From Phycisphaerales bacterium (lineage in GTDB: Bacteria; Planctomycetota; Phycisphaerae; Phycisphaerales; UBA1924), in NCBI GenBank assembly GCA_047620485.1, contig JBLHKT010000027.1, positions 1 through 58,239 on the forward strand: a stretch of 58,239 nucleotides of DNA. The letters run 5' to 3'. The notes below the pieces were generated by a model. That model made no database searches. It was not told the DNA's origin and was given only the letters and a program-made list of their open reading frames with translations. The translations under genes and the position numbers were made by a program. How positions within the stretch are numbered: the stretch's first letter is position 1; each line of letters starts with the position of its first letter. Below are positions 1-58,239 of this stretch, in pieces.

Positions 1-8
1 CAGAGATC

Positions 9-617
9 GTGCTCACCGACGACTCCTCGCTCGTCATTCTCGGCAAGATCATCGGCAACGGCGTCTCCGGCCCCGGCGGCGCAGGCACCGCAGGCTCCGT
101 CTACGTCGAGGGCGGCGTCATCCCCGGAATCCTCGGCGACCCCTTCGGCACGGCCCGCTTCGACGGCGACCTCAACCTCGGATTCGCCGCCTACACCATC
201 CTCGAAATCGGCGGCACCAGCCCCGGCGTGGACCTCGACCAACTCGCCGCACAACAACTCGGCGTCGCGGGCACCCTCCAAGTCGTTCTCGCCAACGGCT
301 ACACCCCCCAGCCCGGCGACGTCTACCAGGTCCTCGACTTCGTCACCGCCACCGGCTCGTTCAGCAGCATCACCCTCGACCCCGCGCTCATCGCCGCGGG
401 GGCCGACACGACCGACCTGCTCACCAACGGCACCATCTTCATCGCCGCGCCGTGCTCGGTCGACCTCAACGGCGACGGCATCGCGGACTTCGGCGACATC
501 CAGGCGTTCATCGCGCTCTTCCTCGTGCAAGACATCGCGGTGGACTTCAACGGCGACGGCATCATCGACTTCGGCGACATTCAAACCTTCGTCGCCGCCT
601 TCCTCGCCGGGTGCTAA
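9..617 (+). CDS. 3' end of a secreted protein (5' end lies upstream of the window) carrying two dockerin-like repeats (DLNGDGIADFGDIQAFIALFL / DFNGDGIIDFGDIQTFVAAFL) and ending ...AAFLAGC, i.e. a GC-type dockerin-like C-terminal module
   Basis: ORF runs from the window edge with no start in view. The D-x-N-x-D-G-x-[IV]-D-x-x-D-I-x-x-F-[IV]-x-x-F-L repeat occurs twice and the terminal Gly-Cys matches the C-terminus of the subtilase at 30590-32014. Confidence 0.6.
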   Translation: MLTDDSSLVILGKIIGNGVSGPGGAGTAGSVYVEGGVIPGILGDPFGTARFDGDLNLGFAAYTILEIGGTSPGVDLDQLAAQQLGVAGTLQVVLANGYTPQPGDVYQVLDFVTATGSFSSITLDPALIAAGADTTDLLTNGTIFIAAPCSVDLNGDGIADFGDIQAFIALFLVQDIAVDFNGDGIIDFGDIQTFVAAFLAGC

Positions 618-889
618 CCCGCATCGGCCGAGGCCGGTTCCTCGCAACTCACACAGAAGGCTGAGCAGTTCCTTGCTCAGCCTTTTCTGTCGCGCGGCCT
701 CAGCCGATCGCTCGCCGTGCTTCCAGGCGTTCATCCGGCTTCGGGTTATCCACCCCGAGCCCAACGGTCGTGTTAACCAGAACCCGGATTCTGAGAGTTC
801 GGCCGAGAGCGCCGGGGGGAGAACCCCTCGTTCCGGCGGGGTTCGCCTCGGGGTGGACTGGGGCCGTCCAATTCTGAGAGTGCCGATCG

Positions 890-955
890 GCCCCCACGCG
901 GCCCCCACGCGGCCCCCACGCGGCCCCCACGCGGCCCCCACGCGGCCCCCACGGG
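890..955. repeat. Tandem 11-nt repeat gcccccacgcg, five perfect copies plus one degenerate copy; the paralogous copy at 37.3 kb has a single unit
   Basis: Read directly: gcccccacgcg x5 then gcccccacggg. It creates the spurious 'GPHAAPTRPPR' ORFs on both strands. Confidence 0.9.
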
Positions 956-974
956 CCAAGTTCGGGGTGGTCTG

Positions 975-1014
975 GGTAAACAAACAGGCCCGCGTCCTGA
1001 TGGACACGGGCCTG
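975..1014 (-). terminator. Rho-independent terminator on the minus strand (stem caggcccgtgtcc/ggacgcgggcctg, loop atca, followed by TTTGTTTAC) downstream of the 1059-1475 gene
   Basis: 13-bp GC-rich imperfect inverted repeat followed by a T-rich run on the minus strand. The same hairpin follows tRNA-Asn at 37382-37421. Confidence 0.6.
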
Positions 1015-1058
1015 GGAACTCCCCGAGCCGAACGGGTTCAAATGGTTGGCTCTCTATT

Positions 1059-1475
1059 TCAGTCTTCAACTTCAGCTGTGCGGATATCTACAAACCCTGA
1101 CGGCAGGGTGGCGTACCACGTCGGCTCGGTAGAGATCGAGGTGACCGGGTAGATGCGGCCGCTCTGGTTGATCACGTCCATAATCGAGAGCTCGACGCAG
1201 ACCCGGTTGGGCTCGTCCCATTCGGCTGATTTGGTTTCGATGAAGGAGAGCCCGGGGCCGACGTGAGAGGCGGCCATGTTGAAACCATCGCCGTAGATGT
1301 CGATCACGGACTCTGTGGGCTCAGGGTTTGCGGAGATTCTGATGACGCCTGAGCCCTCAACCTTCGTGAGAAACTCTGGGAGAGTCTGGCGGAACAGAGG
1401 GGTGTTGAGGGAGAGACCGTGCTCTTCGAGCAGGGACTGGATTTCTTCGAGGCTCATGTGCTGAGGGTCTGTCAT
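1059..1475 (-). CDS. Hypothetical protein (138 aa), last gene of the long minus-strand array
   Basis: ORF with plausible ATG (MTDPQHMSLEEIQ...) and a terminator hairpin about 45 nt downstream. No recognisable domain. Confidence 0.5.
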   Translation of the reverse strand: MTDPQHMSLEEIQSLLEEHGLSLNTPLFRQTLPEFLTKVEGSGVIRISANPEPTESVIDIYGDGFNMAASHVGPGLSFIETKSAEWDEPNRVCVELSIMDVINQSGRIYPVTSISTEPTWYATLPSGFVDIRTAEVED

Positions 1476-1520
1476 GAGTGCTCCTTGTCGTGTGGCGTGC
1501 TGGGGGCGGCTTGAACGGGT

Positions 1521-2834
1521 TTAGAAATACAGCCCGATGTTGACGTTGAACCTCGTGCCCCACTTGTCATCGGCACCTTCGGCGAGCCCGTCGGTCCAGT
1601 CGCCGCCGAGCCAGGGGTGGTTCTTACCCACAGCCAGATCGATGTAGATGTAGAACGGGTTCGCGGAGATCATGCACCCCAGCACGTTCTGGACGGTGTC
1701 GTTGTACCCGGACTCGGCTTTGAGCATGAGGCTGGAGTCGTTGTAGAAGGTGAGCGACTGGATGCCGTGGTTGTCGATGGGGAGGGTGTAAGCGAGCCCG
1801 GCGGTGAGGATGGATGCCTCGGAGGCGACGTGGTACCAGGCGTCGTAGGCACCCATGGTTACGAAACTGCCGTCGGGGCTCGAGTCGAGTGATGGGTCGT
1901 TCTCCAGGTCGTACTTGTAGTGGATCGCCTGGAGCATGAGGTTCCACCGGCCGTAGGTGCCGTTGAGGTGGGCGGCGACGGCCCACTGGTTGCCGTCTCG
2001 GCCGGTGTTTTTGTTGGGCACCAGCCCGTACTGGAGTGAGAGCCCGATCTCGGTGGTGTTGGATTCGGAGTGGTCGAAGGTGTAGGCGAGCTTGGCGTTG
2101 CCTTGGTGTTTTTCCTCGTTGCCGTCGTTCTCTTCCAGGACCAGGTCGTAGGAGTAGCGTGCGCTGTCGTTGGAATCGCCGGTGTAGTCCCCCCCGTCGT
2201 TGGCGAAGTAGGCGAGCTGGAATTCCCATGGCCCGGAGTCGTGGATGAGCTTGACGCCGAGGTCGTAGTCGTCCTCGAGCCCGACGTAGTAGGGGAGCTG
2301 GAAGAACCAGGAGTGCGAGGCGTAGGTCTGGATGCCGAAGGGGACCTGGGTGAGCCCGGCGCGGACCTGGCTCTCGTCGTCGATCTTCCACCCCAACCAG
2401 GCGTACTTGAGCATGTGGTAGTCGTGGTTGTCGGTGAACCGTTCGTTGTAGTACCGGTATTCGAGCGAGCCGATGATGTGCTCGGTGTCTAGATCGAGAT
2501 TGACGCGCACAGTGTCGAGTGCGAGCTCGCCGGAGTCTTGGTAGTGCGAGCCGTAGTCTCGTGTGGAATAGTTGTATCGGAGGGCGCCGCCGACTCTGAG
2601 CGGGCCGAGGAAGAAGCCCTTCCAGCCCTCGTCGATTTCGAGGTCTGCTGGTTCGATCTCGGCATCGGCGTCCGGGGTCTCGGAGAAGAGAGGATCGATC
2701 GTGGTGGGCGATTCGGATGTCTGCGCCTGAGCGGTCAGAGCAGCGAGCAGCATTGTGAGCCAGAACGTGGGCACCTGACAAGCAGGGCGGTTCACTGGTA
2801 GCGAAGGCGCGCGGTGTGAGGATATGGTCGTCAT
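1521..2834 (-). CDS. Putative outer-membrane beta-barrel protein/porin (signal peptide MLLAALTAQAQ, alternating amphipathic strands, C-terminal ...IGLYF)
   Basis: N-terminal signal peptide, aromatic-rich beta-strand pattern and terminal Phe typical of OMPs. Its start overlaps the stop of the upstream gene by 4 nt. Confidence 0.6.
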   Translation of the reverse strand: MTTISSHRAPSLPVNRPACQVPTFWLTMLLAALTAQAQTSESPTTIDPLFSETPDADAEIEPADLEIDEGWKGFFLGPLRVGGALRYNYSTRDYGSHYQDSGELALDTVRVNLDLDTEHIIGSLEYRYYNERFTDNHDYHMLKYAWLGWKIDDESQVRAGLTQVPFGIQTYASHSWFFQLPYYVGLEDDYDLGVKLIHDSGPWEFQLAYFANDGGDYTGDSNDSARYSYDLVLEENDGNEEKHQGNAKLAYTFDHSESNTTEIGLSLQYGLVPNKNTGRDGNQWAVAAHLNGTYGRWNLMLQAIHYKYDLENDPSLDSSPDGSFVTMGAYDAWYHVASEASILTAGLAYTLPIDNHGIQSLTFYNDSSLMLKAESGYNDTVQNVLGCMISANPFYIYIDLAVGKNHPWLGGDWTDGLAEGADDKWGTRFNVNIGLYF

Positions 2835-5800
2835 TCGCCGATCTCCTTGGTGATTTTGATGAGATTACGATCCGCTCGGCGCTCATACTCGATGGTGTCA
2901 ACAAGGCGTCGGACGATCTCGATGCCGTCACCCCCGATGGAGCGTTCCTCGATGGGGAGGTCGATCCGTGGCGCGGCCTGTTCGAGCGGGTTGAACTCAA
3001 GCCCGTCGTCGGAGATGGTGACGACGACCCGTTGTGTGTTGATCTCGACCTTGATGTCGATCTGGTGGATCTTGTCGTCCTTATACCCGTGGGAGATAAC
3101 GTTGCTGAGCAGTTCGTCGAATACGATGCAGAAGCTTCGGCGGACTTTTTCGGTCAGGCTGTGTGGGGTGACGAACTTCTCGAAGAACTCGTTGACCCGG
3201 GTGATCTCGTCTTTGCGGTTCAGGATCGAGATCTCGAACCGTCGCTGCACCGAACTCTCGCTTGCGCCTCGGTACAGCAGGGTGAGAATGGTGATGTCGT
3301 CGGCCTGCTCGGCGCCGTTCTCGAAAGTACGGATCGCGTCGATGGTCTTGTCGAGAGCCTGCTTGTCCGAATCTGGTGCCTCGGTTTCGAGGAGCTTGGC
3401 GAGGCGATCCTCGGTGAACAGCTCCTTGGCCGGGTTCATCGCCTCGGTGACACCGTCGGTGTAGGTCACCAGCACGTCGCCGGGTTTGAGGGCGGTGCTT
3501 GACGACCCGTACTCCAGATCGGGCGAGGCACCGATGATGGGGCCGTGCCGATCCCGGAGGCGTTCGACCGAGCCATCGACGCGGCGGATCATGGGCGGGT
3601 TGTGCCCGGCGTTGGTGTAGGTCAGCTGCCCGGTGCGGGTGTTGAGCACCGCGAGGAACTCGGTGACAAACATGCAGGACTCGTTGCGCTCCGAGAGCCT
3701 GTTGTTGACCAGCGAGAGCACGCGGGAGGTCGAGACATCGTCCATGGCTCTCGAGCGGATGAGGGTCTGGGTGACGGCCATGAAGAGCGCAGAGGGGACG
3801 CCCTTGCCCGAGACATCGCCGATGGAGATACACAGGTGGTCGTCGTTGATGAAGAAGAAGTCGTAGAAGTCGCCGCCGACCTCGCGGGCGGGGATGATCG
3901 CAGCGCTGATGGAGAACTCGTCGTGGTCGGGGAAGGCGGGGAAGATGAGCGGGACCATGCTCATCTGGATGTCGCGTCCGACGTTGAGCTCCTGCTCCAT
4001 CCGCATGGAGTGCTGCTTGATGATGGCGTAGGCGTCGGTGAGCCGGTGGTTGGTGCCTTCGAGCTTCATGCGGCTCCACAGGAACAGCCCGGTCAGCCCG
4101 GTGATGAGCACGACGGCGAGCCCGGTTCCGACGACGGCCTGACGGGTGAAGGCGGCCCGTAGCTCGTAGGCCTCGGCAACATCGATCTCGGTGGTAATGC
4201 CCAGCCCGATGCGGTCGTCCCAGACCCAGGTGCCGATGACGGGCACGCCGCGGTAGTCGTTGTACCCGTCAAGATTGGACGCCGAGTTGCCGCCGGTGGC
4301 CTGGTCGGCCATGTGCGTGAGAGAGAGTTGCTCGGGCGGGAGGGAAGTGGTGTGCCCGAGGGTGAGGTTGCCGCCGGGGTCTCGCAGGGCGACGTTGAGG
4401 ATGCTGCGTTGGTCGGGTTCGATGATGCCGATCTGCTCGAGCTGATCGTCGAACCGGCTCTCGGAGACCATCTGCCCGAGCCGGTTGAAGGCGTAGGACT
4501 CGCCGGAATCGCCCATGCGGCCGCGCTGGAGGATCGCGGTGAAGGGGCCTTCGGTGTCGGCAGCAAGGATTAGCCCGCCGATCAAGGTGCCTGTCTCGTT
4601 ATACACGGGCGCGGCGACCAGCAGCAGTTGATGCAAGGTGTGCGTGACTGTGGCTTGGGGGTCCAGCGTGGGTACGCGGACCGAGGTCGGGCGGTTGTCG
4701 GCGATGACCTGGTTGAGCATATCGAGGCAGAGCGCCCGGTCAGTCTCGGTGAGCGTGGAGAGGTCTTCACCGGCAAGCAGGAGCTGCCCGTCGGGTGCGA
4801 TTACGACAAACGTGTCAAATGCGAGCGCGTCGGAGGTCTCGGTGAGCGCCCGGCGGAGGGCTGTTGACTGGGCTTCAAGCTCCGCGGCGTCGGCATCTCC
4901 CGACAGGGACTCAACCGCTAAGGGCACCGCGGGGCGCTGCGTCAGGCTCTGGGCATCGTACTCTCGGGCCCGGATCCAGTCGAAGGCGGCCTGGCTTGTG
5001 GTGCGCAGGACCGTGTTCTGCGCGTTGCCGACATCGCTGGTGGCTCGCTTGAACGTCGCGGACCAGCTCATCCGCCCGGCGAGGATGACCACGACGATCG
5101 CGGAAGCCCCGGTGACCACGATCGGCCATGAGTGGAGGAGATTGGCCTTGTGGAAGTCACGCTCGGATGTTTTACGACGGACGGCCAGAACGAGGGCGAG
5201 GACGACCACGCCTATGACAGATCCCACGATGGTGAGCGTCGGGTCACGAGTGAGCAGGGAGTCGCCAGGCGGCTCGAGGGCGATCCATCGGCGGTAGATG
5301 TCTTGGCGCTCCGACGCGGGGATGGAGTCCAGAGCTCGCCGGAGCATGGCGTGGAGCTCGGGCCAATCGTTGCGGGACGCGATGCACAGGTTCCACTCCA
5401 TGCCGGAGGTCCCGGCGACGCGGAGATTTGTCATCCCGTTCTTCTCGATATAGAAGCTCGCGGCGCCGATGTTGGCGATCACCGCGTCGGCGACGCCGAA
5501 CGAGACCAGCTCGAGCCCCTCCTCAATGTTGGGCACTTCGACCAGTTGCAGGTTGGGGTGGTTGTCGCGGACGTACTCAGCCGAGGCGTAGCCCTTCATG
5601 ACGACGACGTTGAGCCCGGCGAGGTCGGCGATGCTCAGCGTGCCCTCGGTCTCTCGCCGAACGATGATGACGATCGGGAGGTCGATGTACGGCTTGGTGA
5701 ACAGCATGAACTCGCGGCGCTCGGGCGTGTTCTGGGCCTCGAGCCAGACGTCGGCCTCGCGGGCCTTGGTCGCGGTCACGACGCCCTGCCAAGAGTCGTA

Positions 5801-6154
5801 TCGGGCGATCTCGAACTCGATGCCGAGCTTCTGTTCGATGATGCCAGCGTACTCGGCCATCACGCCGCGGTAGATCCCCTCGTCGTCGAAGTACTCCATC
5901 GGGGGGAAGTTGGGTGCTGGCGCGACCCGAATACCCGGGTGTGCGTCGAGCCAGGCCCGCTCTTCGGTTGTGATCACGAATTCCTCTTGAGCCAGCGCGT
6001 GAGGGCCGGCCGCGAGAAACAACAGGACTGAGACGGTCCAAAGCACCACCGAAACCACGGCGAGGCGGGGACGATCGCGAGTCTCAAGGGGTGTTGTATC
6101 TTGCTGAGACATGCGGCGGCTGCCTTTCATTCTCGACCCGATTTGAGGTCGCAC
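2831..6154 (-). CDS. 1107-aa multidomain membrane sensor: periplasmic solute-binding domain (SBP_bac_3-like), several TM helices, extracytoplasmic sensor region, PP2C/SpoIIE-type Ser phosphatase domain and C-terminal RsbW-like GHKL Ser-kinase (HATPase_c_2) domain
   Basis: PP2C motifs (REVGGDFYDFF..., DVSGKGVPSALFM..., TYTDGVTEA) and a C-terminal anti-sigma-factor-like ATPase region (ELLSNVISHG...GGDGIEIVRRL). N-terminal PBPb-like region follows a signal/TM segment. Confidence 0.75.
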   Translation of the reverse strand: MRPQIGSRMKGSRRMSQQDTTPLETRDRPRLAVVSVVLWTVSVLLFLAAGPHALAQEEFVITTEERAWLDAHPGIRVAPAPNFPPMEYFDDEGIYRGVMAEYAGIIEQKLGIEFEIARYDSWQGVVTATKAREADVWLEAQNTPERREFMLFTKPYIDLPIVIIVRRETEGTLSIADLAGLNVVVMKGYASAEYVRDNHPNLQLVEVPNIEEGLELVSFGVADAVIANIGAASFYIEKNGMTNLRVAGTSGMEWNLCIASRNDWPELHAMLRRALDSIPASERQDIYRRWIALEPPGDSLLTRDPTLTIVGSVIGVVVLALVLAVRRKTSERDFHKANLLHSWPIVVTGASAIVVVILAGRMSWSATFKRATSDVGNAQNTVLRTTSQAAFDWIRAREYDAQSLTQRPAVPLAVESLSGDADAAELEAQSTALRRALTETSDALAFDTFVVIAPDGQLLLAGEDLSTLTETDRALCLDMLNQVIADNRPTSVRVPTLDPQATVTHTLHQLLLVAAPVYNETGTLIGGLILAADTEGPFTAILQRGRMGDSGESYAFNRLGQMVSESRFDDQLEQIGIIEPDQRSILNVALRDPGGNLTLGHTTSLPPEQLSLTHMADQATGGNSASNLDGYNDYRGVPVIGTWVWDDRIGLGITTEIDVAEAYELRAAFTRQAVVGTGLAVVLITGLTGLFLWSRMKLEGTNHRLTDAYAIIKQHSMRMEQELNVGRDIQMSMVPLIFPAFPDHDEFSISAAIIPAREVGGDFYDFFFINDDHLCISIGDVSGKGVPSALFMAVTQTLIRSRAMDDVSTSRVLSLVNNRLSERNESCMFVTEFLAVLNTRTGQLTYTNAGHNPPMIRRVDGSVERLRDRHGPIIGASPDLEYGSSSTALKPGDVLVTYTDGVTEAMNPAKELFTEDRLAKLLETEAPDSDKQALDKTIDAIRTFENGAEQADDITILTLLYRGASESSVQRRFEISILNRKDEITRVNEFFEKFVTPHSLTEKVRRSFCIVFDELLSNVISHGYKDDKIHQIDIKVEINTQRVVVTISDDGLEFNPLEQAAPRIDLPIEERSIGGDGIEIVRRLVDTIEYERRADRNLIKITKEIGE

Positions 6155-6178
6155 TGGAAACCCTCGGCGGGCGAAGAT

Positions 6179-7096
6179 TCACCCACTCACACAATGGTTT
6201 GCGATCTCGGCGACCTGTGCGATGAGGGCGTGATTAATTCCCGCGATGAGCAGCCCGGAGTGGTGCTGCGCGTCGATGGGACGGCCTGTCCCGTCAACGA
6301 CCTCGCCCCCGGCGTTGCGGATCACCTGCACCGCAGCGACGAAGTCGAACGGGTCGGCCGGGCGACGCTCCCACAGGTTGACGTAGATGAAGTTGCCCTT
6401 CGCTGCGTCTGCCAGCGCCAAGGACGGTGAGCCACTCTCCATGCGAACCAGGCGGACCTGGTCGAGAGTCCAGGCGTCGATCAGGCTCGCGACGAGAGGC
6501 CCCGACCCACGCGAAGAGTGCACGAGCACGAGCGGCTGGTCGGTGGGGGTCTGATCGAGAGGCAGGTCAACACCGATGTCCTGCTCGCCGAACATGTCGA
6601 GGTGCAGCAGGCGGGATTTCCGGGTTCCCATGGTGTAGGAGATCTCGCCGGTCGCGGGGTTCGCGATGATCCCGAGGAACGGGCTGCCGTTACGGAAGAA
6701 CGCGAGGACCACAGCGGTGGTGCTCATCCGGTTGATCAGGGCCCAGGTGCCGTCGAGCGGATCGACCGCGACCGCGATGCCCTGCTCGGGGAGAAACCCT
6801 CCCATCTCCTCGCCGACCAGTTCCGCGTCGGGGCAGAACTCGGTGAGCCGCTCACGGATCATCTGCTCGATCTGTTCTTCTTGCGCGGTCACCGGCGTCG
6901 CGTCTTGTTTGAATGAGGTGGAATCCTGCAGCGGCGTCATGCGGAGCCTGCGGATGACGCGGCAGGCCTCGAGGGTAGTGTTCAAGGCGAAGTCGAGCCA
7001 TTCGTTGAGTGCGTGGTCCGGTGCAGGTCTCGGCTTGTCTCGATCTCCGCTCCTGAAGGCGCCAATAGCTGATTTCTCGGTCGGGGTGAGTTCCAT
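6179..7096 (-). CDS. Inositol monophosphatase-family phosphatase (IMPase/CysQ/SuhB-like, about 305 aa)
   Basis: AVDPLDGTWALI metal-binding motif plus family-typical EEMGG and WERRPADPFD segments. Start placed at MELTPTE. Confidence 0.7.
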   Translation of the reverse strand: MELTPTEKSAIGAFRSGDRDKPRPAPDHALNEWLDFALNTTLEACRVIRRLRMTPLQDSTSFKQDATPVTAQEEQIEQMIRERLTEFCPDAELVGEEMGGFLPEQGIAVAVDPLDGTWALINRMSTTAVVLAFFRNGSPFLGIIANPATGEISYTMGTRKSRLLHLDMFGEQDIGVDLPLDQTPTDQPLVLVHSSRGSGPLVASLIDAWTLDQVRLVRMESGSPSLALADAAKGNFIYVNLWERRPADPFDFVAAVQVIRNAGGEVVDGTGRPIDAQHHSGLLIAGINHALIAQVAEIANHCVSG

Positions 7097-7116
7097 GTGC
7101 GGTTCGTCCTCTCGGT

Positions 7117-9708
7117 TCAGGTGACGGCGGGTTGATTGCTCGTCACGGGGGTTGTTGTTTCCATGGCGCTGATAGCGGCCTTGACACACCGCGCCTCGGC
7201 GGCGGCCATCCGCGACAGCGTTTTCTCATCTGCTCGGGCCCATTGGATTTCCTCGAACTCGCCGCCGGGTGTGAACTGCCTGGGTGACTGCTCGAACGCG
7301 ACGGAGATGCCGAAGGCCTGGATCTTGACCCAGGCGTGGTCGGTCTGGCGGGGGTCGTAGAAGTAGCCCTGGGAGACGGTCGGGATCGCGTCGCACTCGA
7401 TCTCCCACCCGGTTTCGGCGTGGAGCACCCGCTTGAGGGCCTGCTCGCCGGTTTCGGTGGGGTGCATAAATCCCTTGGGCACCCACAGCATCGAGCCGTC
7501 GGGCTTGAGTCCCACAAGAACATCGATCGCGTCGTCCGAGTCATGCTTGCGAAGCACCACACCCGCGGCGGACTGGTTGGGCCCCCAACGCCCCAGCAGC
7601 CCACGCCCCGCAATGCCGGTCCGCCCTCGTGGGTTGAGCAGGCGTCCGGCATCGTCCCGCTTGGCCCGCCGCCCCGTGGCAACAACGGTCGTGTGGTCAT
7701 GGTCCTCGCCGTCGGCCCACGCGGAATCCCCGGTGGTTGCTGAGGGCGACAGCACGCTCTCGTGCACGAAGTACGGTGGTGTGTATTCCGGGCACGGCAC
7801 GGACCAGGGCGCGTAGTCGATCGAGACGCGGCACCGTGCCGGGTACTCGGGCGGACGCTCGCCGCGAATCTGCAGGTGAAAGTCGTCGGCCACGAGGTTG
7901 AACGCCAGCGATTCCACCGAGTACAACGCGTGCATGAGCTGGGGCAGTTCGCACTCGCCTCGATCTCGGGCAGCATCAAAGCTCAGCGTGTGGGCGGCGA
8001 ACTTGAGCAGGGCCACGCGGTACACCAGCCAGTCGTCGTGCTCCTTGATCTCGAAGCAGATCTCCCGGATCCGGCGCACGCCATCGAGGATCTTGCGGAA
8101 GCGAAGGTCCCACTTCACGAACCGCAGGTCCGGCGGCAGCAGCTCGGGCTCCGGCACGACGCGAGAGCCGAGCAGGAACTCCTCGAATCGCCGGAGCCGC
8201 TCGAGATCGTCGAGCCCGAACTGCTTGCTCATCACGAACTTCAGGTCGTTCTCGAGCTTGGCGAAGTCCACCTCGATGGGCGTCTCGCCGGAGTGGGTCC
8301 AGTCGATAAACCAGACGTTGTCGGAGTTGTCGCAGATGATGTTCTGGAGGTTTAGGTCGCCGTGGGACAGGCAGACCTCGCTCTCGATCGCGTCGATGTT
8401 CGAGGTGATGAGTTGCAACATCGAGACGACCGTGCTGTGATCGACCGCTCCGGCTGGCCCGATGCCTCGGTCACACGCCTGCTTCGCGATCTCCGACGCG
8501 TTCTCTTCGAGCCACGTGAGCTGCTGCTCGCCGTCGAGCCCGAGAACCCGGTACGGCGCGACCAGAGCGGTTCGGCTCGTGTTGCGGTGCAGCTTCTGAG
8601 AGATCAGCACCAGCGCACGCCCGAGCCTACCCATGAATCTTTGGAAGCTCTCGTCGTCCTCAGCGTTCTCGAAGGTCTCCTGCAGGGTCTCGGGTCGCCC
8701 CTCCATCGCAGCGAACTCCATCGCGACCCCCACCGAGTCGCCGATCGAAACCGGGTGCGAGAACGCGGGGACGTTTTTGCCCAAGAGGTCTTTCACGAGG
8801 TGGTAGCCGTTAATCTCGCGGCGCATCTGCGTGAACTCGTCGATCTTGAGCACCACCGGCTCGATCTGCGCGTGGCCCTTCCATCCGTCAGCGAGGAAGA
8901 GCAGGCTGCCGCTGAACCCACCCTGGAGCGGCTTGAGCTCGACGCGTGACCAGTTCATGCACAGGCGTTCGATGATCTGGAGGCGGTCATCGCTGATCTG
9001 TGAAACCGATTCGGGCGGCCCGATCTCACAGGGCGAGCTGGCGATCTGCTCGAAATCGGTGGGATCAAGCCCGGCGTATTCGGCGGTCTCTTGCAGATCC
9101 AGCAGGACTTCGATTTCGCAGGCCGGGAGGTTGTGGCGAAGCGCGGCGAAATGAGCCTCGATGGATGAGCTCCCGGTGAGATGTGATGAGACCGCGACTC
9201 GCTTTGCCCCGAGTACGTTTCGCAGGAAGGTGGCGAGGGTCAACACCCGATCTTCGGTGTGGCACCCCACGACCAGGAAGCGGGTGTCATTGTCCAGATT
9301 CAGCTTTGCCGGGTCGATCCCTGCGGCGGTCGTGATCGCGCCCTTGAGCTGGCTCCACAGAGATCGCTCTTCATCTGGGCCCACGATCTCAGCGGTGCTC
9401 AGGTAGGGCTTGAGGACCTCGACCACGTCCAGGGCTTTGAGCTCGCTCGCAGAGGGTGAGGCGGACAGGGAATCCCCCGTGGTGCTGCCCGTCCAGGTGA
9501 CGGTGATGCAAGAGATATCCTCGCCACGGTCTGCCGCCAGGGCGGCCCGTTTGAGAAACGTAGGCAGCGGGCCCTCGCCGTAGGACTTGCCCCGCCCCAT
9601 GAGTCGCTCGATCTCGCGGGCCCCGATGCTCTTCTTGTGCTCAAGGTGTGCGACATCGGCGCTGAGGAACTTGTTGTCCAATCCGATGCCGATGACGATG
9701 GTCTTCAT
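7117..9708 (-). CDS. 864-aa tri-domain protein: N-terminal isochorismatase/nicotinamidase-fold domain (catalytic Cys apparently replaced), central APH/choline-kinase-fold phosphotransferase, C-terminal NUDT9-like ADP-ribose pyrophosphatase-type Nudix domain with a degenerate Nudix box
   Basis: Kinase motifs: GGFSGSLLF (Gly loop), VVLKID (Lys), LSHGDLNLQNII (HGDxxxxN), FIDWTHSG. NUDT9 signature: GRTGIAGRGLLGRWGPNQSAAG. Nudix box reads GFMHPTETGEQALKRVLHAETGW (REUxEE becomes RVLHAE). N-terminus: TIVIGIGLDNKF...FLVVGCHTEDRVLTLATFL...GAKRVAVSS resembles the PncA/isochorismatase fold. Start at MKTIVIG, preceded by a GGGAG ribosome-binding site. Confidence 0.65.
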   Translation of the reverse strand: MKTIVIGIGLDNKFLSADVAHLEHKKSIGAREIERLMGRGKSYGEGPLPTFLKRAALAADRGEDISCITVTWTGSTTGDSLSASPSASELKALDVVEVLKPYLSTAEIVGPDEERSLWSQLKGAITTAAGIDPAKLNLDNDTRFLVVGCHTEDRVLTLATFLRNVLGAKRVAVSSHLTGSSSIEAHFAALRHNLPACEIEVLLDLQETAEYAGLDPTDFEQIASSPCEIGPPESVSQISDDRLQIIERLCMNWSRVELKPLQGGFSGSLLFLADGWKGHAQIEPVVLKIDEFTQMRREINGYHLVKDLLGKNVPAFSHPVSIGDSVGVAMEFAAMEGRPETLQETFENAEDDESFQRFMGRLGRALVLISQKLHRNTSRTALVAPYRVLGLDGEQQLTWLEENASEIAKQACDRGIGPAGAVDHSTVVSMLQLITSNIDAIESEVCLSHGDLNLQNIICDNSDNVWFIDWTHSGETPIEVDFAKLENDLKFVMSKQFGLDDLERLRRFEEFLLGSRVVPEPELLPPDLRFVKWDLRFRKILDGVRRIREICFEIKEHDDWLVYRVALLKFAAHTLSFDAARDRGECELPQLMHALYSVESLAFNLVADDFHLQIRGERPPEYPARCRVSIDYAPWSVPCPEYTPPYFVHESVLSPSATTGDSAWADGEDHDHTTVVATGRRAKRDDAGRLLNPRGRTGIAGRGLLGRWGPNQSAAGVVLRKHDSDDAIDVLVGLKPDGSMLWVPKGFMHPTETGEQALKRVLHAETGWEIECDAIPTVSQGYFYDPRQTDHAWVKIQAFGISVAFEQSPRQFTPGGEFEEIQWARADEKTLSRMAAAEARCVKAAISAMETTTPVTSNQPAVT

Positions 9709-9739
9709 GGGTACTCCCGTGGAATCCGCGGCACACGCC

Positions 9740-10072
9740 TCAAAAACCAGCGAGCGCCACTTGCTCGCTCTCAAACACCTTCAGGAGCGTGTCGAAGCCC
9801 GAGATCTCAAAGATGTCGCTCACGGACTCGTTGAGCCCGCACAACCGGAGCGACCCGCCCCGGTCCCCGAGCTTTTTGGCCGTCACGAGCAGCACTCGCA
9901 GCCCGGCGCTGGAGATGAAGTCGAGCGCGGTGAAGTTGATGAGGACCTTGTCGGCACCCTGTTCCACCACGTCGCCGAGCGTGCTCTCGGCCTGTGCGCT
10001 GGTGTTGGTGTCGAGTGAGCCGTCGAAGACGATTACCTTGACGTCGTTGCTGTCCTGGATGTCGATGTTCAT
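9740..10072 (-). CDS. STAS-domain anti-sigma-factor antagonist (SpoIIAA/RsbV-like, 110 aa)
   Basis: Typical STAS sequence with the conserved phospho-Ser region (...NFTALDFISSAGLRVLL...). Start at MNIDIQD. Confidence 0.8.
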   Translation of the reverse strand: MNIDIQDSNDVKVIVFDGSLDTNTSAQAESTLGDVVEQGADKVLINFTALDFISSAGLRVLLVTAKKLGDRGGSLRLCGLNESVSDIFEISGFDTLLKVFESEQVALAGF

Positions 10073-10127
10073 CCGATTCTCCTGCGGCGTGTGGTGTGGG
10101 CGGGCTCTCGGTGAGTCGTGCTGAATT

Positions 10128-11357
10128 TCACGATGGGCTCCCATGAAACTTGATGGCGATCACGGTGATGTCGTCGCTCTGCGGCGTGCCGAACTCGTGC
10201 TGAGTGACCGCGTCGGAGATCCGGCGGATGACCCTCTCGGGGGTGGGGTTCTCGTCGGCGTTGATTAGCCCCTCGAGGCGGGGCTCGCGGAACATCTCGC
10301 CCGTCGAGTCGGTGGCCTCGGTCACTCCGTCGGTGTAGACCACAAGCATCTCGCCGCGGGTGAGGGTTGTGGAGCTCTCGGAGTACTCGGCGTCCTCGAC
10401 CACGCCCAAGGGCGGGCCGTCGCGGTCGGTGAGCATCTCGGCGTGCTTCCCGGGCGGCCGCCGGTACGGCTTGTTGTGCCCCGCGTTGGTCATGACGACC
10501 TCGCCGGTGTTCAGGTCGAGGATGGCGATGAACAGCGTGATGAACATGCATGAGTCGTTGTTGATAGCCAGCTCGGCGTTGACCCGGGAGGCCAACGCCC
10601 CAGTCGATTCGGCCCGCATCGCGTTGGCCTTGATCAGTGTCTTGGCGGCGGCCATGAACAGCCCCGAGGCGGCACCCTTGTCCGAGACGTCGCCCACGAG
10701 GAAGCAGAGACGGTCGTCGTCCACGAAGAAGAAGTCGAAGAAATCACCGCCAACCTCGAGCGCGGGCTTGAGCATCCCCGCGATGGTGCACTCGGTGCGG
10801 TTGGGTGTGAGACGGCGTGGCAGCATGTTCATCTGAACCTGCCGGGCGACCCTGAGCTCACGCTCCATGCGGTCCTTCTGCGACTTGATGACGTCGTACG
10901 CCTTTTGCAGCTCCGCGGACCGCTGCTCGAGCGCCGCGTTGGCCTTCTCGAGGTCCTTCTTGTGCCGGTCGGCGAGCTTCGAGAACGAGTTGAGCAGGTG
11001 GTCCTGCTCCTTCTGCTTGGTGATCTCCACCGACTCGGCGAGCACCAGTTGTCGCCCGCCACGCTCTATGTGGCGGAGAGTGGTCAGGATCGAGACGGGC
11101 CGGGCGCCCAATCGGATCTCGGCCTCGACCGGGAACGGGCGGCCCTTGTCGAGCCGCTTGCTGGCACGCTCCCGGTTCAATTCGGGCAACCGATCGGCGA
11201 GATCGTTGGACTCGGTTGAGGCTGCGAACCAGCTCTCGAAGGCCCGATTGGTGTATTCCACCCGCCAGGTCTGGGCGTCGGCTAGCGCGATCCCCACGGC
11301 CAGGGAGTCCGCGGAGTCTTCGATCCCAATGCGTTGTCCGTCTCGCCCGCCCATCAC
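10128..11357 (-). CDS. Sensor-domain (PAS-like) PP2C/SpoIIE-family Ser phosphatase (RsbU/RsbP-like, 409 aa)
   Basis: PP2C motifs (LEVGGDFFDFFFVDDDRLCFLVGDVSDKGAASGLFMAA...VYTDGVTEA...SDDITVIAIKF). Start codon overlaps the stop of the upstream globin gene. Confidence 0.8.
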   Translation of the reverse strand: MMGGRDGQRIGIEDSADSLAVGIALADAQTWRVEYTNRAFESWFAASTESNDLADRLPELNRERASKRLDKGRPFPVEAEIRLGARPVSILTTLRHIERGGRQLVLAESVEITKQKEQDHLLNSFSKLADRHKKDLEKANAALEQRSAELQKAYDVIKSQKDRMERELRVARQVQMNMLPRRLTPNRTECTIAGMLKPALEVGGDFFDFFFVDDDRLCFLVGDVSDKGAASGLFMAAAKTLIKANAMRAESTGALASRVNAELAINNDSCMFITLFIAILDLNTGEVVMTNAGHNKPYRRPPGKHAEMLTDRDGPPLGVVEDAEYSESSTTLTRGEMLVVYTDGVTEATDSTGEMFREPRLEGLINADENPTPERVIRRISDAVTQHEFGTPQSDDITVIAIKFHGSPS

Positions 11358-11716
11358 CCGGACCCGACGATGCTGGCCCGGTAGCCCTGCAGTTGCTCTG
11401 AAACGTTATCGATGACACTCTCATCAACGTCGTGGTCTTCGAGGGTCTCGCCGATCAGCTCGACGATCAGATCGAAGTGCAGGTCCTTGATGCTCATCCC
11501 GGAATGCATTTTGTGGAGTTGCTCGTGCGTGTACGACACGGGCCCACCGAGGATGGTGGCCCAGAACTTGGTCTGGTGATCGATCAGCGACGCCATGTCG
11601 GTGTGCTGAAAAAACGGCGAGAGCTGCTCTTCGCTGAGCACCTTGTCGTAGAAATCTGTGACGAGCTTTCGCACCGTCGCAAACCCGCCCAGCTTGTCGT
11701 ACAGAGACTGTTCCAT
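11354..11716 (-). CDS. Truncated hemoglobin (group I trHb, 120 aa)
   Basis: MEQSLYDKLGGFATVRKLVTDFYDKVLSEEQLSPFF...WATILGGP is the 2/2 hemoglobin signature. Start chosen at the internal ATG of a longer ORF whose N-terminal part is Arg-rich noise. Confidence 0.75.
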   Translation of the reverse strand: MEQSLYDKLGGFATVRKLVTDFYDKVLSEEQLSPFFQHTDMASLIDHQTKFWATILGGPVSYTHEQLHKMHSGMSIKDLHFDLIVELIGETLEDHDVDESVIDNVSEQLQGYRASIVGSG

Positions 11717-11745
11717 CGTTCGTCCTTCGGTGTTCGTGCCGCGGA

Positions 11746-13032
11746 TCAGTCGAGTTGCTTGGGCACGGGCGGGGCATGATTGCCCTTGTCGGTGAGTTTG
11801 GAGAAGTCCACGCCGGTGGCGTTGCTCATCTGCTCCATCATCGAGACCACGCTGCTCGTGAGGTTTTTGACGTACGCGGGGAGCCCGTCGCCGCTCCCGG
11901 AGTCCACGATGGTGAGCTTGTCGATCCTGAGATTGTCCGCGACGACGCGTGACATCTTGTCGATCAGCTCGGGCATGAGGTGGATGAGAAACAGGTTTTC
12001 GGCCTCGCCGCCGTTCCACTGCTTCTGGAGCGCCTCGATCGCCTGGGCCTTGGCTTTGCCCTCCTCAAGGGTGCGGCTGGCCTTGCCCTCGGACTCGAGC
12101 AGCATCGCATCTCGCTTAGCGCGGGCCGGCACGACGGTGTCCGCGTTATGGAGTTGAACCGCAAGCTGAGCCCGCTTGGTCTGCAGCTCGATCTCCTCGC
12201 CCGCCCGGGTGATCTTGCCCGCAACACTCGCCCGCTCCACAGCACGGTTTGTCTCGGCCTCGAGATCGGCCCGCTCGACGGCCAGCGCGTTCTCGTGCGT
12301 GATGATCGTCCGTTCGGCTCCGATCTCGGCTTCGCGACCGATCCGATGCTGATCCGCAGCCACGGTGATCGACTCGGCCTTGGCGTGGGCCTCGGCGATG
12401 CTCGCGTCCCGCTGAACTACAGCGTTCTTCTTTCGCCCGATCGCCTCAAGATACCCCTGTTCGTCGGTCACCTCCTGCACCTGCAGGAAATCGAGCACGA
12501 TCCCCAGGTTCTTGAGATCAGCCCGAGCGTGCTCGGCGGCGGCTTTAGCGAATTCCAAGCGATTCGAGTTCGCATCCTCGGGACTCATCGTCGCGACCAC
12601 GCCACGCAGCGCTCCCTCGATCGCCTGCTTGGCGGTCTTCACCACCGCGTCTCCGCCCTTGCCGATGAACCGCTCGATCGCGGCGTCCATGCCGTCCTCG
12701 CTATTGCTCGCGATCTTGACGGTTGCCTTGGCCTCGATGGTGAGTGGGATCATGCCGCCGGACATCGCCTTGTGCAGGATCAGTTCTACAGGCAGCGAGT
12801 TGAGCGGCAGCCTCGCAACGGTCTCGAGCATCGGACGCTTGAACCCGCGCCCGCCTCGCAGCACCCGGTACCCGACGGTGCTCCCGTCGGCGGCCTTGCG
12901 CTTTCGCCCCGCGATCACGACCAGCTCGTTTGGTGGGCACAGGACGATGTTGCTCTTGAAGAAGACGAGCGTCAGCATGATCGCGAGAACGCCCAGGCCG
13001 ATTGCGAGGCCGATGATCTGTGGGGTATCCAT
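11746..13032 (-). CDS. Flotillin/SPFH (band-7) domain membrane protein (428 aa)
   Basis: N-terminal TM helix, SPFH domain, and a long coiled-coil Ala/Glu/Arg-rich region characteristic of bacterial flotillins (FloT/YqiK-like). Confidence 0.75.
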   Translation of the reverse strand: MDTPQIIGLAIGLGVLAIMLTLVFFKSNIVLCPPNELVVIAGRKRKAADGSTVGYRVLRGGRGFKRPMLETVARLPLNSLPVELILHKAMSGGMIPLTIEAKATVKIASNSEDGMDAAIERFIGKGGDAVVKTAKQAIEGALRGVVATMSPEDANSNRLEFAKAAAEHARADLKNLGIVLDFLQVQEVTDEQGYLEAIGRKKNAVVQRDASIAEAHAKAESITVAADQHRIGREAEIGAERTIITHENALAVERADLEAETNRAVERASVAGKITRAGEEIELQTKRAQLAVQLHNADTVVPARAKRDAMLLESEGKASRTLEEGKAKAQAIEALQKQWNGGEAENLFLIHLMPELIDKMSRVVADNLRIDKLTIVDSGSGDGLPAYVKNLTSSVVSMMEQMSNATGVDFSKLTDKGNHAPPVPKQLD

Positions 13033-13081
13033 GGTGGTTGGTCCTTTGCTGTGCTCGATCGGGAGTGGGGGGGTGGGGGGA

Positions 13082-14509
13082 TCAAGCGTCGAAGTACATC
13101 TCAAACTCGGTCGGGTGGGGTCTCAGGCTCAGGTGTTTGATCTCTTTTTCACGCTTCACGCGGAGCCAGGTATCGATGAGGTCTTCGCTGAACACGCCGT
13201 GGTCGGTCAGGAACGAATAGTCGGCTTCCAGCGCATCGAGCGACTCGGACAGCGAGCTGGGTGTCGCCTGGAGCAACCGCCCGTGCTCGGATGTGGCGAA
13301 CTTGAAGATGTCCTGGTCCACGGGTGGTGCCGGCTCGGTTTTGTTGATGACGCCGTCGATCCCGGCGAGCAGGATCGCCGACAACGCCAAGTACGGGTTA
13401 CATAGCGGATCGGGCGTGCGGAATTCCACCCGCTTCGCGTTCGCGTTGGCCCCGGTAAATGGCACGCGGACGCACGCGCTGCGGTTGCGCTGCGAGTAGG
13501 CGAGGATGGTGGGGGCCTCATACCCGGGGACGAGTCGCCGGTAGGAGTTGGTGGTCGCGGCGGCGAACGCGCACACAGCCGGGGCGTGGGCGAGGATCCC
13601 GCCGACGAAATGAATCGCAAAGTCGCTCAGGTCGGCGTACTTGCCCGGCTCGTAAAAGATGTTCTTCTTATCTTTCCAGACACTGATGTTGGCGTGCATG
13701 CCCGATCCGGCCTGCTCGAAGATCGGCTTTGGCATAAACGTCGCGATCTTGTTGTACCTGGCCGCGGTATTCTTGACCGTGTACTTGAACTTTATCGCGT
13801 TGTCGGAGGTCTCGAGGAGCTTGCCGAACTTGAACCCGATCTCGTTCTGACCGGCGGACCCGACCTCGTGGTGGTGCAGCTCGGGGGTCAGCCCGACGAT
13901 CTCCATGACCTTGGAGATCTTGCCCCGAATGTTGTGCCCGGGGTCATTGGGTGGGGCGGAGAAATAGGCGTTCTTGGGGCGGGCCCGGTGGCTCCGTTCG
14001 GGGGCTTTCCCGCCAACGTGCTCGGCGGCATCAGAGTCCACGAAGTGGTATGCGTGCCGGGCGTCCTGCCCGTACCGAACGTCGTCAAACAGGTAAAACT
14101 CAGGCTCCACGCCGAACGACGCAAAGTCCGCCAACCCTATCGAACGCAGCAGTCGCCCGGCACGGTGCGCCACGCCTCGGGGGTCTCTCGAGTACGGCTT
14201 GTACCCGTCCGGATCGAGGATGTCGCAGAACAGGGAGAGCGTGGGGTCGTCGTAAAACGGATCAACGAACAGCGAGTTCGGATCCGGTTTGAGGATCAGA
14301 TCGCTCTCGCTGATCGCCTGGAACCCGCGCACCGAGGAGCCGTCGAAGTTCACACCGCGTGCGAAGCTGCCCTCGTCGAGTGCTTTCGCGGGAAACGTGA
14401 TGTGCTGGAGCCCGCCGAAGAGATCGACAAACTTGAAATCGACAAACTCGATCGATTCCTCGCGGATTCGCTTGAGTATGTCCCGGACATTGATCGGATG
14501 GTCAGTCAT
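13082..14509 (-). CDS. glnA: Glutamine synthetase, type I (475 aa)
   Basis: Full-length GS with conserved beta-grasp and catalytic regions (e.g. FDGSSVRGFQ..., KPIFEQAGSGMH...). Start at MTDHPIN. Confidence 0.9.
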   Translation of the reverse strand: MTDHPINVRDILKRIREESIEFVDFKFVDLFGGLQHITFPAKALDEGSFARGVNFDGSSVRGFQAISESDLILKPDPNSLFVDPFYDDPTLSLFCDILDPDGYKPYSRDPRGVAHRAGRLLRSIGLADFASFGVEPEFYLFDDVRYGQDARHAYHFVDSDAAEHVGGKAPERSHRARPKNAYFSAPPNDPGHNIRGKISKVMEIVGLTPELHHHEVGSAGQNEIGFKFGKLLETSDNAIKFKYTVKNTAARYNKIATFMPKPIFEQAGSGMHANISVWKDKKNIFYEPGKYADLSDFAIHFVGGILAHAPAVCAFAAATTNSYRRLVPGYEAPTILAYSQRNRSACVRVPFTGANANAKRVEFRTPDPLCNPYLALSAILLAGIDGVINKTEPAPPVDQDIFKFATSEHGRLLQATPSSLSESLDALEADYSFLTDHGVFSEDLIDTWLRVKREKEIKHLSLRPHPTEFEMYFDA

Positions 14510-14523
14510 GTGGTATGGCCTCG

Positions 14524-14856
14524 TTACAGCGCCCGCGGTCCGCGAACACCGGTCCAAATGGTGACGATGTCGTCGAGCGGCTGGACCATGATCCGCCCCC
14601 ACCCGCCGGTCTCGTGAGCCCCTCGGCTAATCGCGTCGATCGCAGTCTCGACCTGTGCGTCGTTAACCGCGAGCTCGATGCGGACCCTTGAGAACAGCGA
14701 GACCTCCCGCTGTACGCCGCGGTACATCTGCTGCTCGGACTTGGGCGCGGTGCCCATGACCGTCGAGGCGGTGATGTGCCTGATCTGAGAGTCAAACAGG
14801 GCCTGCTTGACCGACGGGAGCTGTTCTGGGCGGATGACCGCAACGATGAGTTTCAT
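14524..14856 (-). CDS. glnK: PII-family nitrogen regulatory protein (GlnB/GlnK-like, 110 aa)
   Basis: MKLIVAVIRPEQLPSVKQAL...GKIGDG-like core. Position between amtB and glnA is the classic arrangement. Confidence 0.8.
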   Translation of the reverse strand: MKLIVAVIRPEQLPSVKQALFDSQIRHITASTVMGTAPKSEQQMYRGVQREVSLFSRVRIELAVNDAQVETAIDAISRGAHETGGWGRIMVQPLDDIVTIWTGVRGPRAL

Positions 14857-14870
14857 GGGTGCAGCCTCCG

Positions 14871-16205
14871 TTAGTCGGTGGTAAAGATCTGGAATCCGCC
14901 GTAGGACTCCATGCCGTGCTCGTCCAGATCCAGCCCGCGGAGTTCGGTCTCGCGGGTGACACGCAGCCCGACGATCGCGTCGATGGTCTTGAAGACGACC
15001 CACATCGCGATCGCGGTGAAACCGAGGCAGGCCGCGACACCCAAGCACTGGATCCCGAGCTGCCCGAACCCGCCGCCGTAGAACAGCCCGTCCTTGGGAG
15101 ATCCCAGAGACGACTGCCCGAACAGCCCGACCGCGATGGTGCCCCACACGCCGCACAGCCCGTGCACCGGGATCGCACCGACCGGATCATCGACCTTGAT
15201 TTTGTTAAGCCACGTGATCCCGTAGACCACTAGCACGCCCGCAACGATCCCGATCGCGAGTGCTCCGCCGGACCCGACCACCGCACAGGGCGCGGTGATG
15301 CCCACGAGACCCGCGAGCGCACCGTTAAGAGCCACGGTGAGGTCGGGCTTGCCGAACATCAGCCACGCCGCAGACATCGCTGCGATTGCGCCGGCCGCGG
15401 GTGCGAGCGTGGTGTTCATTGCGATCCTTCCGACGAGGCCCGGATCGCCCATCCCGAGCGTGGAGCCGGCATTGAACCCGAACCACCCAAACCACAAGAT
15501 GAACACGCCCACGGTGACCAGCGGGAGGTTGTGACCCGCGATCGCGTTGGGTGAGCCGTCCTTGTTGAACCGTCCGATGCGAGGCCCGAGCATCCAGGCC
15601 CCGACGAGAGCGGCGCACCCGCCCACGCCATGCACCACGGTCGAGCCCGCGAAGTCGTGGAAGTCCATCTGTGCGAGCCATCCGCCGCCCCAGACCCAGT
15701 GGGCCACCACCGGGTATACAAACGCGGTGAGCAGGAACGAGTAGATCAGGTAGGCGACGAATCGCATCCGCTCGGCCATTGCGCCCGAGACGATGGTGGC
15801 CGCAGTTCCCGCGAACACCGCCTGGAAGAGCCAGAACACGGAGGTGGGGAGGGTTCCGGTCGCGTCATTTACGCCGGACATAAACCACCCGGAGGTGCCG
15901 AACAGCAGTCCGTCACCGCCGTACGCGATGGCGTACCCGAAGATAAAAAACCCGAGTACGGCGAAGCAGAAGTCCATCACGTTCTTCATCAGCACGTTCG
16001 CAGCGTTCTTGGCGCGGATCAGCCCCGCCTCGACAAGCCCAAACCCCGCCTGCATAAAGAACACGAGGATCGCCGCGAGCAGCACCCAGAGCGTGTCGAG
16101 CCCGTCGAACACGGTCTCCATGCTCGGCTCATCCTGCAGGGCAATCGCGGGTGTCGCCAAGAGCAACATCGCTGCGGTGCTGGTGTGAAGACATCTGCGT
16201 TTCAT
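14871..16205 (-). CDS. amtB: Ammonium transporter (Amt family, signal peptide plus 11 TM)
   Basis: Strong Amt signature throughout (e.g. ...FFMQAGFGLVEAG..., ...HGVGG...). Confidence 0.9.
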   Translation of the reverse strand: MKRRCLHTSTAAMLLLATPAIALQDEPSMETVFDGLDTLWVLLAAILVFFMQAGFGLVEAGLIRAKNAANVLMKNVMDFCFAVLGFFIFGYAIAYGGDGLLFGTSGWFMSGVNDATGTLPTSVFWLFQAVFAGTAATIVSGAMAERMRFVAYLIYSFLLTAFVYPVVAHWVWGGGWLAQMDFHDFAGSTVVHGVGGCAALVGAWMLGPRIGRFNKDGSPNAIAGHNLPLVTVGVFILWFGWFGFNAGSTLGMGDPGLVGRIAMNTTLAPAAGAIAAMSAAWLMFGKPDLTVALNGALAGLVGITAPCAVVGSGGALAIGIVAGVLVVYGITWLNKIKVDDPVGAIPVHGLCGVWGTIAVGLFGQSSLGSPKDGLFYGGGFGQLGIQCLGVAACLGFTAIAMWVVFKTIDAIVGLRVTRETELRGLDLDEHGMESYGGFQIFTTD

Positions 16206-16618
16206 TCGTGACTCCCGATTGTGTCCGATTCGCCGGAGCGTGGAAAGAACCGTCGCCCGGAGGCCGCAGACTTGATCGCGTTAATGAGATCCTCGCCCAT
16301 GCGTGGCTTGATCACGTACGCCAAGGCACCGGCCTCGAAGGCTTCCTTGCGGTAGTCCGGGTCGTCGTGGATGGAGAGAAAGACGATGCCCGCCTTCTGA
16401 GACGATTCCCGGAGCGCTCTGGCAACCTTGAACCCGTTCATGCCCGGCATGGCGATATCCAGCACGGTGACATCGGCCTGAACCCGTGCCGCCGCCGCGA
16501 GCAGCGACGGCCCGTCGCCTACGGACGCCACGATCTCAAAGACTGGCCGCAACAGGTTCTCGATCTGTGCGAGCATGCCCTCGTGATCCTCCGCGATGAG
16601 TACCCGGATTCGGTCCAT
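16202..16618 (-). CDS. Single-domain CheY-like response-regulator receiver protein (138 aa)
   Basis: Receiver-domain motifs (VLIAEDH...DIAMPGMNG...); stop overlaps the amtB start by 4 nt. Confidence 0.8.
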   Translation of the reverse strand: MDRIRVLIAEDHEGMLAQIENLLRPVFEIVASVGDGPSLLAAAARVQADVTVLDIAMPGMNGFKVARALRESSQKAGIVFLSIHDDPDYRKEAFEAGALAYVIKPRMGEDLINAIKSAASGRRFFPRSGESDTIGSHE

Positions 16619-16707
16619 GGTTTCGGCTCGTCCAACTGATCTGAATCCGGCGTGTCCACGAGACCACCGGGCGAGTCTGTTTGTAGTGGAGACGACCCGC
16701 TGCGGCT

Positions 16708-16752
16708 ACTGTCAAAACTGACAGTTGTCACGACCGAATATTGACAGTTGTT
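16708..16752. promoter_or_regulatory. Candidate operator: two direct TGACAGTTG repeats 23 nt apart (16719-16727 and 16742-16750), each embedded in a TGTCA-N-TGACA inverted arrangement
   Basis: Read directly from the 170-nt intergenic region upstream of the receiver-amtB-glnK-glnA array and downstream of the NarL-type regulator gene. Confidence 0.35.
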
Positions 16753-16789
16753 TAGGGAGCGAACGGTCCAGATATAGATGTGGACAGAC

Positions 16790-17425
16790 CTATGACGAGC
16801 ACAGCCCGTTTCGAATCCCGTACTGGATCAGCTCAGCGCTCGTGGCGATCCCCAGCTGCTGCATCATCCGGTACTTGTGGTACGCCACCGTCCGGGCGGT
16901 GATGTGCAGCGTGCCCGCGATCTCTTTCATCGTGCGCCCCTCGGCGAGCAGCTGCAGCACCTCCCGCTGCCTCGTCGAGAGCCTTGAAGACGGACGCTGC
17001 GATTGATCCTCGCCGAGCGCGACCATGATCTCCTGGGCCAATGTCGGCGGAACGTGGGTCCCACCCTCGAGCGCCACGTTCACCGCGAGGAACAGCTCGG
17101 AGGCCGCGGCGGTCTTGAGCAGATACCCCGAGGCCCCGAGCCGAAAAGCCTCGGCCGCCACGATTGGGTCCTCGTTCACCGTCATGTACACGACCCGGAT
17201 CCCCGGGCAGCGTTCGAGCAGCAGTCGGCCTGCATCGAGCCCGTTGAGCTCGGGCATCGAGATGTCCAGCAGGGCGATGTCGGGCCTGAGCCGCTCGCCA
17301 GCCTCGACCGCCGCCCGCCCGTTGGATACCGCTGCCACGATCTCGAACTCGGGCTCGAGCAGCGACTGGAACGCTTCGAGAAGCATCCGGTGATCGTCAG
17401 CGATGAGGACTCGGGGCTTTTTCAT
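16790..17425 (-). CDS. NarL/LuxR-family response regulator (receiver plus LuxR-type HTH, 211 aa)
   Basis: Receiver-domain N-terminus and C-terminal ...LSTRQREVLQLLAEGRTMKEIAGTLHITARTVAYHK... HTH. Confidence 0.85.
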   Translation of the reverse strand: MKKPRVLIADDHRMLLEAFQSLLEPEFEIVAAVSNGRAAVEAGERLRPDIALLDISMPELNGLDAGRLLLERCPGIRVVYMTVNEDPIVAAEAFRLGASGYLLKTAAASELFLAVNVALEGGTHVPPTLAQEIMVALGEDQSQRPSSRLSTRQREVLQLLAEGRTMKEIAGTLHITARTVAYHKYRMMQQLGIATSAELIQYGIRNGLCSS

Positions 17426-17450
17426 GGGGTTTCGTTTGGATCGGTTCGTG

Positions 17451-20315
17451 TTAGCTCGTCTTGGGAGGGTCCTGAGGCTCGAGATCGGTCGACAGTATAA
17501 CCGAGATCAGTGTTCCCTTCCCCGGGCTCGAGTCCACAGAGATCTGTCCACCTGCAAACCGGACCCGCTCTCGCATGCTCAGCAGCCCCAGCCTGGTGTC
17601 GCCCCCGCCCGTGTTACCCTCGACGTCGAAGCCTTGTCCGTTGTCACTGATCTCAAGACATACGGTCTTGGCATTGACCGTCATCATGACCTCCGCCCTT
17701 GTTGCCTCGCTGTGCTTCACTACGTTCCGCAGTGCCTCCTGGATCACTCGGTACAGGCAGAGCTTTACCGCAGGGGTCAGGGTGTCGATCTCGCCGTGGG
17801 TCTCGAAGTCGATCTCGACCAGCTCGGCCTTGGTAATCTCGTGGCAGAATGCCCGCACCGCCAGCACCAGCCCGAGCTGGTCGAGCTTGGCAGGGTGCAG
17901 GCTGTGCGAGATGTCGTGGACATCGCGTGAGATCGATCGCAGGTCATCGCAGATCGATTGGATCGTCTCGGGCTGGGGCTCTTCCGAGTGTGCGATGGTC
18001 CCGGCCTTGATCGAGACCAGCGCCAGGCGTTGCCCGAGGTCGTCGTGCAGGTCGCGTGCGATGCGACTGCGTTCGAATTCCTGAGAATTGATCAGGTGAC
18101 CCGCGAGCTCTCGGGTTGAACGCTCAGCCGCTCGCCGATGTTCGACCTCGGCCGTTAGCCGGCGATGTCTCCTTCTCGCCAGGAAGGCACGATGTTCGTA
18201 GAGAAGCACACAAAACCCCACAGCCAGCAGCCCGGCACCAATCCTGACCCACACGAGTTCATAGAACAGCGCCGGAATCCTCAGATCAATCCTCGCGACC
18301 TTTTCGCTCCTGGTGCCGTCCTCGCCGACCGTTCGAACCTCAAAGCGATAGCGGCCCGGGTCCAGGTCGCCGTACCGGATGTGCCGGTCCGACCCGCCCG
18401 CTCGCCACTCGTCATGAAGCCCGATCAGTCGGTGCTCAAACTCGGCATTGCCCGGGTCGTGCAGCCATGGGGCGGTGAATCCAACCGCGATGTCTCGGTC
18501 GCCCATCGGGATTTCAACCTCACCCGAGACTGGGAACGCTTTGGTACCCGACGAAACCTCGGTCAATTCCGGGCGTGGTGGCGCCGCCGCGGCTGGAGTG
18601 ACCCGGGGATCCACGACGAGCAGTCCTGCCGAGTTTGGCATCGCCAAGAGGCCCGAGCTGGTTCGAACCCCGATCCCGATTACGCATTCACTCATATTGA
18701 ACGATCGGCAGCGCAGCCGCTCGATCCGCCCGTCGGCCACCGCGTTGGCGTCTTCAAGCGTGCAACTGATCAGTCCCGCGTTCGTGTTGAGCCACAGCGT
18801 GCCGGTCCCGTCATCGAGAATCTGTGACACGCTGTCGTTGAGCAGCCCGTGCCGCCCGTCGATCCATCGAAACTCGCCGTCATCGAATCTGGCGATACCG
18901 CCGCCGTAGCTGCCGATCCAGACCGTCCCGTCCGAGGCTTGGTGGAACGTACGGATCTCGCCGTAGCTCGAACCGGGATCCTTGCGATGTTCCGTGATCT
19001 CGTCACCCACCCTGTGCCAGATCTGATTGTCCTGCACGAACCAGATCGAGTCCTCGCGATCGATCATCAGGCTGTACGGTGATGTTGATTCATCCTGTGG
19101 CGATTCCGGCGCTGTTGTCTTCCCCGGAGCGTGATGTTCCTCGAACGATTCACCGTCGAATGACACCAGCCGCCCGGGGGCGCCGAACCAGATTAGACCA
19201 CGGCTGTCCTCGACGAGATTCGAAGGCAGGCCCATGCTTAAAAACGGATACGGGTATCGGGACCAAACGCCGTCGCGGCGATTCGAAAGGCTATCGGTAT
19301 TGAGTGTCCAGAGTGTCCCATCACGGGCGGTCAGCAGTGACCAATTTGTGCCGATCATCCCCACAGGCACGTTGGGGACAGGGTTTACCCCTCCCGCCTC
19401 GTTCAATCGCATCAGCGGAGGGGCGTTGCCGACCGTGAAGTAGAGCCCGCCCTGCCCGTCATCGGCGACTACAAAGGCTGCGCCCGGCAAGAACTTCTCG
19501 GCGTACTGCACCTCAAAGAAGGGTTGTTTTATGAACAACGCCAGTCCGCCGGTGAACCCGATCCAGTACTGCCCGTCGCGATCTTGAAACACCGATCGGA
19601 TTGTTCGGTTCGGGATTTCGATCCGTGCTTCTCTCTTGACTCGGTCTTGATCGACACGGTCCAACTCAAGCCCGGCCAGCCGCTGTTTGATCACGTGCTC
19701 GATGGTTCGGTCCGATCGCAGCTTCTGTGTCGTACGGTCGAACCACCGGCCGCCATCAACGTCGGCCCACAGCGTCCCCTCCTGATCCTCGGCGAACCAA
19801 TGGACTTGGAACTCAGCTGACACGTCGCGTTTCTTCATCTGCTCAAACTCGCCCTCACGGTACCGCGCGACGTCTCCAAACTGCGAGCCGATCCAGAGCA
19901 CACCCTCGCGGTCAACATAGAGAGCCGTCACACGACTGCTGCCGAGTTCTGAAACCGTTGACATTGAGTAGGTCTCAAAGCGATACCCGTCGAAGCGTGC
20001 CAGCCCGCCGAACGTGCCGATCCAGAGAAACCCGTCCGGGGTCTGGGCAACGCAGGTCACCGACATCTGTGGGAGCCCGTCAGCGACCGTCCAGAACCGC
20101 CTCAGCTGATACCGGCTCGGATCGGGGTCACCCACACTCTGAGCTGTGGGTGGTGTTTTCGATGGCTGGACAGCACCCGCCCCACCCCAGGTGAGCATCA
20201 AGGCAACCGCGAATATTGACCGAAATCGTTTCACGCGAGAGCTCCAAGAAGAAACCAAGCATACTCGCGCAAACTCGGGTGGCCGAGTATTCCGCAGGTT
20301 GTCTCGCGGGCACAT
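17451..20315 (-). CDS. Sensor histidine kinase: periplasmic beta-propeller (two-component regulator propeller / Y_Y_Y-like) sensor, TM, NarX-type HisKA_3 dimerisation domain and HATPase_c
   Basis: H-box ARDLHDDLGQRLALVS and an ATPase G-box region at the C-terminus. Signal peptide begins around residue 28, so the true start is probably near 20234 (alternative start). Confidence 0.8.
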   Translation of the reverse strand: MCPRDNLRNTRPPEFARVCLVSSWSSRVKRFRSIFAVALMLTWGGAGAVQPSKTPPTAQSVGDPDPSRYQLRRFWTVADGLPQMSVTCVAQTPDGFLWIGTFGGLARFDGYRFETYSMSTVSELGSSRVTALYVDREGVLWIGSQFGDVARYREGEFEQMKKRDVSAEFQVHWFAEDQEGTLWADVDGGRWFDRTTQKLRSDRTIEHVIKQRLAGLELDRVDQDRVKREARIEIPNRTIRSVFQDRDGQYWIGFTGGLALFIKQPFFEVQYAEKFLPGAAFVVADDGQGGLYFTVGNAPPLMRLNEAGGVNPVPNVPVGMIGTNWSLLTARDGTLWTLNTDSLSNRRDGVWSRYPYPFLSMGLPSNLVEDSRGLIWFGAPGRLVSFDGESFEEHHAPGKTTAPESPQDESTSPYSLMIDREDSIWFVQDNQIWHRVGDEITEHRKDPGSSYGEIRTFHQASDGTVWIGSYGGGIARFDDGEFRWIDGRHGLLNDSVSQILDDGTGTLWLNTNAGLISCTLEDANAVADGRIERLRCRSFNMSECVIGIGVRTSSGLLAMPNSAGLLVVDPRVTPAAAAPPRPELTEVSSGTKAFPVSGEVEIPMGDRDIAVGFTAPWLHDPGNAEFEHRLIGLHDEWRAGGSDRHIRYGDLDPGRYRFEVRTVGEDGTRSEKVARIDLRIPALFYELVWVRIGAGLLAVGFCVLLYEHRAFLARRRHRRLTAEVEHRRAAERSTRELAGHLINSQEFERSRIARDLHDDLGQRLALVSIKAGTIAHSEEPQPETIQSICDDLRSISRDVHDISHSLHPAKLDQLGLVLAVRAFCHEITKAELVEIDFETHGEIDTLTPAVKLCLYRVIQEALRNVVKHSEATRAEVMMTVNAKTVCLEISDNGQGFDVEGNTGGGDTRLGLLSMRERVRFAGGQISVDSSPGKGTLISVILSTDLEPQDPPKTS

Positions 20316-20380
20316 TCAAATCTTGATTGGGCGATACGCGATGAGGATTGTCAAAGACGATGTCCTTGCTCTAGGAGCAC

Positions 20381-20668
20381 GTGGACGAGAGCTACACGTC
20401 GACGTTTGCTGCCGACCGGGTCAGCCAGCAGTTCTGGGGTGCTCGGTACATCGACGACGCGGTGGCCAAGCGGCTGGACAACAACGCGGACGGCGACTAC
20501 CTCGACACCGCCGGCACGGCGGACTCGGCGTGGTACTACCTGACGGACAGCCAGTTCAGCGTCCGCCAAGTGGTGGACGAGTTCGGCGACCTGTACGAGC
20601 GGCTGGACTACACGCCCTACGGCGAGCCGCGCCACAGCTACGCCGCGGATGTGTGGAGTGCTCTCTAG
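20381..20668 (+). pseudogene. Orphan fragment (about 95 aa) of an RHS/YD-repeat core (AWYYLTDSQFSVRQVVDEFGDLYERLDYTPYGE)
   Basis: Matches the canonical RHS repeat-associated pattern YYxxDHLGS..D..G......Y.PFGE but has no upstream repeats or downstream toxin tip. It converges on and overlaps the recombinase stop by 4 nt. Confidence 0.5.
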
Positions 20669-21240
20669 GCCCTGTTCTTCATCGCCCTGATCACATCCGC
20701 GGGCATCAGGTGGTCCAGATACCTCGCCGTGGTCGCGATCGACTGGTGCCCGAGCTGCTTGGAGATAATCGCGATGTCCACGCCCTCGGCCCGAAGCTCA
20801 GCCGCGTGGGTATGCCGCAGGCCGTGGGGGTGAACCCGCTTGTCGATCCCGGCCCTCACTCCCAGCCGCTTGAGGAGCAGCCGCGCGTACCCGGGCGTGA
20901 GGGGATCACCGTATGAGGTACACAGAAGTGGGGCGATCGGGACCAGACCGAGCCCGCTGCGGGCTACCAGCCACTCAGAAATGTGCGAGGCCCCGCCGGG
21001 GTCAATGCCAACGGTGCGAGATCGTCCCCCCTTGGCGTGCAGCACGCGGACCGCGCCGGCTTCAAGGTCGAGGTCCTTCGGGGCCAGCGCCAGCGTCTCG
21101 CTGATCCGGAGCCCGGCCCGGTAGAGCAGCGCCACCAGGGCCGCGTTTCGGAGGCCCGTGGGATGCCCGGTGTCGCACGCGGCCAGTAGCCTGGCGGCTT
21201 CGCCCCGGCTGAGGACCTCGGGCGGCAGACGGCGGACCGT
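20665..21240 (-). CDS. Tyrosine recombinase catalytic domain (XerC/D/phage-integrase family) lacking a recognisable N-terminal core-binding domain; must use a non-ATG start
   Basis: Catalytic residues present: R in AGLRISE, K in LHAKGGR, HGLRHTH, and the terminal TTARYLDH Tyr. The long ORF extends to 21579 but its upstream part is Pro/Gly-rich low complexity and overlaps the 21417-21647 gene on the same strand. Confidence 0.7.
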   Translation of the reverse strand, partial: TVRRLPPEVLSRGEAARLLAACDTGHPTGLRNAALVALLYRAGLRISETLALAPKDLDLEAGAVRVLHAKGGRSRTVGIDPGGASHISEWLVARSGLGLVPIAPLLCTSYGDPLTPGYARLLLKRLGVRAGIDKRVHPHGLRHTHAAELRAEGVDIAIISKQLGHQSIATTARYLDHLMPADVIRAMKNRA

Positions 21241-21416
21241 GGGGGCCCGTGGGCCAACCGGACCGGACTCTCCCGCAGCACCCTCGGTCTGGCCTCCGGT
21301 CTCGCCGGCGGCGGGGGGCCTGTCTCGGGTCGGCGGGCCGCCCCGGGCCTCGCCGCTATGCCAGTGTCGCTTTTCGTACAAAGCGCTACTGTCATACCTC
21401 AAGGCCCGAGCATGGA

Positions 21417-21647
21417 TCAAGGCGGGTTGTCGAAATTCTCGGCCCCGTCCCGAGGCCGGCACTCCACGAACGTCACGTGGACCACGGTCTGCGCCTCGAG
21501 CCCGCACTTCGAGCACGTCGGCAGCGGGTCGTCCTCCTGCCCCGGCCACACCCACGCCACCGCGCCGAACCCCTTGCACGAGGTACAGACGCCCGGGTCG
21601 AGGCTCTTCTCGATGCGGGCTAGGCGTGCCCTGATCTTTGCACTCAC
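21417..21647 (-). CDS. Small zinc-ribbon protein (76 aa; two C-x2-C pairs, TSCKG...CSKCG)
   Basis: ORF with ATG; its start overlaps the stop of the upstream HTH gene by 4 nt. Cys spacing is typical of phage-borne zinc-ribbon proteins. Confidence 0.45.
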   Translation of the reverse strand: MSAKIRARLARIEKSLDPGVCTSCKGFGAVAWVWPGQEDDPLPTCSKCGLEAQTVVHVTFVECRPRDGAENFDNPP

Positions 21648-22081
21648 ACCAACCCCCCCGGCCCGGACTCAGCGATCAGCCGCTCCAGCTCGGCGAGCCG
21701 ACTGGCCAGGTCGTCCAGCTCGATCCCCTCGCGCGCGTTGCGGAGCAGCGTGGTCGCGGCGTTGACCCGCGCGGTGTGCGGGGCCTTGGGATTGACCATG
21801 ATCTGGGCCAGCGTCTGCACCGCGGCTGCGGCGTACTGCTGCATGAGTCCGACGGCCTGTCCGTAGGCGTCGCGGCGAGCGGCCCGGTACGCACGCGAGA
21901 AGTCGTCGCGCCTCATCCACAAGTACAGCGTGCGCTCGCTGATACCGATGGCCTGGGCGGCCTTGAGGATCGTGGGGTAACTGAGCAGCGCCACGATGGC
22001 GCGCTCGTACCGCCGCTTGAGATGTCCGGGCTCCTCTTTCTCCAGCTCGTCCCGGTCGAACATGTCCCCTTGCGAAACCAT
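21644..22081 (-). CDS. Helix-turn-helix DNA-binding protein (146 aa), phage regulator / terminase-small-subunit-like
   Basis: ...PTILKAAQAIGISERTLYLWMRRDDF... HTH. The long upstream Trp/Arg-rich extension of the ORF is taken as a frame artefact. Confidence 0.55.
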   Translation of the reverse strand: MVSQGDMFDRDELEKEEPGHLKRRYERAIVALLSYPTILKAAQAIGISERTLYLWMRRDDFSRAYRAARRDAYGQAVGLMQQYAAAAVQTLAQIMVNPKAPHTARVNAATTLLRNAREGIELDDLASRLAELERLIAESGPGGLV

Positions 22082-22194
22082 GGCTAAACCCCCTGTGTAA
22101 AAAGTCTGAGAATCTGGCCAGAACGGCCTTGATGTGTGCGCCGACATCCGCCTGCATGGTGGTTGGCCCCGAAGTGGGGCCCAAAGGAGCAGCC

Positions 22195-22707
22195 ATGTCG
22201 AAGAAGACCAGCGCGTCGAAACCCGCCAAGAAATCGCCCGCCAAGAAGCCCGTCCCCAAGCCCAAATCCTCGCCCACAGCGGCTGTGTCGCCAACGTCCG
22301 GGCCCAGCGCCAAGAAGACGGGGACCGGGGCCACCAAGGCGACCAAGCGCCCCGTGGCCAACGAGGCGCCCCCAGCGCCCGCAGCGCCCGATGCACCCGT
22401 CGCGCCACCGGTGCCGACGAAGCCCGCGAAGCGCCCCCCGGTGCCCCTCGCCAAGTCCAACCCCCGCACCCAGCCCAAGCACCTCAGCGCCATCGACGCG
22501 GCGGCGATGGTTCTTGCCGAGGCCAAGGACCCGATGACCTGCAAGGCGATGGTCGAGGTGATGGCCGAGCAGGGGCTGTGGAAGCCCGCGACGGGCAAGA
22601 CCCCCGAGGCCACGCTCTACTCCTCGATCCACCGCGAGATCGCCAAGAAGAAAACCGAGGCCAGGTTCCGAAAGACTGGGCGCGGGCTGTTCGAAGTGGC
22701 TCGCTGA
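22195..22707 (+). CDS. Lysine/alanine/proline-rich histone-H1-like DNA-binding protein with C-terminal HARE-HTH domain (170 aa)
   Basis: KKPAKKSPAKKPVPKPK... tail followed by HLSAIDAAAMVLAEAKDPMTCKAMVEVMAEQGLWKPATGKTPEATLYSSIHREI...ARFRKTGRGLFEV, which fits the HARE-HTH fold seen in RpoE-delta-like proteins. Confidence 0.6.
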   Translation: MSKKTSASKPAKKSPAKKPVPKPKSSPTAAVSPTSGPSAKKTGTGATKATKRPVANEAPPAPAAPDAPVAPPVPTKPAKRPPVPLAKSNPRTQPKHLSAIDAAAMVLAEAKDPMTCKAMVEVMAEQGLWKPATGKTPEATLYSSIHREIAKKKTEARFRKTGRGLFEVAR

Positions 22708-22733
22708 GCAAGCGGAGTTGAAATCCTGAAGTC

Positions 22734-24065
22734 TCACGCCTCGGCCCCGGCCGGGGCGTTTTCTCTCGTCGCCTTCCTCCCCGTGAACTGCTCGAACCTC
22801 TGAATTATCACATCGCAGTACAGCGGGTCGATCTCCATGAGCAGGGCCTTGCGGCCGGTCCGCTCCGCAGCGATGAGCGTCGAGCCCGAGCCGCCGAAGA
22901 GATCCAGCACCCGCTCGCCCTCACGCGACGAGTACGACATCGCCCGCTCGGCCAGCTCCACAGGTTTTTCCGTCAAATGGACCATGCTCTGCGGCGTGAC
23001 CTTCTTCACCTCCCACAGGTCCGAGACGTTGTGGGGCCCGAGGAAGACGTGGGCCTTGCCCTCGCGCCAGCCGTAGAAGCACCACTCGTGCCCGCCCATG
23101 AAATCCTTGCGGCCCAGCACCGGGTGCAGCTTGTTCCAGATGATGGCCTGCGAGAAGTAGAGCCCGGTCTGCTTGAGGACCGGCGGGTAGTTGCCGCAGT
23201 TGAGGTACCCGCCCCAGATGTAGAAGCCGCGTCCGGGCTCGAGCACCCGCGCCATGTTCCCGAACCACGCCCCGAGCAGCCGCTCAAACTCCTCATCGGA
23301 GACGAAGTCGTTGATCAGCGGCCGGTCCTTGGGGCGAAGCTTCTCGTGCGTCGCCTTGGCCTTGGACGGGTGCCGCGCGAGGTCGCTCTTCTGCTGGTGG
23401 GTCGTGGCCTTGGTCGCGCTGGCGGGGAAGCTGGATAGCCCCGCCGCGATCGCGTTGTTGGAGCGTGGCTCGACGTTGACGTTGTACGGCGGGTCGGTAT
23501 TGACCAGCTGCACGGGCTTCCCCTCGACCAGCCGGTCCACGTCCGCCTCGCTCGACGAGTCGCCGCAGAGCAGCCGGTGATCACCCAGGACCCAGAGGTC
23601 ACCGGGCTGGGTGATGGCCTCGTCCGGGGCGCTGGGGATGCTGTCGGGGTCCGTGAGCCCGTCCGTGGGATCGGGGTCGAGCAGCCGCTGCAGCTCCCGG
23701 TCGTCGAAGCCCAGCGTGGTCAGGTCGATACCGAGGTCCATCAGCCCGTGCAGCTCCAGCGGCAGCAGCTCCAGGTCCCACTCGGCCATCTCGGCCGTGC
23801 GGTTGTCGGCGATCCGGTAGGCCCGGGCCTGCTCGGGTGTGAGGTCGGCCGCGACGTGCACCGGGACCTTGGCGAGCCCCAGTTCGGCCGCCGCTTTCCA
23901 GCGCGTGTGTCCGACGACGATGACGCCGTCGCCGTCCACGACGATGGGCTGGCGGAAGCCGTACTGCCGGATGGACTCGGCCACCGAGGCCACGGCCTTG
24001 TCGTTGAGACGCGGGTTGTGCTCGTACGGCCGGATGTCGGCCAACGCCTTCATTGAGATCTTCAT
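22734..24065 (-). CDS. ParB-like nuclease-domain / N6-adenine or N4-cytosine DNA methyltransferase fusion (orphan MTase, 443 aa)
   Basis: N-terminal ParB/Srx region (...QPIVVDGDGVIVVGHTRWKAA...), motif IV DPPY (NTDPPYNV) and motif I FGGSGST near the C-terminus. No cognate restriction gene nearby. Confidence 0.8.
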   Translation of the reverse strand: MKISMKALADIRPYEHNPRLNDKAVASVAESIRQYGFRQPIVVDGDGVIVVGHTRWKAAAELGLAKVPVHVAADLTPEQARAYRIADNRTAEMAEWDLELLPLELHGLMDLGIDLTTLGFDDRELQRLLDPDPTDGLTDPDSIPSAPDEAITQPGDLWVLGDHRLLCGDSSSEADVDRLVEGKPVQLVNTDPPYNVNVEPRSNNAIAAGLSSFPASATKATTHQQKSDLARHPSKAKATHEKLRPKDRPLINDFVSDEEFERLLGAWFGNMARVLEPGRGFYIWGGYLNCGNYPPVLKQTGLYFSQAIIWNKLHPVLGRKDFMGGHEWCFYGWREGKAHVFLGPHNVSDLWEVKKVTPQSMVHLTEKPVELAERAMSYSSREGERVLDLFGGSGSTLIAAERTGRKALLMEIDPLYCDVIIQRFEQFTGRKATRENAPAGAEA

Positions 24066-24220
24066 GGTTCCCCCCCGGGAAATGGTGTTCAGAACTGGAG
24101 TGCAAATGCGACTGTTACCGTTGTTACCGTGTTACCCGCTTCCCCCCCTTCTCTCTAGAACGATTGAGGAATAGAGCGATACACGTCAAGTCGGTAACAC
24201 GGTTACATCGGTAACGCTCC

Positions 24221-26368
24221 TCAAGCATTGGTGTCCCTCCACGAGTCTCGGAGCCTGAGCCCAACACGCCCTTTGGTGGGCGGTCCGCCGATACGCTTGG
24301 TCGTGGTGCGGAACCCTCGTTTGTCCAGTTCCTTCCCCAGCCACCGGCCGCCGGACGACCGTTCGCCCTCGCCCCTGGCCCAGTTCTCGTACGCCGAGTT
24401 GACAGTCGCCCAAGGGGTGAAGAGGGAAGAGTCCTCGGGCCGCACGTCCGTCTCGAAGCACTCCTCGATGAACCTCCCGGTGATGTCCTCCTCAGATCTG
24501 TATTCGGAAGTCGCCAGCTTGACCGCCGTTGGCTCGCCGAGTCCGTCTCGCTGCCACGCCAGGCACCCCCGGACGAGCTTGGCCAGGATTCCCGGCCATT
24601 CGAGCTTGAGCTTCTCGATCAGTTGCGGGTCCCGCTCTTCCGCCGGGATGACCACATCGAACGGGATCATGCGGAGCCGCCTCCAGACCGCCTCGGACTG
24701 CTCACGGATCTGCGGGCGGTTGTTGGTCACGAGGACTGTCTTGTGCGTCCGGGCGAATGAGAAGTAGTCCTGCCGCATGTACCGGCCCTTGAGAGTCGCG
24801 TCCCCGGTGAGCCGCTTAACCATCTGGAGTTTGAGAGCCGCACCCTCTTCGGTCTCCGAGGCCACGACCAGCCGACGCCCGCGAAGGTCGGCGATCTCGG
24901 TCGGGTGTTCGCTGTGTCTGGATTCGAGCAGCAGTAACGGTGGCGCTTCACAGGCGTAGTCGCCCATGATTCCGGCGATCGTGTCGAGCAGCACGGACTT
25001 CCCATTGGCTCCTGCGCCGTGCAGGATGGGGAAGACCTGCTCACTGATGTCGCCCGTGAGGCAGTGGCCCAAGAACCGCACCACAAACTCAATGAGTTCC
25101 TCGTCGCCGCCGAGGACGCGAGCCAGGAAGTCGTCGAACAAGGAGCACCCAGCGTTCGGGTCGAAGACTACCGGGGCGAGCTTCGTGATCAGATCATCGC
25201 GGTCGTGCGGGTGAATCTTGCCGGTGCGAAGGTCGATCGTTCCATTGAGGACGTTCAGGTTCCATTGGTCGTTATCGAGGTCCTCGACACGAACGGTGCA
25301 ACCGCGCTGGGACTTGGCGATGAGGATGACCGCCTCGTGCCTCGCTCGGGACTCGCATTTTCGCGCCCACTCTCTGGTCTTTGTCCGGGAATCTTCATCG
25401 AGGCCGTCCGCGTCCTTGCCGATCTGACGGGCCAGTTCCCCGGCCAGTCGGAGCGGGGTGCCCTCGTCGTCGTCGCGCCATCGGCACCCATCCCAAGCCA
25501 ACCACTTCCCGGTGCTGTGGCAGAACCGAACCCGGTCCCCAAACGTGCTGGCGAACCGCTCGGCATTGCCGAGATCGGTCAGGGGGAACGGGGTCGGCGA
25601 CGACGGGTTGCTCGCCGGGGGGTACTTCGCGATGCTTCGTGCGATCCCCGAGACTTCCTCAGCCTCGAGCGGCGGGACGCACATCTCGATGTTGGCTTGC
25701 TGGAGCGCTACGTTGATCACGGCCTCGGACATGCCGCGCCGTCGCATCGAGCCCGCGAGGCTGGTCAGGCTGCCGTTGCGATCTCCGTCCGGGATCGAAC
25801 CTGAGCCGTCCGTGGATTGGATCACGTTCCGTGGCTTCTTCGCCTTCGCCGCGGCGACGAGCCATCCCGGGGCCACCGGCAACTCTCTCGGCGGAACGTC
25901 GAGGTCGCCGTCAAGCCACCGGTACTCGCCGTCAGAGCGGCGGCTCGGTGTCGCGACGATGTACCCGCCGTCGGCACGGACATCGACATGGTCAGCGATC
26001 AGGCTCTGGCTATTGCGAACCCCGGCTCCCTCCGGTTGGCGGAAGATGAGGTGTCGGCCGCCCCGAGGAGTTTGAGAGATCGGGGCCCCGGCGAGTTCGA
26101 ACTGCAGCTCGGGCTGATCGGACAACCACGGGTTGTCAGCTCCGTCAATGTCCACGACGAGCAGCCCCTCGGTCCAGATCCCGAGGTTGGCGTTGGGATG
26201 CCGCGTCCACCAAGACTCGATCTGCTCCGGATCGGTCGTCGCGTCCTTGAACCCGTGCGTTGTGAGAGGTTTCGACTTGCCTGGCAGCAGCGGGAACACT
26301 GGGTAGCCAAGCTCCGCGTACTTCAAAGCCGCATCGATTAAGGATTGAGATCGGTTGTGTTGGATCAT
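24221..26368 (-). CDS. Bifunctional primase-polymerase (Prim-Pol N-terminal) / D5-P4-type SF3 helicase (715 aa)
   Basis: Prim-Pol motifs (VFPLLPGKSKPL..., LLVVDIDG) and a P4/D5 C-terminal NTPase with Walker A GAGANGKS. Start taken at MIQHNRS. Confidence 0.8.
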   Translation of the reverse strand: MIQHNRSQSLIDAALKYAELGYPVFPLLPGKSKPLTTHGFKDATTDPEQIESWWTRHPNANLGIWTEGLLVVDIDGADNPWLSDQPELQFELAGAPISQTPRGGRHLIFRQPEGAGVRNSQSLIADHVDVRADGGYIVATPSRRSDGEYRWLDGDLDVPPRELPVAPGWLVAAAKAKKPRNVIQSTDGSGSIPDGDRNGSLTSLAGSMRRRGMSEAVINVALQQANIEMCVPPLEAEEVSGIARSIAKYPPASNPSSPTPFPLTDLGNAERFASTFGDRVRFCHSTGKWLAWDGCRWRDDDEGTPLRLAGELARQIGKDADGLDEDSRTKTREWARKCESRARHEAVILIAKSQRGCTVRVEDLDNDQWNLNVLNGTIDLRTGKIHPHDRDDLITKLAPVVFDPNAGCSLFDDFLARVLGGDEELIEFVVRFLGHCLTGDISEQVFPILHGAGANGKSVLLDTIAGIMGDYACEAPPLLLLESRHSEHPTEIADLRGRRLVVASETEEGAALKLQMVKRLTGDATLKGRYMRQDYFSFARTHKTVLVTNNRPQIREQSEAVWRRLRMIPFDVVIPAEERDPQLIEKLKLEWPGILAKLVRGCLAWQRDGLGEPTAVKLATSEYRSEEDITGRFIEECFETDVRPEDSSLFTPWATVNSAYENWARGEGERSSGGRWLGKELDKRGFRTTTKRIGGPPTKGRVGLRLRDSWRDTNA

Positions 26369-26420
26369 GTTTATGCCCCCCCAGGCACCCCGACGAACGC
26401 CGGGTGTTGTTCGAGTTGCT

Positions 26421-26849
26421 CTACCCCGCGCTGGTCTCACCAATGAGCCGCGCCCAAATACGTCGTTGTTCTTCCCAGTCCACGACCGCCGCGATCGGGC
26501 GGACCTCCCGCTCGGTCACGGGGTCGCGGCCCGACTCGACTCGTGGCAGGTCGAGGATCGCTTCTTGAATGTCGGGCGCGAGGTGGAGCAGGTTCATGAT
26601 TTGCGTGATCCGGGCTCGTGTGACGTGCCCGACCTCGGCCAACTCGGCCTGAGTCCTGGCGGCCCCCGATTCCAGCAGGCCTTCGAGCCGGATCGCCAGC
26701 GCCATGAGGCGGGCGAGCCGGGGCACTCTGCCCGGCGGCGGTGGGGGTGTGCGAGGCGCCTCTCCGGCTCGGAGCCTGCGGCCACGCCCGCCGCGGGCAA
26801 AGTGCACCGGCGTCGATCTTGTGCGTCTGGATGATCCGGTGACTGTCAT
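26421..26849 (-). CDS. Small HTH protein (142 aa) with Arg/Pro-rich N-terminus, ParB/KorB-like helix-turn-helix
   Basis: ...TQAELAEVGHVTRARITQIMNLLHLAPDIQEAI.... Start ATG overlaps the serine-recombinase stop (ATGA). Confidence 0.45.
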   Translation of the reverse strand: MTVTGSSRRTRSTPVHFARGGRGRRLRAGEAPRTPPPPPGRVPRLARLMALAIRLEGLLESGAARTQAELAEVGHVTRARITQIMNLLHLAPDIQEAILDLPRVESGRDPVTEREVRPIAAVVDWEEQRRIWARLIGETSAG

Positions 26850-28351
26850 GCGGCGGCCTCCTCAAGCTCGTCGGCGTGGAAGTGCACGTGTACGGACTCG
26901 GTTGCGGCGTCCCACTCGACCCCCGCGACCATCTCGCGAACGAGGTCAGCTCGCTCGGAGGGCGTGAGCGCGTCCCAGACCGGGTCGAAGGCCTCGGCGG
27001 CCCCGACCAGCTCGTCCGGGTCGATCAGTTTCTGCTCGTCGCGAGCGATGCGGCGGTCCAGTGACCTGAGCTGCGTCGTGAGCCGCTCGGCCTCGTTCGG
27101 GTCGGCGGCGGCCTCGAGCCGTGCCGCGAGTCTTGGGCGCTCAGCCTGCCGCGCGTCGGCGTTCTCGATCAGGACCTCCATGGCGTGACTGACCACGGCC
27201 CGCAGCGTCTCGTCTTCGCCCGCGACGGCCCGGATCTCGTCGATCACGATCCGCTCCAGGTCGGTCGCGGGGAGCGACGGGGCGGGGCAGGTGTCCCACC
27301 CGAGCTTCTGGGCCTTGCCGCAAACGTAGTACTGGTACCGCCGGGCCTTGCCCGAGCCGCCAGCCTTGCTGACGTAGTGGTGCCCCATGCCGCACCCGCA
27401 CGCCGTGCAGCGGACGAGCCCCTTGAGCAGCGCCCCGTGCTTGTTGCCAACCCTCGAGCCCGAGGTACGGCCGTTGAGCTTCAGCTGGGCCTGCACCCGG
27501 TCGAACAGGCCCTGATCCACGATCGCGTCGTGCTCGCCCTCAAAGATCTCTTCGTGGTGCCTGACCTTGCCGACATAGACGACGTTGGTGAGCATCGCGT
27601 AGACCGTCCCCTTGTCGAGCGCGGCCCCGCCCTGCGGCTTGTCCTTCTTGCTGGTCCACGCCTTCGTGGTCCACCCTCGCTTGCGGCACTCGCGGACCAC
27701 CGGCATGAGCGACCCGTCCTCCAGGTACAGCTCGAAGACCCGCCGCACCCGCTCGGCCTCGGATTCGTTGACGTGGAGCTTCGAGCCGCCGGGCCCCGGG
27801 ACCAGGTCGTACCCGAGCACGGGCCGACCCCCGGCCCACTTGCCCTTGCGGCGGGCCCCGGCGATCTTGTCGCGGGTCCGCTCGGAGACCAGCTCCCGTT
27901 CGAACTGGGCGAAGCTGAGCAGGACGTTCATCATGAGGCGGCCCATCGAGTCGGCCGTGTTGAACGCCTGCGTGGCCGACACGAACGCGACGCCGTGGCG
28001 ATCGAAGACCTCGATCATCTTTGTGAAGTCCACGAGGGACCGGCTCAGGCGATCGAGCTTGTAGACCACGACGGAGTCGATCTTCCCGGCCTCGATATCG
28101 GCCAGGAGCCGTTTGAGCGCGGGCCGTTCCATGTGGCCGCCGCTGATCCCGCCGTCGTCGTACTTCTCGGGCAGGCAGACCCAGCCCTTGGACTTCTGAC
28201 TTTCGATGTACGACTCGCACGAGTCACGCTGCGCGTCCAGAGAATTGAACTCCAACGCGAGCCCCTCTTCAGAACTCTTCCGCGTGTAGATCGCGCACCG
28301 GACCAGCTTGGTCTTCTCGGTTTCGCTCATCCTTGAGCTGGCCTTGCTCAT
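26846..28351 (-). CDS. Large serine recombinase (resolvase catalytic domain, recombinase domain and zinc-ribbon, about 500 aa)
   Basis: CAIYTRKSSEEG...DAQRD...VVYKLDRLSRS catalytic motifs, then a recombinase domain and CTACGCGMGHHYV...YYVCG zinc ribbon, then a C-terminal coiled coil. Confidence 0.9.
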   Translation of the reverse strand: MSKASSRMSETEKTKLVRCAIYTRKSSEEGLALEFNSLDAQRDSCESYIESQKSKGWVCLPEKYDDGGISGGHMERPALKRLLADIEAGKIDSVVVYKLDRLSRSLVDFTKMIEVFDRHGVAFVSATQAFNTADSMGRLMMNVLLSFAQFERELVSERTRDKIAGARRKGKWAGGRPVLGYDLVPGPGGSKLHVNESEAERVRRVFELYLEDGSLMPVVRECRKRGWTTKAWTSKKDKPQGGAALDKGTVYAMLTNVVYVGKVRHHEEIFEGEHDAIVDQGLFDRVQAQLKLNGRTSGSRVGNKHGALLKGLVRCTACGCGMGHHYVSKAGGSGKARRYQYYVCGKAQKLGWDTCPAPSLPATDLERIVIDEIRAVAGEDETLRAVVSHAMEVLIENADARQAERPRLAARLEAAADPNEAERLTTQLRSLDRRIARDEQKLIDPDELVGAAEAFDPVWDALTPSERADLVREMVAGVEWDAATESVHVHFHADELEEAAA

Positions 28352-28863
28352 GCCGAGCCCCCTCGCTTGGGTTTGGTGAGCCCGAAAAAGAGATAGCCGT
28401 TCCAATGGCTCCCGGTGATCGCGTGGGCGACCGCCGAGAGCGAGCGGTACGCCGTGCCCTCGTGTTCGAAGCCATTGGAAAGGACCGTCACCCGGTGCTC
28501 GATCCCCTTGAACTCCCGTGTCAGAACCGAGCCGGCGATCGGGAGGCGCTCGTCGGGGCGGCGGGCCACGGTGCCCGTCACGGTCCGCACAGCCGCCCCC
28601 AGAGCGACCCCCGAACTCTCCCAGTCGGACGGCGGGCGGACACGCAGGTCGGCGTCACGGGCCAGCTCCGCGGCCCTGACGCGGGCACGCTCGGTGAGGT
28701 CGCCCTCGACCTGTGCCTGCAGCCGCCACGCGATCCTGCGGATCATCCAGCGGCGGTTGGACGAGCGGGTGCCCTCGCCGTACACCTCGGCGTACCGGTC
28801 ACGCAGCTGGCCGACGGTCAGCTCATCGAGCGAGTCGATCTGATCTCGGGTGTGGTCCGTCAT
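28348..28863 (-). CDS. DUF2924-family protein (171 aa), the usual upstream partner of large serine recombinases
   Basis: LDELTVGQLRDRYAEVYGEGTRSSNRRWMIRRIAWRLQ... matches my recollection of DUF2924. Its stop abuts the recombinase start. Confidence 0.55.
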   Translation of the reverse strand: MTDHTRDQIDSLDELTVGQLRDRYAEVYGEGTRSSNRRWMIRRIAWRLQAQVEGDLTERARVRAAELARDADLRVRPPSDWESSGVALGAAVRTVTGTVARRPDERLPIAGSVLTREFKGIEHRVTVLSNGFEHEGTAYRSLSAVAHAITGSHWNGYLFFGLTKPKRGGSA

Positions 28864-29510
28864 CGCGTCTCCCTTCCGGCCCGCATCGCGCAGGCCTCTC
28901 GCGTCTCGCCCGGTAAACCGGACGGGACACTGAGGTCTTGCGAGTGGGGGAGTTCAAGCGATGTCGGGAGAGATTCTGAGCGTGACGGGAGCGCATCGAT
29001 AACGCGGGCCAAGCCGATGCTGAGCGCCTCGACCAATGGCCCGGGCGGTGTGCGCGATGAAAGATGTGCGGTCAGCCCACCGGGACGAAGCCCGGCCAAC
29101 TCGAAGTTTTCCCCCACCATGTCTGCCCCCCCCGAGGCTTGCAGAGCGTGATCTCGCGTCCCGTCCGGCCCCCCAGCCGAGTACTCCCGCGACGCCGGAG
29201 CACGCCCCGAATCGAGTACAATTATAGGCCACTGGTTAACGCGAAGCACTGCTTGGGCCGATCGAAATATTGTATTCGATAGCGACCTGTCGAGCGGTGC
29301 GCGGCCAGGCCCGTGGCATTGATGCCCTGCCCGTGCGGCCGAGCAGGGCCTGCCCGTCGCGGAGTGCTTTGAGTCGGTCGTTCGGGTCTGGATGGGCTTG
29401 GGTGTTGGCATCGCACCCATTGTGTGCACGTGTCAACCGGTGGATTGTCAGGGGCAATGACGAAGCGACTCTGTGAAGAGTAAACGGGCTGAGCGGAGAC
29501 TTGGTGAAGA

Positions 29511-30356
29511 CTAAGTGCCTGAATTTCTTTCGAGCGAGGCGGCCCAAGCCTCGGCAATCTGCCGAGGTTGCTCGAAGTCCCCGCGCTCGACCGCGACGAT
29601 CATGGCTTCGATCTCCGTGGCGGTGAACCGGCGATTGGCGGCGGCCCGACCAAGGGGGCTAGGCGCGACCCCGGCGGCCTCGCGGATCCGGTCGAACTTG
29701 GACGAACTGAGAGAGGCTCCCCCGGCTCCGGCGATCTCGATCAACTGGGTCTTGGTCAGTCCCCGGAAGCCGCCCGGCCATTCGTACCCGGACCTCTGGT
29801 GCGGGTGCAGAGCGGTTACCAACGCGCTGAGCGTCCGAACCGCGAGAGCCACGGCCTCCTCTGGGAAACTCGTGGTGCCGACCCGGTCCACACCGAATGG
29901 GTTGGCGGGCCGCATCAGGTGGTCCCCGGGCTCCTCGCCGGAAAACAGGAAGGGTGGGCGGGGGAAGAGCTCGATCAGCCGACCTAGCGCGGAACTAGCG
30001 GGCTGGAGATCGAGACGCAACTTCGCGGGCGGCTCGATCTGGAGAGCCACATCAAGGCGCGCGACAGCGGCCTCCCACTCGGCCCACCAGGAGATGGCCT
30101 GATCCCTGGCGGCCTGCCGAGCCGCCTCAATCGACTCCTCCGTCTCGCCCTTGCTTAGGAATTCGGTCCCGTCCGGATGGATCACTCCCCCGGCACCGTC
30201 GCCGGGGCGGGCACGCTTGGCATCGGCCCACTGGGTGGCGATGGTGGCCGCGAAGCGGGTCAGCCGGGCCACGTCGTTCGTTGCCCGGTGGAGTTCCCGC
30301 AGACGGGTATCGCCGGGCTTCGTGCAGTCGTAGTCCGATGTCGCGGTCGCCGCCAT
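29511..30356 (-). CDS. Hypothetical protein (about 280 aa) inside the integrative element
   Basis: ORF only; the start could also be at 30395. No domain recognised. Confidence 0.4.
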   Translation of the reverse strand: MAATATSDYDCTKPGDTRLRELHRATNDVARLTRFAATIATQWADAKRARPGDGAGGVIHPDGTEFLSKGETEESIEAARQAARDQAISWWAEWEAAVARLDVALQIEPPAKLRLDLQPASSALGRLIELFPRPPFLFSGEEPGDHLMRPANPFGVDRVGTTSFPEEAVALAVRTLSALVTALHPHQRSGYEWPGGFRGLTKTQLIEIAGAGGASLSSSKFDRIREAAGVAPSPLGRAAANRRFTATEIEAMIVAVERGDFEQPRQIAEAWAASLERNSGT

Positions 30357-30589
30357 GCGTGCACCTCTTCCATGAGCAGCCCGGAGGTCGGGCAATGCAC
30401 GAACAGCCTACACCCACTACCTGAGGGTAATTCCTGCGCATGTGGTAGAGCCATGCTGAGTGGAAATCAAATGTCAATGCACCACGGAACACTAAGTCCT
30501 CGACGCACGCCGCCGAGGCAGGGGCCGTGTTTGTCGGTCTCGCCGTGACGACTTCGGCAGGTTGAAGCTGGAGGGGCGGTGAGTTCGGG

Positions 30590-32014
30590 TTAACACCCCG
30601 TCAGAAACGCAGCAATGAACGACCCGATGTCGCTGTTGTCGAGGATGCCGTCGGCATTGAGATCCGCGGCGATGTCACCGGTGAGGAAGAGACCCACAAA
30701 CACACCGATGTCGCCGAAGTCGAGGATGCCGTCGTCGTTGAGGTCGGCGTGACACGGCCCGGGGCTGGCGACCGCGGCGGCGATATCGAGCATCCCCACG
30801 CCGATCACGTCCTCGAACCCCGGGTTCGCACCCGAGATATCCCGCGCGGTCTTGCGGAGGATCCAGCGGAAGTCGTCCCACCGCCGGATCGTTCCCTTCT
30901 GGATGAGCAACGCCGCGGTGCCGGCAACCAGCGGGGCCGCGAGGCTCGTGCCGTCCGCTTCTCCAAATGAGCTGGGGGGCAGCGCGGGGCCGCACAGCAT
31001 CGCGGGGATCGCCCCGGTCAGGGAGGTGCCCGGGACCGAGATGAAATAATCCACGCCATAGTTGCTGAACCCGGCCAGTGAGCCGCTCTCATCGACCGCG
31101 ACGACCCCTGCGACCTTGCGCATCGCGGCCGGGTACTCGGGGATGTCGCTCGAGTTGTTGCCGGCCGCGGCAACGAGGATGATGCCCTGAGCGGCGGCGT
31201 CGTCCACCGCGCGATCGAGGATGCGCAGATCCGCCCTTGTGCTGAGGCTCAGGTTGATGACATCGGCGTTGTTGTCGATCGCGTAATAGATCGCCTTGGC
31301 GACCCGAAATGCGGTGGTGTGCCCCTCGTCGTTGACGATCCGGATGGGCAGGATCGTCGCGTCTGGCGCGACCATCAACGCGAGTGAGGCGACCGCGGTG
31401 CCGTGCCCGACCATCTCATCGATCAACCCGTCCCCGTCGTCGTCGATCCCGTTGCACACATCGGCGAACGCGGCCGGGTCATTGATGGCGGGGTCGTTCA
31501 GGAATGAGATCGCCAACGGAGAGATGGAGCCCTCGAGATTGGGATGCGTGGGATCAACCCCGCTGTCGATCACCGCGATGGTCACCCCCGCTCCGGTCAC
31601 CGTGGCCTGGGCCGCTTCCACGCCCATGGCCTGGCGCACCGGCTGCTGCTGGAACTGCTCGGGCGGGGTCATCAGAAAGATGCTCTGCGTCCCTGAGCCC
31701 GGGTCGCCCGAGAGGTAATTCAGCTCGCTGTGATCGATATCCGCATCGGTGGCAAAGAGAATCTCGAACGCGTCCGGCGTCATCTGCAGCTCAAGTGACA
31801 CCAGGTGGATCCCACGCGACGCGATCGAGTCGCGCACCACAAACCCGTAGCGTGCGGCGACCGCCTGGATCGAGGCCCCCGGGACGAGCTCGAGGATGCC
31901 CTCGCCCGAGAGGGGCTGATCGCCTTGTGGGCCAGCCGCCGCGACCGCGGTAAGCGTGATCAGGGACGACGCGAGAATCGATAGCCGTGTTAGTACAAGC
32001 ATTCTGGTTCTCAT
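30590..32014 (-). CDS. Secreted subtilisin-like serine protease (peptidase S8, D-H-S triad) with C-terminal GC-type dockerin-like tandem repeats ending ...FLTGC
   Basis: VIDSGVD, HGTAVAS and GTSLAAPLVAG catalytic motifs, signal peptide MRTRMLVLTRLSILASSLITLTAVAAA, and a C-terminal DLNDDGILDFGDIGVFVGLFL / DLNADGILDNSDIGSFIAAFLTGC module. Its start overlaps the CHAT gene stop (TAATG). Confidence 0.85.
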   Translation of the reverse strand: MRTRMLVLTRLSILASSLITLTAVAAAGPQGDQPLSGEGILELVPGASIQAVAARYGFVVRDSIASRGIHLVSLELQMTPDAFEILFATDADIDHSELNYLSGDPGSGTQSIFLMTPPEQFQQQPVRQAMGVEAAQATVTGAGVTIAVIDSGVDPTHPNLEGSISPLAISFLNDPAINDPAAFADVCNGIDDDGDGLIDEMVGHGTAVASLALMVAPDATILPIRIVNDEGHTTAFRVAKAIYYAIDNNADVINLSLSTRADLRILDRAVDDAAAQGIILVAAAGNNSSDIPEYPAAMRKVAGVVAVDESGSLAGFSNYGVDYFISVPGTSLTGAIPAMLCGPALPPSSFGEADGTSLAAPLVAGTAALLIQKGTIRRWDDFRWILRKTARDISGANPGFEDVIGVGMLDIAAAVASPGPCHADLNDDGILDFGDIGVFVGLFLTGDIAADLNADGILDNSDIGSFIAAFLTGC

Positions 32015-34845
32015 TATGCAACTCCGATCGCGATAAAGCCAGACCAAAGTCCGGGGTGAGTGCCATTCTTGATTGCTTGACGCTGGGCCCGGTGAAGGCC
32101 CGAGAATAATCTGGCGGCGGGGGTGCCCGTTTTTGGGGCCTCGGCGTACATCCGGCTCATCAGCTCCCGGGCGGTCGCGTCGTGTGAGGCCCAGAGGCAC
32201 GAGACCAGTCCGCTGGCCCCGGCGGCGAGGAAAGCACGAACAAACCCGTACACCTCCTCGCCTGAATCGACACGGGCACGCCCGGTCTCGCAACCCGAGA
32301 GCGTGACCGCGGCCCCGTCCAGGTCGAGTGAGAAGATCTCACGGGCTGTCAGCCACCGGTCGTGCAGCTTGATCGCCGCGGCGAGTGGGTTGCCCGGCGG
32401 GAAGATCCCGTGAGCCGCCAGATGGATGAAGTCGGCCCCCGCGAGCTGGCCGAGCACACCATCGGCCGTCGCGTCCGCACCCGTCAGCAGGCAGGGGTCG
32501 GGCAGCACGTGCGCCACGGCGCGGGCCTCTGCGTCGATATGCGGGGCGAATCGGTCGGCCACACCAACGACGAGCGATCGACCCGTCGTGCGGTTCTCGG
32601 GTCGTGTGATCGCGCTGAGCAGGCTGGCGCTGGGGAGGTTGGTCACACTCATCCGCTCGATGAGGAACGCGTCGCCGTCGTGCAGTGCGCCGAACGGGAC
32701 GGTGTGCAGGTCCGCCGTCGGCACGCACGTGACACGGGCAATATCACTCAGCAGCGGGAGAACCGGGTGGAGCACGGCGTCGTGCAGCGCGAAGGCCGCA
32801 GAGATCGCGGCCGAGGTACGCTTCGCGGCCCGCGCCGAACTCCCCGAGCCTCGCACGATCGCGCGCCGGAACTGAAACGAGAGGTTTCCGGCCAAGGACT
32901 CGAGCTCGTCGAGCCCGAGCCGAAGATCCACGAAGTGGATCGCCCCCCGCCGAACGACGAAGCATCCCAGCGAATCCCCGCACCGAGCGTACGTGAGCAG
33001 GGCATGATCCGGATCCAGCGAATCGGCGAGCTCGACGCCCGGCTGCGGGGTGGCCAGGACCCCGCGCCCCGCGCGCGACGCGGAAAGCCGAGATTCCAAC
33101 CCCGTCACGCGGCTCTCAACCAGGTGGAGCTCCGAGAGCCAGTCGGTGACTTTGGGGGCTGTGTCAACTTCCGCGGCGGGGTCGATCCGGCTGTACAGAA
33201 AATTGAGCGCGGCACGCTGCTCGGCCAGCTGCATGAGCAGGCGGGACTCGTCCTCGGACCGCGCCGCCCGCGCGATTTGATCGGCCAACTCAACGTCCCC
33301 GCTGATCAGGTCGAGCAGCGCCCGTGAGCGCCCACGCTCGGTGACATCAAACGCCTCGGTTTGCGCGTCCGGCCCACCGGCCTGGAGGATCACGGCGGTA
33401 GCCTCTGAGAACACCTCGTGCCGCTCATCGATGAAGGCCGCTCGGAGCCGATCACCCTGCAGTGCCCCACGGATACGGTCGAGATGGTGCATCGCATGTC
33501 GGTACTGCTCAACCGCCTCAGCGACCGAGCCCCGGGCGCAAAGAACCCGCGCCATCCGGTGGTGCAGGTCCGCGAGCACCGAGGGCAGCGCGAGCGTGCC
33601 CGCGTCTTCGATCGCACGGGCGATGAGGTCGTGAGCCGCCTCAAGGTTTTCGTTCGCCAGCTCGATATCGCCGCGCAGCATGATCCGGAACAGCCGCAGC
33701 GTCGGGGGCTCTACCGTGCCTGCCGGTGGGTCTGCCGCAAAGGCCAGGGCCTGAGCCGTGTCGCCGGCGAGCAGGGCGAGACGACCTCTCAGGAGGCGCG
33801 CGGTGGTCTGGCCCGCGGCGTTGCCGAGGGTGTCATAGAGCTGTTGCGCCCCTGTGAGCGCGTCGCCGGCTCGGGCGGGGTCCCGCTTGAGCAGCACCGA
33901 GGCCAGCCCGGTGAGCGCTCTGGCGCGTTCGGCGGTGAGCCCAACCTCTTGGAGCGCCGAGTCTGACCGGGCGTAGAGCTCCGCCGCATCGTCAAGCAGG
34001 CCGATCGCGGCGAGCACGTCGGCGAGCTCGGCCTCAAGACGTGCCAGGTCACCCGGTGCACGGTCCTGCTCGAAGAACCGCCGTGCCAGCTCGAACTGCT
34101 CGATGGCCTCGGAGAACCGCCCCTGGCGCCCGAGCAGGTCTGCCAGGTTTCCACGCACGATCGCCGCAACGCGCGGCATCCCCGCCTCGTCAAGCAGCTC
34201 GCAAGATTCTCGAAAAGCAGACTCGGCCTGTCTGAACCGACCCAGCTCCAGCAACGACTCGGCCCGGTTGGACTGGATCTGTGCCGTAGTCGTCGGGTCG
34301 CCCTTCGCCAGCCGCAGCGCCTGATCGAACCGATCGATCGACTCGGACCATTGCCCCAGCATCCGGTGCAGGATCGCGTGGTTCGTCACCGCACGCACCG
34401 CGAGCTCGGGCTGTTCAGACTCACGGAAGACCCTCTCGGCGTGCTCGCAGCACCCGATCGCGTCGGCGAAACGCCCGAGGCGTGCATAGGACTGGATCTT
34501 GGTCAGCGAGACGTGCGCACGCTCGATCTCATCCTCACGCGCCGCGGCGATCTGGTCCGCTTCGTCGAGGGCGTGGATCGCGTCCGTAAAGCGGTTGGCG
34601 TAGTTGAGCGCGTGCGCCAGGGCGGTCCGTGCCCGCGCGCTGGCGATCGAGGCCTCGAGGCGGTCCGCGATCAGGCAAAGGATCTCGGCCTGCTCGAGCG
34701 CTCGCGTCAGATCACTCATCACCAGGTCACGCACCTCATCGATCAGCTCGAGCAGCACGCTTTCTGGGAACGACAGGCGCGCGACCTCACGGGCGCGGTC
34801 CGCGTCCGGCATCGAGGCAATCCGTTCGAGTTGCGATCTGTACAC
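32014..34845 (-). CDS. TPR-repeat protein with C-terminal CHAT (caspase-like) protease domain (943 aa)
   Basis: Multiple TPR-like helical repeats, then a CHAT domain with the His/Cys dyad (FIHLAAHG ... VTLSGCETG). Confidence 0.8.
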   Translation of the reverse strand: MYRSQLERIASMPDADRAREVARLSFPESVLLELIDEVRDLVMSDLTRALEQAEILCLIADRLEASIASARARTALAHALNYANRFTDAIHALDEADQIAAAREDEIERAHVSLTKIQSYARLGRFADAIGCCEHAERVFRESEQPELAVRAVTNHAILHRMLGQWSESIDRFDQALRLAKGDPTTTAQIQSNRAESLLELGRFRQAESAFRESCELLDEAGMPRVAAIVRGNLADLLGRQGRFSEAIEQFELARRFFEQDRAPGDLARLEAELADVLAAIGLLDDAAELYARSDSALQEVGLTAERARALTGLASVLLKRDPARAGDALTGAQQLYDTLGNAAGQTTARLLRGRLALLAGDTAQALAFAADPPAGTVEPPTLRLFRIMLRGDIELANENLEAAHDLIARAIEDAGTLALPSVLADLHHRMARVLCARGSVAEAVEQYRHAMHHLDRIRGALQGDRLRAAFIDERHEVFSEATAVILQAGGPDAQTEAFDVTERGRSRALLDLISGDVELADQIARAARSEDESRLLMQLAEQRAALNFLYSRIDPAAEVDTAPKVTDWLSELHLVESRVTGLESRLSASRAGRGVLATPQPGVELADSLDPDHALLTYARCGDSLGCFVVRRGAIHFVDLRLGLDELESLAGNLSFQFRRAIVRGSGSSARAAKRTSAAISAAFALHDAVLHPVLPLLSDIARVTCVPTADLHTVPFGALHDGDAFLIERMSVTNLPSASLLSAITRPENRTTGRSLVVGVADRFAPHIDAEARAVAHVLPDPCLLTGADATADGVLGQLAGADFIHLAAHGIFPPGNPLAAAIKLHDRWLTAREIFSLDLDGAAVTLSGCETGRARVDSGEEVYGFVRAFLAAGASGLVSCLWASHDATARELMSRMYAEAPKTGTPAARLFSGLHRAQRQAIKNGTHPGLWSGFIAIGVA

Positions 34846-34859
34846 GAACCCTCCCGTGC

Positions 34860-35483
34860 TCAGGGGACCAGGACCGGGCCCGCTTCGATCAGCAGGTCGC
34901 CACGCCGCAGCTCAAAGAGGAAGGAGCCAGCGGTGAGCTCGGCGGCAAACGCCCCCATCTCGGATTGGATTTCTGCGATAGGGAGGTCGCTGGCACGGTC
35001 CACCACGGTGATCTGCCAAGCCCCCTCAACGTCGGCGTCGATCTGCCCGGTCACCCGCCACTGCCCATCAGAGACCGGGGCAAGCTCCAGATCGATGTCC
35101 GCCTCGTCGGTGCTGAAGGCGAGCTGGGCCGTCGCCCCAGCGCCTCGGATACCGGCGACCGCGGGCGTGAGCCGGGTGTCCAGATCCAGCGAAGCGATCA
35201 CCCGGACCAGCCCCTCGGCCAACCGCTCGATCGCACCCGGGCGACTCTCGGCCAGGGCCCGCTTGGCCCGCTTGATCGCCTCCGTTGCGGGCACCGTGCG
35301 CGGCTCGGCGAGGAGGAATCGCACCGCGAACTCGATCTTCTCGAACGCCAACCCCAGAGCGGGGTCGGCGTTGATCCGGGCCCTGAGCGCCGCGGCTTGG
35401 GGTCCGTCGAGCTCACCCGTCGCCAGGGACGTGAGCAGCTCAAGTTCAGACGGTTCCGGGTTGTTGGGGGTGTCTGTGTTCAT
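34860..35483 (-). CDS. Putative soluble anti-sigma factor (about 207 aa)
   Basis: N-terminus LELLTSLATGELDGPQAAALRARINADPAL resembles the anti-sigma N-terminal domain. It sits between the ECF sigma and the CHAT gene. No TM helix seen. Confidence 0.45.
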   Translation of the reverse strand: MNTDTPNNPEPSELELLTSLATGELDGPQAAALRARINADPALGLAFEKIEFAVRFLLAEPRTVPATEAIKRAKRALAESRPGAIERLAEGLVRVIASLDLDTRLTPAVAGIRGAGATAQLAFSTDEADIDLELAPVSDGQWRVTGQIDADVEGAWQITVVDRASDLPIAEIQSEMGAFAAELTAGSFLFELRRGDLLIEAGPVLVP

Positions 35484-35545
35484 GGGTTGTTCCACGGTTT
35501 ATGAGAGAGCCGGCTCGGCTGAGATACATCAAGGACACAGAATTT

Positions 35546-36121
35546 TTACTCTGACCCACGATCCTCGTCGGCTTGTGCTTGCTCAAACAGCATTCTGAGG
35601 CGATCAAGGCACCTGGCCCGGCTCGGCCCGATGGCCCCCCGCGGCATGTCGAGCTGATCGGCGATCTGGTCGTACGCCGGGCGTTCGTCCGCGAACAGAG
35701 CAATGAGTAGTGACCGGCACCGAGGATCCAGGAGGTTGAGCGACTCGCGAAGGACCTGGCGTTGCTCGGTCAGCTCGAACTCGGCGTGGGTGCCGATCTC
35801 CGCCTCCGCCTCGGCTTCTCTGGAGACCGCGGACGGGGGGCGCTTTCGCAGCGCGTGCCAGGTTTCCCGCTGGGTTGTGGTGATCAGCCACGCCGCGACG
35901 GTCTGCCCGTCACGCAACGCGTTCAGGTGCCGCACCGCGAGCGTCCAGACGTTCTGAAACACGTCCTCGGCTTCTTCCTTGGGCAGCCCGTGCCGAGCCG
36001 GGATGGAGTACACCAGCCTCGAGTAGCGGTCAACGAGGTCCGACCAGGCCCGCGCGTTGCCCTGCAGGCATCGCGAGACGAGTTGGGCATCCGTGATTTC
36101 GTTCGCGGGTTCGCTTGGCAT
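35546..36121 (-). CDS. ECF-type RNA polymerase sigma-70 factor (191 aa)
   Basis: Region 2 (RLVYSIPARHG...EDVFQNVWTL) and region 4 (AYDQIADQLDMPRGAIGPSRARCLDRLR) are present. Start at MPSEPAN. Confidence 0.8.
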   Translation of the reverse strand: MPSEPANEITDAQLVSRCLQGNARAWSDLVDRYSRLVYSIPARHGLPKEEAEDVFQNVWTLAVRHLNALRDGQTVAAWLITTTQRETWHALRKRPPSAVSREAEAEAEIGTHAEFELTEQRQVLRESLNLLDPRCRSLLIALFADERPAYDQIADQLDMPRGAIGPSRARCLDRLRMLFEQAQADEDRGSE

Positions 36122-36379
36122 CGTTAACCGTGGTGTGTGTCCAGTGTCCCTGAGAGGATAGGGATCTCGCGGGTGCCGCTGTTGAATTCGCGCCGCGGAA
36201 GAATCTTTGAGAAGCGTGTATCTGCCCCGCCGACGCGGCCTCCTCTGTGGTGTCGTACCCGAGCCCGGGGGGCCTGGCCCGGTGCGACTCGAAACCCAGA
36301 CCTTGGTGTGACCTGGCACCAACGTCTCAATCTGATGACCCAGGCCGATGCGGGGAAGAACGGAATTGGAGCACAAGTC

Positions 36380-36838
36380 ATGCTGAAGAACATTGCTATT
36401 TTGATGACGGCGACCGCGGCACTAGGCCTCCTGGCCGCGGGCCCCAACGCAAGCATGCCGGAACCCTCCGCCCTGGGCGGCGGCACCGGCGGCGGCAGCG
36501 GCGGGGCATCCACCCGCGTCAAGCTCGAGGTCCGGATGGAATCCGGCAACGATCAGTCCCAGGCTCGGGCCCGGTATGAGATGCGGCAGCGCAACGGTCT
36601 GGTGATTCAAAGGTTTGATGTGTCCGCCGAAGACTTCGAGCCGGGGACCGTGCTCGACGTGAGCGTCAAGGGCCGTTTCGTCGGATCCATCACGATCAAT
36701 AATCTCGGCATCGGCAGCCTCGAGCTCCGCACGGGCTCACGGATCGATGATCCGGGTGACGGCTCACCCATCGGGGACTTCCCGAATCTTCAGGCGGGCG
36801 ATTCCGTCTCGGTCGGCCCGCTGTCGGGCACGTTCTGA
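36380..36838 (+). CDS. Small secreted hypothetical protein (152 aa, signal peptide MLKNIAILMTATAALGLLAAG)
   Basis: Divergent from the ECF sigma gene; Gly-rich linker then a beta-rich domain. No known domain. Confidence 0.45.
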   Translation: MLKNIAILMTATAALGLLAAGPNASMPEPSALGGGTGGGSGGASTRVKLEVRMESGNDQSQARARYEMRQRNGLVIQRFDVSAEDFEPGTVLDVSVKGRFVGSITINNLGIGSLELRTGSRIDDPGDGSPIGDFPNLQAGDSVSVGPLSGTF

Positions 36839-37186
36839 ATTCACTGATCTCAACTCAGCGACCGCACGATTCAAACCGCTCAAGCGTGAGAGACCTCGCT
36901 TGAGCACTTTCATCCTGCCTCACCGGCAGCTCACCGTCCCCCCAGGCAGCCCGTGTCCGCCCCGCGGTGCGGGTTGCTCTTTCTGCTCACGGAATCTCTC
37001 TAAACAGGGCCACGTGGAATCACGCTGGAGGGGCGAGATTAAACTCAACTCGGACGCCCTGCCCGACTCATGGGCGGGGTGTGTTCACGCCACGAGTTGC
37101 TCGGCAAGGCTCGCTGCAGCGCAGCCCACTCCCTGCGCTCAGTCACCGCTTGGGCTGACCGCTCCCCGTACTTCTAGACGTACATG

Positions 37187-37435
37187 TGGCTGCGGGTTAT
37201 CCACCCCGAGCCCAACGGTGGTGTTAACCAGAACTCGGATTCTGAGAGTCTCCCAGAGAGCGCCGTGGGAAGAGCCCTTGATCCGGCGGGGTTCGCCTCG
37301 GGGTGGACTCTGGCGTTCAGATTCTGAGAGCGCCGAATCGTGCCCCACGCGGCCTAGACGGGCCGGGTTCGTAGCGGTCTCAGCAAACAAACAGGCCCGC
37401 GTCCTGATGGACACGGGCCTGGGAACTCCCCGAGC
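37187..37435. repeat. Copy B of the ~250-290 nt repeat module (see 737-1028); overlaps the last 10 nt of tRNA-Asn and contains its terminator
   Basis: See copy A. A single 11-mer unit here versus five in copy A. Confidence 0.8.
37382..37421 (-). terminator. Rho-independent terminator of tRNA-Asn on the minus strand (stem caggcccgtgtcc/ggacgcgggcctg followed by TTTGTTTGCT)
   Basis: Hairpin plus T-run immediately 3' of the tRNA on its strand. Confidence 0.65.
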
Positions 37436-37498
37436 AGGACTCGAACCTGCGACCTAGCGGTTAACAGCCGCTCGCTCTACCAATTGAGCTACCGGGGA
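37426..37498 (-). tRNA. tRNA-Asn (anticodon GTT), 73 nt, CCA not encoded
   Basis: Manually folded. Acceptor stem TCCCCGG/TCGGGGA with a terminal G-U pair, D arm GCTC-AATTGGTA-GAGC, anticodon arm AGCGG-CTGTTAA-CCGCT, T arm GCAGG-TTCGAGT-CCTGC, discriminator G. Confidence 0.9.
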
Positions 37499-37715
37499 TC
37501 TGGAGATCACCCCCGGGCGGGCCCGGGGAGGAAAAGGGTACTCACCAACCCCGTTCGGTCAAGCGGCGGGGTGGCTTGAGGGGAACGAATCTCTCTGAGC
37601 GGTTTCCGAGCTCGCAGGCTCCCTCACGGGCCCGGACCCGGGACTCTCGCGGTTCGGGCCTGCTCAGAGCCCATTGGGCTGGGAACTGGCAGCCCCACGA
37701 GCCGAAAGGGAGAGC

Positions 37716-38765
37716 ATGAGCAACACGATCCAAAGCCGGCCGGGGAGCCCGGGCCTCGCCCGCCTTCGATTCGCAATTCTCGCCCTGGCGGTCACGCTGG
37801 GAGTCGGCTCCGGGTCGGCGTGGGCCCAGTCCACGCGCGGCCTCATCGAGTTGGCCTACCGCTGGACCCAGGGCGAGACCGCTCGGTACAGGGTCACCGA
37901 GAGCATGACCCAGGAGATCGTCGGCGAGCGAAACGCCACGCTGCAATGGGAGCGGGAGTTCACCTACACCGAGCGGGTGATCGAGGCGGACCCCGAGACC
38001 GGGGCTGCGACCATCGAGCGAGTGATCGACCGCGTGGCGATCCAGGTGGAGGGTGAAGGGATCGACGGGGCCCGGTACGACTCGGAGGATCCCAAGACGG
38101 ACGCGGCCAAGGCCAACCCGATGATCGCGACGTTCGCGAACATGAAGGGGCAGACGATCCGGTTCTCCGTAGATGGCGACGGGCACGTGACCGAGGTGAC
38201 CGGGGCGGTGGACCTCTGGAGCGCGGCGTTGGAGGGCTTCGCAGGCACCGCGCTGGCGGGGGCCCTCAAAGGGGCTGCCCCGGAGGGCGAGGCGATGCGG
38301 AAGCAGATCGAGGCCGCGATGAGACTCATCCCGGGGCGGGGCGTGAAGATACGCGAGAGCTGGGAGCAGAGCACGCCTCACGCGACGCCGATCGGGACGC
38401 TGACGAGCCGGATGGAGCACACGATGGCCGGGTTTGAGCGGAGCCAGTGGGGCCGGGTTGCGCGAATCCAGACCACGGGTGTGCTGAGTATGGGTGACCA
38501 GACCGACGAGATCAGCGTGGGAATGAAGGCGTTGATCGCGCTGGCGGGGATCGAGATCGAGCTGGGCGAGAGTTCCATCGCCGGGCAGACACTGTTCGAC
38601 GTCGAGAACGGCAGGCTGGTTCGACAGGAGATGAACATCACGACCGAATGGTTCACTTCCGTGAAGGGCATGGAGGGGGTTGAGGGCCTGGAGGGGTTGG
38701 CTGAGCTTGCGGGTGATGGCGCGCAGAAGATGATGCAGACCAGCGTGCTCGAGCGGATCGACTGA
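37716..38765 (+). CDS. Secreted hypothetical protein (350 aa, signal peptide ...LALAVTLGVGSGSAWAQ)
   Basis: ORF with signal peptide. No domain recognised. Confidence 0.5.
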   Translation: MSNTIQSRPGSPGLARLRFAILALAVTLGVGSGSAWAQSTRGLIELAYRWTQGETARYRVTESMTQEIVGERNATLQWEREFTYTERVIEADPETGAATIERVIDRVAIQVEGEGIDGARYDSEDPKTDAAKANPMIATFANMKGQTIRFSVDGDGHVTEVTGAVDLWSAALEGFAGTALAGALKGAAPEGEAMRKQIEAAMRLIPGRGVKIRESWEQSTPHATPIGTLTSRMEHTMAGFERSQWGRVARIQTTGVLSMGDQTDEISVGMKALIALAGIEIELGESSIAGQTLFDVENGRLVRQEMNITTEWFTSVKGMEGVEGLEGLAELAGDGAQKMMQTSVLERID

Positions 38766-38804
38766 TCCGCCAACGGGGAAGGGGGACCGACGGAAGGCGC
38801 GCGC

Positions 38805-39455
38805 TCAGATCCCGAACTGCATGAACAGGATGAGCAGGATGAACCACTGAAAGCCGCTGACGAGCATGGCGACAGCCCAAGCGTCGTGGCGGTCGATGCC
38901 GAGGATCCGTTGCAGCAGTCCGAGCAGCACGAACCAGTTGATGATCCAGGGGATAACCGGGATCGGGATGAGCAGGTTGACCAGCACGGAGACGCCCGCG
39001 GCGCCGAGGTAGACCCCCGCCAGCTGAACCGCAATCGTGTGCAGCGGCTGATCGAACCCGATCCAGATCAGCGAGCAGAGCAGGTAGATGACCCAGCCCA
39101 CGATCAGGGTGAACGCGCTGTACATGAGGAACAGAATCAGCCCGGCGGGCCCGAGTGCCAGCCCCCATCCGGTCAGGCCGACCACCGCGCCGAAGGCGGC
39201 CCAGAGCACCGGCTTGCGGTAGAGATCTCGCCACAGGTGCATTCGATGCCGGTTGGTGATCCGGTTGAGCACCCCGGTCGTGATGACCTTGCCGCACTCG
39301 GGGCAGTTGTCGAGCCGGGTGCCTCGCAGCTCATACCCGCACTCCGGGCACGGCAGCGGGACCGCCTTGGCGACGGGCATCGCGGACTTCGCGGGCGGCG
39401 GGCCCTTGGGTGTGTCGTCGGGCGCAAAATCATAGATCTCGGAGTCATCGCTCAT
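38805..39455 (-). CDS. Membrane protein with N-terminal cytoplasmic zinc-ribbon (CPECG...CPECG) and 4-5 TM helices (216 aa)
   Basis: Cys-x2-Cys pairs followed by Trp/Leu-rich TM segments. Last gene of the AAA-VWA operon. Confidence 0.55.
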   Translation of the reverse strand: MSDDSEIYDFAPDDTPKGPPPAKSAMPVAKAVPLPCPECGYELRGTRLDNCPECGKVITTGVLNRITNRHRMHLWRDLYRKPVLWAAFGAVVGLTGWGLALGPAGLILFLMYSAFTLIVGWVIYLLCSLIWIGFDQPLHTIAVQLAGVYLGAAGVSVLVNLLIPIPVIPWIINWFVLLGLLQRILGIDRHDAWAVAMLVSGFQWFILLILFMQFGI

Positions 39456-39503
39456 CGGTGAGAGCATACCAACGGATGAGGTCCGGCTCGCGGCCCGCTG
39501 GTG

Positions 39504-41225
39504 TTAGGCGATGATCTTTCGTCGCCCCGAGACGTAATCCCAGAGCACGAAGCGGTCCAGGTCGTCGCCGCTCGTGAAGAGCACCCGCCCCTTGGTCGCC
39601 TCGGCGAGCCGATGAGCGAACGCGATATCGTCCGAGCTCTGCGACCAGCTTGGCACGAGGAAGATGTTGATCGTGATCCCTTCCTTGGCGCAGCGGGTCG
39701 CCTCGCGCATCGTCGCCTGCTCGGTCAGCGGGTGTGGCGGGTAGAGCATGTAGAGCATCTCGCCCTCGTAGTGCGCGGTGGGGAGCCCGTCGGTGATCAG
39801 GAAGATCTGCCGGTTGGGGGTGTCCTGGGCGGTGAGCACCTGGCGGGAGAGCTGCAGCGACCTCTGGATGTTGGTGAAGTGGGGGTGGACCATGGTCTCG
39901 GAGACCTCGGGGTCGGACATGTCCACGCGCAGCTGGATCCACGGGTCGCGGATGGTGACCGGCTTGGGCATGAGGCTCGGGATCTCGCCGATGGTGCGCC
40001 GCTTGGCGAAGGTGTACATCTCGATGAGCGAGAGGTGGTCGCCGGGATACTCGGTTCGGATGAGCCCGTCGAGCGCGAGGGCCATCTTCTTGCAGGCGAG
40101 GTACTGCCCGGCGTGCCGCATCGAGCCGGACATGTCCATGATGACGCTGGTGGCGGCCTTGGGGCTGTTGCGGGTGCGGTGGACGTCGATGTCGTCGCGC
40201 GAGACGCCGAAGGGTTGGCCCGAGCCGGACGAGCGCCGCGCCGCGTTGACGATGGTGTTGGGCAGGTCGAGGTGGGCGGCCGAGTCGCCGAACTCGTAGC
40301 CGCGCGTGCCGGGCAGCTCGACAGCTCCCTCGCCGCTGATCGGGCCGGTGTGCCGCCCGGACCGGCTGGCCTCCAGGTCCGCGAAGATCTCGCTGAGCAG
40401 CTTGGACTGGAACAGCCGCATGGTCTTGGGGGTCGGCCGCAGCCCCTCCGGCGTGGACTCGAGCCCCTGAAGCTCGGCCTGCTCGCGGAGGTACTCCTCG
40501 ATCCGCTCGCCGAGGTCCTTGAGCTGCTCGATGTCCGCGTCCTCAACGAACCGCTTGAGCGCGTCCGTGTCGATCTTGGCGACCTTCGCGTTCTTGAGCG
40601 CCTCACGCAGCTGCTCGAGCAGTCGGTCGATGGTCTCGAGCTCCTCGGCGATCTGCAGCGCCTCGGGGACGCTGAGCGGCTCGCGGCCGGTAAACGGGTA
40701 CCGGGCGTTCAGGTCTTCGATCTCGTACTTGGAGCCGAGTGTGTCGATGAGGTAGAGCAGGTCGCGGGCCATGGGGCCGTCCTCACGCTCGGCCTTGTAC
40801 CAGAGCCGCTCGAGCTCGGGGATCGATTCCTCGCGGACCGCCCGGTCGAGTTGGTCGCGGAGCTTCTTGCTCGGGGCGCTGGTCTCCCGAGCGGCCTGCT
40901 CGAAGTCGCGGGCGGCACTCTTGGCCGCGGGCTTCGGGTCGTAGGTCTCAAGAATCTTCCGCTTGCGCTCCTCAAGCATCGCGATCAGCGCGTGCAGCGA
41001 CGGCCCGAGCCCCGCGATCTGCGAGGGATCGATCTCGATCGCGTTGGCGAGCTCCTCAGCCGTGAACGGCCGCTCGTTGCCGTACATCATGAGGTGGTCC
41101 ATCGCGGCCGAGGCGATGTCGGGCGGGGGCGCGGTGGGCGAGGGAAAGCGTTTGGGGTTGTAGCCCTGGTAGGAGTGGACGAGGCCGCCGAGGGGGCCAC
41201 CTGGATTGGTATTCCGCTTGAACAT
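39504..41225 (-). CDS. von Willebrand factor type A (VWA) domain protein, ChlD/BchD-like partner of the upstream AAA+ ATPase (573 aa)
   Basis: C-terminal VWA with MIDAS DMSGSM (VIMDMSGSMRHAG) and a long acidic coiled N-terminal region. Start 2 nt after the ATPase stop. Confidence 0.7.
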   Translation of the reverse strand: MFKRNTNPGGPLGGLVHSYQGYNPKRFPSPTAPPPDIASAAMDHLMMYGNERPFTAEELANAIEIDPSQIAGLGPSLHALIAMLEERKRKILETYDPKPAAKSAARDFEQAARETSAPSKKLRDQLDRAVREESIPELERLWYKAEREDGPMARDLLYLIDTLGSKYEIEDLNARYPFTGREPLSVPEALQIAEELETIDRLLEQLREALKNAKVAKIDTDALKRFVEDADIEQLKDLGERIEEYLREQAELQGLESTPEGLRPTPKTMRLFQSKLLSEIFADLEASRSGRHTGPISGEGAVELPGTRGYEFGDSAAHLDLPNTIVNAARRSSGSGQPFGVSRDDIDVHRTRNSPKAATSVIMDMSGSMRHAGQYLACKKMALALDGLIRTEYPGDHLSLIEMYTFAKRRTIGEIPSLMPKPVTIRDPWIQLRVDMSDPEVSETMVHPHFTNIQRSLQLSRQVLTAQDTPNRQIFLITDGLPTAHYEGEMLYMLYPPHPLTEQATMREATRCAKEGITINIFLVPSWSQSSDDIAFAHRLAEATKGRVLFTSGDDLDRFVLWDYVSGRRKIIA

Positions 41226-41227
41226 AT

Positions 41228-42703
41228 TTAGACTTCGTACTGCACCGTCCCGAACCGCTCCCCCCGGCTGATCCGGTCCGTCGCCCAGAGCCCCGCGAGC
41301 ACGAACTCCACGCAGCTCGCCCGCACAGCCGGGTTCTCGTCCGCGTTGACCTCGAACGCCTTGGCCCACGCCGAGGGCACGCGCTTGAGCATCTGCTCGT
41401 AGTGCGCGCTGGGGAAGGTGTCGCCGACCTCGACCTTGACGCCCTTGCCGAAGATCTCGGCGATCTCTTCGAGCCCGTGCTCGTCCACGTACTCAGCGAA
41501 CACCTCGCCGATCGCGGTGGCGAGGATCGAGTCGAGCACCTGCGGCTCGCTCATCTGGTGCGAGCCCATCAGGTCCAGCTCCAGCTTGCCGACCGCCGAG
41601 GCGTGGAAGTGCGCCAGATCCGAGATCCGGGGCACCGCGGGCGACGGCTCGCCCTGGCTCTTGAGCACGATCGCCCGGCGGCGGGCGCTGGCGACCATCG
41701 TTCGGTAGTTGGCGATGCTGAATCGGGCGCTCACGCCCGAGGCCTGGTCCACGTACGGGCTCCGCCGCGCGACGATCGCCATCTGCTCGACGATCTCAGC
41801 CATGAACCGGGGCACGAGCACGGGGTAGCGCTGGGGCAGGGAGTCGTCGGTGCTTTGTGCCTCAGCCTGTGTGATCTCGATGCCCAGCTCGCGGTCCATC
41901 GGGTAGTGCGTCTGGATGGTGGAGCCGATGCGGTCCTTGAGCTGCGGGATGACCTTGCCTGAGCGGTTATAGGTCGCGGGGTTGGCGGAGAAGAGGACGA
42001 GCACGTCGATGTCGAACTTGACCGGGTAGCCGCGGATCTGGACGTCGCGTTCCTCGAGGATGTTGAACAGCCCGGTCTGGACGAGCTCGTCGAGGTCGGG
42101 CAGCTCGTTCATCGCGAAGACGCCTCGGTGGAGGCGGGGGATGATGCCAAACGAGAGGGCCTCTTCGGAGTTGAGGCTTGCGCCGCCCGCGAGGATCTTG
42201 GCCGGGTCGATCTCGCCGATCAGGTCTGCGAACTTCGTCCCCGGGGCCAGCCGCTCGGCGTACCGCTCGCTCCGGTGCCACCACGCGATCGGCGTCGTCT
42301 CAGGCGTGTGCTGGGCGACAAACCTCTTGCCGGCGCCCGTGATCGGGGCGAACGGGTCCTCGTGGACCGGCGCGTCGGGGCAGTCGAGGTAGGGGGTCCA
42401 CTCGGAGAGGAACCGAGAGAGCAGGCGCATGAGTCGGGACTTGGCCTGGCCCTTCTCGCCGAGGAAGAGCAGGTCGTGCCCGGCGAGCACGCCGTTGACG
42501 ATCTCGGGGATGACCGAGTCGTCGTAGCCGACAATCCCGGGGAACAGGGGCTCCGCCGTCTCGGCGTGGTCGGCGGCTTGTGTTTCGAGCGCACAGATCA
42601 GGTTGTCGCGAAGCTCGTGCTTGACACTCTTGGACTTCCACGGGCTTGCGCGCAGCTCGGCGAGGGTCGTTGGCAGCGTGTCGGGCGGGGTGGGTAGGTC
42701 CAT
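41228..42703 (-). CDS. AAA+ ATPase of the Mg-chelatase ChlI/BchI-like family (about 490 aa)
   Basis: [35 protein letters not shown] (Walker A) and ChlI-like insertions. Start taken at MDLPTPPD, accurate to within 1-3 nt. Confidence 0.7.
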
Positions 42704-42825
42704 CGGTATTTGGCTTCCTTGGTGCGGGGCCGGGTGGCGCAGGTTTCTGGGCCCGCTAGATGGTAGCGTGGAGACCGTCTGGGTTGCGGTGCATCCCCCG
42801 CGGGCAGCGGGGCGTAAGGAGAGAC

Positions 42826-44289
42826 ATGTCCGGATTAACAAGCCCGTTGCTCGCGAGAATGTTCCTCATCGCCGTCGCGATTGCGATACCCCTCGGCGTC
42901 GCGCGGGGGGGCGAGGTGACCGACGCAAGCCGCGATCAGGCTCCGGGCGATGTGTTCGAGATCGACGGGCGGCTCGCGGTGGCGGGGCTGCTGACCACGC
43001 CGGACTCGGACAAGCCCACGCGGCTGGCGCACAATTCGCCCATGTTGCGGATGCTCGACGGGCAGATCGCCCAGGTCGATCGGCGGACGATGACGATGCT
43101 TCGTCGGTTCGCAGCGGACTCCGCCTCGGTGGGGACCGCTGCGGCACACGTCGCCACGCTGCACCTGCTGGGCAACGACGGCCAGGACGAGTTGCTGCAA
43201 CTGCTCGACGACGGGGGCGACCTGGTCTGGGCACGGCGCATAGACGGCTCAGGCCTGGTGACGATCCCACGCAGGCGGCTCGACGCGCTGGTCAAGGGCT
43301 GGGACCGGCACGAGACCGGCGGCGTGTCGGCGGACCTGCCCGCCGGGCAGATCGTGGACCTGCCCAAGCCGTATGTCGAGGGGAGCGTGCGGCTGGACAG
43401 CCGAACGATCAAGGCTCGGCTCGACGGGGCGGATGCGCGGTACCCGTCGAGCGGGCTGACGCGGGATCTCGAGGAGGAGCTGCTCTGGGTGCGGCTGCCC
43501 ACGGGGCACGATGCGCAGAAGCCCGCCGGGGTGATGGTGTGGGTGAGCCCGACGCCCGTGTGGCGGATCCCGAGGCAGTTCAACGCGGTGCTCGACGAGC
43601 TGGGGCTGATCGCGTGCGGCGTGGACAACGCGGGCAACCAACGCTCGGTCACGGAGCGGCTGCAACTAATGTTCGACGCGCTCGAGAACGTGCGCACGCG
43701 GTACGCGGTGGACGAGAAGCGGGTGTACGTCACCGGGTTCAGCGGCGGGGGGCGGTGCAGCTCGATGCTGCTGCTCGGGTGGCCCGAGGTGTTCGCCGGG
43801 GGGGTGCCGATCGTCGGGCTCAACTCCTACCACCGGCTCGAGGCGACCGCGCCGGGCATGTTCATCCGGGCCCAGGTCGCCCACCCCAAGGGGCGGCGGC
43901 TGGACCTGGTCAAGACCCGGCGGTTCTGGACCTTCACCGGCGAGACCGACACCAACCGGTACGAGATCGAGCAGCGGACCGACCGGCTGACCTTCGACGG
44001 GTTCACCTGCAAAAGCACGACGGTGCCCGGCATCGGGCACGACATGCCGCCGGCCGACGAGCTGCACGAGGCGGTGCGGTGGGTGGACGAGCCGAGGCAG
44101 AGCGAGATCCAGAGCGACGCCGACGCGGCGGGCGAGGCGATGCGGGCGCACGACGAGAGGTTTGGCCCGAGCGAGCCCGAGAGCGACGAGGCGAGGGCGA
44201 GCCTGGTCGAGATCACCCGCAAGTGGCCCTGGACCCAGACGGCGTGGGCCGCGGCGGTGCGGCTGGGGTATGAGCGGGCGGGCGACTGA
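42826..44289 (+). CDS. Secreted alpha/beta-hydrolase-fold esterase/depolymerase-like protein (487 aa)
   Basis: Signal peptide, GFSGGG nucleophile elbow (G-x-S-x-G), and an IGHDMP His region. Confidence 0.6.
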
Positions 44290-44427
44290 GTCCGCCGATT
44301 GGGGCGAGCGGGGCGGGTCAACTTCAAAAATCCGGGCACGCGATTTGCGTAGTCCCGCACGGGTGCTTGCCGTGGCGCTGACCCACAGCGGGCGTTGTCG
44401 TTGTGCAATGACTGATGGAGAACGCCG

Positions 44428-46425
44428 ATGACCACGACCCGGATCGACTCACGGACCCTCGCTTCCCTCAATCTGACCGGGTCGTCGCAGGACCTGGCCG
44501 CCCGGCTGGGGCAGGCGCTGCGGTTGCGTCAGGGCGGTGGTGTGACCGGATCGACCCCGCCGACCAACAGCAAGGGGATCAACCGCCCGACGGACAGGGT
44601 TGATTTCTCGTCGCTCGATGAGTCGCTCAAGCAGCTCGGGCCGCTATTCCGAGGGATCCAGGCGGCGTCGGCCCGGAACTCGGGGGCGAGCACCGAGGCG
44701 TTTAACGCCGCGATCCAGCGAGCGGTGCAGTCGTTCGCCGCGGACGTGGACGGCGCGTATCCCAACGGGGTGAGCGGGGACTGGAACCCGGATCTGGTGC
44801 GGGGCTCTTCGGTCTTCAGCAAGGGGTTGAAGCTCGCCGAGACGCTTGATATCGAGCTGAGCACACACGGGATAGACGATCAGGCGGGCGTCTTCCTGGA
44901 GTTGGGCACGAACGTCAACAAGTCGGACCCTGCGTCAGCATCAACACTTGGGTTCGACGGGCTGCAACTCCAGGTTGCTGGGAATCTGGGGACGATGACA
45001 CTCTCGTTCTCCTCGGGGCAAACACTCGGGCAGGTCGCGGCGGCGATCAACGCAGTCAGCGGTGAGACCGGCGCGGTGGCCTCGGTGCAGAGCGGCCTCG
45101 GGCTCGTACTCCGCTCGGCAGCCGTCGGGCGTGATGCGTTCGTGTCGGTCGCCGTGGTCAATCCGGGGACTGCGGACACGACTGAGTTTGCTTTTTATAG
45201 CGTTCGAGGCCCTGAAGGTGAGGGGCAGCTTGACTCGTGGGGTGGCTGGTATAACGAAAAGGGATCATTCTCGGATCGCGGCACCGAGTTGAGTGTGTAC
45301 TTCAATGGCACCAAGGCCGAGCGGGTTGGGGACTATTGGACCGCGAGTCTCGACGGTGTGGAGGTGGCGTTCGATCTCAACGAGGCGTTCATCAATGCGA
45401 ACAACCTGTACGGGCAAGAGTTGAGAGCTGATCTGGGAACACTTCGCAGCTCGGATGTGCGTGCTCAGCCCGACGGGACGATCACGGACTTTGACAATCA
45501 GTTCGTGACCGACTCGCTGCTCATCGCGCCGGGGTTGAATCCGGGCGACTCCCTCGATCTGGATTTCGCGTTCCAGGGCGAGCCCGACGCGGCGGGGGTC
45601 TTCCTTGACTTTGGTGCCAACATCGTCGGCGGGCACCTTTCCCAGAGCACGACCTTTGAGATCGGCGGGCCGGACGGGAGTAGTTCCATATCGTTATTCT
45701 CTGGGATGACGATCAGTCAGATCGTTGCCGCGATCAATTCGCAGGCCTCAGTGACCGGGGTTCAGGTGGAGTCCTTCACGTCGGGTGTCGGGATTGTCCT
45801 GCGGTCGAACAACTCGAAACCCGGGGCCTTTGTCAGCGTTACGACGATCCCATACGGAGACGCTGACCCTGGTGATGACGGGCCATTGTTCACGGCGTAC
45901 GAGGTCCAGGGGTCGGGCCAAGATGCCACGATCGTGGGCGAGGGCACCGCGCTGGCCGACGGCGTTGCGTACCGCGACGAGGCCAAGGAGCTCTCGGCAA
46001 CGATCAACGGGCAGCTCGCGCAGTTCGCCAACGGGTACTGGTCGGTGCGCCTCGACACCGGTGTGGACATCACGATCAACGTGGACGAGGACGCGATTCT
46101 GGCCGCGGGCGGGTCGGTGAGCCTCGGGAGCATCTCGAAGCTGCAGGGCTTTCTGACGCCGGACAGCCCGATCCGGCCCACCGGGACGATCAGCCCGCGG
46201 GATGTTGGCGTGGATCGGCCGGCGGTGGACGGGAAGCGGCGGTTCTCCCCGCCGGTCATTCCTTCGCGACCGACGCGACCGAACGGGCCGTTCCTTCCCG
46301 GCACGCCCCGGACGCGGGTCGACGGCACCAGGCTCTCCCCGCCGATCATTCCCTCTCTTCCGGCTGACCCGACCGGGCCGGACGGCGTGGCCCCGCCGCA
46401 GCGCCGGTTGGATCTGGAAGCCTGA
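44428..46425 (+). CDS. Paralog 1 (665 aa) of a flagellin-like family: flagellin-D0-like N-terminus, two Flagellin_IN motifs, Pro-rich tail, C-terminal ...QRRLDLEA; no signal peptide
   Basis: MTTTRIDSRTLASLNLTGSSQDLAARLGQALRLRQGG resembles the flagellin INTNSLSLLTQNNL...ALGTAIERLSSG region. IN motifs: LSFSSGQTLGQVAAAINAVSGETGAVASVQSGLGLVLRS and ISLFSGMTISQIVAAINSQASVTGVQVESFTSGVGIVLRS. Confidence 0.7.
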   Translation: MTTTRIDSRTLASLNLTGSSQDLAARLGQALRLRQGGGVTGSTPPTNSKGINRPTDRVDFSSLDESLKQLGPLFRGIQAASARNSGASTEAFNAAIQRAVQSFAADVDGAYPNGVSGDWNPDLVRGSSVFSKGLKLAETLDIELSTHGIDDQAGVFLELGTNVNKSDPASASTLGFDGLQLQVAGNLGTMTLSFSSGQTLGQVAAAINAVSGETGAVASVQSGLGLVLRSAAVGRDAFVSVAVVNPGTADTTEFAFYSVRGPEGEGQLDSWGGWYNEKGSFSDRGTELSVYFNGTKAERVGDYWTASLDGVEVAFDLNEAFINANNLYGQELRADLGTLRSSDVRAQPDGTITDFDNQFVTDSLLIAPGLNPGDSLDLDFAFQGEPDAAGVFLDFGANIVGGHLSQSTTFEIGGPDGSSSISLFSGMTISQIVAAINSQASVTGVQVESFTSGVGIVLRSNNSKPGAFVSVTTIPYGDADPGDDGPLFTAYEVQGSGQDATIVGEGTALADGVAYRDEAKELSATINGQLAQFANGYWSVRLDTGVDITINVDEDAILAAGGSVSLGSISKLQGFLTPDSPIRPTGTISPRDVGVDRPAVDGKRRFSPPVIPSRPTRPNGPFLPGTPRTRVDGTRLSPPIIPSLPADPTGPDGVAPPQRRLDLEA

Positions 46426-46624
46426 GTCCGGAGTGGGCGGGATCTCGAGTCCTCTTCTCCAGCTCGGGCACCGGCCGAATTGGTCAGGGGCTGGGGCACA
46501 AGTGGGCGGGCGACTGAACGCCGAGGTGCCCCAATTTAGTGCGATTCGTAGGGAACTTCCGATACGAGTTGGAGCCGCAACCCGTGGTGCATGCCGCGGC
46601 GTGCGCCGCTGAAGGAGGACGACC

Positions 46625-47758
46625 ATGGCCACCCCCCGGATCGACTCGCAGACCCTGTCGGCCTTGATGTCGAGAAACACCACGAATGACCTGGCCACCC
46701 GGCTGGGGCAGGCGGCTCGGCTGCGTCAGGGCGGGTTGACGCCCTCGAGCCCGGGCTCAACTCCGGCGACGAACGGCAAGGGCATCAGCCGGCCGACGGA
46801 CCAAGTGGTCTTCGATTCGCTTGATCAGCAGTTTGGGGAGACTTGGACGATGTTCGACCGGATGACCCGAGTGGTCAGCCAGAACGGTGGGTTGTCTCGG
46901 GAGGAATACAACGCGGCGATTCAGCAAGCACTGAAGCCGTTTACGGTGAACCCGAACGGCAAGGCTCCTGGAGGAGTATCGACCGATTTCAACCCCGAGC
47001 TGGTGTTGACGGCGGCGATCAACGGGAAGGGTCTCGAGCCGGGCGAGGAGGTTGAGATTGTAGCGACTCTCGAGCAGTCGGCGCAGCAGGCCGGTCTCTA
47101 CCTCGAGCTCGGGGCCAATGCCTATGGGTCCAGCGGGGAGATCAACCTCGGCGGTGGCGGCGGCACCTTCACCATTGATGTCATGGGCACCGAGGGCAGT
47201 CGCGAGCTGAGTTTCAGTTCCAATCAGACCCTGGGCCAGATGGCTGCGGCGATCAACAGCTTCACAGGCGAGACCGGGGTCGAGGCGATGGTCTCGGGCA
47301 CTGGCATCAGACTCACCAGCAGCGGCAGCGGCTCGGGAGATTTCACGAGTGTGAGGATCGTTGATGACGCGGGCATCGTTGACAACGGCTCGGGCAACAC
47401 GCTCGGCATCTATGAGCTCGCAGAGGATGACTTCAGCGTTGCTACGGGTACGGCGACCACTTTTTCGTCTAGCCGCGGCTCAAACGGAGTCTGGGATGAG
47501 GGCCGCGACGCGGTGGTGGGTATCAACGGCGTGCAGGCACAACTCGTCGGCGGATACTGGTTCGCCAACCTCGGCGGCAGTCTCGAGGTCGCGCTGCAGC
47601 TGGACCTGGGCGCGCTGGGCTCCGCGAACGGGCCCGTGAGCCTTGGCACGGTCGGCAAGGCCGAGCACGGGCACGGGAACGGCCTGCGGGCGGGCGGTGA
47701 TGAGTCAGCCGGGCGCGGGCTCGCCGAGCCGCAGCGCCGTCTCGATCTTGAGGGCTGA
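46625..47758 (+). CDS. Paralog 2 (377 aa): same N-terminus (MATPRIDSQTLSAL...RLGQAARLRQGG), one Flagellin_IN motif, C-terminal ...PQRRLDLEG
   Basis: Strong ribosome-binding site GAAGGAGGA. IN motif LSFSSNQTLGQMAAAINSFTGETGVEAMVSGTGIRLTS. Confidence 0.7.
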   Translation: MATPRIDSQTLSALMSRNTTNDLATRLGQAARLRQGGLTPSSPGSTPATNGKGISRPTDQVVFDSLDQQFGETWTMFDRMTRVVSQNGGLSREEYNAAIQQALKPFTVNPNGKAPGGVSTDFNPELVLTAAINGKGLEPGEEVEIVATLEQSAQQAGLYLELGANAYGSSGEINLGGGGGTFTIDVMGTEGSRELSFSSNQTLGQMAAAINSFTGETGVEAMVSGTGIRLTSSGSGSGDFTSVRIVDDAGIVDNGSGNTLGIYELAEDDFSVATGTATTFSSSRGSNGVWDEGRDAVVGINGVQAQLVGGYWFANLGGSLEVALQLDLGALGSANGPVSLGTVGKAEHGHGNGLRAGGDESAGRGLAEPQRRLDLEG

Positions 47759-47910
47759 GTCCCTGTTTGGGGCGATGATCGTGCCTTTCGAATCGGCTGG
47801 TCTCGCGCGAGCGCGGCCCTGGCCGGGTCGGGCTGAACTCGCGCGCGTTGATAGTCGATAGACCGATATCGCTGTTGACACATCCGCAGAGCCGATCCGA
47901 AAGGACGCCC

Positions 47911-49143
47911 ATGACGGTCAGCCCCCAGATCTCGGGATTATCTTCGCAGGAATCACAGGTCACGCTTCAGCGTTTGGCTGACGCGGTCTGGATGCGCGAG
48001 GGCGCGACGCGGACGGTCGCCACCGCCACCGAGCCGACCGATCCAACGATCAGCCGCGAGTCGGACCGCACGGACTTTGAGGCGCTCGACGAGGTCATCA
48101 AGGGGCTGGGCCCGCTGGTCAAGCGGCTCAAGGCGACCGCGGCGAAGTACGAGTTTCAGACCGAGGAGGTGCGGGATTCGGCGATCGATCGGGCCCTGCG
48201 GCCGTTCTCCGGCAAGCACAAGCACCACGGGGAGGGCGAGAAGTTCCCCGGCGGGGTGACCGGCGATTTCGACTCGTCGTTCGTGATCAACGCGGCGGTG
48301 CACGCCCGCGGGCTTACCCCCGGCGAATCCATCGACCTGAGTTTCCAGATCACAAGCCAGGCCGACTCGGCGGGCGGGTTCGTCAGCTTCGGCTCCACCG
48401 TCTCGGGCAGCACGCTCCGGCTCGGTTCCGCGTTCCAGATCGGCGGGGCGAGCGGCTCGGCCGAGGTCATCGCCACGTCCGGGCAGACGCTTGAGCAGCT
48501 CGCCAACGCGGTCAACTCGCAGTACGAGAGCACCGGGGTGCTGGCGGTCGCCAGCGCCGGCGGGCTCGTGCTCCGCTCGTTGGGCAGCGGCAGCGACGCG
48601 CTCGTGTCCGTCAGTATTGTGGATGCGGGCGATGCCGACGCCAATGAGTTCACGGTGTACGAGGTCACCGGGTCGGGCGATGCGGCCGGCCTGGTTGGCG
48701 AGGGCACCTCGCTCGGCGGTGGCGCGTTCACCGATTCGGGTTCAGATCTGCAAGCCGCGATCAACGGGGAGTCGGCTGAGAGGATCGGCGAGTACTGGGT
48801 CGCCAGCCTGGGCAACCTCGACGTCGCGGTCAACGTTGACGAGGAAGCGATCGCAGCGGCCGGCGACGGCCCCGTGGACCTGGGCACCGTCGGCAAGACC
48901 AAGGGCCACCACGGGCATGACGATGACGGGCATGATGACCATCGCGAGATCCGTGGTGAGCACGGCCGCCGTGGGAATCGTGGGCATCACCGCGGGCACG
49001 ACGTGCGCGAGCGTGAGGACGACGACCACGAGAAGCGGACCGACTCGCCCGAGCACGGCGGTGGGCTTCGGCCCGTCCCGGCTGACGACGGCTCGGTGAG
49101 CAAGGTCGCCGAGCCGGAGCGTCGGCTCGATCTCGAGGTCTGA
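47911..49143 (+). CDS. Paralog 3 (410 aa): related N-terminus (MTVSPQISGLSS...LQRLADA), one Flagellin_IN motif, His/Asp-rich tail, C-terminal ...PERRLDLEV
   Basis: Start chosen at the internal ATG with ribosome-binding site GAAAGGA so the N-terminus aligns with paralogs 1 and 2. IN motif EVIATSGQTLEQLANAVNSQYESTGVLAVASAGGLVLRS. Confidence 0.65.
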   Translation: MTVSPQISGLSSQESQVTLQRLADAVWMREGATRTVATATEPTDPTISRESDRTDFEALDEVIKGLGPLVKRLKATAAKYEFQTEEVRDSAIDRALRPFSGKHKHHGEGEKFPGGVTGDFDSSFVINAAVHARGLTPGESIDLSFQITSQADSAGGFVSFGSTVSGSTLRLGSAFQIGGASGSAEVIATSGQTLEQLANAVNSQYESTGVLAVASAGGLVLRSLGSGSDALVSVSIVDAGDADANEFTVYEVTGSGDAAGLVGEGTSLGGGAFTDSGSDLQAAINGESAERIGEYWVASLGNLDVAVNVDEEAIAAAGDGPVDLGTVGKTKGHHGHDDDGHDDHREIRGEHGRRGNRGHHRGHDVREREDDDHEKRTDSPEHGGGLRPVPADDGSVSKVAEPERRLDLEV

Positions 49144-49276
49144 CCGTACGTCATCGCGGGTGGGTTGGGTTTTCGGGCGGGGCCTTTGGTTCCCGATCCC
49201 GAGCACCCGCGCCCCAATAGGGCTCGGGGCATCGGGATTGTCTGATCCGAAACGTGTGACCCGGTACGCTGGCTGA

Positions 49277-50626
49277 ATGGACCGGGAGCGTGCACTGTTT
49301 TGGCGAGGGGTGGCTGAGGAGATCATGCGCGTCGCGATCGCGTCGGCGGACCCCGCCGTCCGTGTCCGCGAGTGCTGGCCAAAGGAACTAAACGACGCGG
49401 ATCGCGTCGCGGTGCTCGCGGTCGGCAAGGCCGCGGTGGCGATGGGGAACGAGGCGTTCGAGCACCTCGGGCAACGGCTGACTCAAGGCGTTGTGGTCTG
49501 CCCGGCAGCGCACACAAGCCGAGTGCGAGGCCCAGGGAATCGGGTGCGGACGCTCGGCGCGGACCACCCGATCCCGACCGAGCGGAACCTCAAGGCGGCC
49601 GGTGCGGTCGCGGAGTTGGCCAGCGGGCTCGTCGAGGGGGACCGATTGCTGGTCTTGCTCTCGGGCGGGGCCTCGGCGTATCTCTGCTCGCCAGCCGACG
49701 GCATCGGACTCGACGACCTGCAACAGGTCACCCGTCGGCTCCTCGCATCGGGCGCGACGATCGACGAGCTCAACACCGTGCGCAAGCACCTCGAGGTGCT
49801 CAAGGGCGGCGGGCTGGCGCGGCTGGTCTGGCCGGCCGCCTCAACCGTGCTCGTGCTCAGCGACGTTCCGGGCGACCCGGACATTCCGGGCGATCCGCTC
49901 GACGTGATCGGCTCAGGCCCGATGACGCCCGATCCCACAACCTTCGATGACGCGATCGGCGTGCTTCAGCGGCACCGGCTCTTGGGCCATTGTCCCGCGA
50001 TCGACAAGCGGCTGCGGCTCGGGGCGGCGGGCGGGCTCGACGAGACCCCCAAGCCCGGGGACCCCGGCGTCGCGCGGGTGCGGACCGCGATCATCGGGAA
50101 CAACTCAATGGCGATCGATGGCGTTTGCGATCGGCTGACCGCGATGGGGTTGGAGGTCGTCGAGCGTCGCGGCCGGGTGCGGGGCGAGGCGGCCAGCGTG
50201 GGGCGGGCCCTGGCCGATCGGGTCCGCGGACTCGAGCCGGGCCGGGCGGTGGTCTGGGGCGGCGAGACGACGGTGAGCGTTGGCGAGGCCAAGGGGCGTG
50301 GGGGGCGTGGCGGGCCTTGCCAGGAGCTGGCTCTGGCGGCGGCACTCGGGCTAAGCGGCCTGTCAGATGCTGGGGACGGCTTGGGGGTGGTCGCGGTTTC
50401 GACCGACGGCGTCGACGGCCCGACCGAGGCAGCCGGGGCGTGGGCCGGGCCGGGGGTAGTCGAGGCGATGCGAGCCCGAGGGATGGATGCCGCCGGTTTG
50501 CTTCGCGCGCACGACAGCCACGCCGCGTTTGCGGCGATCACGGGGGATCAGGCCGGCGGCGGACTGCTCGTGACCGGGGCGACGGGGACCAACGTGAACG
50601 ACGTGTACGTGGGCCTCTGGGCTTAG
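49277..50626 (+). CDS. Glycerate kinase of the MOFRL family (GckA/TtuD-like)
   Basis: Conserved MOFRL/DUF4147 segments (LAVGKAAVAM..., LLSGGASA..., ...STDGVDGPTEAAGA...). Confidence 0.7.
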   Translation: MDRERALFWRGVAEEIMRVAIASADPAVRVRECWPKELNDADRVAVLAVGKAAVAMGNEAFEHLGQRLTQGVVVCPAAHTSRVRGPGNRVRTLGADHPIPTERNLKAAGAVAELASGLVEGDRLLVLLSGGASAYLCSPADGIGLDDLQQVTRRLLASGATIDELNTVRKHLEVLKGGGLARLVWPAASTVLVLSDVPGDPDIPGDPLDVIGSGPMTPDPTTFDDAIGVLQRHRLLGHCPAIDKRLRLGAAGGLDETPKPGDPGVARVRTAIIGNNSMAIDGVCDRLTAMGLEVVERRGRVRGEAASVGRALADRVRGLEPGRAVVWGGETTVSVGEAKGRGGRGGPCQELALAAALGLSGLSDAGDGLGVVAVSTDGVDGPTEAAGAWAGPGVVEAMRARGMDAAGLLRAHDSHAAFAAITGDQAGGGLLVTGATGTNVNDVYVGLWA

Positions 50627-50690
50627 AGACGTTCTGAGGTGTGGGGCCGCCGCAATGTCGGGGGCGAATCGGGGTTCGAATTCTGGTAGT

Positions 50691-51863
50691 ATGCGTATCA
50701 TCCCATTGTTCGAAAGGGGACGACTCGTGATCCAGGGAGCGCTCAACATCAAGAAACTGCTCAGTGCGATGCGGCGCCTCGATGCGTCGGACCTGCACAT
50801 CAAGGTGGGGATCTCCCCGACCTACCGTATCGGCGGGATGCTCCGGCCCATCGAGGCCGACCCGATCGGCGAGGACGAGGCGGATCACCTGCTCGACCCG
50901 TTGCTGAGCGAGGTCCAGCAGGCGATGTTCGACGAGACCGGGAATCTCGATTTTGCGTGGCATTTCGAGCACCCGGACGGGACGACCGACCGGTTCCGGA
51001 TCAACATGCTGCGGAGCGGGAACCACACCCACGCCGCGATCCGGCGGGTGAAGGGTGTGATCCCGACGTACGAGGACCTGCGGCTGCCGCCGGTGTACTC
51101 GCAGATCGTGGACAAGGAGCGTGAGGGACTGGTGCTCATCGTGGGAACGACGGGGTGCGGCAAGTCGAGCACGCTGGCGGCGATGGTGGACCACGTGAAC
51201 CAGACGCGGGCCGAGAACATCATCACGGTCGAGGACCCGGTCGAGTATCGGTTCGAGCCCAAGCTCTCGATCATCTCCCAGCGTGAGATCGGGATCGATG
51301 TCAACGACTTCCACACCGCGCTGCGGTACGTGGTTCGCCAGGATCCCAACGTGATCCTGATCGGCGAGATGCGGGACCAGGAGACCGTGCTCAGCGCGAT
51401 CCAGGCGGCCGAGACGGGGCACCTGGTGTTCGCGACGCTGCACACGGGCGACACGATGGGCGCGTTCGGCCGTATGCTCGAGTTCTTCCCGCAGGACGAG
51501 CGAGCGTTTGTGCGGGGCTCCTTGGCGGGGACACTCAAGGCGATCTGTGCGCAGCGACTGATCGCGGCCAACGAGGACGTGGCGGGGAACAAGGTGGTGC
51601 CGGCCTGTGAGGTGCTGCTGACCTCGCCGACGGTCCGCGAGTTGATCCGTGACGAGCGGGACACCGACCTGCCCGCGGTGGTGGCCAACAGCAAGAGCGA
51701 GGGGATGCAGTCGTTCACGCAGGCCCTGGCCGAGCTGGTCGAGAAAGAGTGGATCGACATGCAGACGGCGATGGATTATGCCCCGAACGTGGACGCGCTC
51801 AAGAGCATGCTCAAGGGCGTGGAGGTCAAGGCGGGCACGCTGGTCGGCCGGCTCAAGGGCTGA
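50691..51863 (+). CDS. pilT: Type IV pilus retraction/twitching ATPase, PilT/PilU family
   Basis: LVLIVGTTGCGKSSTLAAMVDHVN (Walker A), ITVEDPVEY, and Asp/His boxes typical of PilT. Confidence 0.85.
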   Translation: MRIIPLFERGRLVIQGALNIKKLLSAMRRLDASDLHIKVGISPTYRIGGMLRPIEADPIGEDEADHLLDPLLSEVQQAMFDETGNLDFAWHFEHPDGTTDRFRINMLRSGNHTHAAIRRVKGVIPTYEDLRLPPVYSQIVDKEREGLVLIVGTTGCGKSSTLAAMVDHVNQTRAENIITVEDPVEYRFEPKLSIISQREIGIDVNDFHTALRYVVRQDPNVILIGEMRDQETVLSAIQAAETGHLVFATLHTGDTMGAFGRMLEFFPQDERAFVRGSLAGTLKAICAQRLIAANEDVAGNKVVPACEVLLTSPTVRELIRDERDTDLPAVVANSKSEGMQSFTQALAELVEKEWIDMQTAMDYAPNVDALKSMLKGVEVKAGTLVGRLKG

Positions 51864-51899
51864 TCGCTCGGTGCGGGTGCACTCATCGGAGGCGCGGGT

Positions 51900-53129
51900 A
51901 TGAGTGTGAGCCTCTGGCAGCGGGCCGGGAGTGACGGGAGTGACGGGGGCGACGGACGCGTCGGGGGCGTGGGGGGGGAGCCGCGCACCGGGCGGGGTGA
52001 GACGGTCTCGTGTGATGTCGCGGTGATCGGGGCGGGAATCACGGGGATCTCCGCGGCGATCGAGCTTGAGCGGCGTGGGCTGAGCGTTGTCGTGTTCGAG
52101 GCCGGGGTGCTGGCCCACGGCGCGAGCGGTCGCAATGCGGGTTTCCTGATGCGCGGGGCGGCGGACAACTACGCCGCGGCGATCCGAGAGTGGGGGCCCG
52201 AGAAGGCCTCGATGCTCTGGCGGTGGACCGAGGACAACCTGAAAGCACTTCGGGCCCAGGGGATCGAGTCGCTGAGGTCCTTTGAGAACCGGGCCTCGTG
52301 CCTGGTCGCGGTGGAGGAGGGCGAGGAGCATGAGCTCCGCGAATCCGCTCAGCTCTTAACCCGGGACGGGTTTGAGGCCGAGCTGATCGAGCCCAGGGAC
52401 GGGCCCGACGATGCGGTCTGGGCACGGGCGGGGCCGAGGGTCGGGCTGCTTAACCCGCACGACGCGGTCGTCAGCCCGTACGAGATGGTCTGCTGGCTGC
52501 GGGGAAGGCTGAAGAAAACGCCCGTGATCGAGGGCGTCGAGATCGATCAGATCCAGGCTGACGACCGCGGGCGGGTGCGGCTGACCGGCGGCGGGGCGGT
52601 GCGTGAGGCCTTGTGCGGCCGGGTTCTTGTCGCGACCAACGCTTGGGGCGGGGTGCTGGTGCCGGGGCTGCCGGTTGTGGCCAACCGCGGGCAGATGCTC
52701 GCGGCCAGACCGAAGAACCCGAAGGACGCCGAGCTGCCGCACGCGTACTACATCAACCATGGCTCGGAGTATGTGCGGCAAGGGCCCAGGGGCTGGGGCG
52801 AAGGGCTGGTGATCTTCGGCGGCGCGAGGAAGCACGACGAGGTCGCTGAGCGATCGCACGGGCAAGAGCCGACTCGGGCGGTTCAGGGGAAGATCGAGGA
52901 GATGCTCAGGCGATGGGTGTGCGAGGAGTACGAGGTGGTGGCGCGGTGGGCTGGGACGATGGGCTTTGGCCCTGATGGGCTGCCCACCATCCGGCGCGTG
53001 GGCGACGGGGGCGCGGAGGTCTGGTACTGCGGGGGGTTCACCGGGCACGGGATGTCGATGGCGTTCACGGCGGCCAAGGCCGCGGTCGGTGCAATGCTTG
53101 ACGGGGCTCCGACACCCTTCGGGCCGTGA
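51900..53129 (+). CDS. FAD-dependent oxidoreductase (DAO/glycine-oxidase-like)
   Basis: Rossmann fingerprint DVAVIGAGITGISAA plus GASGRNAGF. The true start is probably about 90 nt downstream of the ORF start. Confidence 0.7.
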   Translation: MSVSLWQRAGSDGSDGGDGRVGGVGGEPRTGRGETVSCDVAVIGAGITGISAAIELERRGLSVVVFEAGVLAHGASGRNAGFLMRGAADNYAAAIREWGPEKASMLWRWTEDNLKALRAQGIESLRSFENRASCLVAVEEGEEHELRESAQLLTRDGFEAELIEPRDGPDDAVWARAGPRVGLLNPHDAVVSPYEMVCWLRGRLKKTPVIEGVEIDQIQADDRGRVRLTGGGAVREALCGRVLVATNAWGGVLVPGLPVVANRGQMLAARPKNPKDAELPHAYYINHGSEYVRQGPRGWGEGLVIFGGARKHDEVAERSHGQEPTRAVQGKIEEMLRRWVCEEYEVVARWAGTMGFGPDGLPTIRRVGDGGAEVWYCGGFTGHGMSMAFTAAKAAVGAMLDGAPTPFGP

Positions 53130-53245
53130 CGCGACGGCTTGGCTTGGGGGCGGTCGGGATGCGGCGGGCATCGTGACGCGGAGGGCGCAAAGAAACAGCC
53201 TCACCCTTGGGTGAGGCTGCGGAGACTGAGCGATGTTGCGGCCGC

Positions 53246-54031
53246 TCAGACGCGACGGCGGCGGGCGGCGACGAGGCCCCCGAGACCCATGAGGGCGACG
53301 GTCGCCGGGGCCGGCACGACGAAGAACTGGGTGTTGATCGAGGCGGCGTCGTTGGCGCTGAGGGTGAAGCCAGCCGAGGCGCTGATGCTCGAGACCGGGC
53401 CGATGAATCGGTTGGAGAAATCACCCGGGTCGTTCCCGGCATCCGAGTTTGAGCCGAACGCGCCCGCGGCGAGGTTGTACCCGCTGAGCAGTGACGAGAA
53501 GTTGGTTCCGCCGTTGTAGTCGGCCCCGTAGACGTCCCCGTTGGCGCTCATGAGGGCACCGTCGCCGGTGCCGTCGGTGAGGGTGACCGCCGAGGAGGCG
53601 AAGCCGCTGGCTCCGCCATACGCGGCGTCGAGCCCGTAGTCGCCGCCGGAGAAGCTAAACGTGGTGTCCGCGTCCATCGAGTTGACGGTGTAGGCGAAGG
53701 CAAAGATGCGTGCGGGGCTGAGCAGGTCGCCCGGGTTGCCGCCGATGAGGACGTCAGCCTGGGTGATGAGGCCGATCAGGGCGTTGGTGCCCGAATCGCG
53801 GAGCTCGATGGGGCTCTGGGCCAGGGTGACCTGGAACAAGAAGAGCTCGGCCCCGTTGCCGATATTGGGGACATAGAACCCGTTGGGGTCGGTCAGATCG
53901 AGCTGCCAGCTGGCACTGCCCAGCGAGCTCGACGCGCCGATCGTCATCACCGTGGATGGGATGGCGGCGAGGGCGGAGCCGGCGGTCATGGCAAGACCGA
54001 GTGCCGCGGTTAGGGCGATGGTGTAGCGCAT
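53246..54031 (-). CDS. PEP-CTERM sorting-signal secreted protein (261 aa)
   Basis: Signal peptide, then C-terminal VVPAPATVALMGLGGLVAARRRRV (PEP motif, TM helix, Arg cluster). Confidence 0.85.
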   Translation of the reverse strand: MRYTIALTAALGLAMTAGSALAAIPSTVMTIGASSSLGSASWQLDLTDPNGFYVPNIGNGAELFLFQVTLAQSPIELRDSGTNALIGLITQADVLIGGNPGDLLSPARIFAFAYTVNSMDADTTFSFSGGDYGLDAAYGGASGFASSAVTLTDGTGDGALMSANGDVYGADYNGGTNFSSLLSGYNLAAGAFGSNSDAGNDPGDFSNRFIGPVSSISASAGFTLSANDAASINTQFFVVPAPATVALMGLGGLVAARRRRV

Positions 54032-54124
54032 GTCATCTCTCTCTTTCTCGTGTTCCCGGGGTTTCTCAGGACCCGGGCCACATCATTTCTCTCTCATCCG
54101 CAAATCCGTGAGCCGTCGCTCTTT

Positions 54125-54161
54125 GCGAAAAAACGCGAGGTGCCGTTTCGGGCACGACGCG
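54125..54161 (-). terminator. Rho-independent terminator between the two PEP-CTERM genes (stem cgcgtcgtgcc/ggcacctcgcg followed by TTTTTTCGC on the minus strand)
   Basis: Imperfect 11-bp stem with a 6-nt loop followed by a T6 run, 19 nt downstream of the 54180 stop. Confidence 0.6.
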
Positions 54162-54179
54162 TTGAGAATTCGGAGTGGA

Positions 54180-54911
54180 TCAGCGGCGGCGACGGGTGGC
54201 GACGAGGCCGCCCAGGCCGAGCAGGGCCGCCGAGGCGGGCGTCGGAACCACGGTGAAGACGCTGGTGCCGGTCGCCGAGTCGAAGGCGGAGATGGTGAAG
54301 TCCCACTTCGCGGAGATGTCGGAGACCGAGGCGGCGACGAAGGAGTACGACCCGCTATTGGTGACGTCGTTGGCGGAGGTCCCGCCGGCACCGGTGATGA
54401 CGCCGCCGGTGAAGAGGTCACCGAAGACCGCGCCGCCGTTGTAGAGGGCCGAGTAGGCCCCCGCCCCGTTGGGCGAGACGGTGACGCCGTCGTTGAAGCG
54501 GTCCTGCACGGTGAGCGCGGCGCTGGCGACGCCGACCACGCTGGTGATCGGGGAGAAGACCAGCGGGTTGGCGTTGACCGTGAAGGAGCTGTTCATGAAG
54601 CCGGCCGAGAAGCTGAAGTCCAGCGTCACGGTCTGGGGGCTCCCGGCGCGGGTCGCGTCGGTCTTGATGTTCATGTTGAGCGAGTCGATGCCGCCGAGCA
54701 GATCGCCGAGTGCGGTGTCGTACCACTCCCAGCCACCGCCATTGAAGGAGTACCCAGTCTCGGTCTTCACCAACTGGTCGAAGCCGATATCGACCGTGGT
54801 CTGGAAATCACCAGCTCCAAAGCCGATGCTGATGGCGGTCTCGGCAGCGTTGGCTGAAGTACCAGCGATGGCCGCGACGAGGAGGACGCTAGCGATTCGA
54901 CAATTGTTCAT
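54180..54911 (-). CDS. PEP-CTERM sorting-signal secreted protein (243 aa)
   Basis: Signal peptide, then C-terminal VVPTPASAALLGLGGLVATRRRR. Confidence 0.85.
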   Translation of the reverse strand: MNNCRIASVLLVAAIAGTSANAAETAISIGFGAGDFQTTVDIGFDQLVKTETGYSFNGGGWEWYDTALGDLLGGIDSLNMNIKTDATRAGSPQTVTLDFSFSAGFMNSSFTVNANPLVFSPITSVVGVASAALTVQDRFNDGVTVSPNGAGAYSALYNGGAVFGDLFTGGVITGAGGTSANDVTNSGSYSFVAASVSDISAKWDFTISAFDSATGTSVFTVVPTPASAALLGLGGLVATRRRR

Positions 54912-55232
54912 GATCTCTCTCCATTCTCATTCAGGGTTGTGCCCTGGTTGACGGGTTTCTCAGGCCCGTAATCTCTCTTCAGTTCTCCGCTGGATGACCC
55001 CAGCGAAATGAAGCATAACGGAATTCCAAACCGATGGAAACCGGAATGCAAGGAGTTTTGCAAATTATTTGCGGACTTCGGGGCTCACCTAGCCCCAAGA
55101 TGCTGTATCCTTTCTGAGACCGAGCGGGGCTCCTCACCCATGTGGGGTGTTCGTCTCGGCCGAAAGAGAGAGCCTGGGAATTTTTCCGGGTGGACGAGAA
55201 GAGAGTACTTGAACGAGCACGGAGTATGTGAG

Positions 55233-56696
55233 ATGCGCAAGGCGTTGATGTCGCTCTGTTTAGGCTTAGTATCGCTGCAGGTCGGCGATGCCATCGCTGC
55301 GGATCGCCAGCCCGGAGCCCCGCTTCGTGTGCTCGTTCAGATCCCTGAGTCTCAAGCTCCCGAATCGGGGGATTTGGTTGAGATCGCCGCTCGGGCCTTG
55401 GGTTCGGAGCGGCTTATTGCTAGTCCGCTGATCTCTTGGACCCCTCGATATCCCGACCGCGTCCGAGAACTCGGGCTGGATCGGTACTACGAAATCGTCC
55501 CTGCCCGCGGTTGGGGCTGGGTCGATGCCTTGGCGGATCTGCCCGCCGGGACTGTGCTGCTGGGCGTGGAACCAGTCGGGGAACTGCACTTTGACGAGGG
55601 CGCCGGAGCGCGGGGCGACGAGTACCCGGACGATCCGATGTTCCCAATGCAGTTCGGTTTGCTGGACCCGATGGCCGGAATTGGGGCGCTCTCGGCGTGG
55701 CGAGAAACCTACGGCTCCGAGGAAATCGTGATCGCGGTCGTGGATTCTGGCGTCAGCGCTACCCATCGGGACCTGAAGGACCAACTCGTTGAGGGGTACA
55801 ACGCCCTGGACGGGTCGTCCAACACCGATGACGGGAACGCCTCGCACGGAACGCATATTGCCGGGATCGCGGCGGCGAGCACAGACAACGGGATCGGGAT
55901 CGCCGGGGTCAGCCGCGGCTCGAAGATCATGCCAATCAAGTCCTTTTACTCGTCGGGTTTCGGGCTCGAAACCGACGTGGCTGAGGGGATCATCTGGGCT
56001 GCGGATCACGGGGCGGACGTGATCTCGATGAGCTTTGGGTTCTCCAGTGTCTTGGGCCCGATGCAGGCCGCGATCCAGTACGCCTACGACAGCGGGGTGG
56101 TGCTGGTGGCCTCGACCGGGAACAGCCCGGGGCAACCGATCGGGTACCCGGCCAAGTATTCTGCCGTGATGGGTGTGGGGGCGTTGGCCAACGATGGCAC
56201 CCTGTGGAACAGTTCGCAGACCGGCCCGGAGGTGACCGTGGTCGCCCCGGGGGCTGGCATTCTCTCGACGTGGGACACGCCGACGGAGCGGAACACCTAC
56301 AAGCAGCAGTCGGGTACGTCGATGGCGACGCCGTTCGTCTCGGGGCTGGCGGGGCTGATCCTCTCGATCGCTCCTGAGCTCTCGCCCGATGAGGTGGAGT
56401 GGGTCATCCGTGATACCGCGTTCGATCTCGGGGATCCGGGTGTGGACTCGCAGTACGGGGCCGGGCGGGTGAGCGCGGCGGCAGCCGTGCACACCGCGTA
56501 CGCGCTGGCCGCGACGTCCTGCCGGGCGGATTTCTCGAAGGACGGGATCCGGGACGGGGCCGACATCATCGCGTTTGTGGAGGCCTTTCTGGCCAGCGAC
56601 CCCATCGCGGATCTGGCCATCCCGTTCGGGGTGTTCGATTCGCGAGACATCGAGCGGTTCCTGGACCTGTACATCAACGAGTGCGACGGGCAGTAA
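55233..56696 (+). CDS. Secreted subtilisin-like serine protease (S8) with a C-terminal dockerin-like repeat module (one DxxxDGxxDxxDIxxFxxxFL repeat; ends ...ECDGQ rather than Gly-Cys)
   Basis: VVDSGV, HGTHIAG and GTSMATPFVSG catalytic motifs, signal peptide MRKALMSLCLGLVSLQVGDA, and C-terminal DFSKDGIRDGADIIAFVEAFL. Confidence 0.85.
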   Translation: MRKALMSLCLGLVSLQVGDAIAADRQPGAPLRVLVQIPESQAPESGDLVEIAARALGSERLIASPLISWTPRYPDRVRELGLDRYYEIVPARGWGWVDALADLPAGTVLLGVEPVGELHFDEGAGARGDEYPDDPMFPMQFGLLDPMAGIGALSAWRETYGSEEIVIAVVDSGVSATHRDLKDQLVEGYNALDGSSNTDDGNASHGTHIAGIAAASTDNGIGIAGVSRGSKIMPIKSFYSSGFGLETDVAEGIIWAADHGADVISMSFGFSSVLGPMQAAIQYAYDSGVVLVASTGNSPGQPIGYPAKYSAVMGVGALANDGTLWNSSQTGPEVTVVAPGAGILSTWDTPTERNTYKQQSGTSMATPFVSGLAGLILSIAPELSPDEVEWVIRDTAFDLGDPGVDSQYGAGRVSAAAAVHTAYALAATSCRADFSKDGIRDGADIIAFVEAFLASDPIADLAIPFGVFDSRDIERFLDLYINECDGQ

Positions 56697-56841
56697 CTCA
56701 CCGGTCCGCGCGGGGTCGCGCGTTCCTGAGTGTCCGGCGGTGTCTATCCTTCTCACGGACTCAGGCCCATGATTTCGTTGTCCTGCGCGGCGCACGGTGC
56801 GTGGCGCGGGTGCAATCGGGCCTGCGAGATCCGGAGGTTTG

Positions 56842-57060
56842 ATGTCGAACAAGGACGAGAAGTTCAGCTTGGAAGCGATCGTGACCGAGGCGTTGCCCAA
56901 CGCCATGTTCAAGGTCCGGCTGCCCAACGATTCTGAGGTGCTGGGGTACGTCTCGGGCAAGATGCGCAAGCACTACATCCGAATCCTGCCCGGTGATACG
57001 GTCACGGTGGAGATGTCGCCCTACGACCTCTCGCGGGCCAGGATCACCTACCGCAGGTAA
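56842..57060 (+). CDS. infA: Translation initiation factor IF-1 (72 aa)
   Basis: [27 protein letters not shown]...[33 protein letters not shown] is a near-canonical IF-1. GGAGG ribosome-binding site 5 nt upstream. Confidence 0.95.
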
Positions 57061-57192
57061 GTTGGGGGAGTCCGTGGCTGCCCCGACGGGGTGGGCTTGC
57101 GCGGATTGGCAACCGCGCGCCGCATCGCGTACACTGGGCGCGACGCGGGGGCCTGAGGCCCCCGGACCGAACCCGTCCATGAGGGCCGACCG

Positions 57193-57777
57193 ATGCGCAG
57201 ATCGTCTTCTTTATCGTTCAACCGGGGTGTGATCGGGCTGATGCTCACGGCGATGGCCGTTGGGCTCGGGCTCGGCGGTTGTAGCTCGACCGACCGAATG
57301 GGCCGCTACAACGTGGTCGTGTCACTCAGCGAGAGCATGCGTGACCCCGTCAGCCGTCTCTATCGCTCTGTCGAGGTGGACCTGGTCGGGGTGAACGCCG
57401 CAGAGAAATCGCGGTGGGACGGCATCGACGTGGACGCGTACTTCGCGCCCGACGGGCTGACCCGTAAGTCCGAGCAGTACAGCGAACTGATGACGTTCAC
57501 CAACGAGAACCCCGGGCCCAAGACGCTCTCGGTCAGCTCGGCGGCCTGGAACGGGTGGCTCGGGCCCAACCCGCGGCAGAACAACGCGGGCATCGGCGCC
57601 ACACAGCTCTATGTCCTCGCCAAGATGGCCAAGCCTCCCAGCGCGGCGCAGAGCGACCCACGCCTGCTGGTGCTCCCGCTGAGCACGACCAAGTGGAACA
57701 ACGGGCAGCGGATCGATATCGAGATCACGCCCGACGGGCTCAAGCTGCTCTCGGCGCCGAAGGTCGAAAAGGAGTAG
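57193..57777 (+). CDS. Hypothetical lipoprotein (194 aa, lipobox LGLGGC)
   Basis: Signal peptide with a Cys lipobox. No domain recognised. Confidence 0.5.
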   Translation: MRRSSSLSFNRGVIGLMLTAMAVGLGLGGCSSTDRMGRYNVVVSLSESMRDPVSRLYRSVEVDLVGVNAAEKSRWDGIDVDAYFAPDGLTRKSEQYSELMTFTNENPGPKTLSVSSAAWNGWLGPNPRQNNAGIGATQLYVLAKMAKPPSAAQSDPRLLVLPLSTTKWNNGQRIDIEITPDGLKLLSAPKVEKE

Positions 57778-57817
57778 GGGCGCACCCGTGGGCCCCACGC
57801 GCCGAAGGGATCGATCG

Positions 57818-58239
57818 GTGAGCGGTCTGGGCGAGTTTCGGGTCTCGGAGGCCTCTCGTCATGACGGATTGGTGATGATCGCACGGGCCGAGGGGCCCGG
57901 CGGCCCGTGCCGATTGCGAGTGTTCGAGGTCCCCGCTGGGCTCGGGCCACGGCCCGACCTCGCAGTTGACCTGCTCCGGTTTCTCGAGAGCGGCGGTCTG
58001 CAGGCTACCGCCGCAGAGCGGTCACCCGAGTGGGTCCCGGTGCTGGCGAAAGGGCGAGACGGCGGCAAGGCCTTCATCGCCACCGAGCCGGGCGGCGAGC
58101 CGATGCAGGGGCTCGTGGACCGCAAGGCCCACCTGAGCGCCGACGATCTGGAATCCATTGTTCGAGGCGTGATCGCCGGCCTGCGGGCCTACCACGCCGC
58201 GACCGACCGGGCGATGGGCTCGCTCTCGCTGGGCACGGT
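57818..58239 (+). CDS. 5' part of an ORF with no stop before the window end (GTG start?), hypothetical
   Basis: About 140 codons with no stop running into the end of the window; coding-like codon usage. Weak evidence. Confidence 0.3.
   Translation, partial: MSGLGEFRVSEASRHDGLVMIARAEGPGGPCRLRVFEVPAGLGPRPDLAVDLLRFLESGGLQATAAERSPEWVPVLAKGRDGGKAFIATEPGGEPMQGLVDRKAHLSADDLESIVRGVIAGLRAYHAATDRAMGSLSLGT

Follow-up and report, generated by a model that had tools for sequence, protein, structure and literature searches.

A free-standing truncated hemoglobin encoded beside a dedicated PAS domain: a candidate two-protein heme sensor module found across bacterial phyla

We analyzed a stretch of 58,239 nucleotides (the window) from a Phycisphaerales bacterium (Planctomycetota; GenBank assembly GCA_047620485.1, contig JBLHKT010000027.1, positions 1 to 58,239 of the forward strand). 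A gene for a group I truncated hemoglobin (trHb) lies there directly upstream of a gene for a PAS/coiled-coil/PP2C phosphatase. We observed that trHbs of this clade and the N-terminal domain of the phosphatase (N-dom) are paired in an essentially obligate manner, in both directions, while the enzymes attached to N-dom vary. We consider it probable that the trHb is a trans-acting heme sensor subunit and N-dom its dedicated docking and transducing domain, the two polypeptides forming one input module. Slightly less firmly, we propose a class of heme sensors that spans phyla, in which a free-standing trHb with invariant His E10 and Gln E11 would signal in trans via a dedicated PAS domain and control cAMP, PP2C switching, two-component and chemotaxis-like kinases, and c-di-GMP. 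The evidence consists of the anatomy of the module, its predicted folds, its conserved residues, its synteny and the shuffling of its outputs.

Results

The truncated hemoglobin and its heme pocket

The trHb gene, the phosphatase gene and their parts were located as follows.

11354..11716, minus strand: group I truncated hemoglobin (trHb) gene, 120 aa (MEQSLYDKLGG...IVGSG, stop), Pfam Bac_globin
11354..11357, minus strand: stop/start overlap GTGATG, read directly from the sequence
10128..11357, minus strand: PAS/coiled-coil/PP2C (SpoIIE-family) phosphatase gene, 409 aa
10953..11357, minus strand: N-dom, divergent PAS, residues ~1-135 of the phosphatase (AF2, Foldseek; PAS_8 below threshold)
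10836..11021, minus strand: long helical linker (J-alpha/predicted coiled coil), residues 113-174 (AF2, motif conservation)
10146..10721, minus strand: PP2C/PPM catalytic domain of the SpoIIE/RsbU family, residues 213-404 (Pfam SpoIIE)

We assigned the upstream protein to the group I trHb family by its match to Pfam Bac_globin (PF01152; E 2e-22, 80 bits, cutoff 21). Its best sequence matches in the PDB were group I trHbs only, from Tetrahymena, M. tuberculosis and cyanobacteria. The AF2 model (pLDDT 92.4) was compared with known structures by Foldseek and showed the 2-on-2 fold, with TM 0.88-0.90 and rmsd of about 2.2 A against M. tuberculosis HbN and Tetrahymena trHb; HbN was the nearest structural match. 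The Protoglobin model gave 17.6 bits, under its cutoff of 25, and NCBIfam holds no specific family for the trHb clade of the module.

Heme-pocket positions were mapped via the PDB entries of the Tetrahymena mutants Y25F, Q46E and Q50E. The residues of the window trHb are Tyr23 (B10), Phe36 (CD1), Leu44 (E7), His47 (E10), Gln48 (E11) and His71 (F8). Among 49 unique trHbs of the module, His F8, Tyr B10, Phe CD1, Gln E11 and the block D46-H47-Q48-T49-K50-F51 were invariant or nearly so. The same was true of H71, Y23, F36, G10-G11 and G57-G58-P59 when 38 database homologues were added to these 49. We take His47 to align with the distal ligand His46 (E10) of Synechocystis GlbN, an alignment anchored on the Tetrahymena mutant structures. 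The intact pocket predicts heme binding by the window trHb.

A first-pass annotation, made from the DNA letters, had called this protein a 2/2 globin, and the profile match, the 2-on-2 fold in AF2 and Foldseek and the intact heme pocket confirm it. It had also described the arrangement as architecturally distinct from globin-coupled RsbR-type sensors. This holds, as the globin is of the 2-on-2 type, is encoded by a separate gene and scores below the Protoglobin cutoff.

The phosphatase and its N-terminal domain

The catalytic part of the phosphatase matched Pfam SpoIIE (PF07228) at residues 213-404, covering profile positions 1-191 of 192 (E 2.4e-45, 155 bits). The PP2C motifs GGDFFD, GDVSDKG, TDGVTEA and SDDITV were found in the translation, and the metal-binding Asp motifs are present.

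N-dom reached 18.6 bits against PAS_8, for which the cutoff is 21.8. There was no match above cutoff to N-dom in Pfam or in NCBIfam, and judged by its sequence it is an unmodelled, divergent PAS family. The AF2 model of N-dom (pLDDT 94.7) has PAS topology, with a five-stranded antiparallel sheet, flanking helices and a DIT-type exit into J-alpha. Foldseek matched it to the PAS domains of PpSB1-LOV, YtvA, FixL and DosP with probability 1.0 and TM up to 0.65, normalised to target length. The PAS label of the first-pass annotation, below threshold by sequence, is thus upheld by structure prediction, and its PP2C label by the SpoIIE match.

In the AF2 model, the PAS core comprises residues 22-111 and is followed by one unbroken helix, residues 113-174 (pLDDT >93), so that the phosphatase is predicted to have an N-terminal sensor, a long helical linker and a catalytic domain. 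The DIT-like motif EITKQKE closes N-dom of the window; the pattern of the family at the end of the last strand is E/D-I/V-T/S-K-Q-K-E. The linker motif KQKExEH/YMLDSF/YS was conserved across output types.

The junction between the two genes

The letters at the junction, on the minus strand, are GGG TCC GGG TGA TGG. The trHb stop TGA (11356..11354) overlaps the phosphatase start by 4 nt if the GTG at 11357 is used, or by 1 nt if the ATG at 11354 is used. The overlap of stop and start at 11354-11357 had been pointed out in the first-pass annotation, and we read the same from the sequence. Among 115 trHb/N-dom pairs of other contigs, the 4-nt overlap was the commonest junction (n = 26), with a distance of +2 nt in 17 pairs and a 1-nt overlap in 9, and nearly all gaps were between -11 and +38 nt. 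Since the 4-nt overlap is the commonest type among these homologous pairs, the overlap in the window is more than chance. A scan for promoters and terminators gave nothing above shuffle expectation.

Pairing of trHb and N-dom across bacteria

In genomes, we observed trHb directly upstream of N-dom, on the same strand, in all 43 loci found with the N-dom profile (trHb HMM E ~1e-50 in most). These loci span Alphaproteobacteria, Chloroflexota, Acidimicrobiia, Gemmatimonadota, Myxococcota and Burkholderiales. In the other direction, a profile of the trHb clade was used, and synteny was analyzed in the best 80 of 441 metagenome relatives. An N-dom gene was directly downstream in 76 of these 80 loci, that is, in 76 of the 76 testable ones, as in the remaining 4 the contig ended less than 100 nt past the trHb. 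When trHb homologues were looked up one by one, the N-dom gene was downstream in 8 of 8. Altogether, unrelated contigs yielded 115 instances of the pair, 107 of them unique, with identities down to ~22-30% for N-dom and ~40% for trHb. Therefore we conclude that the pairing is essentially obligate in both directions.

The first-pass annotation would have been contradicted by a globin reading frame that is not conserved or by a pairing unique to this genome; the 43/43 and 76/76 paired loci show neither. Strict one-to-one adjacency is not universal, since in one locus (L052) the trHb lies three genes from an N-dom CheA-like gene and in another (L135) a single trHb lies between two N-dom genes. 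Pairwise identities of trHb and N-dom were correlated (r = 0.76, 107 unique pairs), a mirror-tree value that is confounded by shared phylogeny. A search for natural trHb/N-dom fusions gave none in 121 trHb clusters and none in the 150 N-dom matches listed of 281, so that Rosetta-stone support is missing.

A further hit of the genome scan (L050) was rejected as a false positive; it is a generic PAS-PAS-GAF kinase found by pattern match only, with an HMM score of 13.6 and no trHb.

The only neighbours conserved across all loci were the trHb and N-dom genes themselves, and the SPFH/flotillin gene upstream was not conserved. In the full-text literature open without subscription, we found no account of a trHb paired in this way, be it with a PAS domain, a phosphatase, a cyclase or a kinase, or of such an operon. 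The trHb/N-dom sensor family is apparently previously undescribed.

Outputs attached to N-dom

Homologues of the window N-dom form the N-terminal parts of cyclases, histidine kinases and CheA-like proteins whose genes follow a trHb gene. We counted at least six types of output: class III cyclase, SpoIIE phosphatase, HisKA kinases (including hybrid, GAF or PAS versions), LytS-type kinase, Hpt-HATPase CheA-like kinase and GGDEF. In most N-dom loci the output was a class III cyclase, probably an adenylate cyclase, and PP2C was a minority output. In the loci of this set that were looked up, L051 and L052, the operon included trHb. The output types were interleaved in the N-dom tree. Since the outputs are both diverse and interleaved, trHb/N-dom appears to be a portable input module.

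A co-occurrence analysis of trHb-PP2C pairs had been suggested in the first-pass annotation. Such pairs do recur, in L001, L002/L003/L058, L007, L057, L076, L135 and L136. It lay beyond the view of that annotation that the module is much wider and mostly cyclase-linked, with PP2C enzymes as a minority among its outputs.

Partner-switch genes in the window

The genes downstream of the phosphatase include the following.

9740..10069, minus strand: STAS anti-sigma-factor antagonist, 109 aa (Pfam STAS E 4e-21; TIGR00377 ant_ant_sig 79 bits, cutoff 53)
6179..9774, minus strand: two conserved companion genes of PP2C-type modules (Pfam domains)
Probable ATG at 9708, end at 7117, minus strand: TCAD9/APH-like kinase + NUDIX protein (Pfam)
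7099..6179, minus strand: inositol-monophosphatase-family protein (Pfam)
2831..6154, minus strand: SBP_bac_3/dCache/SpoIIE/HATPase_c_2 protein, 1107 aa (phmmer, Pfam)

The STAS gene lies 58 nt downstream of the phosphatase gene, and its product is likely the substrate of the phosphatase. Aligned by eye, the Ser of its motif ...DFISSAGL... presumably corresponds to the phosphorylated Ser of SpoIIAA and RsbV. The 1107-aa protein is a second, ligand-sensing PP2C fused to an RsbW-like kinase domain (HATPase_c_2 at residues 980-1103). When the window was searched by phmmer with the RsbW-like proteins of L007 and L002, this reading frame was the sole match (E 2e-34). A PP2C, a STAS antagonist and an RsbW-like HATPase_c_2 domain are therefore all encoded in the same gene run of the window, and the same trio was found in L007 and L002. 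STAS and HATPase_c_2 partners accompany the PP2C-type modules of the window, L002, L007 and L135.

The TCAD9/APH-like kinase + NUDIX and inositol-monophosphatase families also adjoin trHb-PP2C in L001 and L007. Genes amtB, PII and glnA flank the module in the window, L002 and L054. We found no sigma factor among the genes scanned between 1059 and 20315, and no other defined output of a STAS switch near the module.

The first-pass annotation had suggested that O2, NO or redox input reaches an RsbU/RsbP-type partner-switching cascade. At the sequence level the parts of this proposal stand, a STAS protein and an RsbW-like domain being present; the signal and the interaction are what we infer.

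Discussion

Proposed mechanism

In the model that we favour, translational coupling would lead to roughly equal amounts of trHb and phosphatase. In the dimeric enzyme, the trHb would bind the PAS domain together with the first part of the helical linker. The surface of the trHb would be altered by an event at the heme, either the arrival of O2, NO or CO as a ligand or a switch between the ferrous and ferric states. Probably the invariant distal His E10 would bind and leave the iron in the process, as it does in the hexacoordinate cyanobacterial GlbN. The altered surface would shift the conformation of PAS and linker and turn the output domain on or off. We infer the physical contact of trHb and N-dom, the identity of the signal (O2, NO, CO or redox) and the direction of regulation.

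In the window, the PP2C would dephosphorylate the adjacent STAS protein, and the RsbW-like kinase domain, fused to the second, periplasm-sensing PP2C, would oppose the trHb-linked phosphatase. Because this kinase is fused to a ligand-sensing PP2C, a single partner switch would receive both the heme signal and that of an external ligand. Elsewhere, the enzymes under the control of the trHb/N-dom input would be class III cyclases, histidine kinases, a CheA-like kinase and a GGDEF protein.

Other explanations of the pairing

Truncated hemoglobins with Tyr B10 and Gln E11 are typically very oxygen-avid NO dioxygenases, and for this reason an enzymatic (NO dioxygenase) role of the module trHb is possible. 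As an NO dioxygenase or, for example, an O2 scavenger, the trHb could then make or remove a small molecule such as nitrate, nitrite, NO or O2 and the PAS domain could sense that molecule directly, with no contact needed between the proteins. M. tuberculosis HbN, the closest structural match, is one of the NO-dioxygenase trHbNs for which a Tyr B10/Gln E11 pocket is typical; the conserved Arg, Trp and Asn residues of N-dom are candidates for the wall of a ligand pocket; and the amtB/PII/glnA flanks of the window, L002 and L054 hint at nitrogen metabolism. However, a diffusible product leaves the near-100% adjacency, the stop/start overlaps and a PAS family found only together with the trHb without a reason. 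The amtB linkage was seen in three loci only, and no other gene family recurs across loci. We regard this sensing of an enzymatic product as unlikely, though it deserves some weight.

Another explanation is that the trHb is a co-expressed protector that passes no signal. Its task would be to clear NO or reactive oxygen species, or to buffer O2, on behalf of the cell or of the metal-dependent output enzyme. For group I trHbs, no role is better documented than detoxification, and both PP2C enzymes and cyclases are Mn/Mg enzymes. Yet the outputs of the module (cyclase, PP2C, several kinases, GGDEF) are chemically unrelated and have N-dom alone in common, and a protector would not track one non-catalytic domain through repeated shuffling across at least six phyla. 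We consider protection quite improbable as the reason for the pairing.

The presence of the heme-PAS domains of FixL and DosP among the structural neighbours of N-dom raises the idea that the trHb donates or chaperones heme to the PAS domain, which would be the real heme sensor as in those proteins. We sought a heme ligand in the alignment columns of N-dom. None was His-dominated, and there was no invariant His, Cys or Met; column 109 is Cys in 59% of sequences but Ser in the window protein, and the only columns with prominent Met, 121 and 128, lie in the linker. On the basis of these columns, N-dom itself is unlikely to bind heme, and its assignment as a FixL-like heme domain or a LOV domain was rejected for want of an invariant His, Cys or Met. 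Moreover, the trHb keeps a full distal pocket (B10, E10, E11), which would be needless for a mere carrier. Heme delivery thus seems very improbable to us.

Chance or lineage-specific adjacency with no functional link, for which we found no evidence, is refuted, as the 115 instances of the pair (107 unique) come from unrelated contigs, and identities fall as low as ~22-30% for N-dom and ~40% for trHb.

Comparison with known systems

Sensing by the trHb in trans, through N-dom, can be compared with several known systems. In RsbQ/RsbP and RsbT/RsbU, a small partner protein acts on the N-terminal domain and coiled-coil linker of the PP2C enzyme, and the RsbQ-RsbP type of partner and PAS input is reused on histidine kinases and GGDEF proteins in other bacteria (PMC12143880). 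The window module resembles RsbQ-RsbP, which serves the energy stress response of Bacillus subtilis with RsbV as substrate, in that the gene for a small, presumably co-expressed accessory protein lies beside that of a PAS/linker/PP2C phosphatase whose substrate, in the window the likely one, is a STAS antagonist, and in that the pair of partner and PAS is reused with other outputs, as in the trHb/N-dom loci. It differs in that a heme globin takes the place of the alpha/beta hydrolase, in that its PAS domain forms a family apart that no Pfam model covers, and in that class III cyclases dominate among the outputs of the module; there is also no sign of a sigma B-type output.

Stand-alone H-NOX and NosP are small heme proteins encoded in operons with a histidine kinase or diguanylate cyclase, which they regulate in trans by gas ligand. 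Like them, the trHb is encoded as a separate heme protein beside a signalling enzyme, and the outputs of the partners are similarly modular. Unlike them, the module has a 2-on-2 globin, not an H-NOX or a FIST-type NosP, and its partners carry a dedicated receiver PAS.

In globin-coupled sensors (HemAT, DosC/YddV, AfGcHK and the globin-type RsbR of the Vibrio stressosome), a globin heme domain likewise feeds chemotaxis, cyclase, kinase or partner-switching outputs. There the globin is of the 3-on-3 type and part of the same polypeptide, whereas the module has a 2-on-2 group I trHb encoded by a separate gene in all loci.

In GlbN of Synechocystis and Synechococcus (cyanoglobin), the iron is coordinated by His E10, which gives way to ligands from outside while the E helix moves a long way (PDB 1RTX vs 1S69). 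Both 1RTX and 1S69 were among the PDB matches of the window trHb. GlbN likewise belongs to the group I trHbs and shares Tyr B10, His E10, Gln E11 and His F8 with the module trHbs. Unlike them, it is not known to be linked to an N-dom protein and has a proposed detoxification role; the module trHbs carry Leu instead of Gln at E7 and are without His117 of the covalent heme link.

Significance

The roles of most truncated hemoglobins are unsettled, and the known ones are mainly NO or O2 detoxification. To our knowledge, all recognised globin sensors use a 3-on-3 globin fused to the output. The module consists of only two genes and is carried by at least one genome listed as that of an isolate, Roseibium sp. 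HPY-6 (GCA_040530035.1, contig JBEWCD010000003.1, about 336.8-338.3 kb), which opens the hypothesis to direct testing. Its small size would also suit a gas-responsive switch in synthetic biology.

In summary, if our reading is correct, a clade of a globin family with mostly detoxification roles known or proposed would have a regulatory role, and a rare, unmodelled PAS family would have a function. A trHb clade acting as a sensor in trans would join H-NOX and NosP as the third type of heme gas sensor that stands alone in bacteria. An input would also have been found for about a hundred orphan adenylate cyclases, phosphatases and kinases of marine and sediment bacteria.

Gene organization around the hemoglobin gene

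The window is a contig from a Phycisphaerales (Planctomycetota) MAG. All relevant genes, from amtB through the gene of an 1107-aa protein, lie on the minus strand and run in the same direction:

16205..14871, minus: amtB
14859..14524, minus: PII gene
14602..13082, minus: glnA
13104..11746, minus: SPFH/flotillin gene, directly before the hemoglobin gene in gene order
11716..11354, minus: truncated hemoglobin (trHb), ORF of 120 aa, MEQSLYDKLGGF...IVGSG*
GTG/ATG at the trHb stop to 10128, minus: PP2C phosphatase, ORF of 409 aa
10069..9740, minus: STAS anti-sigma antagonist, TIGR00377 above cutoff
about 9708..7117, minus: TCAD9/APH-like kinase and NUDIX protein
7099..6179, minus: inositol-monophosphatase-family protein
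6154..2831, minus: SBP_bac_3/dCache/SpoIIE/HATPase_c_2 protein of 1107 aa

The trHb stop codon, TGA (11356..11354), sits within GTGATG, and the candidate PP2C starts are GTG (4-nt overlap with trHb) and ATG (1-nt overlap). Residues 213-404 of PP2C form a complete SpoIIE/PP2C domain (E 2e-45), and when tested the enzyme belonged to the SpoIIE/RsbU-type PP2Cs. The first-pass annotation had described a truncated hemoglobin coupled to this phosphatase; its coordinates and description agree with the ORFs, the TGA within GTGATG and the Pfam domains.

The phosphatase begins with a rare PAS-fold domain

The first ~135 residues of PP2C (N-dom) gave only a sub-threshold PAS_8 match (residues 16-65), and no Pfam/NCBIfam model scored above cutoff. 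Alignment showed that this region is homologous between trHb-linked phosphatases and cyclases, with the common motifs W..F.N..F..WF, GR, GAR and [DN]I[ST]KQKExE[HY]MLDS[YF]S. In the AlphaFold2 prediction (pLDDT 94.7) a canonical PAS core leads into a single long helix at residues 113-174, and the Foldseek neighbours (probability 1.0) were short LOV proteins, YtvA and the PAS domains of FixL and DosP. Where the last strand ends, E/D-I/V-T/S-K-Q-K-E is conserved; we take it to be the DIT motif, which joins PAS domains to the J-alpha coiled coil. The family is rare, as an exhaustive profile search of 1.84 billion proteins found only 281 representatives at E 1e-3 or better.

No invariant His, Cys or Met was found among 107 aligned N-dom sequences; therefore, as far as sequence conservation tells, heme is unlikely to be bound by N-dom. 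The DIT-like motif is directly preceded by position 109 (window about 11031-11033, minus), where the window has Ser and 63 of the 107 sequences, mostly of cyclase type, have Cys. A redox-sensitive thiol is possible in part of the family.

The hemoglobin gene accompanies the domain across loci

The nearest trHb homologues (56-65% identity), at L001 and L002/L003, are followed by SpoIIE genes. More distant homologues (43-54% identity), including those of an uncultured Roseibium chromosome and of Roseibium sp. HPY-6, instead have a class III cyclase gene next downstream. We scanned genomes with N-dom, one genome per species, and obtained 44 loci, all in MAGs (Alphaproteobacteria, Chloroflexota, Acidimicrobiia, Longimicrobiales, Myxococcota and Burkholderiales). 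One, L050, was a false positive, a generic PAS kinase; with it left out, trHb lay immediately upstream on the same strand in 43/43. A metagenome scan seeded on the trHb clade motif [LQ][IMV]DHQTKF gave 441 relatives, and among the best 80 of these an N-dom ORF lay directly downstream of trHb in 76, while the remaining four loci stop less than 100 nt past trHb. Synteny is thus obligate, and chance adjacency of the two genes is refuted. No other gene family was found to recur across the loci. Over 115 trHb/N-dom pairs the commonest junction was -4 nt (26), then +2 (17) and -1 (9).

Several loci depart from the simple pair. In L052 (1205-5968), a chemotaxis-like operon, the order is trHb, soluble MCP, CheY, CheX and an N-dom CheA-like kinase, so that three genes separate trHb from its presumed receiver. 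L135 (1-3784) has one trHb between two N-dom phosphatase genes (upstream PAS/SpoIIE/HATPase_c_2, 672 aa; downstream SpoIIE, 380 aa), and a single hemoglobin may serve two receivers there; a short N-dom-like fragment closing in a stop codon stands at the contig start. In L007 (4564-6006), a Longimicrobiales long-read MAG, neither trHb nor the N-dom phosphatase stays in a single reading frame (an N-dom ORF of 137 aa precedes one of 319 aa in a different frame), and the cause is probably assembly indels rather than pseudogene formation. The trHb-cyclase version of Roseibium sp. HPY-6 (L137, 3001-4424; GCA_040530035.1) has a 4-nt overlap. This entry is labelled as a strain, unlike the 44 MAG loci, and the organism is a practical one for experiments.

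The domain is joined to different outputs

Among the best 80 of the 441 metagenome relatives, the complete downstream genes encoded 50 cyclases, three SpoIIE phosphatases and one LytS-type kinase. Longer family members were HisKA-HATPase kinases, hybrid kinases with receiver domains, GAF and PAS kinases, Hpt-HATPase CheA-like proteins, a PAS/SpoIIE/HATPase_c_2 protein and a GGDEF protein. Output types were interleaved in a rough neighbour-joining N-dom tree (two histidine kinases, for example, fell inside the PP2C clade of the window), and therefore the input moved repeatedly between outputs. Cyclases of these trHb/N-dom modules have Lys or Arg, and in no case Glu, ahead of T[IV]GD, which sets them apart from canonical guanylate cyclases. 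Cyclic-nucleotide-binding ion-channel genes adjoin two PP2C-type modules (L002 1985-3361; L135 6089-7261), and a Crp-like regulator adjoins a cyclase-type module (L006 5155-5868).

Conserved residues of the hemoglobin

trHb matched Pfam Bac_globin (E 2e-22). Among solved structures, group I truncated hemoglobins of Tetrahymena, M. tuberculosis and cyanobacteria match it best, and when tested it belonged to this group. The AlphaFold2 model (pLDDT 92.4) gave TM 0.88-0.90 on trHbN structures. Helix positions were assigned with the help of the Tetrahymena mutant entries Y25F, Q46E and Q50E. Across 49 unique trHbs from such modules, G10-G11, Y23 (B10), F36 (CD1), G57-G58-P59, H71 (F8) and the block D46-H47-Q48-T49-K50-F51 were invariant or nearly so, and L44 (E7) was present in 90%. 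We take His47 to be E10, by these anchors and by alignment to Synechocystis GlbN. The E10 His of GlbN from Synechocystis and Synechococcus ligates the resting iron; when exogenous ligands displace it, the E helix shifts a long way. Judged by its conserved residues, trHb presumably binds heme and appears functional, and its distal site is unusual.

Partner-switch genes in the window

In the 1107-aa protein, periplasmic SBP_bac_3 and dCache sensors share a chain with SpoIIE phosphatase and RsbW-like HATPase_c_2 kinase domains; no second RsbW-like kinase domain was found in the window. Together with the trHb-linked PP2C and the STAS protein it therefore completes the set of parts for a partner switch, in which one STAS protein and one kinase domain go with two phosphatases that take different inputs. 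The opposing activities of the 1107-aa protein probably act on the same STAS target as the trHb-linked phosphatase. The window genes scanned around the module, between 1059 and 20315, included no sigma factor.

A terminator-like hairpin followed by GGTTTTT (9749-9769, minus) spans the last codons and stop of the STAS gene; the count of such sites in the region was not above shuffle expectation. The mechanical ORF call for the TCAD9/NUDIX gene (885 aa) starts at TTG (9774), which puts its first 35 nt inside the STAS gene. From the sequence, ATG at 9708 (MKTIVIG...; 863 aa) is the more likely start, because this length agrees with the 862-aa homologue in L007.

TCAD9/APH-like kinase plus NUDIX and inositol-monophosphatase-family proteins accompany PP2C-type modules in the Phycisphaerales MAG (window 6179-9774), the Longimicrobiales MAG (L007 948-4446) and one metagenome contig (L001 1-1606), in differing gene orders, and the STAS switch may act through them. 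In L135 (3781-6087) an isochorismatase/TCAD9/PTP protein takes their place. Directly upstream of the SPFH/trHb/PP2C run lie amtB, PII and glnA (13082-16205, minus). An AmtB gene also flanks the module in two unrelated loci (L002 4252-5550; L054 1927-3744, with PII). This adjacency, in three loci among >100, may be coincidental or may point to a connection with nitrogen status.

A putative two-polypeptide sensor

The simplest account, which we consider fairly probable, is that trHb and N-dom make up a two-polypeptide sensor. trHb would sense a gas or redox signal at its heme, N-dom would be its dedicated receiver, and the PAS/J-alpha/output arrangement would pass the change on, as in other PAS-linked enzymes. 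In the window, how far the STAS protein is phosphorylated would depend on the heme signal and also on the second phosphatase and the kinase, both linked to SBP/dCache sensors. The data show the gene anatomy, the folds, the conserved residues, the synteny and the shuffling of outputs; we infer from them that trHb touches N-dom, which ligand it senses, whether the output is raised or lowered, and what lies downstream. Enzyme-coupled sensing is an unlikely alternative reading of the pair; that trHb is a mere protective enzyme seems improbable, and that it delivers heme to the PAS domain highly improbable.

The nearest precedent for a two-polypeptide sensor is RsbQ-RsbP, or more generally RsbT-RsbU, where the partner binds at the boundary of N-terminal domain and linker and activates PP2C via a coiled coil; partner and PAS input of the RsbQ-RsbP kind also occur on kinases and GGDEF proteins (PMC12143880). 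Stand-alone H-NOX next to kinase or cyclase genes is a heme-based analogue. The fold differs from both RsbQ and H-NOX, while the way of working is proposed to be alike. The pair is not a globin-coupled sensor, since its globin is of the 2-on-2 type and forms a polypeptide of its own. In openly searchable full texts on truncated hemoglobins in connection with phosphatases, cyclases, kinases, PAS domains or operons, we found no description of this pairing, and a globin survey does not mention it (PMC8717448). An accessory sensor protein with a PAS input module is a known arrangement; a truncated hemoglobin as its putative sensor appears to be new.

Follow-up and report, generated by a model that had tools for sequence, protein, structure and literature searches.

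A compact phage-derived integrative element, most likely a phage satellite, on a contig of a Phycisphaerales bacterium

Is the cluster of recombinase and replication genes on this contig the wreck of an integrative element, or an element whose equipment for moving is still in place? The window is a stretch of 58,239 nucleotides that constitutes the entire contig of a metagenome-assembled Phycisphaerales genome, and the original prediction had placed on it, at 20340-30590, an inserted mobile element that has two types of recombinase and a module for replication. This much is supported, and all of the genes listed are present by Pfam and frame analysis. The accompanying description of the insertion as degraded and probably immobilised finds no support. 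The segment from ~20.64 to 29.2/29.3 kb appears to be an intact, compact, phage-derived integrative element and, with confidence somewhat better than even, most likely a phage satellite of the PICI kind.

Gene content, ends and relatives

The features of the region are the following.

20381-20668, + strand: orphan RHS core-region fragment, 95 aa, converging on the tyrosine recombinase gene, with overlapping stop codons
20665-21237, - strand: short tyrosine recombinase (TyrRec), catalytic domain only, ~190 aa (Pfam Phage_integrase, 3e-33)
21362-21391, - strand: palindromic site CAGTAGCGCTTT-GTACGA-AAAGCGACACTG in the TyrRec leader
21417-21647, - strand: small Zn-ribbon protein with two CxxC pairs (GC3 0.98)
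21644-22081, - strand: TerS-like HTH protein, putative small terminase homologue (phrog_2538, 2.7e-7; phrog_7344; phrog_3218)
22195-22707, + strand (opposite to its neighbours): H1-like protein, Lys/Ala/Pro-rich N-terminus in translation
22734-24065, - strand: ParB_N and N6/N4 DNA methyltransferase fusion (Pfam; PADLOC MTase_II)
24066-24220, no strand: candidate replication origin with iterons, directly 3' of the helicase gene
24221-26443, - strand: Prim-Pol/PriCT_1/D5_N/SF3-helicase replication protein (Pfam, also DUF5906; the annotated start at 26368 gives 715 aa)
26421-26849, - strand: ParB-HTH-like protein, 142 aa (phrog_14161, 5e-19)
26846-28351, - strand: large serine recombinase (LSR), 501 aa as annotated (Pfam Resolvase, Recombinase and Zn_ribbon_recom)
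28348-28863, - strand: DUF2924 recombinase partner, RAMA-like, DNA-binding (Pfam DUF2924, 9e-42; phrog_11806)
28860-29120, - strand: small conserved ORF, ~86 aa, first gene of the recombinase operon
29155-29300, no strand: probable LSR-side end and att junction zone, AT-richer (GC 0.575)
29511-30356/30395, - strand: protein of 281-294 aa, no family match

The small ORF at 28860-29120, the Zn-ribbon ORF at 21417-21647 and the patch at 24040-24279 with its iteron origin had escaped the original prediction. This patch has the lowest GC of the element (0.51-0.55). The AT-richer non-coding patches that had been reported at ~21.35 and 29.2-29.5 kb are real, if modest: GC is 0.63 at 21340-21459, compared with 0.70-0.81 in adjoining DNA, and 0.55-0.58 at 29200-29319 and 29380-29559.

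The LSR lies at one end of the element, in an operon that also comprises the small ORF, DUF2924 and the ParB-HTH-like gene. A complete LSR with its DUF2924 partner, as predicted, is confirmed by the Pfam domains and by the LSR catalytic motifs YTRKS (including the catalytic serine) and DRLSRS, which line up with TP901-1 integrase; the LSR exactly matches P0001, a protein of a Phycisphaerales bacterium that bears the annotation 'site-specific DNA recombinase'. DUF2924, which is related to RAMA (PMC11342252), precedes the LSR in 14-17 related loci, and the ParB-HTH-like gene comes after the LSR in all related loci. The peptide motif LARxI...LELS...LSVxxG of the small first ORF is kept upstream of DUF2924 in six loci (L008, L009, L005, L002, L039 and L085), in two of which (L008 and L009) the ORF is called as a 77-80-aa gene. 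With genes and motifs in this state, the LSR would be expected to integrate and excise the element at att sites with a very short common core.

The ends are placed, with corresponding reserve, by breaks in homology. The left end would coincide with the TyrRec stop codon at ~20.64-20.67 kb, within ~0.3 kb of the boundary first proposed; the right end more likely falls at ~29.15-29.3 kb than at 30.59 kb. Homology within the pairs L110/L120 and L008/L009 ends at a point ~315 nt 5' of the start codon of DUF2924, and conservation between the window and L008/L009 sets in near 29155. The junction zone also holds a promoter-like TCGACA-16-AATATT (29293-29266) pointed at the recombinase operon. The 281-aa protein farther out, which has no match in Pfam, NCBIfam or PADLOC and no tblastn homologue in any of the related loci, probably lies outside the element.

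The order of genes is small ORF, DUF2924, LSR, ParB-HTH-like, Prim-Pol/SF3 helicase, ParB-methylase, H1/HARE-HTH, TerS-like HTH, Zn-ribbon, short TyrRec. It recurs, with differing flanks, in at least six other diverged metagenomic loci (L041/L176, L110, L120, L134, L155, L160/L156) and in part on about 20 short contigs, which may in part sample the same populations more than once. In L110 and L120 (86-88% nucleotide identity) collinearity begins ~315 nt before DUF2924 and ends at the TyrRec stop, with unrelated DNA on both sides; L155, L160 and L156 (86-97%) are collinear over the same stretch, with unrelated downstream flanks (upstream flanks were not recovered). The closest relatives of the window copy are L186 (78-85% nucleotide identity) and L095; here too homology is lost at the TyrRec stop, and L186 carries a dockerin-type gene where the window has the RHS remnant. 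(No close relative of the host was found in any collection searched.) The same genes in different contexts are the signature of mobility.

A decayed and immobilised prophage or integrative-element remnant, persisting as fixed chromosomal DNA, would also have no structural genes and no flanking repeats, and might well have an RHS pseudogene fragment adjoining one end. The window copy, at ~8.5 kb in a family of 8.5-10 kb, is moreover shorter than the other full copies: it is without the sigma-like gene and small ORFs that these place between the ParB-HTH-like and Prim-Pol genes, and is thus a shortened variant. Nevertheless, all ORFs are full length, the catalytic motifs of LSR, TyrRec, Prim-Pol and methylase are all kept, and the iteron origin is retained. 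The element genes are under purifying selection, with dN/dS of 0.05-0.5 across all genes tested and of 0.13-0.5 even against the nearest relative. The reduced architecture, recurring between unrelated flanks in at least six diverged copies, is not something that random decay would reproduce. As for repeats, none had been found by eye, and a search for direct or inverted repeats between the element ends likewise yields nothing above chance (best local score 27, compared with 26.7 +/- 2.9 for shuffles). The att sites of large serine recombinases, however, need share just a 2-bp crossover core, so that absence of end repeats is expected, is uninformative for serine integrases, and does not bear out the immobility that had been deduced from it. 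A remnant is accordingly very unlikely.

Replication, modification and packaging

The replication protein scores 276.6 bits against NCBIfam TIGR01613 (P4-family primase C-terminal domain; cut-off 108.7) and keeps the motifs DIDG (the Prim-Pol DxD) and GAGANGKS (Walker A). The candidate origin consists of three GTTACC iterons (24188-24215) opposite three inverted copies (24114-24141), with the lowest-GC stretch between them. Every relative has its own iteron word at the same intergenic position 3' of the helicase gene. These lineage-specific iterons suggest that the Prim-Pol/SF3 helicase would fire the adjacent origin and amplify the excised circle.

The ParB-methylase, with its DPPY and FGGSG motifs in place, has counterparts of ~70% identity in at least 600 stretches of IMG/VR contigs and may modify element DNA. 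In 79 of 82 viral loci it is adjoined by the H1-like gene, 3' of which the window has a terminator-like hairpin (22736-22759). The H1-like protein of the window has no family match of its own; its probable C-terminal HARE-HTH domain is assigned through the homologues in L005 and L186, which match Pfam HARE-HTH.

Assignment of the HTH protein as a putative TerS combines modest PHROG E-values (1e-5 to 1e-7) with synteny in one phage: on viral contig L177 a 52%-identical homologue directly precedes a large terminase gene (TerL; phrog_38, 3.5e-74), with a portal gene farther downstream. Prim-Pol and TerS-like genes are also found on a 7.8-kb contig that has a terminal repeat of 144 bp. The start of the Zn-ribbon gene overlaps the TerS-like stop; it has positional homologues in L041, L186 and about 20 other loci, and its dN/dS is 0.15-0.5. 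TerL, portal, capsid, tail and lysis genes are absent from the element, and none of its genes has a structural-family match in Pfam and PHROG profile searches. The small-terminase homologue may steer the large terminase and capsids of a helper phage to package the element; excision and packaging alike are read here from sequence.

The modest E-values, and the generic HTH_23/HTH_Tnp_1_2 domains that are all Pfam finds in the HTH protein, can also be accommodated by a helper-independent entity, that is, a self-sufficient integrative plasmid-like replicon or domesticated module in which this protein is a regulator rather than a packaging factor. The element's own origin and primase-helicase would suit such a replicon, and L178 may be a free circle without recombinase. 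On the other hand, partition, relaxase and conjugation genes were not found (Pfam, NCBIfam), in a true phage the homologue of the HTH protein sits where TerS belongs, before TerL, and the remaining backbone genes are all common to tailed temperate phages; a replicon of this sort is improbable. What counts against the satellite is that neither an excised circle nor an attP junction nor an empty attB came to light. Nor was a helper phage identified; of this genome, one contig was available, the window. A satellite remains the preferred reading.

The short tyrosine recombinase and its flank

TyrRec lines up with XerC-like/XerD residues ~102-278, with R, K, HxxR, H and Y all there. That it is 'catalytic-domain-only', as originally described, is correct as to domain content, the XerC/XerD match beginning at ~102, and misleading if taken to mean truncation: to judge by its family, whose members, more than 2000 in number, measure 185-260 aa, this is a natural protein of about 200 aa. 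Its start is uncertain (the JGI call has 245 aa; the L041 orthologue has 195 aa, an ATG start and an RBS). Its dN/dS is 0.13 against L186.

The palindrome in the TyrRec leader could serve as a recombinase core site or as an operator. The window contains a single copy, where none is expected by chance, next to a conserved promoter-like TTGATC-N18-TATGAC (21393-21420). Relatives have an equivalent palindrome, arm-CGCTTT-N6/7-AAAGCG-arm', at the same place, tandemly duplicated in L186. The outer arms of this palindrome covary, with 86.8% of cells paired (72% in shuffles) and 21 cells altered on both sides, a result that 0 of 500 shuffles reach. Neither a second copy nor an inverted-repeat pair around an invertible segment was found.

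In size (about 200 aa), and in being without an N-terminal core-binding domain, TyrRec resembles the FimB/FimE DNA invertases (it covers positions 15-172 of the 198 of NCBIfam PRK09871), and the palindrome resembles loxP/dif in being a single inverted-repeat site with 11-14-bp arms and a 6-7-bp spacer adjoining a recombinase gene. In contrast with FimB/FimE and Cre/Xer, TyrRec scores far below the family cut-offs (71 vs 222 bits), neither a flanked invertible segment nor a second site was found here, and activity is putative. TyrRec might act on the palindrome in the way that Cre acts on loxP, resolving multimers; alternatively it might exchange cargo, a possibility since DNA 3' of the gene is hypervariable and in relatives carries RHS toxins or defence systems. 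The RHS fragment of the window (GC3 0.92; no match of its own in Pfam or NCBIfam) matches residues 2218-2286 of an RHS-repeat protein of 2676 aa, encoded after TyrRec in L152, at 35% identity (pairwise E = 3e-11). This likeness marks the fragment as left over from flank or cargo, outside the conserved element.

TyrRec would be the terminal gene of the element, its stop codon marking the conserved end. It also occurs on chromosomes without the LSR module, so that collinearity is what argues for its membership; 45 non-redundant loci with a TerS homologue extend 1 kb or more downstream of it, and in 19 of them a TyrRec gene of the same orientation follows within 900 nt. One might therefore see two neighbours here: an LSR/Prim-Pol element (~21.4-29.2 kb) beside a resident chromosomal 'hotspot' TyrRec, host gene or independent unit, with the LSR attB in the TyrRec promoter region. 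Short TyrRec genes stand beside conserved host-like genes, and apart from any LSR module, in L091-L094 and L185; window similarity to stand-alone loci begins at the Zn-ribbon stop codon and promoter -35 (GCCTTGATCC); and on this view the two att regions would account for the AT-richer patches, at 21.35 and 29.2 kb. However, related elements stay homologous over TerS, the Zn-ribbon ORF and TyrRec to its end, with no gap or fall in identity, TyrRec identity tracks that of its neighbours (87%, compared with 78-81%, for the window and L186), and DNA upstream of DUF2924 is, by inspection, unlike that upstream of stand-alone TyrRec genes. Two separate neighbours are thus unlikely, and a single element ending at TyrRec is preferred.

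Relation to known satellites and phages

Temperate lambda-like phages of the same metagenomes (such as IMG/VR contigs L015, L023 and L026, and prophages L008 and L009) share with the element, in conserved order, the module of small ORF, DUF2924, LSR and ParB-HTH-like genes (up to 66% identity), a Prim-Pol-like gene, the ParB-methylase (~70%) and the H1/HARE-HTH gene. They differ in adding AAA_24, DUF669, RusA and DEAD-helicase genes, and are without the TerS-like/Zn-ribbon/short-TyrRec end. The IMG/VR contigs are of full-size phages, with gpA-type TerL, lambda-type portal and capsid; the parts of L008 and L009 that were fetched extend to no structural module.

Among satellites, P4-like elements are similar in size (about 10 kb) and in the C-terminal half of the replication protein, which fits TIGR01613. 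The N-terminal primase of P4, in contrast, is of the alpha type and that of the element Prim-Pol; no ORF of the element has a Pfam match to Psu, Delta or Sid, and there is no tyrosine integrase beside a tRNA gene. The PLE satellites of Vibrio cholerae also integrate by a large serine recombinase and replicate from their own origin (sequence being compared at the level of the LSR family only), but have a RepA_N-type initiator, measure about 18 kb and share no other genes.

The closest likeness in plan is to PICIs and SaPI-type satellites: small and integrated, with an integrase, a primase-helicase and adjacent iteron origin, a small-terminase homologue, variable accessory cargo at one end, and no capsid, tail or lysis genes. 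The element departs from these in its large serine (not tyrosine) integrase with DUF2924 and ParB-HTH-like partners, its archaeo-eukaryotic Prim-Pol primase, its additional ParB-methylase, H1/HARE-HTH protein and terminal short tyrosine recombinase, the absence of a recognised Stl- or AlpA-type regulator, and its host phylum, Planctomycetota; its helper dependence is putative. With genes of its own for integration, replication and packaging recognition but none for a virion, it would most likely spread by hijacking a helper phage, as a member of an apparently hitherto undescribed family that is widespread in Phycisphaerae-type bacteria.

The element and its surroundings

To judge from its genes, the element is most likely an intact, compact phage satellite of a family not yet described, which would integrate by means of a large serine recombinase (LSR), replicate by means of a PrimPol protein and encode a small terminase (TerS)-like protein; we infer its excision, replication and hijacking. 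Its genes lie in the order small ORF, DUF2924, LSR, ParB-HTH-like, PrimPol, ParB-methylase, H1/HARE-HTH, TerS-like, Zn-ribbon and short tyrosine recombinase (TyrRec). The window is a whole contig (58,239 bp) assembled from a metagenome. Its DNA is ~65% GC, its GC3 makes coding frames easy to tell, and a 5-kb stretch identical to it is present in a Logan assembly of SRR28416798.

Features of the element and its flanks
left of the element: glnA, amtB and two response regulators, ordinary chromosomal genes
ends at 20315: Reg_prop/Y_Y_Y histidine kinase, left flank, chromosomal
20665-21237 (-): short TyrRec, ~190 aa, catalytic domain only
21362-21391: palindrome in the TyrRec leader
21417-21647: Zn-ribbon ORF
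21644-22081 (-): TerS-like HTH protein, 145 aa
24066-24220: candidate replication origin, directly after the helicase gene
26846-28351: predicted LSR
28860-29120: small conserved ORF, upstream of DUF2924
right of the element: subtilase, TPR-CHAT protein and ECF sigma factor
37426-37498: tRNA-Asn, sole tRNA gene in the window, ~8 kb from the element

All genes listed in the original prediction are found in the window by Pfam and frame analysis, the region is a mobile element as proposed, and the two AT-richer patches are there, though modest in GC drop. Overlooked were the Zn-ribbon ORF, the small conserved ORF and the lowest-GC patch of the element (24040-24279, GC 0.51-0.55).

The cluster to the right (30590-36421, minus strand) encodes a subtilase with dockerin-like C-terminal repeats, a 943-aa TPR-CHAT protein, a 212-aa unknown and the ECF sigma factor, and is followed by ~1 kb of non-coding DNA and then the tRNA-Asn gene (the sole match in an Rfam search of the window). 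It is unlinked to the element in all relatives, and PADLOC returns only a weak generic subtilase match. On the left, an 887-aa protein with TCAD9, APH-kinase and NUDIX domains (7117-9780, minus strand; no PADLOC match) has SpoIIE phosphatases and a STAS protein, a partner-switching module, as its neighbors (2831-11405).

Scans of IMG/VR with the LSR and ParB-methylase, and of metagenomes with the HTH protein, gave ~170 related loci, which were compared with the window proteins by tblastn. (A scan of IMG/VR with the PrimPol protein alone gave no matches; relatives were found through the methylase and TerS-like genes.) The compact relatives L110 and L120 (86-88% nucleotide identity), and likewise L155, L160 and L156 (86-97%), are collinear solely over a stretch that begins ~315 nt before the DUF2924 start codon and ends in the last TyrRec codons. 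The flanks of L110 and L120 are unrelated on both sides; for L155, L160 and L156 the comparison covers the downstream side only, and that flank is unrelated. Homology between the prophage-like regions L008 and L009 ends at an equal distance (~315 nt) upstream of DUF2924. Similarity of the window to its nearest relatives, L186 (78-85% nucleotide identity) and L095, ends at the TyrRec stop codon, beyond which L186 has a convergent dockerin-type gene in place of the window's RHS remnant. These breaks in homology delimit a conserved unit that extends in the window from ~20.64-20.67 to ~29.15-29.3 kb.

The unit is shorter than the 20340-30590 region of the original prediction. A 281-aa unknown protein (29511-30356) probably lies outside it, because no relative encodes a homologue and Pfam, NCBIfam and PADLOC place the protein in no family. 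At the other end, a 95-aa ORF (20381-20668) is 35% identical (E = 3e-11) to the core-proximal part of an RHS-repeat protein that follows TyrRec in L152. Only ~70 of its residues are RHS-like, and the Pfam RHS repeats, N-terminus and toxin of an RHS/YD-repeat toxin are absent; it is accordingly read as an RHS fragment, not a gene.

A search for direct and inverted repeats between the two ends finds none above chance, in agreement with the original prediction, which saw no flanking direct repeats and concluded that the element was probably immobilized. That argument does not hold: missing repeats are uninformative where the integrase is a serine recombinase, and their lack is compatible with LSR att sites, which have no more than a short crossover core in common. 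A perfect inverted repeat of 11 bp, CCGCGGATGTG (20643-20653 and 20692-20702), brackets the TyrRec stop; L186 and L095 do not conserve it, and it does not exceed chance. Attachment at tRNA-Asn would define an island of 20.3-37.4 kb, for which neither a repeat of the tRNA 3' end in the window nor the S8/CHAT/ECF genes in any relative can be found. The empty site, sought by way of the flanking histidine kinase (best homologue 28% identical) and by genome and metagenome contig scans, was not found, because the host has no close relative in the collections searched. Among circular or permuted copies sought for attP, terminal repeats occur only in L178, which has no recombinase, and none of 30 IMG/VR contigs with TyrRec homologues contains a TyrRec-to-DUF2924 junction. 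L178 (IMGVR_UViG_3300009873_002319; 7,849 bp) has a direct repeat of 144 bp at its termini and encodes a PrimPol (41% identity) and a TerS-like protein (40%); it is perhaps a free circle related to the replicon and packaging core.

Putative packaging and replication functions, and relatives of the element

The 145-aa HTH protein matches small-terminase PHROGs. In viral contig L177 a 52%-identical homologue directly precedes a large terminase (3.5e-74), a portal gene follows at some distance, and the short TyrRec contexts of L181 and L182 likewise come after terminase genes. Structural genes are not found among the ORFs of 20.6-29.3 kb in Pfam, or among the ORFs compared with PHROGs and NCBIfam, the 86-aa small ORF having no separate scan. 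What the element has in common with PICI-type satellites is the combination, within ~10 kb, of an integrase, a primase/helicase with adjacent ori and a terS-type packaging-redirection gene, together with the absence of capsid, tail and lysis genes; its conserved unit measures 8.5-10.1 kb across copies. A PICI would also be induced by a helper phage whose protein counteracts a master repressor; neither helper nor repressor is recognized on this one contig of the genome. Satellite identity is ranked first because an integrase, a replicon and TerS without TerL or virion genes fit this PICI logic. A complete temperate prophage would have a large terminase, portal, major capsid and tail genes; these are absent from the element, and the missing virion genes are present in related full-size IMG/VR contigs and L177. 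With P4-like satellites the element shares only the P4-family primase C-terminal domain (the C-terminal half of its replication protein matches NCBIfam TIGR01613). It has no Psu, Delta or Sid family member in any OR​F by Pfam, and its integrase is a serine recombinase, whereas P4-like satellites use a tyrosine integrase.

The candidate origin consists of three iterons and, on the other side of an AT-richer spacer, three copies in inverted orientation. Iterons stand at the matching position in every relative examined, each with its own word:

Iteron words at the candidate origin
window: GTTACC
L110 and L120: TGACAC
L155: TGACAG
L160, L041 and L134: GGTGACGCAC

The replication protein is the most divergent gene between otherwise similar elements (52% amino acid identity for L110 and L120). 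Such divergence, together with iterons that differ by lineage, would be expected where initiator and origin are matched.

The original prediction also called the element degraded. This is contradicted by intact catalytic motifs, dN/dS of 0.05-0.5 and an architecture that is conserved in relatives. The LSR scores 138 bits for Pfam Resolvase, 50 for Recombinase and 49 for Zn_ribbon_recom, each above the gathering cut-off, and its YTRKS (catalytic serine) and DRLSRS motifs align to TP901-1 integrase; by its domains and catalytic serine it is a large serine recombinase, and its activity is predicted. TyrRec retains the full set of catalytic residues, PrimPol its DxD and Walker A motifs, and the methylase DPPY and FGGSG. 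By the Nei-Gojobori method dN/dS is 0.13-0.5 for four window genes compared with L186, and 0.05-0.37 for eight genes of L110 compared with L120.

Many full-size temperate phages share with the element a backbone that runs from small ORF, DUF2924, LSR and ParB-HTH to PrimPol-like, ParB-methylase and H1/HARE-HTH genes (the last on the opposite strand). To it they add AAA_24, DUF669, RusA and DEAD-helicase genes and, for the virion, a capsid protein, a lambda-type portal and a large terminase of gpA type. The recombinases closest to the window LSR (63-66% identity) are those of L008 and L009. The exact reduced architecture of the window, which ends in TerS-like HTH, Zn-ribbon and short TyrRec without structural genes, recurs in L041/L176, L110, L120, L134, L155 and L160/L156, and partially in ~20 short contigs. 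The window copy differs from the other full copies solely in the interval from the ParB-HTH-like gene to PrimPol, where it lacks their sigma-like gene and small ORFs. Where a TerS-like homologue is followed by at least 1 kb of sequence, a short TyrRec lies on the same strand and no more than 900 nt away in 19 of 45 non-redundant loci.

The two ends of the element differ in their nearest relatives, the LSR being closer to full-size prophages L008 and L009 than to compact elements L110 and L155 (47-50%), and the TerS-to-TyrRec end being nearest to compact elements L186 and L095; from this comparison the element is judged modular and mosaic. In the literature searched the family is nowhere described, and DUF2924 comes up only as RAMA-like and as a neighbor of recombinases in Wolbachia WO phages.

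The short tyrosine recombinase and its possible cargo

More than 2000 TyrRec homologues are 185-260 aa long, many of them annotated in Phycisphaerales, and in L041 the orthologue begins with an ATG behind an RBS of its own. The gene is thus classed as not truncated. As a frameshifted full-length integrase it would have an N-terminal domain upstream; GC3 is low in the stretch that continues the frame there, nothing in that stretch resembles such a domain, and the orthologues are genuinely short. Among NCBIfam models the best full-profile coverage is by the ~200-aa FimB/FimE-type invertases (71 bits, where the cut-off is 222). In length and in coverage of the profile TyrRec fits these enzymes, which act on a short segment between inverted repeats beside the gene; no convincing inverted-repeat pair flanking a segment is found beside TyrRec. 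An integron IntI is disfavored by a match of 82 bits to part of the integron integrase profile (cut-off 265) and by absence of the N-terminal half; moreover, integrons have attC-flanked cassettes, and some TyrRec relatives show instead partial copies of the recombinase's own 3' end.

The TyrRec leader contains a conserved promoter-like TTGATC-N17/18-TAxxxx followed by a palindrome, [arm]CGCTTT-N6/7-AAAGCG[arm'], which occurs once in the window. Its outer arms vary by lineage yet stay complementary: 86.8% of cells are paired and 21 are changed on both sides, which 0 of 500 shuffles reach, in a statistic that is inflated by choosing palindromes through a search for them (their fixed position is independent evidence). 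Shifting the pairing register leaves 33-53% of cells paired. A possible second copy or half-site at 29462-29473 matches at chance level and has no counterpart in L110 or L120. In L186, the window's closest relative, a ~68-nt promoter-plus-palindrome unit upstream of TyrRec is tandemly duplicated (1480-1780).

DNA just 3' of the TyrRec stop is hypervariable, even between 97%-identical elements, and in most downstream contexts examined the short TyrRec is adjoined by defense or toxin genes:

Genes after the short TyrRec in related loci
L041, L116, L150 and L152: RHS proteins
L091: BREX
L093: type ISP / PLD
L094: methylases, UvrD and Vsr
L181: CRISPR-Cas I-E
L185: SNF2, DUF4391, methylase and endonuclease

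In four independent cases TyrRec is followed by a single-gene cassette and then by a partial copy of its own 3' end (in L091 this copy spans 340 nt, is 95% identical and has no mismatch in its last ~60 nt):

TyrRec, cassette and partial 3' copy
L091/L092: 10001-12121
L041: 9420-11745
L093: 10001-12388
L131: 976-3678

In L146/L148 (10001-20346), ~10 kb separate the TerS-like gene from the short TyrRec. Genes in this interval encode an RtcB-like ligase and a protein of PHROG family phrog_850 ('RNA-binding protein'), so that cargo is not confined to the DNA downstream of TyrRec.

The cassette pattern may reflect site-specific capture of cargo, homologous exchange between related elements or simply the att junction of the element; it is equally possible that TyrRec resolves multimers at the palindrome. 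We consider it rather unlikely, if worth stating, that a TyrRec without N-terminal domain constitutes with its covarying palindrome an undescribed cargo-exchange platform of Phycisphaerae, serving both as chromosomal hotspot and as terminal module of satellites. Such a platform could load BREX, type ISP R-M, CRISPR-Cas I-E and RHS toxins directly 3' of the TyrRec gene, at times with a part of the gene's own 3' end left behind as a copy, and the LSR-integrating, PrimPol-replicating satellite could then move defense and toxin cargo between cells.

Probable satellites in Planctomycetota

To our knowledge, catalogues of phage satellites hold hardly any from outside Proteobacteria and Firmicutes. 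With a satellite-like family conserved in Planctomycetota and marine metagenomes, satellite biology would reach into an understudied phylum. Its compact parts are possible tools, namely the serine integrase, whose DUF2924 and ParB-HTH partners are unstudied, and the PrimPol replicon with the iterons that match it. There is also a lesson for annotation, in that 'no direct repeats' should not be taken to mean 'immobile' when the integrase is a serine recombinase. The short TyrRec could mark defense islands in these genomes and possibly represents a new mechanism of cargo capture; its role as a cargo platform would, if true, be the larger novelty.

Follow-up and report, generated by a model that had tools for sequence, protein, structure and literature searches.

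Three adjacent genes in a stretch of Phycisphaerales DNA (58,239 nucleotides in all, referred to throughout as the window) encode proteins whose cores are, judged by sequence comparison, truly homologous to the D2/D3 outer domain of Phycisphaerales flagellin. The trio would seem to be an accessory of the flagellar system that has not been described before. The genes are real and under purifying selection, with dN/dS values of 0.13-0.38 against their orthologues at the related locus L001, where the paralog 1 orthologue is 77% identical and has a dN/dS of 0.21. Flagellin outer domains are described in PMC11532411 as highly diverse, with functions that are mostly unknown and an evolutionary origin that is an open question.

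An earlier note on this DNA, made from the sequence alone, had described tandem same-strand genes of 665, 377 and 410 aa with a Pro-rich tail in paralog 1 and a His/Asp-rich tail in paralog 3, and all of this is confirmed. Paralog 1 (44428..46425, + strand, 665 aa) begins with a family-specific N-terminal region (aa 1-112), which is followed by two outer-domain cores, delimited as phmmer core domains at aa 115-330 (44770-45417) and aa 351-571 (45478-46140). Its Pro-rich disordered tail (aa 572-658) contains two R.SPP[VI]IPS.P..P.GP repeats, and the C-terminal RRLDLEA is encoded at 46402-46422. Paralog 2 (46625..47758, + strand, 377 aa) has an N-terminal region (aa 1-115) that is 49% identical to that of paralog 1, a single core (aa 118-345; 46976-47659) and a short Gly/His tail ending in RRLDLEG (47735-47755). 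Paralog 3 (47911..49143, + strand, 410 aa counted from the ATG) has an N-terminal region (aa 1-113) with a helix at residues 13-31, a disordered stretch at 31-43 and a helical sub-domain at 56-99, then a single core (aa 116-329; 48256-48897) and a disordered His/Asp-rich tail ending in RRLDLEV (49120-49140). Translation of paralog 3 is unlikely to begin at the TTG at 47848, because the orthologue and the NCBI model both use the ATG.

Each core is ~215 aa long. The Flagellin_IN motifs, which had been proposed to occur in one or two stretches per protein, score above the Pfam gathering score for PF07196 (22.7 bits) in all three paralogs: 48.1 bits in paralog 1 (1.4e-12, two stretches), 31.5 bits in paralog 2 and 30.0 bits in paralog 3. 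The same Pfam search gave no match in the three paralogs to PF00669 (Flagellin_N) or PF00700 (Flagellin_C) at E<=10. Residues 132-327 of paralog 2 are 62% identical over 196 aa to residues 158-351 of the canonical flagellin P0003 (58-62% for the core against the flagellin's outer domain), and hhalign of the full-length profiles aligned only residues 121-318 of paralog 2 with residues 151-345 of P0003 (probability 99.9%, E 2e-34). Paralogs 1 and 3 are just ~30-35% identical to flagellin cores. Fold comparison matches the cores to FliD/FliC D2-D3, the top Foldseek matches for paralog 2 being FliD and flagellin D2/D3; in the AF2 model of paralog 2, pLDDT is ~90 in the core and below 50 at residues 1-26, 28-71 and 350-377. 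The kinship to flagellin that had been suggested thus gains support from both the Flagellin_IN scores and the homology of the cores. The accessions of flagellin P0003 (MFT5422580.1) and of paralogs 2 and 3 (MFT5424682.1, MFT5424683.1) belong to a single series, so that the flagellin and the trio very probably come from the same MAG and the trio's organism very probably encodes this canonical flagellin. Relatives carry flgK-flgL-fliW-csrA-fla1-fla2 loci.

The first ~35 residues had been described as conserved among the trio and as resembling the D0 helix of flagellin. The conservation is real, with L23, R26, L27, A30 and R34 invariant, but it is uneven: the M-x-T-x-RIDS that paralogs 1 and 2 have in common is missing from paralog 3. 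The resemblance to D0 found no statistical support. An hhalign comparison of the family N-terminus with 16 Phycisphaerales flagellins gave a probability of 0.5%, Smith-Waterman alignments of the trio N-termini with flagellin were no better than shuffles (z -0.6 to 2.1), and all three paralogs scored about 0 bits with an HMM of the flagellin N-terminus. The relative P0047 alone beat shuffles with this HMM (4.4 bits; 0/500 and 2/400), and a restricted family profile reached p about 0.03 against the flagellin N-terminus. At most, a faint LxRL[SA] may be a vestige of flagellin D0.

Among 1.84 billion representatives, only 4 clusters contain the 130-aa N-terminal region. It is built from an amphipathic helix, which is weakly predicted, then a disordered stretch and a small three-helix sub-domain. 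Among the outer-domain proteins modelled with AF2, pLDDT is below 50 over the first 11-71 residues and over the tails. The absence of Sec signal peptides noted earlier holds, as no hydrophobic N-terminal segment was found in the trio: averaged over 12 residues, the Kyte-Doolittle values of the first ~70 residues peak at 0.10-0.92, compared with 2.05 in the Tat-like relative P0032, on what is a measure of hydropathy and not a dedicated signal-peptide predictor.

All three proteins end in RRLDLE plus one residue (A, G or V), the shared C-terminal motif to which the earlier note had drawn attention. Its codons differ between paralogs (CGCCGGTTGGATCTGGAA versus CGCCGTCTCGATCTTGAG), and the motif is therefore conserved as protein sequence. 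Between it and the core lies a disordered, low-complexity linker that varies in length (25-90 residues). The tip pattern hydrophobic-D-x-x-[AGV] ends many outer-domain-only proteins and recurs across lineages that have unrelated N-termini, with LDLEG, LDVLA, IDVEG, VDRTA, LDLAA and LDLRG as variants in distant members. The flagellin C-terminus had been thought to be wholly missing; the D1/D0 helices are in fact absent, yet the final ~9 residues (PQRRLDLEG) are similar to the ends of flagellin (QPQxVLQLLG) and FlgL (SLLDFLG). With a matrix built on the flagellin C-terminus, the score level of the tip was reached only by flagellins, FlgL, FlgK and ~6 unrelated ORFs in ~5,900. A search of 596 Gb of GTDB species representatives with the DNA pattern for P-[QE]-RRLDLE-x-stop found matches at chance level only, and neither of the Planctomycetota matches inspected was a family member; we therefore reject the tip as a shared sorting signal.

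Upstream of paralog 3, at 47833..47861 (+ strand), lies CTGAAC-N15-GTCGATAG, a sigma-28-like promoter of the type seen in flagellin genes, whose -10-like element ends 49 nt before the ATG. The pattern TKAAC-N15-GYCGAT, which like the PWM was built from flagellin upstream regions only, has a single exact match on both strands of the 58-kb window, where 0.11 is expected; this match lies 52 nt before paralog 3. Among Phycisphaerales flagellin genes, 46 of 64 upstream regions have the motif, located 145-235 nt ahead of the ATG. With the PWM, only one position of the window scores higher than the paralog 3 site, which lies at the ~99th percentile of a 300-nt null. The motif is retained more weakly (about 98-99th percentile) at the aligned positions upstream in L001 and L002, and the copy upstream of a distant outer-domain-only relative at L105 scores above the 99th percentile. 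In other genomes, the promoter is thus shared by two relatives and, more weakly, by a third. Pattern and PWM scans revealed no such site upstream of paralogs 1 and 2. The sigma-28 elements TCTAAAG and GCCGATAA resemble the flagellin-type motif (PMC12784957); the promoter type compared has a -35 of (C)TAAA(G), a ~15-nt spacer and a -10 of GCCGATAA. The predicted promoter of paralog 3 is of the type found before flagellin genes in this order and resembles the sigma-28 consensus, the match resting on a short consensus and the sigma-28 link in Phycisphaerales on sequence likeness. It strengthens the connection to the flagellum that had been proposed for the trio.

Directly after the -10-like element of paralog 3, the box ACCGATATCG, with the palindrome CGATATCG (47862..47871, + strand), is invariant in an alignment of the three paralog-3-type upstream regions (window, L001 and L002), and may serve as an operator or as another -10-like element. 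A further box, AACTTCCGATACGAGTT (46554..46570, + strand), stands upstream of paralog 2 and of the L001 paralog-1 orthologue, with a degenerate copy before the window's own paralog 1. It holds the CCGATA core of the sigma-28 -10 and no recognisable -35, and has a PWM score of -3.1.

No flagellar genes were found among the ORFs of the whole 58-kb window when these were scanned against Pfam, and pilT lies downstream of the trio at 50655-51863, in agreement with the earlier note. The neighbourhood is conserved and non-flagellar (AAA/VWA, hydrolase, MOFRL kinase and PilT). The hydrolase, an esterase/PHB-depolymerase-like alpha/beta hydrolase with a signal peptide (42826..44289, + strand; PDB 3doh esterase 7e-6, TIGR01840 below cut-off), is the next gene upstream, in the same orientation, at each of the three close loci (window, L001 and L002). 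At the more distant locus L103, where AAA and PilT are 69% and 59% identical to those of the window, a hydrolase homologue (34% identity, E 4e-80) is found ~5 kb upstream of the outer-domain-only genes. The link between the hydrolase and the outer-domain genes probably reflects synteny rather than shared function.

Copy number rises from one in L002 and two in L001 to three in the window, which fits the suggestion of an uncharacterised family grown by tandem duplication. The relative P0002 is a chimaera, its N-terminus (71%) and tail (66%) being paralog-3-like and its core paralog-2-like (57% versus 44%). From such comparisons, the family diversifies by tandem duplication and by exchange of N-termini, cores and tails among paralogs. 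In other Phycisphaerales, a syntenic non-flagellar locus is occupied by a wider and fast-evolving set of proteins with the outer domain only (P0004, P0032/P0051, P0052, P0055, P0056, P0059 and P0064-66), which are unnamed or annotated as 'hypothetical'; their sequences come mostly from metagenome assemblies, P0004 also having an NCBI record. Like the trio, these proteins lack D0/D1 and carry one or two outer-domain copies or are encoded by tandem gene pairs; several end in LD[LV]x[GA], and one has a sigma-28-like promoter. Unlike the trio, they have N-terminal regions unrelated to the 130-aa region of the window, and some are without the C-terminal tip. Some are also Tat-like at the N-terminus, which is hydrophobic in the distant branch formed by P0032 and the L103 pair.

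The trio therefore resembles Phycisphaerales flagellin in its homologous D2/D3 core of the same fold class (identity up to 62%), in the promoter type of paralog 3 and in the extreme C-terminal peptide. It differs in lacking the D0/D1 helices at both ends, the polymerisation core and the known chaperone and FliW binding regions, in the new sequence of its N-terminal 110 residues and tails, in the position of its genes outside flagellar clusters, and in the tandem outer domains of paralog 1. With the Flagellin_N and Flagellin_C helices missing at both ends, the trio does not have the domain make-up of filament-forming flagellins. The D2-D3 head of the FliD (HAP2) cap matches the trio cores in fold, at a sequence identity of just 11-18% as against 30-62% to flagellin outer domains; the FliD_N and FliD_C coiled-coil legs are absent from the trio, which has zero FliD matches in Pfam and does not have the domain make-up of a FliD cap either. 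The cap or filament role that the earlier note considered would be conjectural. Campylobacter FlaC is a flagellin homologue that builds no filament, is released via the flagellar apparatus and keeps D0/D1 without outer domains. The trio, with the outer domain only, is its mirror image, and FlaC-like release of non-filament flagellin relatives via the flagellum is our working model. The alginate-binding flagellin homologues of Sphingomonas sp. A1 are reportedly full-length flagellins. They act as cell-surface alginate-binding proteins and provide a precedent for flagellin relatives in a non-motility, surface-binding job (PMC9751261).

We tentatively read the trio as non-polymerising, flagellin-derived proteins of the late flagellar regulon that would be exported without a Sec signal, a proposal that we regard as plausible but short of probable. 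The genes would be flagellin derivatives retaining just the surface-exposed D2/D3-type Flagellin_IN outer domain. Without the D0/D1 coiled-coil, the proteins have none of the known parts for entering the filament core or presenting the known FliS/FliW binding regions. At least paralog 3, the ancestral-type copy, is behind a flagellin-type promoter. The proteins would be produced together with flagellin and would leave the cytoplasm most plausibly via the flagellar type III export apparatus, with a candidate export signal in the unstructured N-terminal ~50 residues. Unable to polymerise, they would be released or kept near the flagellum, their flagellin-like surfaces serving as decoys or binding modules, and the conserved C-terminal tip, like the last residues of flagellin and FlgL, may be a docking or recognition peptide. 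The lack of a Sec-type segment and the low-confidence N-terminus are compatible with flagellar type III substrates, and no chaperone gene lies nearby.

Several observations count against this reading. The N-terminus of the trio has no significant similarity to flagellin or to known export signals, paralogs 1 and 2 are without the sigma-28-like promoter, and the locus has no flagellar genes. The Tat-like N-terminus of P0032 and the L103 branch presumably serves another route, and flagellar export is therefore not general. The low identity of paralogs 1 and 3 to flagellin cores weakens a simple mimicry or decoy model. We consider it doubtful that the proteins, made from a flagellin-type promoter, pass through the flagellar channel and then mimic the filament surface in soluble or tethered form, e.g. 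to decoy flagellum-binding phages or grazers or to act as binding modules, with the tip as an inherited docking peptide. That the tip is a previously unrecognised docking peptide from axial proteins belongs to this joint reading and is as doubtful.

Export by a non-flagellar route to an envelope, surface or extracellular job is possible, though on the unlikely side. The tip and disordered tail would then be an uncleaved C-terminal signal or an anchoring peptide, with a tip in the style of type I secretion or PDZ/TPR docking and a linker that spaces adhesin or binding modules from the anchor. Such a role would suit a conserved element at the extreme C-terminus, placed after a disordered linker and recurring in lineages with unrelated N-termini, and the Tat-like signal of the distant branch points to an extracytoplasmic workplace for the whole family; the neighbouring hydrolase also has a signal peptide. 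Giant adhesins that type I systems secrete also contain Flagellin_IN repeats, and at their very end type I protease and lipase substrates have an acidic residue and then hydrophobic ones, both of which favour this route. However, neither the window nor four related loci contain ABC transporter, membrane-fusion protein or TolC genes (which may be encoded elsewhere), RTX repeats are absent from the trio, the tip pattern is at chance level in the GTDB representatives, and the flagellin-type promoter would be left unexplained.

The known flagellin-binding regulators FliS and FliW bind D0/D1, and the loss of these helices from the trio speaks against cytoplasmic look-alikes that work in regulation or quality control by titrating an outer-domain-recognising factor, e.g. 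a glycosyltransferase or protease, with the tip as a degradation or partner-binding tag. We regard this as improbable, although it would agree with the lack of a recognisable secretion signal, with a sigma-28-like promoter suited to a late-stage regulator and with the FliW-CsrA partner-switch regulation that adjoins flagellin genes in these organisms; short conserved C-terminal peptides are, moreover, typical protease or adaptor tags. The fast-evolving cores, tandem amplification, shuffling and Pro-/His-rich linkers suit exposed proteins better, and the Tat-like branch argues for an extracytoplasmic location. It is very improbable that the trio coats the filament exterior through outer-domain-to-outer-domain contacts, as a sheath-like layer or to alter filament properties: paralogs 1 and 3 are too far from the flagellin cores (~30-35% identity), a protein exiting by the filament channel would appear at the tip and not along the shaft, and the need for long disordered tails would go unexplained. 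In favour of such a coat are the 58-62% identity of the paralog 2 core to the outer domain of the cell's own flagellin, the co-expression with flagellin that the promoter suggests and the published filament structures in which outer domains dimerise or tetramerise on the surface (PMC8931119 and PMC11532411).

In Phycisphaerales, the flagellin outer domain also exists as free-standing genes that are kept by purifying selection, tandem-duplicated and exchanging modules. The conserved C-terminal heptapeptide and the promoter provide direct and cheap experimental entry points. Were the proteins to be exported and to act at or close to the flagellum, they would represent a new class of flagellar accessory and give a handle on outer-domain binding. 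Should they turn out to be mimics of the filament surface, the locus would be a present-day case in which flagellin outer domains move about as independent modules that recombine, and would bear on the origin of these domains. If they are neither exported nor flagellar, the trio would still be a concrete case of outer-domain module traffic between flagellin and non-flagellin genes.

Three adjacent genes on the forward strand of the 58,239-bp contig, part of a Phycisphaerales MAG, encode paralog 1 (44428-46425, 665 aa), paralog 2 (46625-47758, 377 aa; ACI89L_002479, MFT5424682.1) and paralog 3 (47911-49143, 410 aa; ACI89L_002480, MFT5424683.1), the latter two annotated as hypothetical proteins. 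The Flagellin_IN motif (PF07196) that an earlier note had reported in them is confirmed: paralog 1 scores 48.1 bits over two stretches, paralog 2 31.5 bits and paralog 3 30.0 bits, each exceeding the Pfam curated threshold of 22.7 bits. Flagellin_N, Flagellin_C and the NCBIfam models match none of the three, and the note was thus right that the flagellin C-terminal domain is missing. Because neither of the terminal domains that define a flagellin was found, the trio do not count as flagellins functionally, nor are they FliD proteins.

What the trio has in common with flagellins is the outer domain, i.e. the D2/D3-type surface domain. Paralog 2 matches almost exclusively genuine Phycisphaerales flagellins, aligned along the middle half of its sequence, and its residues 132-327 are 62% identical to the outer domain (residues 158-351) of one of them, P0003 (MFT5422580.1). 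A profile-profile comparison of single-core family members with 16 flagellins pairs positions 121-318 with 151-345 (probability 99.9%, E 2e-34) and gives no aligned stretch outside these limits. Two cores of this kind are present in paralog 1 (aa 115-330 and 351-571). For paralogs 2 and 3, AF2 predicts a beta-rich core with confidence (pLDDT about 90), and structurally this core comes closest to the D2-D3 heads of FliD and the D2/D3 domains of flagellin. Since P0003 and paralogs 2 and 3 belong to one accession series, the organism very probably encodes a canonical flagellin, to whose outer domain paralog 2 is closely similar.

The flagellar loci of relatives have the ordinary order flgK-flgL-fliW-csrA-fla1-fla2. 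The core shared by paralog 2 and P0002, an outer-domain-only protein of a relative, matches fla2-type flagellin cores at 47-58%, versus 30-41% for other cores of the family. We rejected the idea that each paralog imitates a different axial protein (fla1, fla2 or FlgL), as only the paralog 2 and P0002 cores have a clear fla2 match and the others are ambiguous. Recent gene conversion from the organism's own flagellin was also set aside at the protein level, the difference between the same-MAG flagellin (58-62% to paralog 2) and the fla2 of relatives (50-56%) being slight.

The claim that the N-termini resemble the flagellin D0 helix did not survive five kinds of test. The family N-terminus aligns with flagellins at an hhalign probability of 0.5%, local alignment scores are indistinguishable from those of shuffled sequences, and the flagellin N-terminal HMM gives about 0 bits on the trio. 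P0047, a single-copy relative, is the sole member to exceed its own shuffles (4.4 bits), its LDRLARSVRLNKA aligning position for position with LeRLStGlrinRg; with a restricted family profile, p is about 0.03. At most, the resemblance would be a faint vestige, LxRL[SA]..[RW][LIM], best preserved in P0047. In paralog 3, AF2 weakly predicts a helix at 13-31; after a disordered segment, a sub-domain of three helices (56-99, pLDDT 78-92), predicted with confidence, packs ahead of the core. An exhaustive HMM search of 1.84 billion representative proteins recovered only four true clusters for this 130-residue region, which is therefore new sequence of very narrow distribution.

Between core and C-terminus lie disordered tails (pLDDT <50) that vary in length and composition and diverge as had been described. 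The tail of paralog 1 (46141-46401, forward strand) contains two Pro-rich repeats, R.SPP[VI]IPS.P..P.GP, which look like a rigid spacer. That of paralog 3 (48900-49119, forward strand) is rich in His, Asp and Arg (HHGHDDDGHDDH…RGHHRGHD), and this composition, seen again in a similar tail of P0002, suggests metal binding. All three proteins do close with RRLDLE plus one residue, and because the codons differ from paralog to paralog, the motif is kept at the protein level. LDLEG, LDVLA, IDVEG, VDRTA, LDLAA or LDLRG are the last residues of distant outer-domain-only proteins whose N-termini are unrelated, and FlgL ends in …SLLDFLG. With a matrix built from the 11 C-terminal residues of flagellins, ~5,900 ORFs were scored: paralogs 1 and 2, together with L105_a, a distant protein, reached levels otherwise met only by flagellins, FlgL, FlgK and about six unrelated ORFs; the tip may therefore derive from the far C-terminal end of axial proteins or mimic it.

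We rejected a general sorting role for RRLDLE. When GTDB species representatives (596 Gb) were scanned with a degenerate DNA pattern, 14 sites matched, by our estimate about as many as chance would give; two in Planctomycetota that were inspected proved unrelated, and the trio family is absent from these representatives. The hydrolase gene upstream (42826-44289) encodes an internal GRRLDLV at 43894, with the same RRLDL pentapeptide. It is conserved in L001, a close related locus on a metagenomic contig, and since it reads RRMDL in a second, L002, it is probably a coincidence and was discarded as a shared motif.

Judged from substitution patterns, the trio are real genes under purifying selection: compared with the L001 orthologues, dN/dS is 0.13-0.38 in every module. 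Identity to these orthologues is 56-77%, while the neighbouring AAA and VWA genes evolve more slowly (90-92%). We rejected a phage, plasmid or defence origin, with no PHROGs, PADLOC, phage or plasmid matches, and neither RNA elements nor DNA tandem repeats were found in the trio region. L001 and L002 are two close relatives of the locus, with two copies (an orthologue of paralog 1, and P0002) and one copy (P0047), respectively. P0002 is a mosaic: its N-terminus (71%) and its tail (66%) match paralog 3, its core paralog 2 (57% versus 44%), a composition indicating that the paralogs swap modules.

Both loci have the neighbours found here: PilT lies downstream of the outer-domain genes, a secreted esterase-like hydrolase precedes them, and VWA and MoxR-like AAA genes occupy the opposite strand. 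A much more remote locus, L103, is also syntenic (AAA 69%, PilT 59% and hydrolase 34% identical), so the neighbourhood is common to at least L001, L002 and L103. The tandem pair of outer-domain-only genes in L103 has a hydrophobic, Tat-like N-terminus; L105 has a further tandem pair, and P0004 combines two cores in one protein. From these occurrences, outer-domain-only genes recur in several Phycisphaerales lineages, evolving fast and duplicating repeatedly. Their database members are all unnamed or 'hypothetical'. The distant proteins at L103 6882-8726 and in L006/L007 (P0032) start with …ELRRLSGLLQTV[AT]ALAAVA.SQHALAP, which looks like a Tat-type signal peptide and also echoes the flagellin LERLSTGL motif. 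Divergent genes for a MoxR-like AAA+ ATPase and a VWA (Rv0959-like) protein are conserved upstream of the hydrolase and outer-domain genes (39504-42841, reverse strand, in the window; L001 2016-5233; L002 5131-8339; L005 1-7135), and the distant P0004 locus lies directly downstream of a BatA-BatD/VWA operon. A functional link between trio and hydrolase was rejected, as the hydrolase adjacent to P0004 is non-homologous and the homologous one in L103 is ~5 kb away; synteny is the simpler explanation.

A pattern defined solely on flagellin genes (L008, L009, L024), T[GT]AAC-N15-G[CT]CGAT, resembles sigma-28 elements (-35 TCTAAAG, -10 GCCGATAA; PMC12784957), and with the matrix derived from it, 46 of 64 flagellin genes of Phycisphaerales show the motif 145-235 nt upstream. 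The whole window, both strands counted, contains a single exact match (0.11 expected), at 47834-47859, as a candidate sigma-28-like promoter 52 nt upstream of the start codon of paralog 3. Weaker versions stand at aligned positions in L001 and L002, and the second gene of the L105 pair is preceded by CTGAAC-N15-GCCGATGG. The upstream regions of paralogs 1 and 2 lack the pattern and have another conserved box in common, with a CCGATA core. A looser pattern, TNRAY-N15-GYCGAT, was discarded as non-specific (9 hits, most in coding sequence). The idea of a sigma-28 gene nearby was rejected too, the sigma factor at 35546-36376 being of ECF type. In L008, L009, L024 and some 40 further flagellin loci, a shared sigma-28-like CT[GT][AC]A[CT]-N15-G[CT]CGAT lies 145-235 nt upstream of fla2 and precedes a long leader (~150-200 nt), in keeping with the adjacent fliW-csrA genes and possible CsrA control.

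Elsewhere, the contig carries a probable integrated mobile element (22734-28405), with genes on the reverse strand for a ParB_N plus N6/N4 DNA methylase (22734-24065), a Prim-Pol/D5_N primase (24221-26443) and a large serine recombinase (26846-28405). A 943-aa TPR and CHAT (caspase-like) protein adjoins an S8 subtilase (30590-34845, reverse); another S8 subtilase gene spans 55008-56696, and a PEP-CTERM protein is encoded at 53246-54031 (reverse). A very large sensor with SBP_bac_3, dCache, SpoIIE phosphatase and HATPase_c_2 domains (2831-6154, reverse) and a second SpoIIE phosphatase (10128-11357, reverse) look like an elaborate partner-switching module. The sole tRNA gene is tRNA-Asn (GTT) at 37426-37498 (reverse).

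The trio are thus flagellin outer domains that lack the core needed for polymerisation. They are selected, duplicated and recombined, one of them has a candidate flagellin-type promoter, and, as the earlier note had stated, none has a Sec-type signal. FlaC-type secreted flagellin homologues keep D0/D1 and have lost the outer domain, whereas the trio is their mirror image. In the flagellar model that we favour, the proteins would leave the cytoplasm through the flagellar export apparatus and, unable to polymerise, would be released or kept close to the flagellum, where they would display flagellin-like surfaces, with the conserved tip acting as a docking peptide. If the paralog 3 promoter works as predicted, transcription would start ~7-9 nt past GTCGATAG and paralog 3 would be co-expressed with flagellin.

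Several observations count against this model. The trio has no significant similarity to export signals, and one branch of outer-domain-only proteins has the Tat-like N-terminus. The neighbourhood of the locus is non-flagellar, and the cores of paralogs 1 and 3 are only weakly similar to those of flagellins. Among the rival readings, export by another route with C-terminal anchoring is a real if lesser possibility; a cytoplasmic look-alike regulator is unlikely, and lateral decoration of the filament is less likely still.

In the literature searched we came across no account of flagellin outer domains as free-standing proteins. The original observation was real and its D0 claim wrong; the evolutionary and regulatory setting of the trio is more interesting than first described.
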